Positions 1 to 32,000 of a stretch of DNA of 32,000 nt are shown one piece after another. Under the pieces are notes generated by a model. The model saw nothing but the letters and a program-made list of their open reading frames with translations. It was not told the DNA's origin and did not search any database. Position 1 is the first letter of the stretch; the number at the start of each line of letters is the position of its first letter. The translations under genes were made by a program, and so were the position numbers. Source of the stretch: a bacterium (GTDB lineage: Bacteria; UBP7; UBA6624; JBBIMK01); NCBI GenBank assembly GCA_037444445.1, contig JBBIMK010000007.1, forward strand, positions 47,647 through 79,646, in the 5' to 3' direction.

Positions 1-1
1 T

Positions 2-2935
2 CAAGAAATTGCCTCGCCGGGCCAAATCCTCATCCCGGAAACTCTGGTCAGTAAAGTAGAATCCACTTTTCAAGTCCACTATTGGAAATATATTACCCAG
101 AAGGGAACCGGAAAAAGGGTTCGGGTATATGAAATCGCGGGAATAAAAAGAGGAGCAGACCAATTTCCTGTTCAGCCTCTCATCGGAAAAAAAATTGAAC
201 TCGGTTTTTGCGAATCCATTTTGATGAAAAGCCAGAAGGGAAAGGGGCAAGTCATCGGGATTCTGGGTGGTGAAGGAACCGGGAAAAGGGTGCTGGCTTC
301 CCATGTGATGAATTCTGCGCGAAAAGCAGGCTTCCGCACCAGCGGTGTGACAGGCTATCCCTTCCGCAAGACCCTCCCTTTCTGGACCATCTCACAACTT
401 CTGTCAGGGCTTCTGGATGTGCCCACCTTGCAGACGAGCCTTACCCAGGATGAATATAACCAGGTGTGTAAGGTGGCTTCCCGGACTGAATCCTCTCCTC
501 CAGAACTGCAAGTAAATGCTGAACACAAAGGCATGCTTTTCACACTCTCCAAAAAAACCTTGATAATAGTTGCCGGGGACAAACCACTATTTTTAGTGGT
601 CTCAGGCTACCACAACACGGATTCCCTCTCACAAGAATTTCTTAACTTTTTCAGTTACAGCCTGCCAAACCTGCCCATCTGCCTCCTGCTGACCTATCAG
701 TCAGGAGTAGAAATCCCTTTTCGTGGCAAAGAATTCTTTTCGGAAATAACACTGCGAAACTGGGAGCAAAACGAAGTGATGGAAGCCATAAGGGTTTTCC
801 TCCCGGGCGAGGAACCGAAAGAAGCCTTTGCAACAAAAGTTATGAGGTTAACCAACGGGAACCCTTCAATGATAAGAAATTTTCTGAGTCAAATGCGTCA
901 GTTTGACCTGAAGATAGAGGAGGTCATGGAAAAAGCAGAAAGCCTGGACCCGGAGTGGTTGAATGCTACCACGAGACTGGATGAATTATCCCAGAATGCT
1001 CGGGAAGTTCTGAACGCCGCCTCGGTGTTACCTCAGGAGTTTTCTTACCGCTTTCTCCAGAGCATACTTCCGCAAACGCTGGATTTGAGTCAGGTGTTAT
1101 TAGAACTGTTAGAAAAGGATTTTTTGAAAGAGACTCGTTTTTCACCGGAACTTTGTTATTCTTTTCAAAACCAGGCGGTCAAGCGATTCGTGGAAAGCAG
1201 GTTATTGAAACATCAACTGAAGACACTTCATCTGGAGTCAGCAAAAGCGTTACTCAAATTATATCCCGAGAACCTGGAGGACCACTATTACGAGATAGCC
1301 TGTCACTATAAAAAGGCTGATGAGCCCGCAAAAGCCATAGAATATTTCATAGAGGCTGCAGAGGTAGCCCGGAAAAAATTTGCCATTCGGGAAGCGAAAG
1401 AATTGTTTGCCTCCGCCCATTCAGTTCTTAAAACCTCCCGTATCTCCATTTCCTATTCTCTCCAGAGCCTGTTGTATAGCGGGTGTGCAGAAGTAGATAG
1501 AATTCTGGGAAACTTCAAAGAATCCAATGAAGATTACCAGACCCTCAGAAAACTGGCGCGAGAAAATGGGGACTCTTTCAATGAAATCCGGGCACTTTTG
1601 AAGTTAGGGGATAATTTCATGGACAAAGGAGACCTCCCATTGGCGGAGACGCTTTTTCAACAGGCTGCCGATGCTTGTGGCGAGTCTGACTTCCCTTCCC
1701 TCCGTGCCTATGCCCTCACGAAAATCGGTCGGGTACGCTATATGAAAGGGTTGAAAGAAGGAGTCAAAGACCTCCTTCTGAAGGGTTTAGAACTGGCGAC
1801 AGGGGCAAACGACCGCCAAACGGAAGCCATGGCTCTGAATTATCTGGGGCTATATCAGCGCCGTTTTGAATCTGCCGAAGAGGCTTTGCGCACCTTTGAA
1901 CAGGCCTACCGCATCTATGAAGAAATGCATCACCCCCGAGGCATGGCAAATACTCTCCTGAATATCGGCATCGCTTATGAACATATTGGTGACCTGGAAA
2001 AAGATATGGAAGTCAACCAGAAAGCCTTGAAAATCTCTGAAGACATCGGAGATTTGTATACCATCGCTTCCTCATCCCATAATGTCGGCGTGATTCTACT
2101 GGATTCTGGAAAGCCCCGGGAGGCTCTTCCCTATCTACTGAAAAGCCTGGAGATTCAAAAATCTATGGAAGATGTGCTTTCCCAATCCCTTACCCTGTCC
2201 AACATAGGTTACTGCTATTATCAGTTAGGAGAACTGGAAAAGGCAACCCGAGCACATTCTGAAGGAATAGGACTGGCACGACAGGGAGGCTCTGCCTATT
2301 TCGCTCTGGATAATCAAATTGGACTTGCAGATGCCTACACAGCCGTCGGTCTATACGAAAAGGCAGAAAAAAAACTGGATGAAACTCTGAAAGAGGCTCA
2401 AAACCTTCAACAGGTGTTACTCTCTCTTAAGTCCATCCTCTCTCTGGCAGTATGCCTGATTCTCCAGGGCAAATGGGAAAAGGCAGAAACATTCTTGAAT
2501 GAGAGAAAAGAGGACTTTGAGTTACAGGTTGAAAAAAAAGACTTGATGTTATACACCCTGTTGAAATCTATTCTTTTTTATGAATATCATCAGAACTCTG
2601 AAGAAAGCCGACAGTGGCTTCAACGAGCCTCTCAACTTTCCAAAGAATCTCAGATTGGATACACACAATGCCAGGCAGGGATTCTCCAGTTTCTATATTT
2701 TGAAGAGAACACAATACCACAGGTGAACGCTCTGATAGAGCGGGGAGAATTCGCTCTGCTGAAGTTAGAAAAACTCACCGCAGAAGTTCAGGTGGCAAAG
2801 AGAAAAGAGAAAACTGAACAATACTTTCACCTCCTGCAGGAAGCGAAATATCTTCTCTACTCCCTCGCAAACAAGATAGAAAATCCCGGCTGGCGGGAAA
2901 CTTTCATTACTACCCGGTTACGGCGCCTGGAATAA
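2..2935 (+). CDS. Class III adenylate/guanylate cyclase C-terminus fused to STAND/AAA-like NTPase module and TPR array (5' end outside window)
   Basis: The frame of ORF 221..2935 stays open to the window edge. Translation of 2..220 is QEIASPGQILIPETLVSKVESTFQVHYWKYITQKGTGKRVRVYEIAGIKR..PLIGKKIELGF. This is the typical end of a class III cyclase catalytic domain plus the PL(I/V)GR.xEL linker. It is followed by a P-loop-like GILGGEGTGKR and many TPR-like repeats (YYEIACHYKKADEPAKAIEYF, ALNYLGLYQRRFESAEEALRTFEQAY, NIGIAYEHIGDLEKDMEVNQKAL). Confidence 0.8.
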   Translation, partial: QEIASPGQILIPETLVSKVESTFQVHYWKYITQKGTGKRVRVYEIAGIKRGADQFPVQPLIGKKIELGFCESILMKSQKGKGQVIGILGGEGTGKRVLASHVMNSARKAGFRTSGVTGYPFRKTLPFWTISQLLSGLLDVPTLQTSLTQDEYNQVCKVASRTESSPPELQVNAEHKGMLFTLSKKTLIIVAGDKPLFLVVSGYHNTDSLSQEFLNFFSYSLPNLPICLLLTYQSGVEIPFRGKEFFSEITLRNWEQNEVMEAIRVFLPGEEPKEAFATKVMRLTNGNPSMIRNFLSQMRQFDLKIEEVMEKAESLDPEWLNATTRLDELSQNAREVLNAASVLPQEFSYRFLQSILPQTLDLSQVLLELLEKDFLKETRFSPELCYSFQNQAVKRFVESRLLKHQLKTLHLESAKALLKLYPENLEDHYYEIACHYKKADEPAKAIEYFIEAAEVARKKFAIREAKELFASAHSVLKTSRISISYSLQSLLYSGCAEVDRILGNFKESNEDYQTLRKLARENGDSFNEIRALLKLGDNFMDKGDLPLAETLFQQAADACGESDFPSLRAYALTKIGRVRYMKGLKEGVKDLLLKGLELATGANDRQTEAMALNYLGLYQRRFESAEEALRTFEQAYRIYEEMHHPRGMANTLLNIGIAYEHIGDLEKDMEVNQKALKISEDIGDLYTIASSSHNVGVILLDSGKPREALPYLLKSLEIQKSMEDVLSQSLTLSNIGYCYYQLGELEKATRAHSEGIGLARQGGSAYFALDNQIGLADAYTAVGLYEKAEKKLDETLKEAQNLQQVLLSLKSILSLAVCLILQGKWEKAETFLNERKEDFELQVEKKDLMLYTLLKSILFYEYHQNSEESRQWLQRASQLSKESQIGYTQCQAGILQFLYFEENTIPQVNALIERGEFALLKLEKLTAEVQVAKRKEKTEQYFHLLQEAKYLLYSLANKIENPGWRETFITTRLRRLE

Positions 2936-2954
2936 CCCTGAAGATTGTTATTCC
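2929..2954. terminator. Weak AT-rich hairpin between convergent genes (possible bidirectional terminator)
   Basis: GGAATAAC (2929-2936), a 10-nt loop, then GTTATTCC (2947-2954): a perfect 8-bp inverted repeat spanning the cyclase stop codon. There is only a weak T-tract afterwards. Confidence 0.25.
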
Positions 2955-2959
2955 TTCTA

Positions 2960-3274
2960 TCAAGTTATCAGCAAATAAGTGCTCAGGGTGCCCTCGTGCT
3001 GTCCGCCGGAATAATGCTGTAAAGTGACTACATACTGACCCTTCGCTAATGCAGGAGGTTTACAGGTGACGGTGAGCGTGAACCCATCCTGAGTGCAGGT
3101 TCCGATGCTGACTGCGTCCTGTCCGTCAAATCGGATGCCGGTGATGGGACACACCTTCTCATCCGTATTGAGGGAAACGGTGATTTTCAGCGGATTTGAG
3201 ATGCTCCTGCTACCCCCATAAATGGCGGGAGCCCCATCCAGCGCCGGGCATATAGATACAGTTTGATAGCCCAT
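2960..3274 (-). CDS. Small (104 aa) Cys-containing protein of unknown function, paralog A of a tandem pair
   Basis: RBS gaagaGGAGGtatagaaaATG; no signal peptide. About 59% identical (hand alignment) to ORF 3415..3732. Shared blocks: CPALDGA, NPLKIT(V/I)SLN, VCPIT, AVSIG.CTQ.G, CKPP, HYSGGQHEGT. Four conserved Cys. A 26-nt stretch is identical between 2991-3016 and 3449-3474. Confidence 0.7.
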   Translation of the reverse strand: MGYQTVSICPALDGAPAIYGGSRSISNPLKITVSLNTDEKVCPITGIRFDGQDAVSIGTCTQDGFTLTVTCKPPALAKGQYVVTLQHYSGGQHEGTLSTYLLIT

Positions 3275-3414
3275 TTTCTATACCTCCTCTTCCATATTTC
3301 TGCAAACTTTTCAGGCTTCAAATACGGACCGCAAGAGATTTCCTCTACCCCGCTTGAAGTTGCCTCCCGCTCTCATCGGTATTTTTCATCCTCCTGCGGA
3401 ACTTTTCAGCTCCG

Positions 3415-3732
3415 TTACACCCCGGGAGTATAGGGGGTGCTTATAGTTCCCTCGTGCTGTCCGCCGGAATAATGAGCCACAGAAACAGCACACCCCTGAC
3501 CGGGGGTCAACGGGGGAGGTTTGCAGAAGACGGTAACCTTGAGCCCGCTCTGGGTGCAATTTCCAATGCTAACTGCAGAGACCCCATTAAACTGGATGCA
3601 GGTGATAGGACACACGTTCTCAGAAGCATTGAGGGAAATGGTAATTTTTAAGGGATTACCGGAGTCTCCACTAAAACCGTATTGAGCAGAGGCGCCATCC
3701 AGAGCTGGACACTTATTTCCCGGACAGGCCAT
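3415..3732 (-). CDS. Small (105 aa) Cys-containing protein of unknown function, paralog B of a tandem pair
   Basis: RBS aaaAGGAGGtgaaaagatATG; no signal peptide. Paralogous to 2960..3274 (same conserved blocks and Cys positions). The tandem duplication has a period of about 458 bp. Confidence 0.7.
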   Translation of the reverse strand: MACPGNKCPALDGASAQYGFSGDSGNPLKITISLNASENVCPITCIQFNGVSAVSIGNCTQSGLKVTVFCKPPPLTPGQGCAVSVAHYSGGQHEGTISTPYTPGV

Positions 3733-3896
3733 ATCTTTTCACCTCCTTTTCAAGAATTTTTGAATATCTCATCGCTCCATTCATTTCAATAATATCGCTT
3801 TCCTCAGTTCAGAATTGCTTCTCTCTGCACCGTCCGTAAACCTTTGTCCTGTCTCCCGCCTCATCCCAGTTTTCCCTTCCCACATCGGTATATAAA

Positions 3897-3926
3897 AGTA
3901 TATGGAGGTAGAACGAAACTTGTCAA
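3897..3926 (-). promoter_or_regulatory. Sigma70-type promoter for the small-paralog genes
   Basis: On the minus strand: TTGACA (3926-3921), an 18-nt spacer, then TATACT (3902-3897). The -35 is perfect and the -10 matches 5 of 6. The predicted TSS near 3890 gives a leader of about 158 nt before the ATG at 3732. Confidence 0.45.
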
Positions 3927-4061
3927 GTGAATTGTGATTGCTCCATCAAGATGTGGCATATTTTTCACTGCTATATATCATATTCCGATGTTTTCCGGTT
4001 TTCTTTTTTCAGGAACTTTGCCGAGAATCTGTGCGGGGGGGGACTATATGGAAGATTCGTA

Positions 4062-5021
4062 TCAGCCTTCTGTAAGGGACCTCTGGATAGCGATACTGGA
4101 AAAGAATACAGAGTTAGCGGTGAAGGATAACGACAGAGAGGTTGTATGGGTAACCTTCAAAGTAATGGGAAAGATGAGGGTGCCCGTTCCGACAAGAGAC
4201 CGGGCACCAGAAATTTCCACCGAGGAAGAGGGAAGGATATTCTCTAATCGGATTTCTGTGTTTGTAGATTCCGCGAAAAAATAAGCGGTAACCTGATATT
4301 CGCCGGGAGGGATGTCGGTAAGACGAAGAACCACAGCCGGTTGCGGAAGCACCGCTCGGTCAGCAGATGGTGAACCGGTTCCACCACGGAGGTAAACTCT
4401 CTTTTCACGAATGTAGCGCTCAAGATTATATTCACCACCGAGGTAAATCCCGTTCATTTCCAGTTCTGCACCCCTCACCTGAAGAAGGCGATTTTGCTCC
4501 GGAGCCGATTGAAGAGCGAAAGGTGTCAAAATAAGGGTATGCCCGGAGGGTTCCTGAGTGGGGGGGGCGGGCGGAGAAAGATTATCTCCCGGAGGAAGAG
4601 TTTCCGCCTTGCTTTCCCCGGGGTAAGAGAGAGAGAAAATGCCTTCTACCTCCTCTGCATCAGTAAAATTGATGAGGATGAGGCTCCAGGTGAAGCCCAG
4701 CTCCACCAGGTCAGAGGTGGCACGAGCGGTTACCTGATAGCGAGAACTTCCTCTGGACTTGCCCCGTACCTTTGTATGGTCAGGCTTCACCAGAAGAACC
4801 TGTAAAAGTTGACCCCTTTTTTTTAATAGAACCTCCGCCTGCACTTCCCCTGGCGACTTCACATCAAAGGAGTATTCCAGTCTCTCGCCCGTTCGCCCTC
4901 TCAATGTGAAGGGATGACTTTCCTGAACCGGAGAAGTTTCTACCGCCAGAGCCAACAGGGGAGAAAACAAAATTCCGGGAAACAGGAAGAGCACCTTCCC
5001 TACCCTGCGCATTTTCATCAC
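4062..5021 (-). CDS. Secreted protein of unknown function with two beta-sandwich-like halves
   Basis: Sec signal peptide ...KVLFLFPGILFSPLLALA|VE. A Pro-rich linker (PPGDNLSPPAPPTQEP) separates an N-terminal half with a pre-peptidase-C-terminal-like pattern from a C-terminal beta-rich half. The ORF opens GTG-ATG-AAA-ATG; the SD-like AGGGGG is best spaced for the ATG at 5012. Confidence 0.7.
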   Translation of the reverse strand: MMKMRRVGKVLFLFPGILFSPLLALAVETSPVQESHPFTLRGRTGERLEYSFDVKSPGEVQAEVLLKKRGQLLQVLLVKPDHTKVRGKSRGSSRYQVTARATSDLVELGFTWSLILINFTDAEEVEGIFSLSYPGESKAETLPPGDNLSPPAPPTQEPSGHTLILTPFALQSAPEQNRLLQVRGAELEMNGIYLGGEYNLERYIREKRVYLRGGTGSPSADRAVLPQPAVVLRLTDIPPGEYQVTAYFFAESTNTEIRLENILPSSSVEISGARSLVGTGTLIFPITLKVTHTTSLSLSFTANSVFFSSIAIQRSLTEG

Positions 5022-5120
5022 CCCCTGAACTTCTTTGCCTCACGAAGGATATTTTATCAAAATACCGCACAAAGAATCATCTGACAAAAAAAGGAGGTCT
5101 CGCTTTCAGGGTGATATAAT

Positions 5121-6233
5121 ATGAAAGAAATGAGCGAATTCAATGAAAAACTTCAGCAACTCCTTGAAGTGAGTATTCAACTCACCTCAAAACTGGAGTC
5201 GGAGGCGTTATTTCAGAATATCTTATCTTCTGCGGTTTCGCTTTTGAACACAGAGGGAGGTTCCATCTATTTTTACGATGAAGCACGGCAGGTGCTTTCC
5301 TTCCAATATGTCATCACCACCCCTTCAGAGCTCGGGGAGCAACTGAAGAAATTTGAACTCAAACTGGGGGAAGGAGTGGTAGGAGCCTGCGCCCTGAAGA
5401 GAGAATCTATCTTGTTAGAGGATGCCCAGCGTGATAAGAGATTTTATCGCCAGACTGACTTATTCACAGGATATATCACCCGAAATCTTCTAACCGTTCC
5501 GATGAAATATTACCATCCAGACCTGAAACAGGATGTGTTGGTAGGGGTTCTGCAGGTGGTCAATAAAAAAGATGGAGCCTTCCAGTCGGGGGATGTGCGG
5601 GTGCTGGAAACGCTGGCTTCCCAGGCGGCTATCCTCCTGGAGAGAAATCGTCTGTATTCATCCCTGCGGGAGCAGTTCCTTGGAACAATAGCGGCGCTGG
5701 CAGCCGCCGTAGATGCCCGGGACCCTTACACCCACGGTCATTCTATGCGTGTGGCAAAGTATGCCGTAAATCTGGCAAAAGCCATGATGAAAACTGAGAA
5801 TGAACTCTTTGAGCTCCGCCTTTGCTGTCTTCTGCACGACATTGGTAAAATCGCCATTCCCGACCACATCCTGAAAAAAGCGGGGCGACTCTCCGAAGAG
5901 GAATTTGACACGATGAAAACTCATGTGGAAGAAGGGTATAAAATCCTGAAGCCCGTGAAACTTTCCCCAGAAATTCTGGGCGGAGTTCTTCACCATCATG
6001 AACGCTGGGACGGAGCCGGCTACCCTTCGGGATTAAAGGAAAAGGAAATCCCGGAATTTGGCAGGATTCTTGCCTTTGCCGACACGCTGGATGCGATGAC
6101 CACTGACCGCCCCTACCGAAAGGGCAAAACATTCCCGGAAGCCCTGCAAGAAATTATGAAAAATGCAGGTGGACAATTCGACCCCTTCATATCGGAAATT
6201 TTTCAGAAAGAATTCTTGAATATCATCCGTTGA
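5121..6233 (+). CDS. GAF domain - HD-GYP domain cyclic-nucleotide/cyclic-dinucleotide phosphodiesterase
   Basis: N-terminal GAF-like region. HD-GYP catalytic motifs are present: HGHSMRVAKYA, LLHDIGKIAIPD, HHHERWDGAGYPSGL, FADTLDAMTTDRPYRKG. Confidence 0.9.
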   Translation: MKEMSEFNEKLQQLLEVSIQLTSKLESEALFQNILSSAVSLLNTEGGSIYFYDEARQVLSFQYVITTPSELGEQLKKFELKLGEGVVGACALKRESILLEDAQRDKRFYRQTDLFTGYITRNLLTVPMKYYHPDLKQDVLVGVLQVVNKKDGAFQSGDVRVLETLASQAAILLERNRLYSSLREQFLGTIAALAAAVDARDPYTHGHSMRVAKYAVNLAKAMMKTENELFELRLCCLLHDIGKIAIPDHILKKAGRLSEEEFDTMKTHVEEGYKILKPVKLSPEILGGVLHHHERWDGAGYPSGLKEKEIPEFGRILAFADTLDAMTTDRPYRKGKTFPEALQEIMKNAGGQFDPFISEIFQKEFLNIIR

Positions 6234-6946
6234 AAAACCTTTTCCTTTTCTGGCTGGCTATTCATCTGCTCACGGATTTCCTCCTCCAGACGAATTGGCT
6301 GGTCAATCTAAAACGAAACAGTAGAATTGGGACTCTGCTTCATGTTTCAATCTTCGCCATCCTCACAGTTCTATTTCTGCCCCTGCTATCGTCGGAGTAT
6401 CGTCAGGGTCTCTTTGCCATCTCCATGCTATTAGCCGGGCTTCACTGGCTTCAGGACGAGATTCGTGTAGGATGGCTAAAAACATCGCCAGAAAAGGATA
6501 AATTAGGGTCTTTCCTTCTGGACCAGGTCAGTCACGTCTTACAACTTTTCCTTGCCACCATCTTCTATCCGGTTCCCGACTCTGCTTTCCCCTGGACCGC
6601 CGGTTATGCTCTCATCTTCAACGGCATCTTACTCACCGCTTCTGTCTTTCCTGCGCTGTTGTATTACACTCTCAGCACTTTCATCGGGGAGAAGAAAGAG
6701 TGTTTATACTCTTTCCCGTCCCGGGTCGTTTATGGCGTAATTGGAAGTGGATATTTCCTGCTGTTCCTGTGCCCCTATCGTTATTTATTTCCTTTCGTCT
6801 TACTGGCACATCTCTGGGCTCAGGAGGCAGTGCAGAGAAAATATCCCCAGCCGCCGATACCCCTGTGGGGTTCGCTGGCAAGTGTAGCCTGGGCATCCTT
6901 CTGGAGCAGTGCCCTTCTTTACCTTCAGCGTCTTCTGGAACTCTAA
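6230..6946 (+). CDS. Polytopic membrane protein, DUF3307-like
   Basis: The N-terminus WLAIHLLTDFLLQTNWL matches the H..DF.LQ signature I associate with DUF3307. There are about 6 hydrophobic segments. The TTG start at 6230 overlaps the TGA stop of the HD-GYP gene (gTTGA), suggesting translational coupling. Confidence 0.65.
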   Translation: MKNLFLFWLAIHLLTDFLLQTNWLVNLKRNSRIGTLLHVSIFAILTVLFLPLLSSEYRQGLFAISMLLAGLHWLQDEIRVGWLKTSPEKDKLGSFLLDQVSHVLQLFLATIFYPVPDSAFPWTAGYALIFNGILLTASVFPALLYYTLSTFIGEKKECLYSFPSRVVYGVIGSGYFLLFLCPYRYLFPFVLLAHLWAQEAVQRKYPQPPIPLWGSLASVAWASFWSSALLYLQRLLEL

Positions 6947-7025
6947 GATTTAAAACACGAAGTTCAAAGTGATTTCAAAATCCCGGGTTCTGATGTTCAA
7001 AACAGGGTTGTATGAAGGAATGGCA

Positions 7026-7829
7026 TCAAGGCTTTCCTTCCACTTCGTGAGAATGTGGATTGATGATAAACCCTCGCTCCCAGGGGTCAGGAGGAATCTT
7101 CTTGAGAATTTTTCCTTTCACCAGGTCTTCAATCTCACGAGGATATTCGCCAAATTTTTGAAAGTATTTCTCCACCGCCCGGGTTAAAATCCACTGGGAT
7201 TTCAGCCACTGCATTTTTTTAGAAAGCCCCTCTCTCTCTTCTTCAGAGGTAGCATTCTCCATTAAAAGTTTCAAATAGGCTATGGCGGTTTCATATTTTT
7301 CGCCTTTGCGATACAGGAACAAGATGAAAGAATCCACTGTGGGGGGGTGTCCAGGAATCTTCGCTGACTGTTGAGCATACTCCACTGCCTTATCGTAATC
7401 CCTCATCATATAATAGCGGTGAGAAACCCAGAAAGGGAGGCGCCAGTCGGACGGATTTTTTTGTATTCCGAGTTTCAAAAACTCCAGGGAAGCCTTCCGT
7501 TCCTCGGGAGTAAAGGACATCAAGTTCGCCGCATAGAACCAGGCGTGATAATTCTGGGGGTCCAAATCCGTAGCCACATCCAGCATGCCCACCATCCACG
7601 CCGGGTCACGATTCTGCCTGGGCTGGACAAAATACTGAATCAGCCCCAGAACAATCAGGTCCGAAACCAGACTCTTCTGTCCCAGAGAAAGAAGACGGAG
7701 AAGGTCAGACGATGGGAGGTAAAGTGAACGACGCTGCGAAGTTCGTGCAGTCTCCCATCGGAGCAGTTCCTTTTGAAATCCTGCCTGAACCAGTAATAAG
7801 AGAAACAGGAAAAACAGCCAGTGTTTCAT
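7026..7829 (-). CDS. Signal-anchored TPR-like protein with GspG-like (type II secretion pseudopilin globular) C-terminal motif
   Basis: The likely start, MKHWLFFLFLLLLVQAG (ATG 7829), overlaps the upstream permease stop as ATGA. The middle is a TPR-like helical region. The C-terminus AVEKYFQKFGEYPREIEDLVKGKILKKIPPDPWERGF follows the GspG pattern Y....G.YP....LV....L...P.DPWG. The longer ORF to 7925 is probably read-through of the upstream gene end. Confidence 0.65.
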   Translation of the reverse strand: MKHWLFFLFLLLLVQAGFQKELLRWETARTSQRRSLYLPSSDLLRLLSLGQKSLVSDLIVLGLIQYFVQPRQNRDPAWMVGMLDVATDLDPQNYHAWFYAANLMSFTPEERKASLEFLKLGIQKNPSDWRLPFWVSHRYYMMRDYDKAVEYAQQSAKIPGHPPTVDSFILFLYRKGEKYETAIAYLKLLMENATSEEEREGLSKKMQWLKSQWILTRAVEKYFQKFGEYPREIEDLVKGKILKKIPPDPWERGFIINPHSHEVEGKP

Positions 7830-8596
7830 TCCACTTCTTTCAGGTGGAACAGCACGAAAGCGGCAAGGAGGAATACGCCCGTGTAGAAAAAGGAATAGAA
7901 AGTAAGAAGGGTAAAGGGTTTCCATCCCATCACTTCTCCGTATAGAAAAATCGGCGAAAGGTCGTAATAATCAAATGAGGGCAGAAGATAGAGCAGGAAT
8001 TTTGTTATCGCTTGCGAAACGGGTTTCCCATATTTCACTGTCAATTCATAGGCCTCTCTTGTGGTATAGCCCACCACGAAGAGAGCAAAGAAAGAGAAAG
8101 TGCTGACCATAGTGGAGGAAAACAAAGTAGCGAAGAAAACACCCATTGCAGTAAAAAGTGTAACCTGAAGCAGAATCAGAGCCAGCCCCACCCAGAAGCC
8201 CGCAATCCACTGGCGAAAGAGCAGTGCAAACACCCCCTGAAGTGAAAGGGCAGATAAAAGGGTGAAAATCCATACCACACAGCCAATTCCTAAGAAATAA
8301 CCCAGCAGGAAAACCTCCCGGCGGATAGGCTTTGCCAGAAAGAGTTGAATCCCTTTTCCTTCCATCAATCTCCTGAACTCAAAAATGGCAAAATATAAAA
8401 TTAAAAGAAGATTGAAAGATAGAATGCTCAAAAATCCCACTTCCAGGAAAATGCGATAGGGCTCCGTTAGAGAGAGAAGAGTGAGATAGTAAGCAAGAAT
8501 CAGGAAAAATACAAGCAAGAAGAAAAGTCCGCGATAAAATTTCTCTCGCACTGCATTCAAAAAAGTCATTTGAACGATAGAAATGACCTGCTCCAT
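7826..8596 (-). CDS. ABC-2 type transporter permease (NosY/GldF-like)
   Basis: 256 aa with about 6 TM segments. It has an N-terminal cytoplasmic helix followed by a long first TM, as in ABC-2 permeases. It lies downstream of an ABC ATPase gene on the same strand. Confidence 0.7.
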   Translation of the reverse strand: MEQVISIVQMTFLNAVREKFYRGLFFLLVFFLILAYYLTLLSLTEPYRIFLEVGFLSILSFNLLLILYFAIFEFRRLMEGKGIQLFLAKPIRREVFLLGYFLGIGCVVWIFTLLSALSLQGVFALLFRQWIAGFWVGLALILLQVTLFTAMGVFFATLFSSTMVSTFSFFALFVVGYTTREAYELTVKYGKPVSQAITKFLLYLLPSFDYYDLSPIFLYGEVMGWKPFTLLTFYSFFYTGVFLLAAFVLFHLKEVE

Positions 8597-8721
8597 CGGT
8601 TATAATTTTAACAAATTCTCTCCTTCTTATCCGTTGGTTTGAACCGTGCGAAAGCAGGCCGAAATCCGTGCCTTCAAAAAACGCAAGGGTTCACGATTGG
8701 AGTCGCTCTACTGGCAAAAAA

Positions 8722-9462
8722 TTACATCCTCTGAATGACACCGGGGAAGGCAGATAATATGCCCAGGAAGGCATCTTCCAGGGATGATTTTCCCGTCGCC
8801 TGATAAAGTTCGGTTACTGTACCCTGAAAGAGATTCTGCCCGAAGTGAATGATGCAAACCCGGTCGCAAATCTCTTCCACCTCCCCCAGAATATGAGAGG
8901 TAAAGAAAATAGTTTTCCCTTCTTGCCTGAGAGAGAGGAGGAGATTTTTTACATCCTTCCGACCCAGAGGGTCCAGTCCGGAGGCTGGTTCATCCAATAT
9001 GAACAGGTCCTGTGCAGAGAGAAGAGCATTCGCCAGTCCCACCCTCTGCTGTTGGCCTTTAGAAAGAGTGAACAGGGGGCGCTTCCATGCCTCTTCCGGG
9101 AGGTTCACCCTCTTTAGGACCTCCTGCGTCAGGCGGTGAAGGCTCTTGCCATTTCTGCTTAACCTGCCGGAAAAATGCAGGAATTCCAGCGGAGTCAGGT
9201 TGCGAGGAAGGGAAAGAACTTCAGGAAGGTAGCCCACACCCTTCCGCGAGTTGAGGTCGGAAGGAGGTAAGTCGTGCAGAGAAGCAGAGCCTTCGTCAGC
9301 CCGGGCAAGGTTCATCAGAATTTTTATGAGCGTGCTCTTCCCTGCCCCGTTCAAGCCAATGAGTCCAAAAATTTCTCCCTTCTCCGCCTGTAGAGAAAAA
9401 TTCTGTAACGCTTGAACAGAAGAATACTTTTTGGATAGATTCTGAACCTGAAGAACAGGCAT
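8722..9462 (-). CDS. ABC transporter ATP-binding protein
   Basis: Walker A GLNGAGKST, signature LSKGQQQRVGLA, Walker B LFILDEPASGLD, H-loop TSHIL. Confidence 0.92.
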   Translation of the reverse strand: MPVLQVQNLSKKYSSVQALQNFSLQAEKGEIFGLIGLNGAGKSTLIKILMNLARADEGSASLHDLPPSDLNSRKGVGYLPEVLSLPRNLTPLEFLHFSGRLSRNGKSLHRLTQEVLKRVNLPEEAWKRPLFTLSKGQQQRVGLANALLSAQDLFILDEPASGLDPLGRKDVKNLLLSLRQEGKTIFFTSHILGEVEEICDRVCIIHFGQNLFQGTVTELYQATGKSSLEDAFLGILSAFPGVIQRM

Positions 9463-9464
9463 CC

Positions 9465-9507
9465 AGACGAAAAGAGAAGGGGGCTCCCTGAAACTGGAGC
9501 CCCCTTC
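9465..9507 (-). terminator. Rho-independent terminator after the pseudopilin gene
   Basis: Perfect 12-bp stem GAAGGGGGCTCC (9476-9487) / GGAGCCCCCTTC (9496-9507) with an 8-nt loop. On the minus strand it is followed by TCTCTTTTCG. Confidence 0.7.
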
Positions 9508-9523
9508 CGTCAGTGGAATCCGA

Positions 9524-10180
9524 TTAGGTGCCTGAACTGAAGATGTGAATCATCGTGGAAGGTGTATCGGCAGGGTCCGTTCTCCAGTCAGTGCCACCCG
9601 GGTCACCATCGTCAGCGGTGGAGCACGGGTCGTCCACGGTATCCAATTGGATGACAGCGCCTGTGGTCGGTGTGCCCTGTTGGGGTGCCGACTCGCCGTC
9701 TACAGCGATGTCCGTCTCGTTGGCTTCTCTGGCAGGCACAGCACCGAAATAGACGAAACGGTCATTAGCGATACCGTCCCCATTCCGGTCGGCGTTGGAA
9801 TCATCCCCGCCCCCGCTGTCAGTGTCATCCAGCATAAAGCACCCTCCATATTGGTCCACATAGCGAGGAGTGGCGTTGCGTCTCGGAGGCTTATCCATAT
9901 AGGGCCCCTTCCAGTTCGTCGCGCCCAGTGGGTTGGTGAGCAACTGTTGAACGGCATTATCCGTCCCGTCTGTCGGGTCCACTGGCCAGGCGCCCACATC
10001 AGCGAAATATTCCAGAGTGCCTTTCCGGAGGTCCTCCGCCTCGGAGAGATTCCGGGACACACGCCCCTTTCGGATTTGCCCGAACACCTGGGGCAGAATG
10101 ACAGCGGCCAGAATGGCGATAATCGCCACCACCGCAATTAACTCGATGAGAGTGAAGCCCTTCTTCACATTTCTCATCAC
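9524..10180 (-). CDS. GspG/PulG-like pseudopilin (prepilin-type N-terminal methylation domain) with acidic C-terminal extension
   Basis: Prepilin motif KKGFTLIELIAVVAIIAILAAV. GspG-like core LEYFADVGAWP...WKGPYMDKPP. The C-terminal ~110 aa are D/G/T-rich and contain DSNADRNGDGIANDRF (a DxNxDGxxxD calcium-loop-like motif). GGAGG sits 9 nt before the ATG at 10177; the ORF formally opens with GTG at 10180. Confidence 0.85.
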   Translation of the reverse strand: MMRNVKKGFTLIELIAVVAIIAILAAVILPQVFGQIRKGRVSRNLSEAEDLRKGTLEYFADVGAWPVDPTDGTDNAVQQLLTNPLGATNWKGPYMDKPPRRNATPRYVDQYGGCFMLDDTDSGGGDDSNADRNGDGIANDRFVYFGAVPAREANETDIAVDGESAPQQGTPTTGAVIQLDTVDDPCSTADDGDPGGTDWRTDPADTPSTMIHIFSSGT

Positions 10181-10231
10181 CTAACACCTCCTTTTGGATT
10201 TTTTGTTCGCCTTCCGAACATTCTACTTTCA

Positions 10232-10237
10232 ATTATA
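10232..10237 (-). promoter_or_regulatory. Candidate -10 box of pseudopilin promoter
   Basis: Perfect TATAAT on the minus strand, about 50 nt upstream of the start codon. The -35 is poor (TCAAAA at 17 nt). Confidence 0.3.
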
Positions 10238-10299
10238 GTGAGGCAAATATAAATTTTTGATGAAAAAAATATGAAAGAATGATGAATTTTTAATGGGGG

Positions 10300-10980
10300 T
10301 CAGGGTTCAATTTTATACCCTAAACCGCGGACAGTTTTTAAGAGATTGGCGCAGGCGCCGATTTTTTCACGGATGGTTCCGATATGAACATCAATCGTCC
10401 GGTCCAGAATGGCTTTTTCATCCCCGTGCAGGCGGTCTAAAATCTCCTGCCGGTTAAACACCTTGCCTGGATGGCGGGCGAGGATGGCAAGAATCTTGAA
10501 CTCCGTGGGCGTTAGCGAGAGAGATTTTTTTCCACAGCGGGCCTCAAATCGCTGGATGTCTAATTCCAGGTCGCCGGCACGCAGGATGGAAGGCTCTGCG
10601 GACCTGATTTCGGTCCGCCTCAGAATTGCTTTCACTCTCGCCACTAACTCTGCGGGGACGAAGGGCTTGACCAGATAATCATCGGCGCCAATAGCCAGGC
10701 CCTCAATCCGGTCGTAGTCGCCACCCTTCCCCGTAACCATGATGATAGGAAGGTAGGCGGTGCGAGCGTCTGACCGCAACTGCTTGCAGACCTCCGTTCC
10801 GCTCATCCCGGGTAAAAGCAGGTCCAGGATTAACAGGTCCGGGGGCCGACGGCGGATTTCCTCCAGCGCTTCCCTTCCATCGTAGATTTCCTGGGTTAGA
10901 AATCCCTCTTCTTTCATCAAGCTCGCCATCATCAGGCAGAGGTTTTGGTCATCTTCCACCACATAAATCAGTTTCGTCAT
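10300..10980 (-). CDS. OmpR/PhoB-family response regulator (receiver + winged-helix DNA-binding domain)
   Basis: Receiver motifs: VEDD, phospho-acceptor context LLILDLLLPGMSG, and KPF. The C-terminal winged helix carries LT.TEF.IL..LA..PG.V..R..IL, and the protein ends VRGLGYKIEP. No histidine kinase is adjacent. Confidence 0.9.
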   Translation of the reverse strand: MTKLIYVVEDDQNLCLMMASLMKEEGFLTQEIYDGREALEEIRRRPPDLLILDLLLPGMSGTEVCKQLRSDARTAYLPIIMVTGKGGDYDRIEGLAIGADDYLVKPFVPAELVARVKAILRRTEIRSAEPSILRAGDLELDIQRFEARCGKKSLSLTPTEFKILAILARHPGKVFNRQEILDRLHGDEKAILDRTIDVHIGTIREKIGACANLLKTVRGLGYKIEP

Positions 10981-11009
10981 CCCTGTATTCCACCTCCAGC
11001 CTAACTATT

Positions 11010-12032
11010 TCATTTCAGGCTCAGGGAAATGACCTCTGAGGCATCCACGGGAAGGTCGCCGGAATCTGTTCGTAACAGGAGTCGTCCGTCGGGCAGGACA
11101 TCGCGAGCGGTGCCGCGGACTTCCCGCGAATCGCCCAGCAGGATTCGCACCGGGTCACCTAAAAAATCCGCATAGAAACGCCACTGCTCCAGGATGTCCG
11201 AAGCCTTACCCTCTTCCATCGCTCTCACTCCGTTTTCCATCTTCTCTAAAAATACCGCCAGTAACTTCTGTCGTGAAGTCGGACGGCCGAGAATCTCCCG
11301 CAAGGTGGTTACCCGCTCCTGAAGCCCCCCGGGAAAATCTACCAGAGAAGAGTTCACATTCACACCTACGCCAATAATCACATGCTCCAGGTCGCTCTGC
11401 CTGAAGGCGGATTCCACCAGAATTCCAGCAATCTTTCTTCGGGCAAATAGCACATCATTGGGCCAGAGCATGGAGGGGTGAACACCCGTTTCTTCCTCCA
11501 GGGCCTGGGCTAATTTGACACCGGTCAAAAAGGGAAGAAGAGAGGCTGAGGTTGCCTCCAGGGAAGGGAAAAGGATGAGGGAGAGGATGATATTTTTACC
11601 GAAAGGGGAGAACCACTTTCTGCCCCAGCGCCCCATACCTTTGGACTGGTATTCTGCAATCACAATCGTGCCATCGGGAACCCCGCGTTCAATCAACCGA
11701 CGGGCTTCCCGATTCGTGGAATCAATCACCCGGTGGTAGTAGCAGGTTCGGCCATACCGTCTCGTATTCAAAAAGGGAAAATACTGAAGAGGATGGAGGA
11801 TGTCTGGAACGCCGATGAGGCGGTAGCCCACTTTGGAGCGGGCTTCAATCCTGTAATTGAGAGCCTTGAAATACTGGATATCCTTCCACACGGAGGGGCG
11901 TGACAGGCCCATTTTTTCTGCAATTTCCTGCCCGGATACAAATTCCCCCTGACGGCTCAGTAGCGTATTCAATAGTTGAAGTTTTTCATCCGTGATGGCG
12001 AGTTTACCGTCTTTGCCTAACAGGGGGCTCAT
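11010..12032 (-). CDS. birA: Bifunctional biotin operon repressor / biotin-[acetyl-CoA-carboxylase] ligase
   Basis: N-terminal HTH (SGQEIAEKMGLSRPSVWKDIQYFKALNYRIE). Ligase motif QSKGMGRWGRKWFSP (GRGRxGRxW-type). The ATG overlaps the ribH stop as ATGA. Confidence 0.88.
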   Translation of the reverse strand: MSPLLGKDGKLAITDEKLQLLNTLLSRQGEFVSGQEIAEKMGLSRPSVWKDIQYFKALNYRIEARSKVGYRLIGVPDILHPLQYFPFLNTRRYGRTCYYHRVIDSTNREARRLIERGVPDGTIVIAEYQSKGMGRWGRKWFSPFGKNIILSLILFPSLEATSASLLPFLTGVKLAQALEEETGVHPSMLWPNDVLFARRKIAGILVESAFRQSDLEHVIIGVGVNVNSSLVDFPGGLQERVTTLREILGRPTSRQKLLAVFLEKMENGVRAMEEGKASDILEQWRFYADFLGDPVRILLGDSREVRGTARDVLPDGRLLLRTDSGDLPVDASEVISLSLK

Positions 12033-12517
12033 TTGCGACGAATGGCCCGAGAGAGGTGAACCATCTCCAGGCAGACGAGGGCGGCTTCTGCCCCCTTATT
12101 TCCCATTTTTCCCCCCGCCCGCTCCAGGGCTTGCTCCAGAGTATCCGCCGTGAGGACTCCGAAAGCAATTGGAACTTCACTCTCCAGGGTCAATCGAGCA
12201 ATCCCCCGACTGACCTCCGCCGCAATCACATCATAATGAGAGGTTTCCCCCTTGAGGACAGCGCCCAGAGCAATCACTCCGTCCCCTGCTTTCCCGCTCT
12301 TCAGAAGGGTGCGAATCGTAAAAGGAATCTCAAAAGAGCCTGGCACCCGATAAACGGCTATATGTTCCTCCGCTACCCCGTATCTGCACAGAGCATCCAC
12401 CGCACCCTGAAGAAGAGACTCGGTAACCAGCCCGTTGAACCGGCTCACGACAATGCTGAAAGTAAGCCCTGTTCCGTCCATCCGATTTAGGGCAGGACCC
12501 TTATTTCCTTTTTTCAT
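12029..12517 (-). CDS. ribH: 6,7-dimethyl-8-ribityllumazine synthase
   Basis: Motifs VPGSFEIP, GAVLKGETSHYDVIA, FGVLT, ERAGGKMGNKGAEAA. Confidence 0.92.
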   Translation of the reverse strand: MKKGNKGPALNRMDGTGLTFSIVVSRFNGLVTESLLQGAVDALCRYGVAEEHIAVYRVPGSFEIPFTIRTLLKSGKAGDGVIALGAVLKGETSHYDVIAAEVSRGIARLTLESEVPIAFGVLTADTLEQALERAGGKMGNKGAEAALVCLEMVHLSRAIRRK

Positions 12518-12530
12518 AAAAATAGTCGCC

Positions 12531-13751
12531 TCAATCCTCTTCCCATTGGAGTTGAAACAGGTGGCCTAATTTTTCTTTTTTTGCCTTCAGATACTTCACA
12601 TTTTCCTTATTGGGTAAGATTTCCAGAGGGACTCGCTCCACAATCTCCAGGCCGAAGCCTTTCAAGCCGATAATTTTTTTCGGGTTGTTCGTCATCAGGC
12701 GCATTTTCCGCACATTCAGGTCGAGGAGAATTTGGGCGCCGACGCCGTATTTTCGCAAGTCCGGAGGAAAGCCAAGGGCCTGGTTCGCCTCCACAGTGTC
12801 CAGCCCCCTCTCCTGGAGAGCGTAGGCTTTAATTTTATTATGCAAGCCAATGCCACGACCCTCCTGGCGCATATACACGAAAACTCCTTTCCCCGTTTGA
12901 CCTATCTGGGAGAGAGCAATCTCTAATTGCTCCCCGCAATCACATCGCAGGGAATGAAACACATCTCCGGTCAAGCATTCCGATTGGACGCGGACCAGCA
13001 CCGGGTCTTCCGGATGAATCTCGCCCATAACCAGCGCAACATGATGCTGGTGATTGAACTTTTCGCGATAAGCATAAATGGTGAATACGCCAAAAGGAGT
13101 GGGAAGGTGAGCCTGAGAAACCTTTTCAATCAACCTCTCGCGCTGGAGGCGGAATTCAATCAAATCTGCGATGGAAATGATTCGCAGGTGATGCTTCTGA
13201 GCAAATATCTCCAGGTCTGGGAAGCGTGCCATGGTTCCATCTTCTTTCATAATCTCGCAGATAACGCCCGCGGGATACAGCCCGGCCAGTTTAGCCAGGT
13301 CTACACTGGCTTCCGTATGGCCTGCTCGTTCTAAAACCCCACCCCTGCGGGCCTTGAGAGGGAAGATATGGCCGGGGCGCTGAAGGTCCCCCGCCTTCGT
13401 CTCCGGGTTCACTAAAACCCAAATCGTTCGCGCCCGGTCGTAGGCAGAAATGCCAGTCGTAATCCCCTGGCGTGCATCCACCGAAACGGTGAAGGCTGTG
13501 CCATTGCGGTCTTCCATCTGCATATCATTAGACATCAGGGGCAGACCCAGTTCCTCCACTCTCTCCGGAGTCAGTGCGGCGCAAATCAGCCCCCGCGCTT
13601 CACGGGCCATAAAGTTAATGGCCTCAGGTGTAATCTTCTGGGCCGCCATCACCAGGTCGCCTTCATTCTCACGCCCCTCATCATCCACCACAATCACAAA
13701 CCGCCCTTGCTGGATGTCCTCAATGGCATCCTTAATTCGGCTTAATGGCAT
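12531..13751 (-). CDS. ribBA: Bifunctional 3,4-dihydroxy-2-butanone-4-phosphate synthase / GTP cyclohydrolase II
   Basis: The DHBP synthase half has DDEGRENEGDL, GHIFPL and HTEASVDLA. The GTP cyclohydrolase II half has ECLTGDVFHSLRCDCGEQL and YMRQEGRGIGL. Confidence 0.93.
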   Translation of the reverse strand: MPLSRIKDAIEDIQQGRFVIVVDDEGRENEGDLVMAAQKITPEAINFMAREARGLICAALTPERVEELGLPLMSNDMQMEDRNGTAFTVSVDARQGITTGISAYDRARTIWVLVNPETKAGDLQRPGHIFPLKARRGGVLERAGHTEASVDLAKLAGLYPAGVICEIMKEDGTMARFPDLEIFAQKHHLRIISIADLIEFRLQRERLIEKVSQAHLPTPFGVFTIYAYREKFNHQHHVALVMGEIHPEDPVLVRVQSECLTGDVFHSLRCDCGEQLEIALSQIGQTGKGVFVYMRQEGRGIGLHNKIKAYALQERGLDTVEANQALGFPPDLRKYGVGAQILLDLNVRKMRLMTNNPKKIIGLKGFGLEIVERVPLEILPNKENVKYLKAKKEKLGHLFQLQWEED

Positions 13752-13774
13752 TTTCCATTCCCTGCCATCTATTC

Positions 13775-13783
13775 ATTATACCA
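13775..13783 (-). promoter_or_regulatory. Candidate extended -10 promoter element for ribBA operon
   Basis: The minus strand reads TGGTATAAT (TGn + perfect TATAAT), 24 nt upstream of the ribBA ATG. There is no good -35. Confidence 0.35.
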
Positions 13784-13854
13784 GATGCAGGTGAAATTTC
13801 CACCCTGAACTGCCTTTTCCAAATCTCAAAAGTATATTATGATATATAGTAGAA

Positions 13855-13884
13855 TTGAATTCGCAGGATGCGAGACGATAAAAT
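13855..13884 (+). promoter_or_regulatory. Candidate sigma70 promoter for the ferredoxin-NADP reductase gene
   Basis: TTGAAT (13855-13860), an 18-nt spacer, then TAAAAT (13879-13884), about 25 nt upstream of the ATG at 13909. Confidence 0.4.
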
Positions 13885-13908
13885 TTTACCCGGGGGTGGG
13901 GGTGGCGG

Positions 13909-14907
13909 ATGAATAAGTCTTCTGACCTTTATGACATCACCATCGTTGGAGGGGGACCTACAGGTCTTTTCGCAGCATTTTATGCGGGTATGCGGGAACT
14001 CAAGACCAAAATCATTGAGGCCCTGCCAGAACTCGGTGGGCAACTCTCAGTCCTTTACCCCGAGAAGTACATCTACGATGTGCCAGGCTTTCCAAAAATT
14101 CTGTCAAAAGAATTGGTCAAAAACCTGATAGAGCAAGCTATGACCGCAAACCCTACCCTGTGCCTGGAAGAGAGGGCGCTGACTCTCCGGCGGCGAGAGG
14201 ATGGCATCCTTGAACTGGAAACGACCAAAGGGCTTCATATCTCCAGAACCGTTCTCATCGCCGCTGGCGTGGGTGCCTTCTCGCCAAATAAACTCTCTAT
14301 CCCCGATGCAGAAAAGTTTGAAGGGAGGGGAGTGTTCTACTTCGTCCGAGAAAAAGCCCTCCTGAAAGGTAAAAAAATCCTTATCGTGGGAGGGGGCGAC
14401 TCCGCCGTAGATTGGGCTCTCAACCTCAAGGACGAGGCTGAAAAAGTCACCCTCGTTCACCGCAGGGATGTTTTCCGTGCTCACGAGTCCTCTGTGAAAC
14501 AACTCTTCCATGCCGGTATTGACATATTCCTCTTCTGGGAAGTGAAAGAACTTCATGGAAATGAACGCCTCGAGGAAGCACTCATCTTCAACAATAAAAC
14601 CAGGGAGACGAAAGTGTTACCCGTGGATGTGGTCCTGATAAATATCGGATTTAAGGCTGACCCCGGTCCCATCCGGAACTGGCCTGTGGAGTTTGAGGGG
14701 CGTCACATTAAAATCAACGGAAGAATGGAAACCAGTCTACCTGGCGTCTATGCCGCAGGGGACATCGCCCATGACCCTGCCTCCGTGTATTTTGACCTTA
14801 TCGTAATCGGCTACGCCCAGGCGGCAGTCGCAGTGAATTGCGCTGCCAATTACATCAACCCGAAAGCCACCCTTTTCCCGGGTCACTCCTCGGAGCGCTC
14901 CTCATAA
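13909..14907 (+). CDS. Thioredoxin-reductase-type ferredoxin-NADP+ reductase (YumC-like)
   Basis: YDITIVGGGPTGLFAAFYAGMR....IIEALPELGGQL..LYPEKYIYDVPGFPKI is the hallmark N-terminus of type-2 FNR. A second dinucleotide fold is present (ILIVGGGDSAVDWAL), as is the motif GVYAAGDIA. Confidence 0.88.
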   Translation: MNKSSDLYDITIVGGGPTGLFAAFYAGMRELKTKIIEALPELGGQLSVLYPEKYIYDVPGFPKILSKELVKNLIEQAMTANPTLCLEERALTLRRREDGILELETTKGLHISRTVLIAAGVGAFSPNKLSIPDAEKFEGRGVFYFVREKALLKGKKILIVGGGDSAVDWALNLKDEAEKVTLVHRRDVFRAHESSVKQLFHAGIDIFLFWEVKELHGNERLEEALIFNNKTRETKVLPVDVVLINIGFKADPGPIRNWPVEFEGRHIKINGRMETSLPGVYAAGDIAHDPASVYFDLIVIGYAQAAVAVNCAANYINPKATLFPGHSSERSS

Positions 14908-14915
14908 CTTCCGTC

Positions 14916-16340
14916 TCAGGGAACCCCCAGGGCATCCAACTGCTGGTTAGCCACCAGAAGCAGGTAGCGAGCATATTTGGCGTTGTGGACCCCAAAGGAG
15001 CCGTCGTGCTCCACATAATAATAGTTATAACGGGCACGCTTTATCTGAATGGGAATCAGGTCCTGGCCTGTGGCTCCAGAAGAGGGACCACCGTATGATG
15101 AATATTCCCAGGAAAGAGCCCCTTTTCCTTGAATATTCGCCTGCACTCCCCAGGCATCCAGGCGGTTTTTCAAGGTGGCGAGTTTGGCTTCTATGTCGCT
15201 TTTCGTATTCAGCATTCTGGCGGCGGCGTCGCTGATGCTGTGGCAGGGAGAACATCCCTCCAGCCGAATCCTGAAGGTGTGTCCTGTAATTGCCGGGTTG
15301 TCCTCACTTTCATATTCCTTCATAGAAACATGGCAGGTGGCACACTGCCTGGGAGTGAAGCGATGTTCGGAAAGCGCCGGGGAACCCCCGTCTTCCACAC
15401 CCCCCAGCCCCAGGAGAAAGTCCAATTGAACTGAGTAGTGCGCAGCGCGAGAAGTATTCATCGCCAGGCCTGCATCTGTCGGGTCGGCGCCCCGCCGGTT
15501 GTGGCACTGCCCGCATACCTGGTCTATCCGACTATACACATTGATGTCTGTGGAATCTCCACCCTGATAGGGGTCTTGCTCCGGGTCCCAGTATTCTTTA
15601 TGCCTTAACTGGGCTTCTTCACCTTCTGCGGCATTATTCCCGGTAGCCTTGTGAGGGTCGTGGCAAACCGCACAGGTTTGAGCCGTCATCTCTTCCCTGG
15701 TCTTACCCACTAAATTCGGTGAGGCAAGGGCGTTTTCCATGACCATCACCCGGTAATCACCCGAGTGGCAGGGACCGCAGGAAACGAGTCGTGCCGGGCC
15801 ATTCACAGGGTCCGCTAAATATCCAGCCACATGCTCGGTAACTTTCGTGTGAGAGCTAACTTCCCACTCATCGTAGGTGGGATGATGAGCATCCGTGTGG
15901 CATTTCCCGCAAAGACTTGCGGCGAGAATCCCGGGATAGGTGAGAATTTTCGTCTTATCCCCACCAGAACTCACATGTTGCTCTCCAGGCCCGTGGCAGT
16001 TCTCACATTGGACACCCCCCAGCCCCGGGGTAGATGTGGCATCTTTGAAACCGGACTCAAACCCATATCCCAGAGTGTGGCATGACAGGCATTCTGAATT
16101 CGTGCCGAATCCGATTTGCTGTAGACTCGTCAGTGCCTGAGAATGCCTGGTGGTCTGCACTTCATCGTAGATAGTTTGGTGGCAGTTTTTGCAGGTGTCC
16201 GCACCCACATACCTTCCCCCGCTGGGTAGTGGCAGTGTGGGACCTGTCGTTACTCCACCCTGATTACAGGTGACCACCGTGAAAACTGCCAGAATCACCA
16301 GCATCCACATACTTCCACTCACCCTCCATCTCATACCCAA
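14916..16340 (-). CDS. Multihaem c-type cytochrome, 9 CXXCH, probable lipoprotein/surface cytochrome
   Basis: CXXCH x9: CKNCH, CLSCH, CENCH, CGKCH, CGPCH, CAVCH, CGQCH, CATCH, CSPCH. The signal sequence ends AVFTVVT|C (imperfect lipobox). The formal start is TTG at 16340; an ATG at 16334 is also well spaced from GGAGGG. Confidence 0.85.
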   Translation of the reverse strand: MGMRWRVSGSMWMLVILAVFTVVTCNQGGVTTGPTLPLPSGGRYVGADTCKNCHQTIYDEVQTTRHSQALTSLQQIGFGTNSECLSCHTLGYGFESGFKDATSTPGLGGVQCENCHGPGEQHVSSGGDKTKILTYPGILAASLCGKCHTDAHHPTYDEWEVSSHTKVTEHVAGYLADPVNGPARLVSCGPCHSGDYRVMVMENALASPNLVGKTREEMTAQTCAVCHDPHKATGNNAAEGEEAQLRHKEYWDPEQDPYQGGDSTDINVYSRIDQVCGQCHNRRGADPTDAGLAMNTSRAAHYSVQLDFLLGLGGVEDGGSPALSEHRFTPRQCATCHVSMKEYESEDNPAITGHTFRIRLEGCSPCHSISDAAARMLNTKSDIEAKLATLKNRLDAWGVQANIQGKGALSWEYSSYGGPSSGATGQDLIPIQIKRARYNYYYVEHDGSFGVHNAKYARYLLLVANQQLDALGVP

Positions 16341-16376
16341 CTATCCCTCCTTTATCATTTTGGTTTCTTTGAAGTT

Positions 16377-17594
16377 TTATTGCCCTCCTGACCAGTCCAG
16401 CCCCTGTTTGTTGGGATTCTTGTGAATATCGTAGGTCACATCATCATCCGTTCCAGCCATTTGCTGTTTTGTCTTGCTCATATGGCATCGCTTGCAGGAA
16501 TAATCCAGGGTTAAATAACCAATCCCTGCCGTGAGGACAACCCGGTCCGGTTCATCCGTTCCACCGATATCATTCGGGTCATCTTCCAGAAAGGCACGGT
16601 CGGGGTCCATAGAAATGGCAAACAGGTGAGTTTTCACATCCCCCACGAGAGTATTGGTATCTCCCACAGCGCTCTTCGTGGCCTGTGCCATATGGCAATC
16701 ATTGCAAGTCACCCCAGCCCGAGCCATAGTGCTGGAAGAGAATGTTGTGGCTACATCCTTATGGCACTCTTCGCAGGTCACGCGAATGGATTCGCTGGAT
16801 TTTCTGTGAGGGTCGTGGCAGGTGATGCATTCCATCCGGGCATTCTGGTAGTGACGAGTAGCAATATATTCGTTATATTGCTCGTGATGGGCAATGAAGG
16901 GAGCCTTCGCCAGAATCGTAGTAGGGAAGGGGCTGGAGGTTTTCCTCACACCCCGATAATGGCAGTCTCCGCAAAGGTCAGAACTCTGAAACTTCGGGAG
17001 GCTTTCACGGAAATTGACATGACGAGAGCCTCCTCCACCATGGCATCTTTCACACTGGATGCCTTCAAACACCCATGTGCCCGAGATTCCCGGTAGCTCG
17101 CCCTGGTGGCCATCAGAAGAGAACCCCGTCGTATGGCAGGAGCCACAATTATACTTCTTCGTCCCACAGGGATTGCTTGTATACTTCACGAAACTGCCGG
17201 TTGCAAAGTTATATTGTGCTCCATCTCCAGTGAGAATATACCCGTTCTTGTCCACATACCGCGCCTTCCAGCGATACCCTCCAATCACATAACTGATGTC
17301 GTTCCAGTTCGTAGGAGAGCAGACACTTTGTGCTGGAAAAGGAATTTCAGGCAAGCCATAAAAGGGTGCTTCAATCGCTAAGGATGTAGTGCGTAATTTC
17401 CAGGGATGTCCGCTTCTGAGAAAACTATCGTAAATGTCCAGGTGACATCTGCCACAGACTGGAGAGCCGACAAACTCCGCAGGACCCAGAGCCTCTTCGG
17501 ATATCACCTTCTGTAAACTCTTCCCGCAGGAAGCCAGCCCTGCAAGGAAGAAAACCACTACAAGGAAATGCCTGATTCCTTCTTTCACTTTCAT
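16377..17594 (-). CDS. Multihaem c-type cytochrome lipoprotein, 8 CXXCH
   Basis: Lipobox FFLAGLAS|CGK. CXXCH x8: CGRCH, CGSCH, CERCH, CGDCH, CITCH, CEECH, CNDCH, CKRCH. There is a 12-nt gap to the upstream barrel gene, with a GAGGGA RBS. Confidence 0.87.
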   Translation of the reverse strand: MKVKEGIRHFLVVVFFLAGLASCGKSLQKVISEEALGPAEFVGSPVCGRCHLDIYDSFLRSGHPWKLRTTSLAIEAPFYGLPEIPFPAQSVCSPTNWNDISYVIGGYRWKARYVDKNGYILTGDGAQYNFATGSFVKYTSNPCGTKKYNCGSCHTTGFSSDGHQGELPGISGTWVFEGIQCERCHGGGGSRHVNFRESLPKFQSSDLCGDCHYRGVRKTSSPFPTTILAKAPFIAHHEQYNEYIATRHYQNARMECITCHDPHRKSSESIRVTCEECHKDVATTFSSSTMARAGVTCNDCHMAQATKSAVGDTNTLVGDVKTHLFAISMDPDRAFLEDDPNDIGGTDEPDRVVLTAGIGYLTLDYSCKRCHMSKTKQQMAGTDDDVTYDIHKNPNKQGLDWSGGQ

Positions 17595-17606
17595 CCTCTA
17601 TCCCTC

Positions 17607-19226
17607 CTAAAAATTTTTTCTGATTTGAAATTCCAAAAACCGGGCATCCCCAAAGGTAGCATCCAGTTTATCCTCATAAAAATTGTAGATAGCGGAAAGA
17701 TTTACAGTGAAATCCGGTAAGAATTCCCGGGAAACAGAAACATCCCAGTTATCCTCCCGAATCTTATTGCTCTCAAAGAAGTTGCCCACCTTCGTCCTGC
17801 CAAAAAGATAAGAAATAGAGGCGTGGGTCTTATCATCCAACCCCCAATCTACACCCAAGAGTGTGGATTCCTGATTCTGCACAATGTCGTAAGGGGCAGG
17901 AAACTCTCCTGCCGGCCTCAATTCCTTCAAGAATCCCTCCACATCCCACTGGGAGAAGAGATAGGTAGCAGTAAGGACAAGGTTCTCCCGGACCGCACAG
18001 GAGGCAGTGAAATTGTGAAGCGTCCATTCCCGCCCCTGAACCCCATAAGGCGAAACGAGGTCATAATTCCCGATTTCGTCCACGAAGAAATAAGTGAAGG
18101 AAAGAGAACCCGTTGGTGCATAAGAGAAGGAAATATCCCCACGGGATTTTTTGAGTGGCAATTCTTCCGTGTTCATCAGGTGAGTGTTCAGAATTTGCAA
18201 GGCATCCCGGAGGGTTCGGCGGTAAGAGGTTTTCAGGGAAAATTTTTTGAACTTTGCCCGGTAGGTCACCCCGTATTCTCTGGTTCTTTGCTGTTGGATT
18301 TCCGTTCCTCCCAAATCCGTCGTATCCCAGAAAGCATTCGCCTGAAGAGTATGATAGGAATAGGAAGAAGAATCCATTTTCCAGGTATAATCTGCGGAAA
18401 GGTCCAGGCGTTCGCCATTTAAGGTCAACCCTGTGGGAGAATCAGATTTATGTCGGCGGGTAGAGTAGGTGGAAAGTAACGAGAAATCTTTCCCGGGATT
18501 GAAAGAGACGCTGGAGGACCAATCTGTGATGGAAACATCACCGGGATTGGAGACATCATCCAGACTCTCCAGACCACGGGTGAGAAGGCTGGAGGAAAAA
18601 TAATAGGAACCCTTCCAGCGGGACTGAGCAGTCATAGAAAAAGAGGAAAGGTCATACCCCAGAGAGGGGTGGAAGAAATGGATTCTGGAGGCATCGGCAA
18701 GGAAGGCAAGAGAACCGAGGATGGCTTGTCCGGAAATGCCCCGAATCCGGTTCTTCTGCCCCACCTCTTCCCGGAAGGTATTCCAACCCATTTTATCCTC
18801 CTCGGATAAATACACAGTCAGATGAGCAGGATTCAGAGGAAGTATCGTCCAGTTCCAGGCGTGGATATTTCGCTGGGTGCTCTCGGCGAAAGAAAAATAG
18901 TGGGGATATTTCTCATAGGAACCTTTGGAAATCAAAGAATCCTTGTAATTCCAGTCCAGACCTGCGAAAACATCCTGTCCCCCCAAGCCACTCCCCGAGA
19001 AACGGAAGAAAAAGGGTGAAGGTTCACCCTGAAGGCTCAATTTGAAAAGATAAAAACTACTGGGGGGAAAATACTGATATTCATTCCAGCGAGCCATCCG
19101 ATTCTGCCGCTCCCGCACCGAGCGGACCCCGGGAGCAATCTCCTCCACAAAGAGAACAGCACCCATAGAGACCAAACTCACGCTGAGAAGGAAACCGAAA
19201 ACACAGAGGGAAAGTCGTCTCTTCAT
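17607..19226 (-). CDS. Outer-membrane beta-barrel protein, positional analogue of MtrB/PioB/DmsF
   Basis: Signal peptide present. The ~510-aa mature protein shows alternating amphipathic strands rich in Y/S/T/G. The C-terminus ...LEFQIRKNF carries the terminal Phe typical of BAM substrates. The gene starts 10 nt after the decahaem gene stop. Confidence 0.72.
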   Translation of the reverse strand: MKRRLSLCVFGFLLSVSLVSMGAVLFVEEIAPGVRSVRERQNRMARWNEYQYFPPSSFYLFKLSLQGEPSPFFFRFSGSGLGGQDVFAGLDWNYKDSLISKGSYEKYPHYFSFAESTQRNIHAWNWTILPLNPAHLTVYLSEEDKMGWNTFREEVGQKNRIRGISGQAILGSLAFLADASRIHFFHPSLGYDLSSFSMTAQSRWKGSYYFSSSLLTRGLESLDDVSNPGDVSITDWSSSVSFNPGKDFSLLSTYSTRRHKSDSPTGLTLNGERLDLSADYTWKMDSSSYSYHTLQANAFWDTTDLGGTEIQQQRTREYGVTYRAKFKKFSLKTSYRRTLRDALQILNTHLMNTEELPLKKSRGDISFSYAPTGSLSFTYFFVDEIGNYDLVSPYGVQGREWTLHNFTASCAVRENLVLTATYLFSQWDVEGFLKELRPAGEFPAPYDIVQNQESTLLGVDWGLDDKTHASISYLFGRTKVGNFFESNKIREDNWDVSVSREFLPDFTVNLSAIYNFYEDKLDATFGDARFLEFQIRKNF

Positions 19227-19236
19227 TCTTCACCCC

Positions 19237-20112
19237 CTAATTCAGAAACCGCTTATCTCTGTTGGAACCATGAATGCTCTTGTGGCATCGGGTGCAACGC
19301 ATGAGTTCTGTGCGGGAGTTTTTATGAAATAGAAAAGCATCTGCATGGCACTGCAGGCAGAGAGCAGGTTGACGAAGCGCCAGCAAATCCTGATTGGGCG
19401 AACCATGCGAGAGATGGCAGGCGGAACAGGATTCCAGAACCGGCTTGTGCTCATAAACGAAAGGACCCATTTTTTCCTGATGACATTTCACGCAGGGTGT
19501 CGTTCGGGAAGGCTGACGCTGGAGCATCTTCAGGCTCTCGTGAGGATTATGACAGTCGGAGCAGGATACCTTTTTCTCACGAATCGGATGCCGGGATGGC
19601 ATCTGAATTTGCGCCTTTAACGATGGATGGCAGGAAAGGCAGAGCGGGGTTTCCTCCTCCTTGAGAAGCCCTTTCTTTCCACGATGGGGGTCGTGACAGG
19701 ATGTGCAGGAGGTCCCCCGGCGAGAATGCTGGGTTAATTTCCAGTCCTTCCGTTCATGGCAGGAAGTGCAAGCCACAGCAATCTCATCGGGTGAAGTGGT
19801 CCGAAAATTCCTAATCTCCGTTCCATCCGCTTTCTCTATGTGAAGAGAGCCAGGACCGTGGCACGCCTCACATCCGCTTTTCCTGGAGGGTTCCTCTTTT
19901 TCAAATAAAATCCGGTGCGCCGTGGCTTTGAACCCCACTTCTTTCCCCTCGTGGCAAGTGATGCACTGGCTGAACCCCACATACTCCTTTTTAGCAGGTT
20001 CTTCCGCAAGAACAGGGAATGACCACCAGAGGAAAAAAACAGCGGTCATCCACAGGAAGGATGTCCGCTTCACGCCCCCTGTTGCGGTGTCCCTTTTTTC
20101 ACTCATCTTCAT
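19237..20112 (-). CDS. Periplasmic decahaem c-type cytochrome, MtrA/DmsE family
   Basis: CXXCH x10 in 291 aa. The family-typical block is MGPFVYEHKPVLESCSACHLSHGSPNQDLL. Sec signal ...WWSFPVLA|EEP. The RBS GGAGGG abuts the first ATG, so the third codon ATG (20106) is the likelier start. Confidence 0.88.
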   Translation of the reverse strand: MKMSEKRDTATGGVKRTSFLWMTAVFFLWWSFPVLAEEPAKKEYVGFSQCITCHEGKEVGFKATAHRILFEKEEPSRKSGCEACHGPGSLHIEKADGTEIRNFRTTSPDEIAVACTSCHERKDWKLTQHSRRGTSCTSCHDPHRGKKGLLKEEETPLCLSCHPSLKAQIQMPSRHPIREKKVSCSDCHNPHESLKMLQRQPSRTTPCVKCHQEKMGPFVYEHKPVLESCSACHLSHGSPNQDLLALRQPALCLQCHADAFLFHKNSRTELMRCTRCHKSIHGSNRDKRFLN

Positions 20113-20258
20113 CCCTCCAGCGCCCTTCCATCATCCATTCTGATACTCTGAAAGCACTGAGACAATGACTTCTATCAGAAATTTTCCTGACTTTCTGCAA
20201 AGGGGAAATGAATATGGATGAACCCTGTATGAAAAAAGAATCACTTTACATATTGTAT
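20068..20258. repeat. Direct repeat copy A (183 bp perfect, 191 bp with 1 mismatch): promoter/5' UTR/first 15 codons
   Basis: 20068-20250 is identical base-for-base to 25484-25666 (offset 5416). The match extends to 20258/25674 with one mismatch. Confidence 0.95.
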
Positions 20259-20270
20259 CGGTTTCTAAGG

Positions 20271-21344
20271 CTACTTATAGGCATAATAAAAGGTCAGCCT
20301 GTAGAAGAGGTCGTTCTTCGGGGTGGGTCCGGAAACGGGCTTATCATACCTCACCATTTCGAGGTTTGGAATCAGATGCACATCCGGAGCGAGTGCGTAA
20401 TCCAGCCCGAGAAGGTAGAAAGCAGGTTGGGCGTCCGGTGAAACGGAGAGATAGGCGATGTTGTTAGCCCCTGGCACAGGGTCGCTCACCCTATCCATAC
20501 GAAAGAATGGCTTCACCTTCTCTGAAGTTTGATAATCCGCATAAAAGGAAAGCACGGAGAGTTCCAGGTCCCTGTCAGGAGGGGGTCGTTTTCGGGTCTG
20601 CACGGCATAAAGAAGCCCGCCACGAAATGCCTTCTTTTTGTAAACCAAAAATCCCTGGAGAGTGCGCCAGTCCTGATTCTGCGGCTTATTCCACAGGTCC
20701 GCATATCCTTCCACATAGAGTTCCGGAGTGAGCCAGCGGGAAAGAGAAGTATACACGGTTTTCCCTTTATCAGTTTCTGCCTTCGTTCCGCTTCCATTGC
20801 CCAGCATAACCCAGTAAGCGGTTCTCTTTCTTCCATCCAGATAGCCCCGGATGGAAACACCGGTATCTCTGGATTCTCCCATTTTGTAAAGGTCCAATGG
20901 AGTTTTCTCCACGGGGCGATATCCTAAAATCCCCTCTACACTTTCCCAGGTAGGGGTAGGTATCAGGCCAAAAGAAATACTCCGAAGACCCCGGGAATGC
21001 TGCAAGTAAGCATCTTTCACATAGGGCTTTAGCGTATCGCTGGTGGTAAAATCGCCGGGACTGTTCATCTCCAGCCTGAAACGAATCGCAAACCCGTTTT
21101 CCAGTTTCTGGTCGTAGGTGAAGTAAATCCGCCGGAACCAGAAGCCATTCATTCCTTCAATGGTTTCATCATGATGCCGGGAAGCAAAGTAGTAGTCGCC
21201 AAACATATAGCCGGAGATTTTCCCCGGCTCCTTTTTCCCTTCCTCAGCCATCGCTGAACCGGAAACCAGGCCGCCGAAAGTCAATCCGAAAAAAATACCC
21301 GCTATCACCAGCCATTTCTCAACTTGTTGCGTCCGAAAATTCAT
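20271..21344 (-). CDS. Outer-membrane porin-like beta-barrel (possibly anion-selective OprO/P-like)
   Basis: Sec signal ...GLVSGSAMA|EE. Amphipathic strand pattern: GYMFGDYYFASRH, FWFRRIYFTYDQKL, FAIRFRLEMNS. The start is 3 nt after the Mo-subunit stop, so the two are co-transcribed. Confidence 0.68.
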   Translation of the reverse strand: MNFRTQQVEKWLVIAGIFFGLTFGGLVSGSAMAEEGKKEPGKISGYMFGDYYFASRHHDETIEGMNGFWFRRIYFTYDQKLENGFAIRFRLEMNSPGDFTTSDTLKPYVKDAYLQHSRGLRSISFGLIPTPTWESVEGILGYRPVEKTPLDLYKMGESRDTGVSIRGYLDGRKRTAYWVMLGNGSGTKAETDKGKTVYTSLSRWLTPELYVEGYADLWNKPQNQDWRTLQGFLVYKKKAFRGGLLYAVQTRKRPPPDRDLELSVLSFYADYQTSEKVKPFFRMDRVSDPVPGANNIAYLSVSPDAQPAFYLLGLDYALAPDVHLIPNLEMVRYDKPVSGPTPKNDLFYRLTFYYAYK

Positions 21345-21347
21345 CTT

Positions 21348-24300
21348 CTAACTCCCTCCTTCACCTTTTTTTTCAGATACCAGCCTCACCTTTGTATCGT
21401 AGAACGAAACACTTCCACCGACCGGATCGAGCAGGCACGTGTTCTTCAGATAGTCATCCAGTCGCATGGCGGCGTTGGCGTGAACACCTGTGGCGCGACG
21501 CGGGTCGCCTGTGATTGTCTTTCCATCCACAACAACATCAGATGAACCGTTTGCCCAATGGCCGTGTCCCAGTGAAAAACCGATGATGCCGGGTCGAATC
21601 CCTTCAATGACTTTCACCTCTCCGACCATCGGTTTCTTTACGCCATTCTTGAGATCCCACACTCCCTCGGCGTTGGACCTGGAAACAAACTTTACCTTCA
21701 TCCCATCACTCAAACCGAGTCGGCTTGCATCAATAGAATTGACCAGCACGAAGTTCTGCGGCCGAATTGCACTCAGCCAGTAGTTTGTGATGGTTCGGCT
21801 CTTTGTCTGCGTGATATCACGAAATGTAATCAGGTGAAGATTAAAGCCATCCCGTTCGTCGGTGACTTCCTTGCCGGTCACATCGGCAATCGGGAGATAC
21901 GTTGCCACAGGAAAGAGATTCTTTCCCGTGATTGCGGACTTCGCTTTGCCATATTTTTCCAGGTACAGATTGATAAGTTGTCCGTACTTGTTCTTGAACT
22001 TCTCTCCATCATAGGCCTTTTCGTAATCCTGGAAACGACCGCCGCGGTTGAGTACGTACACCACTTTCTTCCACCATTGTTCGCCGACGACCCTCTTCCA
22101 TCGTTCAACATCAAAGACTGTCTTTGGCAGATGACGACGGGCTTGTTCGAATTGCTGCAACTCCCACTGGTCTGCATCGGGGACTTCGTCGCCCGGTTTG
22201 TCTCCGGCGGCGAGATTCGCCACCATCCTTAAGTAGAAATCTTCCTGCCGCACAAGGTCCATCCCTTCGCCCAGACCATTCTTGCCGAAACCGGGCAGTC
22301 CCAATTTCTCTGCGATGCCGAGAATCATCGTCTCCAACGAGATTGGCTGTTGTTCGCCGAAGACCGTAACACTCTCCGGTATCGGCGCAATGACCGGGTT
22401 GCGCACCGGCTGGGCTTTCTGCGGAATGCTCGGATGGCTGCCATGAAATTCCCACCGCTCCAGGTAAGAGAGGTCGGGAAAAATGTAGTCGGCGTACATA
22501 GACATCTCACCGATGGTGATGTCGCTTGCCACATACAGTGGAATCTTGTTCACATCGGATAGGATTTCAATGTTGGTTTGTCCCCCTGGCAAGGAATATG
22601 TGGCTGCTGCCATATATGAGAAAAGAATCTTTGACGAATACGGATATGCATCACCCATTGATGGAATAATCTCCTGATAAATATCGCTGGAAAACGGAAA
22701 CCACTGTCGCTTTGCAGGATAGCCGTTGAAGATGGTGGACTCTTCGTAGTTCACCTCGTGGCGAATAGTGCTGATACCAAACGGACTAATCTTTTTGGGA
22801 TGGAGTCTGGCGAAGTTAAACGGATGGCCTTCTTTGGAGCCGTCAATGGAATATGTACTCGCCTTTATCAGCCCGCCCTTCCAGTCAAAGTTGCCGATGA
22901 GTGCATTGAGCGTATAGACCGCTAACACGTTGTAGAAGCCGTTCGTGTGTTGTGAGACGCCGCGGTGCGGGTCGGCGACCGCTTTCTTGCCGTGAGATGT
23001 GAACTCTTGCGCCAGTTCAATAATGTCGTTTGCTCTGATTCCGCAAATATCAGCCCACTGTTCAATCGTTTTTGATGATGCACTCTCGTACACAATTTGT
23101 AAGCCCGTCTTCACTGCAATGCCACCGACGCTTGTGTTAACGAACAGGTCGCCGACCACAGGATTCTTCTCATCGTTCGGGTCGAATGCCACCGGCTTTC
23201 CGTCCTTCATCACGACGAAGGCGTCAAACTCCCATTCTTTTCCATCCTTGGTTTGCCGTTTCTCTTTAGGCGCAAGGTTGATTTCCGATGCGCGTAAGAA
23301 CGAACCATCCTCCTTCACCAGCCAGGTGCCGTTCGTCCACGACTGTTCGCCGGCGGCGTTCGCTGCGGCTCGATTCGCATTCTGCAAGAACTTATCATCA
23401 TAGCGTTTGTTCTCGATGATCCAGCGAATCATTGCCAGAGCAAATGCTCCGTCCGTGCCCGGTTTGATCGGTACCCACTTGTATGCTTTCGATGCGATCT
23501 TCGAGAATCGTGGATCGACGACGGCAATCTTTACTTTCTTCTCAACGAGATTCTTCATCAGCTTCTTGGCATGATGAGGTGGACCATATCCGCCTTCAAT
23601 GTACGCTGAGCCGATCGCTAAAAGAAACTCCACATTGCTTGTGTCAGCCTGCCAGTAGAATTTCTGCCCGCCGGTCAACTTCCCCTCGGCGAACTGGTCG
23701 CTCATGGCTTTGCCCGTAAAGTAGAGCGAACCCTGGCAGACGGTCGTGTGCCCGTGTGCGTTGATGGAGCCGAACGAATCGCTGATGAAGCGCTTGATGA
23801 ATTCTGCCCGCCCGGCTTTCAGTCTTCCCCAGATGAAACTCACCTGATTGTTCTTCGGACCGAGATCGGGATGATCCGGATCGATGAGCGTGTGCAGATG
23901 ATTGGCAAACTTCTTCTTGAATTCTTCGACCGCCGCTTTCTTCTCCTCAGGAGTTTTCTTTTTCCGAATTTCTTCTATTGCCGAAGCCATCTCCTTTGCG
24001 ACTTTCGGATCCCGAAGCGCGTAGAACTCCTTCAACCCTTGAACATGGCGATTCTCTTCTCCCTTGACATGCGAGAACAGCTTTCCGCCGTTGACAATCT
24101 CGCTGACCGCTTGCTCGAAGGAAATCGTTTTCCACTTGTTCTCGCCGCGCTTGCCGGCTCGCTTGAGGACTTTGACCAGGCGATAAGGATCGTAGGCCGT
24201 TTGAATGCCGGCTTGACCTTTCGGACAGAGTGAGCCGTTGATCTTCGTCGTCTCGTTCAGCGGGGTCTTGTACGGCAGGCTCGGGACAAACGTCCAGGGA

Positions 24301-24596
24301 CTATACGGATTGCCTTCAATCTTCACCGCGACACCGTTGAGAACTTTCACTTTGATGCCGCAGCCGGTGTTGCATTGCAGACAAACCGAGCGCAAGATGT
24401 TTTCTGCTTTGGAAAGTTCGTACTCTTCGGCAGGGGAGAGCACGCCCGCCTCTGCTCTGGAAAAAAGGTTCTGTGCCCATTCCAGCTGGCTGAGTAATAC
24501 GGCGCTACCGCCAAGGAACGCAGAGCTTTTGAGAAAACTACGGCGGGTACGCGGCGTTGATTTGCTACGAGTTCTGCCGGTAATTTCGTTGTTCAT
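21348..24596 (-). CDS. Tat-exported molybdopterin (DMSO-reductase-family) oxidoreductase catalytic subunit, TtrA/PsrA-like
   Basis: Tat motif TRRSFLK in MNNEITGRTRSKSTPRTRRSFLKSSAFLGG. N-terminal Fe-S motif CLQCNTGC...C(PKG). MopB-type blocks HGHTTVCQGS and VVDPRFSK. At about 1080 aa it is of TtrA size. AGGAGG lies 7 nt before the ATG at 24596. The longer ORF to 24629 would overlap the upstream gene. Confidence 0.88.
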   Translation of the reverse strand: MNNEITGRTRSKSTPRTRRSFLKSSAFLGGSAVLLSQLEWAQNLFSRAEAGVLSPAEEYELSKAENILRSVCLQCNTGCGIKVKVLNGVAVKIEGNPYSPWTFVPSLPYKTPLNETTKINGSLCPKGQAGIQTAYDPYRLVKVLKRAGKRGENKWKTISFEQAVSEIVNGGKLFSHVKGEENRHVQGLKEFYALRDPKVAKEMASAIEEIRKKKTPEEKKAAVEEFKKKFANHLHTLIDPDHPDLGPKNNQVSFIWGRLKAGRAEFIKRFISDSFGSINAHGHTTVCQGSLYFTGKAMSDQFAEGKLTGGQKFYWQADTSNVEFLLAIGSAYIEGGYGPPHHAKKLMKNLVEKKVKIAVVDPRFSKIASKAYKWVPIKPGTDGAFALAMIRWIIENKRYDDKFLQNANRAAANAAGEQSWTNGTWLVKEDGSFLRASEINLAPKEKRQTKDGKEWEFDAFVVMKDGKPVAFDPNDEKNPVVGDLFVNTSVGGIAVKTGLQIVYESASSKTIEQWADICGIRANDIIELAQEFTSHGKKAVADPHRGVSQHTNGFYNVLAVYTLNALIGNFDWKGGLIKASTYSIDGSKEGHPFNFARLHPKKISPFGISTIRHEVNYEESTIFNGYPAKRQWFPFSSDIYQEIIPSMGDAYPYSSKILFSYMAAATYSLPGGQTNIEILSDVNKIPLYVASDITIGEMSMYADYIFPDLSYLERWEFHGSHPSIPQKAQPVRNPVIAPIPESVTVFGEQQPISLETMILGIAEKLGLPGFGKNGLGEGMDLVRQEDFYLRMVANLAAGDKPGDEVPDADQWELQQFEQARRHLPKTVFDVERWKRVVGEQWWKKVVYVLNRGGRFQDYEKAYDGEKFKNKYGQLINLYLEKYGKAKSAITGKNLFPVATYLPIADVTGKEVTDERDGFNLHLITFRDITQTKSRTITNYWLSAIRPQNFVLVNSIDASRLGLSDGMKVKFVSRSNAEGVWDLKNGVKKPMVGEVKVIEGIRPGIIGFSLGHGHWANGSSDVVVDGKTITGDPRRATGVHANAAMRLDDYLKNTCLLDPVGGSVSFYDTKVRLVSEKKGEGGS

Positions 24597-24607
24597 TATG
24601 CGGCCTC

Positions 24608-25528
24608 CTATGAATGACAAACCATGCATGTCTGTTCTGGTTCGTCATGCAGATAGTAAATCATCGGTTCCGCCCCGCTGGCGAGATTCAGGCGCACTGC
24701 TTTGTGGCGTTTGAGCAGTTTGGAGACGAGACTGTCGTTGTCATTGAGGTCGCCGAAGTGCATAGCCTGACCGGTGCAGGTTGTAACGCAGGCGGGGAGT
24801 TCACCGGCATCAATGCGTTGGGTGCAGAAGTGACACTTACGCGTGGTGCCTTTTGTATCTTTGCGAGTCCATCCAATTCCGTATTCCCTGAACGACCGTT
24901 TCTCGTATGGCTGGAGAGCGGGCGTGCCGTCGGTGTAGTTTTTTCCCTCATCGTACCACAGCGAGTACGGGTACGGGCACGCTTTGCTGGCAGCTTCAAA
25001 GACTTTCTTCCCCTTCATCTTCTTGTAGTGGATCACGACGATGCCATCCGGTCGCCGGGACATGGAACCGGGGATAACACGGTTAGCCGCTTCAATACAC
25101 GGAGCGTTCTTACATTGCATGCAATTGGTCGGCATGAAGAAGCGGCGAAGTTCCGGGTAAGAACCATCCTCTACTTCCGCAACGGTACGATACCTGACGC
25201 CGGGAGGCAGATTATTCTCCGCTATGCAGGCGACAGCACACGCATTGCAACCGATACACTTGCGAATGTCAATTACCATCGCCCACTTCCGCTGCTTCAT
25301 CGGCTTTTCCAACGCACGCTGAAGGTCATTGTGCATCGTGAGCATGTCGTTGCCCGGAGTACCGGTGACCGTTTTAGCCAAAAGGGTTCCCACTTCTTTT
25401 ACTCCGGGAAGAAACGCTGTTGCAGCAACTGCGCCTGCTGCAACACCCGTCGTGCGCTTGAAAAAGGCACGACGCGAGAGCCTCTTCACGCCCCCTGTTG
25501 CGGTGTCCCTTTTTTCACTCATCTTCAT
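24608..25528 (-). CDS. Tat-signal 4x[4Fe-4S] ferredoxin-type electron-transfer subunit (TtrB/PsrB/DmsB family)
   Basis: Tat motif SRRAFFK. Cys clusters: CIGCNACAVAC, CMQCKNAPC, a CPYP segment, and CHFCTQRIDAGELPACVTTC. The first 15 codons are identical to those of the decahaem gene (repeat). Confidence 0.9.
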   Translation of the reverse strand: MKMSEKRDTATGGVKRLSRRAFFKRTTGVAAGAVAATAFLPGVKEVGTLLAKTVTGTPGNDMLTMHNDLQRALEKPMKQRKWAMVIDIRKCIGCNACAVACIAENNLPPGVRYRTVAEVEDGSYPELRRFFMPTNCMQCKNAPCIEAANRVIPGSMSRRPDGIVVIHYKKMKGKKVFEAASKACPYPYSLWYDEGKNYTDGTPALQPYEKRSFREYGIGWTRKDTKGTTRKCHFCTQRIDAGELPACVTTCTGQAMHFGDLNDNDSLVSKLLKRHKAVRLNLASGAEPMIYYLHDEPEQTCMVCHS

Positions 25529-25674
25529 CCCTCCAGCGCCCTTCCATCATCCATTCTGATACTCTGAAAGCACTGAGACAATGACTTCTATCAGAAATTT
25601 TCCTGACTTTCTGCAAAGGGGAAATGAATATGGATGAACCCTGTATGAAAAAAGAATCACTTTACACATTGTAT
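25484..25674. repeat. Direct repeat copy B (183 bp perfect, 191 bp with 1 mismatch)
   Basis: Identical to 20068-20250 (see copy A). Confidence 0.95.
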
Positions 25675-25696
25675 TCAATTAGAAAAATGATTGATA

Positions 25697-26233
25697 TCAG
25701 GATAAATCCAGGCGGAGAAGAGGGAAGGAGCCATCATCCCGAACGATATGAAAACCATTTTTCAAATAAAAACCCAGGGGTCCGGAGGGATTATTGGCGG
25801 ACTTTTTACGGGCGAAAGTTTCAATAGCCTTCCATCCTTTCTTCCGAGCCATAGTAATGACTTCTTTCAGCATCGCTTTCCCGGTGCCCCGACGACGGAA
25901 ATCCGGGTCGGGGATATACAGACAGCAAAGGAATAGAGCATCCGGATCCACCGGGCCGGCGGCATAACTCCAGATCTGGGGTGCAAACGAAGGGGGGCAG
26001 AATTGGGCAAACCCTACCGCCTGCCCTTCCTCATAAGCCAGCACACCACAGGAGTCTATTTCTTCAATCAGCCGGGTCAGGATTTCCTTCTTCCTCTCCA
26101 TCGCTTTCGGGTCGCCACAGGTGGGGTCAAAATTCTGCGGGTCCTCCCAGTACAGGCAATACGGACAACGCCCCGGAATCTCACCCATCCGCTCCCCCGT
26201 CAGAGGAAGTATCTTCACTTCTTTCTCTGCCAT
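25697..26233 (-). CDS. GNAT-family N-acetyltransferase
   Basis: Acetyl-CoA binding motif RRRGTGKAMLKEVITMARKKGWK (R/Q-x-x-G-x-G/A) and the C-terminal FYLKNGF. Confidence 0.82.
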   Translation of the reverse strand: MAEKEVKILPLTGERMGEIPGRCPYCLYWEDPQNFDPTCGDPKAMERKKEILTRLIEEIDSCGVLAYEEGQAVGFAQFCPPSFAPQIWSYAAGPVDPDALFLCCLYIPDPDFRRRGTGKAMLKEVITMARKKGWKAIETFARKKSANNPSGPLGFYLKNGFHIVRDDGSFPLLRLDLS

Positions 26234-26598
26234 TCCACTTCTATTATACCTGAATTGAGATGAACAAAATAAGTGAGCCGGAGAATGCCCAATTTTGCTT
26301 CTCCATAACCTGAATAGAATAAGTTACCTGGCAGGAGGAGAGGAGGGGAGGGAAGTCGGTTTGAGGTCTGTAGCACTCGTGCCCTTTCGTATGTGGAATT
26401 TGCTTGTAGAGGCAGGCACGAAGTGTATAGTTATCACTCCCATAACCAGCATCATATTACCATATACTAAAGATAAGTCAAGCGAGGGGACTTTTGGAGT
26501 CAATAGATACTGACCCGGTGATATAGAACATCACTTTTGGTGAAAAATAAGGGGGAAGAGATGAAGTGGATTAAGTATGAAACAGATAATAACGAGGG

Positions 26599-27738
26599 TC
26601 AGGCGAGGATATTTCGGGCGATGACCATCCGCTGAATCTCGGAGGTGCCCTCGTAGATTTCCGTTACTTTGGCATCCCGGAAATATCTCTCCAGGGGATA
26701 CTCCTTAGAGTAGCCGATTCCGCCGTGAATCTGGATGGCTTTCGTGGTAACCCACATAGCGGTCTCGGAGGCAACCAGTTTCGCCATGGCACTCTCCGTG
26801 GTAAATCGCTCCCCTTTATCTTTCTTCACCGCTGCTTGATAAGTGAGGAGCCTGGCGGCTTCTATCCGGGTGTGCATTTCCACCAGCATCCACTGAATGG
26901 CTTGAAACTCTGCAATTTTTTTTCCGAAGGCTTCCCGCTGTTTGGCGTAATCTATGCTGGCTTCGTAGGCGGCTTCGGCGATACCGAGGGCTTGAGCGGC
27001 GATGCCAATCCGCCCCGCATCCAGGATGGTCATAGCGATTTTAAAGCCTTCTCCTTCTTCGCCGAGGCGGTTCTCCACGGGCAGGCGATAGTTGTCGTAA
27101 TGCATTTCACAGGTATGGGAGGCACGAATGCCCAGTTTCGGCTCAATTTTACCGATTTCCACACCGGGGAGAGATTTATCCACGATGAAGGCAGAAACGC
27201 CCCGATGCCCTTTAGAGGGGTCTGTCATAGCGAAGAGAATCACATAATCCGCCTCCGCACCCGTGGTCACCCAGGATTTTGTGCCGTGAATGACATACAC
27301 ATCTCCATCCCGCACAGCGGTCGTTTGCATGCTGGCCGGGTCAGAACCCGATGAGGGTTCTGTAAGAGAATATGCCCCCAATTTCTCACCCCGTGCTATC
27401 GGCACCAGATATTTCTGCTTCTGCTCTTCCATCCCGAATTTTAGTAACCCATAACAAACGAGAGAGTTAATGCCAGAAAGAATAGCACCATGGGAGGCGC
27501 AGACTTTAGAGATTTCCTCCACTGCGAGGATATAGGAAACGGTGTCCACCCCGGCGCCTCCATATTCCTTCGGCACCTCCAGCCCCATCAGCCCCAACTT
27601 CCCCATCTTCTTCACCGTCTCGTAAGGAAACTCTCCGGCTTCATCTATTTTTGCGGCAATGGGGGCGATTTCCCGCCTCGCAAAATCCCGCGCCATATCC
27701 CGTATCATTTTTTGAACCCGCGTCAGTTCAAAATCCAT
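26599..27738 (-). CDS. Short-chain (butyryl-CoA-type) acyl-CoA dehydrogenase, copy 1
   Basis: Full-length 379 aa with ACAD hallmarks: GAYSLTEPSSGSD, the WVTTG context, QIHGGIGYSKEYPLERYFRDAKVTEIYEGTSEIQ. Confidence 0.93.
   Translation of the reverse strand: MDFELTRVQKMIRDMARDFARREIAPIAAKIDEAGEFPYETVKKMGKLGLMGLEVPKEYGGAGVDTVSYILAVEEISKVCASHGAILSGINSLVCYGLLKFGMEEQKQKYLVPIARGEKLGAYSLTEPSSGSDPASMQTTAVRDGDVYVIHGTKSWVTTGAEADYVILFAMTDPSKGHRGVSAFIVDKSLPGVEIGKIEPKLGIRASHTCEMHYDNYRLPVENRLGEEGEGFKIAMTILDAGRIGIAAQALGIAEAAYEASIDYAKQREAFGKKIAEFQAIQWMLVEMHTRIEAARLLTYQAAVKKDKGERFTTESAMAKLVASETAMWVTTKAIQIHGGIGYSKEYPLERYFRDAKVTEIYEGTSEIQRMVIARNILA
26868..27000. repeat. Second near-identical block shared (inverted) with acd copy 2
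   Basis: The reverse complement of 26868-27000 matches 31868-32000 with 2 mismatches in 133 nt. The match is truncated by the window end. Confidence 0.9.
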
Positions 27739-27746
27739 TCCTCATC
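27488..27746. repeat. Inverted repeat arm L (acd 5' end + 8 nt upstream)
   Basis: The reverse complement of 27488-27746 matches 31122-31380 with 3 mismatches in 259 nt. Confidence 0.92.
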
Positions 27747-27757
27747 ACCCACTCTCC

Positions 27758-27785
27758 ATCCTACATAAACTTAATCAGGTTGCAA
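27758..27785 (-). promoter_or_regulatory. Candidate sigma70 promoter of acd copy 1
   Basis: Minus strand: TTGCAA (27785-27780), a 16-nt spacer, then TAGGAT (27763-27758), about 20 nt upstream of the ATG. Confidence 0.3.
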
Positions 27786-27806
27786 ATGATGAAAAGAGAT
27801 TCTGAA

Positions 27807-29078
27807 TCAGCGAGCAGAAAAAATGGATAAGAATTTCTTCCACAACCGGCTGAGAGATTGCCAGATGCCTGGGGTCGGAACCGAATAAGCGGCCACAGTG
27901 TCATCGCCACAGGTATACAATACTTTACCGTCTCTGGAAAGAGCCATTTGCTGCCTCGCCACTGCAGGTTCTCTAAAGTGAAGGAGCGGTGCGTCTGAAG
28001 AGGAAAGCCTGTAGATGAAGAGCCGCGGTAAATATGGGTTTTCTCCGGGAATTACCTCAGGAGATTGGGGAACATAGTGCTTCGGAATGCGGTAAGAGAA
28101 ACCGACGATGGATTTCTGGAAGTTCACCTCCACATCCAGCGCTGCCATGGGATGTGGAAAGGCACGATGAAGCACCGTATCCCCTTGGGGGTTGAAGTAG
28201 AAAAATCCGTCCCGCCCCAGCAGAGCAGTATCACCGTTTTCCAGCAGCTTCAATGCATGAACCTGCATTTTTTTTGTCCACAACACTTCGCCAGTTTCAT
28301 CCATCAGAGAAAACAATTCCTGGCGGCCTGCAGGGCTTTTATAAGCCATCGCAAGGTAGCGACCGTTAAACTGAAATTGTCGGACATCCTGCAGAAGTTC
28401 ATCGGGCAATGCATACCGAAGCGCACCCGTGTGGAGGTCAAAAGCCGACCTGAAAAGGAAGAAAGAGTCAGAAGCAATTGCCCATAGAGGGGCCGGATGA
28501 GTGGATACCGGCGAGGATTCTAAAAGTAGATTGCCTTTTTCATCATATATCCGTAACACCCAGGCATATTCAGAATCAGCAGAGGCTTCGCCGGTGAAGG
28601 TTTCTTCTTCTGGTTCTGGCGGCGGCTTCGCCACCAAAAGCCCTACCCTCTTTCCCTCCGGACTCCATTGTGCATTCCAGAAATAGTCCCCCTGTTTTTC
28701 CTCCCATACTTTGATGGCCTTACCCGCAAAGTCGAACAAAATGGCTTGAGAGCTTTCCTCGGTAAAACCATAGACCACAAAATATGGGGTGGCTGGTGAA
28801 ACAGCCCATCCGAAGATTCCCTCCAGGGCTGGCAAAATCTGATTTACAGGCGACCCCTGGCTATTTAAGACTTCCACTCTTGTAGTCTCTCTTAATAGAA
28901 GCACAGAGGATGTCCCGCTCGCCACACATTCCTGTATCTTCTCTTCTACCTCCTTAGTCCAAAGAGGCGGGGGCGCTTCGGTAGATAAAGTCAACAGAGT
29001 GAGGAGAATCATCACGGGAAACCACACCGTTTTCCCACTTATTTCCTTTTCCCTTAAGCAGTGAGAAAAAGATTTCAC
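27807..29078 (-). CDS. Signal-anchored protein with PD40/WD40-like beta-propeller features, unknown function
   Basis: GTG start with a GAAGGAG RBS 6 nt upstream. N-terminal TM segment (WFPVMILLTLLTL). TolB/PD40-like repeats are suggested by AQWSPEGKRVGLLV and ALSRDGKVLYT. Confidence 0.55.
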   Translation of the reverse strand: MKSFSHCLREKEISGKTVWFPVMILLTLLTLSTEAPPPLWTKEVEEKIQECVASGTSSVLLLRETTRVEVLNSQGSPVNQILPALEGIFGWAVSPATPYFVVYGFTEESSQAILFDFAGKAIKVWEEKQGDYFWNAQWSPEGKRVGLLVAKPPPEPEEETFTGEASADSEYAWVLRIYDEKGNLLLESSPVSTHPAPLWAIASDSFFLFRSAFDLHTGALRYALPDELLQDVRQFQFNGRYLAMAYKSPAGRQELFSLMDETGEVLWTKKMQVHALKLLENGDTALLGRDGFFYFNPQGDTVLHRAFPHPMAALDVEVNFQKSIVGFSYRIPKHYVPQSPEVIPGENPYLPRLFIYRLSSSDAPLLHFREPAVARQQMALSRDGKVLYTCGDDTVAAYSVPTPGIWQSLSRLWKKFLSIFSAR

Positions 29079-29140
29079 AGAATGCTCCTTCTCATTTTGT
29101 TTTCTTCCACAACTGTATTTTACCGAAAAAGGAGAAGAGA

Positions 29141-29866
29141 TTAAACCATATATTGCCCCAGGAGGAGGCGAATGGAATTCAGGTGTTCCTGCTGATGCTC
29201 CAGGGCACGACGAAGAACTTTTCGCGGTGTCCAGATTTCTCCGGAATGCACCCGCTCTACTCCAGTCCGGGAATCCGGCAATCCCTGAAACCTGCTGATG
29301 AGGATTTTTTGAGAATAGTGCAGTCGCTCCACAGCATCCGCAGGTTGGGTATTGTAGAGGCTGGAAGATGGAGTTTCATCCAGCCTCGTCACATACCAGA
29401 GTTCTGCTCCAGCAATGTGTTCCAGGGTTTCGCGTAGACACCGTTTCCCCTTTTCCGGGCGCCAGACATACACTTCTTTTGGGATTCCCGCAAGTAGATG
29501 AAAGAGTTCTGCTCTGGCATAGCTATGCCAGCGTAGATACTGTGTGATTTCTACCGAAGAGAGGGGGGTTTTATCGGGGGCGAAGGTGGCGTTGATTTCA
29601 TACCCTCCTTCATTCCTGGTGTAGAAACGCTCCGCCACCACAATTCTGCGAGGCGGAGGAAAGTCTGAAATCTCTTCTCCATATTTTCTCAGGAATGTCA
29701 GATATCGTTCCACATCATCCCGGGCTTTTTCCTGCACATCTAATTCAAACTCTCCTTTCGTGACGCACCCTAATAAAATGAGAGTATGAGCGAGAATCCA
29801 TCGCCCCTCATAACCGAATTCCAGATAGGATTGATATTCTCCTTCCGGCTGTGAGGTCATACGCAT
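29141..29866 (-). CDS. DinB-like (four-helix-bundle, DinB_2-type) domain protein with unknown N-terminal domain
   Basis: The C-terminal half carries spaced His/Glu (LEHIAGAELWY ... RRALEHQQEHLNSI), as in DinB/YfiT-like metal-binding bundles. This is motif-level only. Confidence 0.45.
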   Translation of the reverse strand: MRMTSQPEGEYQSYLEFGYEGRWILAHTLILLGCVTKGEFELDVQEKARDDVERYLTFLRKYGEEISDFPPPRRIVVAERFYTRNEGGYEINATFAPDKTPLSSVEITQYLRWHSYARAELFHLLAGIPKEVYVWRPEKGKRCLRETLEHIAGAELWYVTRLDETPSSSLYNTQPADAVERLHYSQKILISRFQGLPDSRTGVERVHSGEIWTPRKVLRRALEHQQEHLNSIRLLLGQYMV

Positions 29867-29895
29867 TGATTATAGCAGAAGAATAAAAGGGAAGC

Positions 29896-30984
29896 CTAAA
29901 GAAAAAGGGCGAGACGGCGGAGGGCGGATAGTTTTTCCGCTTGCCCAACCCGAGCCCGTGATATGGCTTCTTGCAGATAAGTGAGCGTCGCCCGGTAGGT
30001 GTCCCGGTCCACCGGATAGGGGTAGCCATCTTTCCCACCATGAGCGAAGGAGAAGCGTGCAGGGTCTTGATAAGACACGGGTGAACCGTGGATGATTTCT
30101 GCCACCAGTGCCAGAGCGCGGAGGGTCTTACCTCCTACCCCTGGCATTCCTAACAGCGTCTCAAAGGTCTCGGGCTGTCTTTCATAGGTGCTCAGAAGGA
30201 TGGAGTGCAACCGATGAGGATGTATGTCCTTCAGGAAAACAGAATGTCGCGCTGGCAAGGAAAGCTCTTTACACCGCTGTATTTCCCGGATAATTTTATG
30301 GGGCTTCTCATGGGAAAGCAAAGTAGAAACCTGACGGGCAGAGGTGCTGTCTAAGGCCACGAGGTTGAGAGCGATTCCCCGGGCATCACAGCAGATGGCT
30401 TGATGCGGTTCGCACACAAAATCATTCACCGATTCACCCAGCCAGTGATACCGGCGGGCATAGAGGGTTTGTTCATTCATTCCCTGCTGAATGACGCACC
30501 AGTTCCCCCGGGCATCAAAGAAAAAAGAATGATGGTAGATAGAATAGCCATCCTGCACGGCGGCTGAGTCTACCTTTGCGGCCATCCGGCTGGCATACAC
30601 CAGGGGTTCGGCAGATAGTCCGATTTGTTCACCAATCCTTTCTATCTCCGATGGAGTTTTCCTGGAGACGGCGCCCTTGCCTCCTGCGGCAAACACCTTC
30701 AGTTCACTTCCTGCCTCTTTTAAAGCCTCTTTGAGCGCACCACAGACGGTGGTGGTCACACCAGAAGAATGCCAGTCAAAGCCGAGAACACTCCCGAAGG
30801 CTTGAAACCAGCAGGGGTCCGAGAGCCGGCGAAAAAATTCTGCCGACCCATACTCCACCACAAGAATCCAGGAGATTTCCCGGGCAAGCACAACCATCTT
30901 TTCAAACAGCCATCTCGGCGCTTTCCCGTAATGCAGCGGAAGATTCGCATGACCTGTTTTCATTTTCTGATTCTTTCCATACAA
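29896..30984 (-). CDS. DUF763-like conserved protein of unknown function
   Basis: The N-terminal block ANLPLHYGKAPRWLFEKMVVLAREI...VEYG..EFFRRLSDPCWFQAFGSVLGFDWHSSGVTTTVCGALK matches my recollection of the DUF763 family. The formal start is TTG at 30984; the ATG at 30963 (MKTGHANLPLHYG) is more likely. Confidence 0.7.
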   Translation of the reverse strand: MYGKNQKMKTGHANLPLHYGKAPRWLFEKMVVLAREISWILVVEYGSAEFFRRLSDPCWFQAFGSVLGFDWHSSGVTTTVCGALKEALKEAGSELKVFAAGGKGAVSRKTPSEIERIGEQIGLSAEPLVYASRMAAKVDSAAVQDGYSIYHHSFFFDARGNWCVIQQGMNEQTLYARRYHWLGESVNDFVCEPHQAICCDARGIALNLVALDSTSARQVSTLLSHEKPHKIIREIQRCKELSLPARHSVFLKDIHPHRLHSILLSTYERQPETFETLLGMPGVGGKTLRALALVAEIIHGSPVSYQDPARFSFAHGGKDGYPYPVDRDTYRATLTYLQEAISRARVGQAEKLSALRRLALFL

Positions 30985-31121
30985 TTATTTTATTCGGAAA
31001 GGAAAATCCTTACAACCAGGGGGCGAGATGAATCGTCGTTTGATGTGAAAGAGAGGTATTCGGGTTCCCCGTTTTTTCTTCTTGAAAACTTTAAAATTTT
31101 TTCGTAGGATTTTTTGAAGGC

Positions 31122-31380
31122 GATGAGGAATGGATTTTGAACTGACGCGGGTTCAAAAAATGATACGGGATATGGCGCGGGATTTTGCGAGGCGGGAAAT
31201 CGCCCCCATTGCCGCAAAAATAGATGAAGCCGGAGAGTTTCCTTACGAGACGGTGAAGAAGATGGGGAAGTTGGGGCTGATGGGGCTGGAGGCGCCGAAG
31301 GAATATGGAGGCGCCGGGGTGGACACCATTTCCTATATCCTCGCAGTGGAGGAAATTTCTAAAGTCTGCGCCTCCCATGG
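31122..31380. repeat. Inverted repeat arm R (acd copy 2 5' end + 8 nt upstream)
   Basis: See arm L: 3 mismatches in 259 nt. Confidence 0.92.
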
Positions 31381-32000
31381 CATCATCATGTCTGTGAACA
31401 ATTCACTCGTTTGCCACGGCCTGAATAAATTTGGCACGGAGGAACAGAAACAGAAATTTTTAAGGCCGTTAGCCAGCGGAGAAGCGCTGGGAGCTTACTC
31501 CCTGACCGAGCCCCAATCAGGCTCTGATGCGGGGAATATAAAAACTCTCGCCGTTCGTGAGGGAGATGAGTATGTTATTAATGGGCTGAAATCGTGGGTC
31601 ACCAGTGGTTCAGCCGCAGATTATGTGATTCTATTTGCCACCACAGACCCGACGAAAGGACATCATGGCGTTGCCTCCTTTATCGTGGATACGAAACTCC
31701 CCGGTTTAACCATCGGTAAAGAAGAGCCTAAACTCGGCATCCGCGCCTCTGCCACCTGCGAAATGAGGTATGAGAACTACCGTCTCCCTGTAGAAAACCG
31801 TCTGGGGCAGGAGGGGGAAGGGTTTAAGATTGCCCTGGCAATCCTGGATGTGGGTAGGATGGGCGTTGCCGCTCAAGCCCTCGGTATCGCCGAAGCCGCT
31901 TACGAAGCCAGCATAGATTACGCCAAACAGCGGGAAGCCTTCGGGAAAAAAATTGCAGAGTTTCAAGCCATTCAGTGGATGCTGGTGGAAATGCACACCC
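31130..32000 (+). CDS. Short-chain acyl-CoA dehydrogenase, copy 2 (3' end outside window; absent from the ORF track because there is no stop in the window)
   Basis: ATG at 31130. My own translation reads MDFELTRVQKMIRDMARDFARREIAPIAAKIDEAGEFPYETVKKMGKLGLMGLEAPKEYGGAGVDTISYILAVEEISKVCASHGIIMSVNNSLVCHGLNKFGTEEQKQKFL...EFQAIQWMLVEMHT. The frame is open to the window end. Confidence 0.92.
   Translation, partial: MDFELTRVQKMIRDMARDFARREIAPIAAKIDEAGEFPYETVKKMGKLGLMGLEAPKEYGGAGVDTISYILAVEEISKVCASHGIIMSVNNSLVCHGLNKFGTEEQKQKFLRPLASGEALGAYSLTEPQSGSDAGNIKTLAVREGDEYVINGLKSWVTSGSAADYVILFATTDPTKGHHGVASFIVDTKLPGLTIGKEEPKLGIRASATCEMRYENYRLPVENRLGQEGEGFKIALAILDVGRMGVAAQALGIAEAAYEASIDYAKQREAFGKKIAEFQAIQWMLVEMHT
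31868..32000. repeat. Second near-identical block shared (inverted) with acd copy 1
   Basis: Matches the reverse complement of 26868-27000 with 2 mismatches in 133 nt. Confidence 0.9.

Follow-up and report, generated by a model that had tools for sequence, protein, structure and literature searches.

Through which partners would a molybdoenzyme exchange electrons when no membrane anchor is encoded beside it and its genes adjoin those of an outer-membrane cytochrome conduit? We examined this question in a 32-kb stretch of DNA (the window), where a sequence-only reading had recognised a TtrBA-like enzyme next to an MtrAB-type conduit and proposed that the two form a circuit of their own. Seven same-direction open reading frames (ORFs) span 14916-25528 on the minus strand, separated by gaps of 3-36 nt with one exception of 158 nt (20113-20270), an arrangement borne out by the ORF coordinates. 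The absence of an NrfD-like or NapC/CymA-like gene, also proposed earlier, holds within the 32-kb window, whose only polytopic ORFs (6230-6946 and 7826-8596) are both unrelated. A pseudopilin gene is located at 9524-10180. We favour, at a probability of roughly one half, a reading in which the locus comprises two co-regulated modules of one respiratory island, a cytochrome-fed oxyanion reductase and a mineral conduit, joined through a periplasmic network of c-type cytochromes.

The molybdoenzyme module

The gene for the Mo subunit A (21348-24629, minus strand) most likely starts 11 codons downstream of the ORF start, at 24596, yielding a protein of 1082 aa with a Tat signal (TRRSFLK) and with Molybdop_Fe4S4, Molybdopterin and Molydop_binding domains. 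Its best-scoring named model is NF011567 (TtrA), with 487 bits and an E-value of 1e-145; a Salmonella-type TtrA equivalog is ruled out by the cutoff of 1750. The ArrA and DmsA models gave 122 bits (cutoff 1600) and 139 bits (cutoff 778), and 6CZ7 matched only at E 3e-21. Subunit A has 3432 homologues across phyla at 55-89% identity, including that of Anaeromyxobacter sp. PSR-1 (locus L025, 59%). It is a member of the TtrA-homologue, or alternative arsenate-reductase, clade, a large bacterial clade implicated in respiratory arsenate reduction (PMC11462812, PMC5492636). The designation TtrBA-like should be taken to mean this clade, not a TtrA equivalog. The homologues from PSR-1 and Geobacter sp. 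OR-1 are induced by As(V) and have As(V) reductase activity, and the ttrBCA-like cluster of Melioribacter roseus is As(V)-induced (PMC11462812, PMC5492636). ArsR/ArsP/ArsC or Acr3-type genes adjoin homologues at five loci (L169, L078, L008, L047 and L067); neither ars genes nor ArrTSR-like regulators were found in the 32-kb window. Judged by its relatives, the enzyme most likely functions in respiratory arsenate reduction, with tetrathionate or selenate reduction as alternatives.

The Fe-S subunit B (24608-25528, minus strand; 306 aa) has a Tat signal (SRRAFFK), as had been noted for both subunits, and a Fer4_11 match, and scores far under the cutoffs of the ArrB, TtrB and DsrO models. The earlier assignment of four [4Fe-4S] clusters to this subunit was wrong: a cysteine inventory gave 12 cluster cysteines, which suffice for three [4Fe-4S] clusters, and a C-terminal CXXCH. 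The tail ends ...DEPEQTCMVCHS, and the codons of its motif (C301-M-V-C304-H305; 24614-24628, minus strand) specify a predicted haem c attachment site. In a comparison with 71 homologues, the C-terminal CXXCH occurred in all 16 anchor-less B subunits and in none of the 55 others, covarying perfectly with the loss of the four cysteines that, by the NarH/DmsB ligand scheme, presumably bind FS4, the anchor-proximal cluster. In each of the 16 tailed proteins, the fourth cysteine of group II and cysteines 1-3 of group III are replaced and the other 12 retained; all 16 cysteines are kept in 55 of 55 non-tailed proteins. The tailed subunits form one monophyletic clade, and none of the 16 has an adjacent NrfD. 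With its FS4 ligands also gone, the enzyme is anchor-less as proposed, and its clade is not one whose members always use an anchor.

We infer that the CXXCH of subunit B may carry a covalent haem c, which would serve as the electron entry or exit port of the enzyme. In 15 of the 16 tailed subunits, a methionine stands in place of the first group-III cysteine and could plausibly act as an axial haem ligand. The gain of the tail exactly where four FS4 cysteines were lost would also fit a different role, in which the motif re-ligates a replacement cluster near FS4, comparable to the His-ligated distal cluster of [NiFe] hydrogenase small subunits, or forms a redox-active disulfide; His-ligated surface clusters that exchange electrons with cytochromes do exist. 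However, two cysteines and one histidine supply three ligands only, the histidine is invariant (16/16) as in the canonical haem c motif, the methionine offers a plausible axial ligand, and E. coli converts short C-terminal CXXCH tags into haem peptides. We consider such a non-haem role possible, if somewhat improbable.

The third gene (20271-21344, minus strand) encodes a 357-aa protein that had been called a porin. It has no direct Pfam match, but the porin-like character stands at the level of the family, with BBP2 matched by 4 of 9 homologues and Porin_O_P by 2 of 9. Homologues adjoin both B-A and B-NrfD-A genes in Ignavibacteria/Bacteroidota, and the protein, which is 70% identical to the porin of locus L085, is probably a substrate (anion) porin of the outer membrane. 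Together, B, A and the porin would constitute a first module, a soluble, Tat-exported periplasmic molybdoenzyme whose substrate would enter through a dedicated outer-membrane porin.

Three architectures were observed in this enzyme family: B-NrfD-A, c7 cytochrome-B-A(-Acr3-type SBF transporter), and porin-B-A with a B subunit that lacks FS4 and bears the CXXCH. The TtrA-homologue arsenate reductases of Anaeromyxobacter sp. PSR-1, Geobacter sp. OR-1 and M. roseus (MROS_1074-1076) belong to the same catalytic family, at 55-59% identity (L025, L051, L062), and M. roseus-type loci also include a porin, with sigma-54 two-component regulators upstream (PMC11462812, PMC5492636). These enzymes are of the first two architectures, with a full 16-Cys B, whereas in the window both the anchor and the c7 gene are missing, and the B subunit has the tail but no longer FS4. 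Salmonella TtrBCA shares NF011567 and, with the anchored relatives, the B-C-A order, but the window's A falls under the equivalog cutoff, a TtrC is absent, and B has three clusters instead of four.

The conduit module and a duplicated leader

The decahaem cytochrome (19237-20112, minus strand; 291 aa, Sec signal) scored 219.2 against TIGR03508 (cutoff 192.2), and its residues 46-286 match MtrA (PDB 6R2Q_A, E 6.5e-39). With the GPFVYEHKPVLESCSACHLSHGSPNQDLL block that had been pointed out earlier, it is a true MtrA/DmsE homologue. The adjacent 539-aa protein (17607-19226, minus strand), which ends in Phe as described, matched nothing in Pfam or NCBIfam and belongs to a rare family, for which a search of 1.84 billion proteins gave just 20 representatives. 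Its AF2 model (pLDDT 88.6) is an outer-membrane barrel of 26 strands, for which Foldseek returned MtrB as the top match (6R2Q_B, E 1.9e-18, TMq 0.82), followed by matches at E ~4e-8 and TMq <0.5. As modelled, the protein is an MtrB-like sheath, MtrB being its only strong structural match, and the barrel is not too narrow to hold a decahaem. The proposed MtrAB-type conduit is therefore supported on both components. Relative to MtrCAB of Shewanella baltica (6R2Q), the decahaem aligns with MtrA over its full length and the barrel superposes on MtrB, but the barrel falls ~110 residues short of the 649-residue 6R2Q_B chain, and at the sequence level MtrB/PioB models do not recognise it.

Downstream lie two further cytochrome genes, encoding an octahaem lipoprotein with the expected lipobox LAGLAS|C (16377-17594, minus strand; 405 aa) and a nonahaem putative lipoprotein (14916-16340, minus strand; 474 aa), both predicted to be cell-surface cytochromes. 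A recount of CXXCH motifs gave 10, 8 and 9 for the decahaem, octahaem and nonahaem genes, in agreement with the earlier counts. In L085, L087, L111 and L122, the octahaem gene comes after the barrel gene, and many clusters in which no decahaem-barrel pair could be recognised have homologues as well; the protein matches 6I5B, which we take to be the surface reductase OcwA, and MccA, in both cases weakly. The nonahaem protein matches 6QVM and 6I5B, presumably surface cytochromes of Gram-positive metal reducers (OcwA, OmhA) and terminal reductases, and has an orthologue in L087 (69% identity) with a canonical lipobox. Unlike in MtrCAB, neither protein is an MtrC/OmcA decahaem. The second module would thus combine an MtrA-like decahaem, the MtrB-like barrel around it and, as a cap, the two multihaem lipoproteins, and would pass electrons across the outer membrane to or from minerals.

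The two modules are preceded by a direct repeat of 194 nt and 99% identity. Copy 1 (25481-25674, minus strand) covers the entire intergenic region upstream of the Fe-S subunit gene and its first 16 codons; copy 2 (20065-20258, minus strand) lies upstream of the decahaem gene and extends into it. In both cases, ~146 nt of upstream sequence and the first 16 codons (MKMSEKRDTATGGVKR) are shared. The repeat is a putative promoter, 5'UTR, RBS and leader, and identical copies imply the same expression signals for both modules. An Rfam search of copy 1 gave no match, its predicted RNA fold lacked notable structure (z-score -1.2), and no terminator-like site was predicted over 20113-20270. The contig of a sister strain (L082, 96% identical) begins within the repeat, a short distance ahead of its decahaem gene. 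The repeat is therefore no product of misassembly in the source genome, and the duplication suggested earlier, of a putative promoter, is real.

Recurrence of the enzyme-conduit association

In L085 and L086, conduit and enzyme genes form one co-directional array, in the order decahaem-barrel-cytochrome-porin-B-A, with proteins at 41-48% identity to those of the window except for the porin (70%). L088 presents a looser association, an A homologue being located 8 kb away from a conduit of this type. Of the 6 conduit lineages with context available, ~3 have a TtrA-like gene at a distance of no more than 10 kb, and the association is found on both sides of the deepest split among tailed B subunits. 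Recurrence in the divergent L085 and L088 makes a functional link plausible on the evidence of gene neighbourhoods. However, 80 genome loci collected with the Mo subunit as query included no instance of this conduit within 10 kb, and the enzyme therefore does not need it: the link is recurrent, not general. No cytochrome gene was found near the tailed B-A genes of L004, L007, L010, L169, L170 and L173; multihaem or T9SS-sorted cytochromes occur near those of L003, L171 and L172.

The 0/80 count would be expected if the reductase and conduit operons were unrelated neighbours joined by recombination, the repeat being either a scar or an anaerobic promoter common to both, with no specific electron exchange. 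The conduit operon behaves like a cassette with changing surroundings, L087 and L088 diverging ~190 nt upstream, and recombination could account in part for the adjacency. The locus is also a mosaic, its A being 89% identical to that of L002 and its porin 31% identical to that of L002 but 70% to that of L085, and in L082, the sister strain, the decahaem gene carries a frameshift and the nonahaem gene a partial deletion. Against chance adjacency stand the ~3/6 lineages of a rare conduit type, the association across the deepest split of the tailed clade, and an enzyme structurally adapted to a haem partner. We regard chance adjacency as unlikely and conclude that enzyme and conduit are probably electrically linked.

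Electron flow and known systems

Under the preferred reading of two linked modules, a quinol dehydrogenase whose gene would lie beyond the window draws electrons from the menaquinol pool; CymA/NrfH, NrfCD, CbcL or Rieske-cyt b types are candidates. The electrons would then reach the periplasmic haems, including the decahaem, most likely in the outward direction, and would be split between oxyanion reduction by B-A and reduction of Fe(III)/Mn(IV) minerals at the surface; contact between B and the decahaem may be direct or mediated by the cytochrome pool. The pairing of a reductase with a mineral conduit would make sense if ferric minerals carry the oxyanion as sorbed arsenate.

The sequence-only reading had B-A trading electrons solely with the 27 haems of the conduit, coupling a periplasmic oxyanion or sulfur reaction to an extracellular solid and bypassing the quinone pool, either by electron uptake to the reductase or by substrate oxidation discharged outside. 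The lack of an anchor or quinol dehydrogenase in the 32-kb window, the exchange of FS4 for a CXXCH in an enzyme seemingly built for a haem partner, the single array in L085 and the identical promoters of the two operons are all consistent with such a circuit, and inward electron flow through MtrAB-type conduits is known from Fe(II) oxidisers (MtoAB/PioAB). Yet the window is a 32-kb view of the genome, most tailed B-A loci have no conduit, and quinol-oxidising modules of Rieske/cyt b, NrfCD-like or CbcL-like type lie beside homologous conduits and tailed loci: Rieske/cyt b in L087, octahaem-FeS-NrfD-like in L122 and cyt b with an 18-haem protein in L171. The surface cytochromes resemble OcwA and OmhA, which we take to be terminal reductases. 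Moreover, no energy would be conserved by a circuit running solely in the periplasm and outer membrane, because no charge would cross the inner membrane and periplasmic reduction would take up protons on the wrong side. There are well-known cases of Mo enzymes without an anchor that draw on quinol via cytochromes (ArrAB-CymA). Exclusive partnership with the conduit and a bypass of the quinone pool are thus unsupported, and we judge this circuit decidedly unlikely.

The locus resembles DmsEFAB of Shewanella oneidensis in that genes for a DmsE/MtrA-family decahaem and a barrel cluster with those for a Tat-exported, anchor-less A/B molybdoenzyme of the DMSO-reductase superfamily; it differs in that A belongs to the Ttr/alternative-Arr clade, not to DmsA (139 versus a cutoff of 778), and B has a CXXCH tail in place of FS4. 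That B-A itself sits at the cell surface, fed through the barrel and reducing an insoluble or sorbed extracellular substrate, has a precedent in the anchor-less surface DmsAB fed by DmsE/DmsF and could draw on the pseudopilin gene of the window, but is highly improbable given that two multihaem lipoproteins already take the MtrC position held there by the enzyme, that A and B have neither lipobox nor T9SS sorting domain, and that the porin is conserved beside both B-A and the inner-membrane-anchored B-NrfD-A (L051, L062), pointing to substrate import to a periplasmic enzyme. ArrAB-CymA of Shewanella sp. ANA-3 differs in clade (122 bits against the ArrA cutoff of 1600; 6CZ7, E 3e-21), in an ArrB without a haem motif, and in arr genes that lie apart from mtr and lack a dedicated porin; like the arrangement we favour, it combines a soluble, anchor-less periplasmic arsenate reductase, quinol electrons delivered via a c-type cytochrome, and an Mtr conduit in the same organism.

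Gene cluster and duplicated leader

The seven minus-strand open reading frames at 14916-25528, and the gaps between them, lie where the sequence-only reading had placed them. The series opens with the iron-sulfur subunit B (306 aa, 24608-25528, minus strand) and the molybdopterin catalytic subunit A (21348-24629, minus strand, with a probable start at 24596), both bearing a twin-arginine motif. The longest frame of A opens 11 codons ahead of the start in its public record, P0001 (1082 aa), by way of an extension at 24597-24629 that overlaps the end of B; the shorter, 1082-aa form is more likely. A 357-aa porin-like protein (20271-21344) follows, and then four genes of a putative conduit: a decahaem cytochrome (19237-20112), a 539-aa barrel (17607-19226), an octahaem lipoprotein (16377-17594) and a nonahaem putative lipoprotein (14916-16340). 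The three cytochromes contain 10, 8 and 9 CXXCH motifs, respectively. The lipobox and the block of MtrA-like sequence are there as well, and the 539-aa protein does end in Phe.

A direct repeat of 194 nt with 99% identity occurs at 20065-20258 and 25481-25674. Its two copies cover nearly all of the intergenic DNA ahead of B and of the decahaem gene, together with the first 16 codons of each. The contig of a sister strain (L082), whose proteins are 95-98% identical, starts within the repeat directly upstream of its decahaem gene; an assembler behaves in this way where a repeat is genuine. The arrangement fits a duplicated promoter/leader that supplies both operons with identical expression signals, and is consistent with recombination, and a sigma-70 scan of the repeat returned no convincing promoter. 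Neither the window nor the repeat matched an Rfam family, and the fold of the leader is unremarkable (z -1.2); a riboswitch there, such as one for Moco, was rejected on these grounds.

The cluster is flanked by unrelated housekeeping genes (GNAT, acyl-CoA dehydrogenase, riboflavin synthesis and a TrxR-like gene). A GspG-like pseudopilin gene lies 4-5 kb downstream at 9524-10180, next to an orphan response regulator of the PhoB/OmpR type (10300-10980) with no cognate kinase seen nearby. A 904-aa AAA_16 and TPR (MalT/STAND-like) protein at the left end of the window (221-2935) is unrelated to the cluster.

A TtrA-like enzyme with a predicted haem tag on its iron-sulfur subunit

Among the curated models, A is matched best by the Salmonella-type TtrA equivalog NF011567, at 486.9 bits against a cutoff of 1750 and so beneath it; PhsA, DmsA and ArrA models all score much lower (ArrA, NF041714: 121.6 bits, cutoff 1600). 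The family is well conserved, with 3432 matches and identities of 55-65% across Ignavibacteriota, Myxococcota, Desulfobacterota, Planctomycetota, Chloroflexota and others. Identity reaches 59% over ~1065 aa to a protein of Anaeromyxobacter sp. PSR-1 and 58-59% to Melioribacteraceae and Ignavibacterium loci. By pairwise identity, A thus appears to belong to the clade of TtrA homologues and alternative respiratory arsenate reductases. In a phylogeny of the MopB superfamily, TtrA, SrdA and the alternative arsenate reductase form one catalytically versatile clade (PMC10100899). Arsenate induces TtrA homologues 14-fold in PSR-1 and 6-fold in Geobacter OR-1, and in M. roseus it induces a ttrBCA-like cluster preceded by ArrTSR-like regulators (PMC11462812, PMC5492636, PMC3534657); As(V) reductase activity is reported for the PSR-1 and OR-1 homologues only (PMC11462812). 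PSR-1, a cultured arsenate respirer, has two tandem paralogous B-A pairs on its contig (L025), at 968-5040 and 8864-13225, either of which may be the published As(V)-induced enzyme.

Across 80 genome loci and additional contigs, the A family adopts three layouts. The first is B-NrfD-A, in ttrBCA order, with NrfD confirmed by Pfam. In the second, a PpcA-like triheme cytochrome (c7) precedes B-A, often with an SBF-family transporter of the Acr3 type behind; the second PSR-1 pair (8864-13225) belongs here. The third, porin-B-A without an anchor, is found in Ignavibacteriales and Bacteroidota MAGs and constitutes the clade closest to the window (A identity 64-89%). A TtrC/NrfD-type subunit is absent from the window and from the neighbourhood of all 16 B-A loci of this last type. 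A profile of the porin family matched nothing among PDB sequences, and a single-sequence AlphaFold2 model of the porin reached a pLDDT of 31.5.

Several relatives of A keep company with arsenic genes. At one locus (L169), Moco genes are followed by ArsR, ArsP_1 and an LMWPc phosphatase gene of the ArsC type, and ArsP/ArsR-like genes were read by eye near two more (L078 and L008). Downstream of A, polytopic proteins assigned by Pfam to the SBF family occur at L047:11529-12677 and L067:13263-14543. We count the Acr3 arsenite efflux pumps as members of the SBF family, and its presence beside c7-B-A speaks for a role of the A family in arsenic metabolism; the same assignment rules out NrfD anchors as the identity of these TM9-10 genes. 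A histidine kinase and a sigma-54 response regulator precede A at four loci (L007, L010, L051, L062). Because the window has no ars genes, Acr3 or ArrTSR-like regulators, we only infer the substrate of A, which is most likely arsenate, with tetrathionate and selenate also candidates.

Subunit B departs from its relatives at two points. Every B of the anchor-less layout ends in a short CXXCH tail (16/16, with the window's own B and that of the distant L085 among them; for example, ...YYLDDDPEQTCMVCHS), which in the window is C301-x-x-C304-H305 on a protein with a Tat signal. The same 16 proteins have lost exactly four of the sixteen canonical cysteines and keep 12 cluster cysteines. The missing residues are the fourth of group II and the first to third of group III, positions now occupied by Ala, Met (15/16), Lys/Arg and Ala. 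In the other two layouts all 16 cysteines are retained and the tail is absent (55/55). In a neighbour-joining tree the tailed subunits group together as one clade, from which L085 branches first. Under the NarH/DmsB ligand scheme, the four lost cysteines would presumably ligate FS4, the distal cluster, which lies towards the membrane subunit and its quinol site; the classic FS4 mutant of DmsB affects C102, a group III residue. The sequence-only reading had taken B for a subunit with four [4Fe-4S] clusters, a count that the 12 remaining cysteines and the loss of four canonical ones show to be wrong.

B is most likely built for three clusters plus a predicted c-type haem. It combines a CXXCH motif with export, the pattern that marks a c-type cytochrome, and haem attachment is predicted on that ground. 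Short C-terminal CXXCH tags are known to mature in the periplasm, and NosZ, also exported by Tat, gains its metal centres after export, which makes haem maturation of a Tat-exported B plausible. It is possible instead that the tail forms a replacement metal site rather than binding haem. At the first group III position, between C184 and C232 of the window's B, 15 of the 16 tailed subunits have Met and L085 has Phe; this Met might coordinate the predicted haem axially or might simply fill the FS4 cavity. No description of a CXXCH-tailed iron-sulfur subunit was found in the literature searched, which is not proof of novelty. We know of no earlier complex iron-sulfur molybdoenzyme with a covalent c-haem in place of the quinol-side cluster; with haem on the tail, B would be the first case to our knowledge, and would offer a simple evolutionary route from an enzyme plugged into the membrane to one plugged into a cytochrome network.

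A compact MtrAB-type conduit

The decahaem cytochrome, with ten CXXCH motifs in ~300 aa, scores 219.2 bits against TIGR03508 (DmsE/MtrA family; curated cutoff 192.2), and it matches MtrA from the solved Mtr complex along its whole length (6R2Q_A; residues 46-286 on 63-326, E 6.5e-39), confirming it as a member of the family. The 539-aa protein is far more divergent. No Pfam or NCBIfam model matched it at E values up to 10, those of MtrB/PioB included, its family profile matched nothing among PDB sequences, and a word-indexed search found the sister strain only; an exhaustive search of 1.84 billion proteins yielded 20 representatives. An AlphaFold2 model built using the sequences of these 20 has 26 strands (pLDDT 88.6), and its top Foldseek match is MtrB, 6R2Q_B (E 1.9e-18, TMq 0.82), with the next match weaker by ten orders of magnitude. 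The proposed MtrB-type barrel is thus borne out by the model where curated profiles are silent. A barrel too narrow for a decahaem had been named as an outcome that would refute the proposal; on the model, it is predicted to be wide enough, and the decahaem may be threaded through it. The locus therefore adds a compact, sequence-divergent family of MtrB-like barrels (539 aa, 26 strands) that profile searches overlook.

The gene order decahaem, barrel, surface cytochrome recurs at L083, L085, L087, L111 and L122. The octahaem and nonahaem lipoproteins weakly match 6I5B, 6QVM and MccA; Gram-positive metal reducers carry the first two (OcwA, OmhA) as multihaem reductases on the cell surface. In the sister strain (L082:1-4600, Logan SRR11582170, 96% identical to window 14916-20112) a frameshift near residue 56-79 breaks the decahaem frame in two, and ~598 nt are deleted from within the nonahaem gene, reflecting either decay of the conduit in that strain or a low-quality contig.

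Enzyme-conduit association and electron supply

No conduit of this type lies within 10 kb of A at any of the 80 genome loci collected with A, and several tailed B-A loci have no cytochrome nearby. Collected from the decahaem, the picture differs. Two contigs, L085 and L086, carry one co-directional array of decahaem-barrel-octahaem-porin-B-A with gaps of 4-78 nt (identities to the window: decahaem 41%, barrel 23%, octahaem 37%, porin 70%, tailed B 43%, A 47%). In L088, an A homologue (62%) is found 8 kb upstream of a decahaem-barrel-octahaem-nonahaem conduit, the nonahaem of which is 69% identical. Counting these, a TtrA-like gene falls within 10 kb of this rare type of conduit in about three of the six lineages whose context could be used, and the link reaches across the earliest branching among tailed B subunits.

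The locus is a mosaic: A is 89% identical to that of L002, and the porin is 31% identical to that of L002 and 70% to that of L085. Two metagenome contigs, L087 and L088 (FWWM01001369.1 and FWPU01001027.1, ~9800-10000), share an identical conduit operon and ~190 nt upstream of it, beyond which they diverge completely. The conduit operon behaves as a cassette in variable contexts. Upstream of it, L087 has a Rieske-cyt b-multihaem operon, and L088 a cyt c-Mo(808 aa)-FeS-NrfD-cyt c operon in addition to its TtrA-like gene.

Electrons would probably reach both terminal modules through a quinol-fed periplasmic haem network. We favour this reading because quinol modules adjoin related loci, because there are established cases in which cytochromes pass electrons from quinol to a periplasmic molybdoenzyme that has no anchor (ArrAB-CymA, Nap, Ser), and because no charge is separated across the inner membrane if the path stays within the periplasm and outer membrane. 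The same conduit type stands beside Rieske-cyt b and multihaem cytochromes in L087 and octahaem-FeS-NrfD-like genes in L122; the tailed locus L171 adjoins a pair of cyt b and 18-haem (CbcL-like) genes and a Rieske gene. No NrfD-, NapC- or CymA-like gene occurs within the 32-kb window, and the sequence-only reading had proposed a circuit bypassing the quinone pool, with the conduit haems as the only partners of the enzyme. The MtrAB identity, the loss of the anchor and a recurrent enzyme-conduit link are supported; the bypass, a minority possibility given these neighbours and energetics, and the claim of exclusive partners are not.

In its boldest form, B would be a natural haem-tagged hybrid in which a haem on a five-residue C-terminal motif replaces FS4 and which docks directly on the MtrA-type decahaem, hard-wiring a periplasmic arsenate-type (or S/Se oxyanion) reductase to the conduit, largely independent of quinones. 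We consider this unlikely, at roughly one chance in seven. Under it, electrons from a mineral, electrode or partner could drive oxyanion reduction or, in reverse, oxyanion oxidation could be discharged onto minerals.

The further claim that nothing comparable is known is likewise not supported. Close analogues exist in DmsEFAB, ArrAB-CymA and the c7-B-A relatives. In the literature searched, no account of MtrAB genes beside those of a Ttr-type enzyme turned up, an absence that does not prove novelty. Three elements are new: B has exchanged FS4 for a CXXCH tail, the tailed subclade clusters recurrently with a conduit whose MtrB-like barrel is compact, and the promoter/leader is duplicated. In paddy soils, the A clade is reported to supply the dominant transcribed candidate gene for arsenate reduction (PMC11462812). 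Co-regulation and recurrent clustering of one version of it with an Fe(III)-mineral conduit would give a mechanistic link between arsenic mobilisation and the dissolution of ferric minerals by reduction.

Other tailed loci have cytochromes of different kinds. At L003, a 448-aa protein and then 12-haem and 3-haem cytochromes lie nearby. On two Bacteroidota-like contigs, T9SS-sorted (Por_Secre_tail) multihaem cytochromes adjoin porin-B-A (L171:6037-7623 and L172:22202-23252), which suggests a T9SS-exported route for extracellular cytochromes tied to the tailed-B enzyme subclade.

Follow-up and report, generated by a model that had tools for sequence, protein, structure and literature searches.

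The window, as we call the whole 32-kb stretch of DNA analyzed here, carries on its minus strand a cluster of predicted respiratory genes (Table 1). Behind a GNAT acetyltransferase gene lie the genes for an Fe-S subunit (84% amino acid identity to its counterpart in locus L001, 79% to that in L109), a molybdopterin (Mo) catalytic subunit and the predicted outer-membrane protein OMP357, which starts 3 nt past the stop codon of the Mo gene. OMP357 groups with the proteins of loci L085, L086 and L087 (80% nucleotide identity to L085/L086, 63% amino acid identity to L087) and shares only 30–32% amino acid identity with the outer-membrane proteins (OMPs) that accompany type I FeS-Mo pairs. The conduit genes follow: a decahaem cytochrome that scores 219 bits against TIGR03508 (cut-off 192) and matches the MtrA chain of 6r2q with an E value of 6.5e-39, the putative barrel OMP539 and two multihaem cytochromes. 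Searches of Pfam, NCBIfam and the PDB gave no match for OMP539; by its position, size and terminal Phe it would suit an MtrB/DmsF-type barrel, and a weak Porin_4 protein takes the corresponding position in the L111 cluster.

Table 1. Features of the locus, in window coordinates
Feature	Position	Strand	Basis or remark
GNAT acetyltransferase, upstream neighbour	25697..26233	-	domain search; outgroup contigs
Repeat copy B (R-B)	25481..25674	-	repeat comparison
Fe-S (four-cluster) subunit, Tat signal, TtrB/ArrB-like	24608..25528	-	type I
Molybdopterin catalytic subunit, own Tat signal (RTRRSFLK)	21348..24629	-	best family TtrA, far under cut-off
OMP357, predicted outer-membrane protein, signal peptide, no family match	20271..21344	-	type II
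Repeat copy A (R-A)	20065..20258	-	repeat comparison; same junctions in Logan contigs L081, L083
Imperfect palindrome TCAGGAAAATTTCTGA	20175..20190, also 25591-25606	-	possible regulator site
Candidate sigma70-like promoter TTGTCT-17-CAGAAT	20137..20165, also 25553-25581	-	read from sequence, 8/12 match
Translation initiation region of R-A	20104..20118	-	SD 20113-20118, ATG1 20110-20112, ATG2 20104-20106
Periplasmic decahaem cytochrome, DmsE/MtrA family, Sec signal	19237..20112	-	TIGR03508; 6r2q MtrA chain
OMP539, putative MtrB-like outer-membrane barrel, terminal Phe	17607..19226	-	position, size
cyt405, multihaem lipoprotein cytochrome	16377..17594	-	lipobox LASC
cyt474, multihaem lipoprotein cytochrome	14916..16340	-	domain/family search

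A repeated gene start

The first-pass annotation of this DNA had described a 183-bp perfect direct repeat. We could confirm 183 consecutive identical bases (20068–20250 = 25484–25666, 183/183 positions) as the core of a 194-nt repeat, R, the copies of which lie in direct orientation, offset by 5416, with 192/194 identity; the mismatches are at 20251/25667 (A/G) and 20067/25483 (C/A). R is by far the longest direct repeat of the window (the runner-up measures 38 nt), and a sensitive blastn search with the repeat as query found no third copy there. The flanks of the two copies are unrelated and the boundaries are sharp. R-A starts 12 nt past the OMP357 stop codon and ends directly ahead of the Sec hydrophobic core of the decahaem cytochrome. 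R-B starts 22 nt past the GNAT stop codon and ends 2–3 codons ahead of the SRRAFFK Tat motif; immediately beyond this end, at 25477, begins the DNA homology to the FeS genes of L001 and L003. Neither terminal inverted repeats nor target-site duplications were seen at R. The segmental duplication is genuine, and the two copies of R are those of a gene-start module, which would comprise an intergenic region, a Shine–Dalgarno (SD) site, a start codon and 13–15 n-region codons. R represents a modest instance of a duplicated promoter and leader.

On the minus strand, each copy provides 146 nt upstream of the first ATG, 138 of them in the perfect core. The GGAGGG ribosome binding site and the common codons reported in the first pass are present at both copies: the SD site of R-B (25529–25534) lies in a translation initiation region (25520–25534) identical to that of R-A, and both copies contain the codons MKMSEKRDTATGGVK followed by Arg (CGG vs AGG). 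Past these codons the frames continue into a Sec-type h-region in the decahaem cytochrome and into SRRAFFK in the Fe-S subunit. One n-region is, as had been claimed, common to a Sec and a Tat signal, with R-A heading the Sec-exported MtrA/DmsE-type decahaem and R-B the Tat-exported Fe-S subunit (predicted signals). Such an n-region is of some interest for signal-peptide engineering. The common N-terminal peptide had been counted as the first 15 codons. Since the SD site is spaced 1 nt from the first ATG and 7 nt from the second (20106/25522), and since NCBI's gene calls for the source contig place the start at the second ATG (P0121, 304 aa; P0242, 289 aa), a common coding part of 13 codons is more likely.

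The sigma70-like site and the imperfect palindrome noted in the first pass are both found in the upstream part of either copy. With a match at 8/12 positions the promoter candidate falls under the threshold of the promoter scan, and hence was not reported by it. Exact matches to the palindrome occur solely in the two R copies. No terminator was found between GNAT or OMP357 and R; read-through from upstream is therefore equally possible, and a promoter in R could be unnecessary. The idea that enzyme and conduit are under identical cis-regulation thus holds for the cis sequence itself, while the promoter is a candidate with weak hexamers. A sigma54 site was not found in R. Rfam covariance models gave no match to R at gathering score and only chance-level matches at E up to 10, and the RNA fold of R is not significant (z-score −0.56); a riboswitch or known cis-regulatory RNA, such as the Moco RNA motif, was rejected on these grounds.

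The repeat in a second population

The independent assembly of run SRR11582170 contains four k=31 contigs that are 96.0–96.7% identical to the window (~3.7% diverged). With these contigs, we could establish that all four R-flank junctions in this relative strain are the same as in the window. The contigs end exactly 30 nt within the ends of R: those with OMP357 (L083) and GNAT (L084) have a common final 30 nt, equal to the first 30 nt of R, and those with the decahaem (L081) and Fe-S (L082) genes start from a common 30 nt inside R before they diverge. This overlap pattern is that expected of a repeat in a de Bruijn graph.

The comparison covers 94 of the 194 nt of R that are visible in the relative strain. 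Two sites are concerted: position 5 is AA in the window copies and GG in the relative's, and position 175 is CC and GG. Position 192 is C/A between the copies in both strains, and the R boundary is therefore ancestral. The relative's copies differ from one another at positions 161, 176 and 191, all of which are synonymous third-codon positions, and position 175 entails an Ala/Gly change between strains; the variable coding sites are consistent with translation of both copies. The paralogues in the window show 1 difference in 191 interior positions, and the orthologues between strains 3–5 in 94. Independent divergence at the 3.7% rate of the flanks would have produced at least 7.2 differences, against the 1 observed in the interior (Poisson P = 0.006). 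Since a diverged relative has the same R, and since the copies agree within and differ between strains, the duplication predates the strain split and has been homogenised by gene conversion. The repeat in front of the two operons is older than its near-identity implies.

These data bear on two other explanations of R. In a short-read metagenome-assembled genome, where 183–194 nt is longer than common k-mer sizes, the assembler could have collapsed or misjoined the repeat or produced a chimeric contig, and the linkage of R to its flanks comes from short-read assemblies in both data sets. We consider such an artefact extremely improbable. The four junctions were recovered independently as unitigs of another run, with exact k−1 overlaps and copy-specific SNPs. 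Both hybrid open reading frames (ORFs) of the window are intact and in frame, as is the Fe-S hybrid ORF of the relative, whose decahaem ORF is also in frame across the R junction and shifts only farther downstream. The first pass had read the near-identity as either a very recent duplication or gene conversion still under way. The two concerted sites bear out the second reading and count against the first, namely a very recent duplication in the window strain without gene conversion. The single interior mismatch in 191 nt would fit such an event, but the ~3.7%-diverged population has the same outer boundaries and the same C/A polymorphism at position 192, and R has diverged more between orthologues (3–5/94 nt) than between the paralogues of the window. 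A recent duplication is very unlikely.

The relative strain also differs in its conduit genes. Its decahaem gene has an uncompensated 1-nt deletion (the frameshift mentioned above), and its cyt474 gene has lost 199 codons by an in-frame 597-nt deletion (window 15415–16011) bounded by the 15-nt direct repeat GGGGCTGGGGGGTGT. The Fe-S subunit and OMP357 are intact, which speaks against a dependence of the Mo enzyme on the conduit. A functional link between enzyme and conduit is weakened, and partly contradicted, by the broken decahaem gene, and co-expression of the two may have arisen as a by-product and not through selection.

Related loci and the origin of the second copy

Wherever porin, Fe-S and Mo genes occur together in related loci, they stand in this order, and the Fe-S gene is internal, behind the porin gene, in every related locus with an OMP357 homologue beside Mo genes; in L001, L006 and L109, the three loci measured, 14–86 nt separate the porin and FeS genes. 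The order FeS-Mo-OMP was seen in no related locus, and no decahaem match was found near the Mo genes of 80 loci, searched with up to 10 kb of flank as far as the contigs reached. The closest decahaem homologue (43%) opens a stand-alone operon of decahaem, porin and MtrC-like genes, which follows 276 nt of intergenic DNA and has no Mo genes nearby. Because the relatives keep the order porin, Fe-S, Mo without a decahaem gene nearby and the nearest decahaem gene stands alone, the window is a lineage-specific hybrid. Its FeS and Mo genes are 84–90% identical to those of L001, but the OMP of L001 is only 30% identical to OMP357. In the outgroup contigs L085 and L086, GNAT is followed by a 139-nt spacer and the OMP357 orthologue, and R has no similarity to this spacer. 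A single-copy R was not seen in any genome. The direction of copying, which we infer by comparison with distant loci only, probably ran from the conduit to the Fe-S gene.

The best explanation, which we regard as probable, is a duplication of R in which a 5′ module was copied from the conduit operon to the Fe-S gene, with subsequent gene conversion and common start signals as the outcome. R would most likely be native to the decahaem/porin/cytochrome (MtrAB-like) operon, as its 5′ end. A copy would have been grafted onto the TtrAB-like Fe-S/Mo pair as this pair left its usual upstream porin and moved beside the conduit genes, creating an in-frame hybrid Tat signal. RecA-type gene conversion between copies 5.4 kb apart would have maintained near-identity since the graft. 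Both gene sets would have their transcription and translation started by the same signals and would therefore tend toward joint expression.

The direct repeats had also suggested an excisable cassette. Recombination of one copy with the other would necessarily remove 5416 bp, with the decahaem gene left intact, and an excision switch is possible; support for it was not found. Across genomes the Mo genes do act as a module, yet in the order OMP-FeS-Mo, and they were never seen beside a decahaem conduit. No deletion allele was found. We find it unlikely that a 5.4-kb circle (R-FeS-Mo-OMP357) integrated in Campbell fashion into a GNAT-R-decahaem chromosome, with reversible loop-out. RecA-mediated deletion between direct, in-frame 194-nt repeats is mechanistically possible, a deleted chromosome plus circle would fit the SRR11582170 de Bruijn graph equally well, the cyt474 deletion at a 15-nt direct repeat separates the two strains within the same gene cluster, and in L109 the OMP-FeS-Mo module adjoins a phage-type integrase. 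Against this, both populations carry all four junctions, the nearest outgroup has GNAT followed by the OMP357 orthologue instead of the predicted empty site GNAT-R-decahaem, such flanking repeats occur in 0 of ~110 related loci and R-like DNA in none, and the 3-nt coupling of the Mo stop to the OMP357 start resembles a settled operon. No recombinase or transposase was found in the 32-kb window, where 20 of ~28 long ORFs were scanned against Pfam and seven further ORFs (8722–14907) have L081 homologues with precomputed Pfam entries free of such domains. An integron cassette, IS composite or site-specific island was rejected on this basis, together with the lack of terminal inverted repeats. The latter, like the lack of target-site duplications, also speaks against membership of R in a multi-copy set of regulatory or mobile promoter elements that defines a regulon. 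The sharp boundaries and the self-contained promoter, RBS and start module would suit such an element, and inspection covered 32 kb of a 79.6-kb contig. However, the window has two copies only and, save for the orthologous junctions of the relative strain, R-like DNA is absent from 112 related loci, which makes this reading quite improbable. Rather unlikely, too, is a broader proposal in which R would be a selected portable expression and export-leader module through which a Mo enzyme gained by horizontal transfer joins the regulon of the conduit and matches its stoichiometry, a DmsEFAB-like extracellular reductase would have been assembled de novo in this lineage, and the copies would permit reversible 5.4-kb loss or amplification and on/off heterogeneity at the population level.

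The finding opens no long-standing question. If copying from the conduit operon did occur, the locus offers a clear case from nature of a bacterium rewiring a respiratory enzyme in its new place: a ready-made promoter, RBS and leader are copied from the neighbouring operon, and gene conversion keeps the copies in step.

Comparison with known systems

Among named families, TtrA of Salmonella TtrABC scores best for the Mo subunit, and both subunits have Tat signals as in that enzyme; for the Fe-S subunit TtrB comes second to a slightly higher ArrB. Tetrathionate reductase was nonetheless rejected as an assignment, since the scores of 487 vs 1750 bits (TtrA) and 118 vs 416 bits (TtrB) are far under the equivalog cut-offs. 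Unlike in TtrABC, the cluster contains no NrfD/TtrC-like gene for a membrane anchor, and a porin gene always accompanies the Fe-S/Mo pair in the relatives.

DmsEFAB of Shewanella oneidensis, an extracellular DMSO/iodate reductase with modules described as interchangeable, likewise combines a DmsE-family decahaem, an outer-membrane barrel, and molybdopterin and four-cluster Fe-S subunits in one cluster (PMC9048795). An extracellular location of the enzyme in the window is conjectural. The Mo subunit is TtrA/PhsA-like instead of DmsA-like (dmsA_ynfE 139 bits vs a cut-off of 778), the window has an extra small OMP and two lipoprotein cytochromes, and its Mo–decahaem linkage is conserved in no relative examined. 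We know of no duplicated promoter/leader segment in Dms.

Duplication in an outer-membrane electron-conduit locus, leading to neighbouring gene sets with repeated 5′ regions, has a parallel in the tandem Geobacter sulfurreducens clusters, orfR-ombB-omaB-omcB together with orfS-ombC-omaC-omcC, where a whole four-gene operon is duplicated (PMC4589669, PMC4282303). Each copy there is followed by paralogous genes, whereas the window duplicates 194 nt only, ahead of two unrelated genes. The upstream homology boxes of Borrelia and the 5′ regions of babA/babB in Helicobacter pylori provide a shared promoter, RBS and N-terminal leader that are kept alike by gene conversion; the downstream genes of these families are paralogues with a role in antigenic variation. 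In contrast, R heads unrelated respiratory proteins that are predicted to take different export pathways, Sec and Tat.

The duplicated segment and its start signals

Direct comparison confirmed the repeat described in the first-pass annotation, together with its coordinates and its perfect core of 183 nt (20068-20250 and 25484-25666). The whole duplicated segment (R) spans 194 nt, and its two copies (R-A, 20065-20258, at the head of the decahaem gene; R-B, 25481-25674, at the head of the Fe-S subunit gene) lie in direct orientation with an offset of 5416. They are identical at 192 of the 194 positions, with mismatches at 20067/25483 and 20251/25667. This identity is beyond chance; the second-longest direct repeat in the 32-kb window measures 38 nt, and a sensitive blastn search of the window revealed no third copy of R. 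Elsewhere, two tandem small ORFs without Pfam match (2960-3274 and 3415-3732, coding for 104 and 105 aa) have a near-identical stretch of 38 nt in common.

Genes at the two copies of R (window positions)
Gene	Position	Strand
GNAT	25697-26233	minus
Fe-S subunit	24608-25528	minus
Molybdopterin (Mo) subunit	21348-24629	minus
OMP357 (predicted outer-membrane protein)	20271-21344	minus
DmsE/MtrA-family decahaem	19237-20112	minus
OMP539 (predicted outer-membrane protein)	17607-19226	minus
cyt405 (multihaem lipoprotein cytochrome)	16377-17594	minus
cyt474 (multihaem lipoprotein cytochrome)	14916-16340	minus

R-A begins 12 nt, and R-B 22 nt, past the stop of the gene before it. Each copy contains 146 nt of non-coding DNA, a GGAGGG motif, two ATGs in the same frame, and the codons MKMSEKRDTATGGVK, and ends just ahead of the functional core of the signal peptide, which is FLWMTAVFFLWWSFPVLA (Sec) in the decahaem and SRRAFFK (Tat) in the Fe-S subunit. 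The Shine–Dalgarno motif lies 1 nt from ATG1 and 7 nt from ATG2, and ATG2 is also the start in the public gene calls of the source contig (P0121, 304 aa; P0242, 289 aa). Since both indicate ATG2, we favor this start, and therefore a shared coding part of 13 codons instead of the 15 originally counted. The oddity of R is that the genes downstream of its copies are unrelated to each other and exported by different pathways. Literature searches returned no report of this arrangement.

With 8 of 12 positions matched, the candidate promoter TTGTCT-17-CAGAAT scores under the scan threshold, and R contains no site for the sigma54 consensus. The palindrome in R is exact only there; elsewhere in the window it has two matches with three mismatches each, both in coding regions. 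The RNA fold of R is no different from the folds of shuffled sequences, with no significant structure, and Rfam returned nothing meaningful for the whole window (gathering score) or for the repeat region (E up to 10). No terminator was seen ahead of either copy of R, so that read-through from GNAT or OMP357 is possible. R-A may provide an internal promoter, or may serve as a translation-initiation region only. What we retain from the earlier proposal of identical cis-regulation is the sequence identity of the transcription and translation start signals.

Junctions and divergence of R in a related population

The window derives from a 79,646-bp NCBI contig. As an independent data set we used the Logan assembly (k = 31) of run SRR11582170, from which four contigs of a population with 96.0–96.7% nucleotide identity (the relative) were recovered. 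The contigs containing the Mo gene end and OMP357 (L083) and GNAT (L084) share their terminal 30 nt, ATACGATGTGTAAAGTGATTCTTTTTTCAT, with which R begins, and differ in the preceding flanks. The contigs containing the decahaem and downstream genes (L081) and the Fe-S gene (L082) share their initial 30 nt, GAAGGGCGCTGGAGGGATGAAGATGAGTGA, which lie within R, and diverge from the next base. At repeat edges, a de Bruijn graph yields breaks with an overlap of k-1, here exactly 30 nt. The observed breaks therefore place all four flank-repeat junctions in the independent data set; the junctions are real there, and the unitigs are compatible with either pairing of in- and out-edges. Because these junctions were recovered from a separate run, an assembly artefact is very unlikely as the source of R.

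Variable sites in R in the window and in the relative
R position	Window A,B	Relative A,B	Pattern
5	A,A	G,G	concerted
8	A,G	G,G	unique to window copy A
161	A,A	G,A	unique to relative copy A
175	C,C	G,G	concerted
176	A,A	G,A	unique to relative copy A
191	G,G	G,A	unique to relative copy B
192	C,A	C,A	copy-specific in both strains

In the relative, 94 of the 194 positions of R are visible for comparison. Position 192 marks a shared ancestral boundary, and the duplication is therefore older than the split of the two populations. Without gene conversion, the two concerted sites (5 and 175) would require parallel mutations. The window copies show 1 interior difference versus at least 7.2 expected at the flank rate of 3.7% if these copies had diverged independently after the split (Poisson P = 0.006). 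Gene conversion between the copies of R after the population split is the economical reading of these patterns. The first-pass annotation had offered very recent duplication or gene conversion as alternatives; the concerted sites support conversion, and the ancestral boundary at 192 speaks against a recent duplication. The relative's copies differ from each other at three sites (161, 176 and 191), each time by a synonymous change at a third codon position; position 175, the fourth coding difference, is an Ala/Gly change between strains. This pattern fits translation of both copies, in a sample too small for a test.

Descent of the enzyme and conduit genes

The enzyme pairs a TtrA/PhsA-like Mo subunit with a TtrB/ArrB-like Fe-S subunit, and both score far under the equivalog cut-offs. 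Both carry Tat signals, and we found no membrane anchor for the pair. The label "porin" for OMP357 is based only on a signal peptide, an aromatic-rich C-terminus and conserved linkage; the single-sequence AlphaFold model of this protein is unusable (pLDDT 31.5), and neither OMP357 nor OMP539 has a sequence match in the PDB. The C-terminus of the Mo subunit (window 21345-21375) contains about six extra residues (SEKKGEGGS) relative to its homologues in the related loci L001 and L109. The codons for these residues include GGAGGG, the ribosome-binding site for OMP357; this gene begins 3 nt past the Mo stop, and its initiation region GGAGGGAGTTAGAAGATGA is similar to that of R, GGAGGGATGAAGATGA.

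We compared the window with 80 genome loci containing Mo homologues and 22 metagenome loci containing OMP357 homologues. The order is OMP-FeS-Mo in every locus with an OMP357-like gene detected beside Fe-S and Mo genes, with an OMP-to-Fe-S distance of 14–86 nt in the three loci measured (L001, L006 and L109); among the related loci examined there is no case of FeS-Mo-OMP. A decahaem gene beside the Mo genes is absent in 80 of 80 Mo loci (flanks as fetched, up to 10 kb on each side). The window FeS/Mo pair is 84–90% identical to that of L001 and 79–80% to that of L109, and the OMPs of these two loci are just 30–32% identical to OMP357. OMP357 groups with contigs L085/L086 (80% in nucleotides) and with locus L087 (63% in amino acids); the FeS/Mo pair of L087 is just 48/61% identical to that of the window. 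Judged by these affinities, the window components form a hybrid, with a FeS-Mo pair of the L001/L109 group (type I) beside an OMP of the OMP357 group (type II).

L085/L086 are the nearest outgroup for GNAT (86% in amino acids), and in these contigs only a 139-nt spacer separates GNAT from the OMP357 orthologue downstream; the partial OMP products of this outgroup have no entry in the protein-cluster collection. R has no detectable similarity to the outgroup GNAT-OMP spacer (score 18 versus 16.4 ± 2.3 in shuffles), and in 112 related loci no R-like DNA was found besides the junction contigs of the relative. We also considered the 22-nt spacer between GNAT and R as kin of the outgroup spacer; a resemblance over 17 nt is not significant. 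The mixed affinities, taken together with the outgroup layout, show that lineage-specific rearrangement produced the locus. Between GNAT and a type II OMP there now lies a type I FeS-Mo pair that has no OMP of its own, and the conduit operon (decahaem, OMP539, cyt405 and cyt474) comes next. The 5' module of the conduit would have been copied onto the Fe-S gene. We infer this direction of copying as the likely one because in this family Fe-S genes usually lack their own promoter and long leader, and decahaem genes head operons. No relative with a single copy of R was found.

In locus L006 (Ignavibacteriales MAG; 3615-7398 and 13593-17327), the OMP-FeS-Mo module is preceded by an AioXSR/TtrSR-like trio of a PhnD-like periplasmic binding protein, an sCache histidine kinase and a sigma54 response regulator, and followed by molybdenum-cofactor biosynthesis genes; this neighbourhood hints at an oxyanion substrate. 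In L109, a phage-type integrase (6893-7900) lies about 1 kb upstream of the module, which would fit horizontal mobility. In locus L007 ("Candidatus Zhuqueibacter pondensis"), the 3' end of the Mo gene (12884-13185) is copied 7.9 kb downstream (20813-21114; 302 nt, 90% identical), which may be a rearrangement remnant. The window itself contains inverted acyl-CoA dehydrogenase (ACAD) paralogues (26868-27769 and 31099-32000) that are 81% complementary over 902 nt. The outgroup ACAD beside GNAT (L085) is 88% identical to the distal window copy and only 79% to the adjacent copy, which suggests inversion or conversion between the paralogues. Similarity between the relative (L084, 1-254) and the window ends about 200 nt upstream of GNAT (window 26434 upstream), and the ACAD at 26599-27738 has no relative at 90% identity or above in protein clusters, which points to a strain-specific breakpoint immediately beside the locus.

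A set of 5.8 billion proteins contains no decahaem homologue of 46–95% identity. The nearest homologue (43%) heads a stand-alone decahaem / porin / MtrC-like cytochrome operon, located behind a two-component/sigma54 regulator pair and without Mo genes. For the MtrA chain of the MtrCAB structure (6r2q_A), the molecule is given as "Cystathionine beta-synthase", apparently a mislabel in the source file. In the relative, both the Fe-S gene and OMP357 are intact. Its decahaem gene carries an uncompensated 1-nt deletion (L081 ~190, window ~19937) with a frameshift after the first CXXCH, and, within the signal peptide, an in-frame loss of 3 nt (L081 ~100, window 20026-20028); the gene caller returns a 242-aa internal ORF only. 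Either the gene is a pseudogene or the unitig contains an error. The relative's cyt474 (L081 ~4096-4113) is without window 15415-16011 (597 nt, 199 codons, in frame), and the gap is flanked by a 15-nt direct repeat, GGGGCTGGGGGGTGT, an indication that the strains differ by a deletion or insertion mediated by this repeat. If these lesions are real, the Mo module has persisted longer than the conduit, which is a caveat on a functional link between enzyme and conduit.

By construction, recombination between R-A and R-B would delete 5416 bp and keep GNAT-R-decahaem intact, as drawn in the first-pass annotation, and the cyt474 case illustrates that repeat-bounded deletions do happen in this cluster. 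However, an excisable cassette, as this segment had been described, is improbable: no recombinase occurs among the window ORFs compared with Pfam, no deletion allele was found, the Mo module is not flanked by comparable direct repeats in related loci, and the empty site that such a cassette predicts is not seen in the outgroup. We consider it reasonably probable that R supplies the same start signals to both gene sets, and that gene conversion keeps the two copies matched.

Comparison with known systems

As a case of genome evolution, R belongs with short segmental duplications that evolve in concert. Some surface-protein families carry shared promoter/leader segments, and R is akin to these. 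Functionally, the window cluster resembles Shewanella DmsEFAB (PMC9048795), in which decahaem, barrel, Mo and Fe-S components occur together, but differs from it by having neither a DmsA-type subunit nor a conserved linkage between Mo and conduit genes. In the Geobacter omb/oma/omc system (PMC4589669) whole operons are duplicated, whereas the duplication described here is confined to the short segment R.
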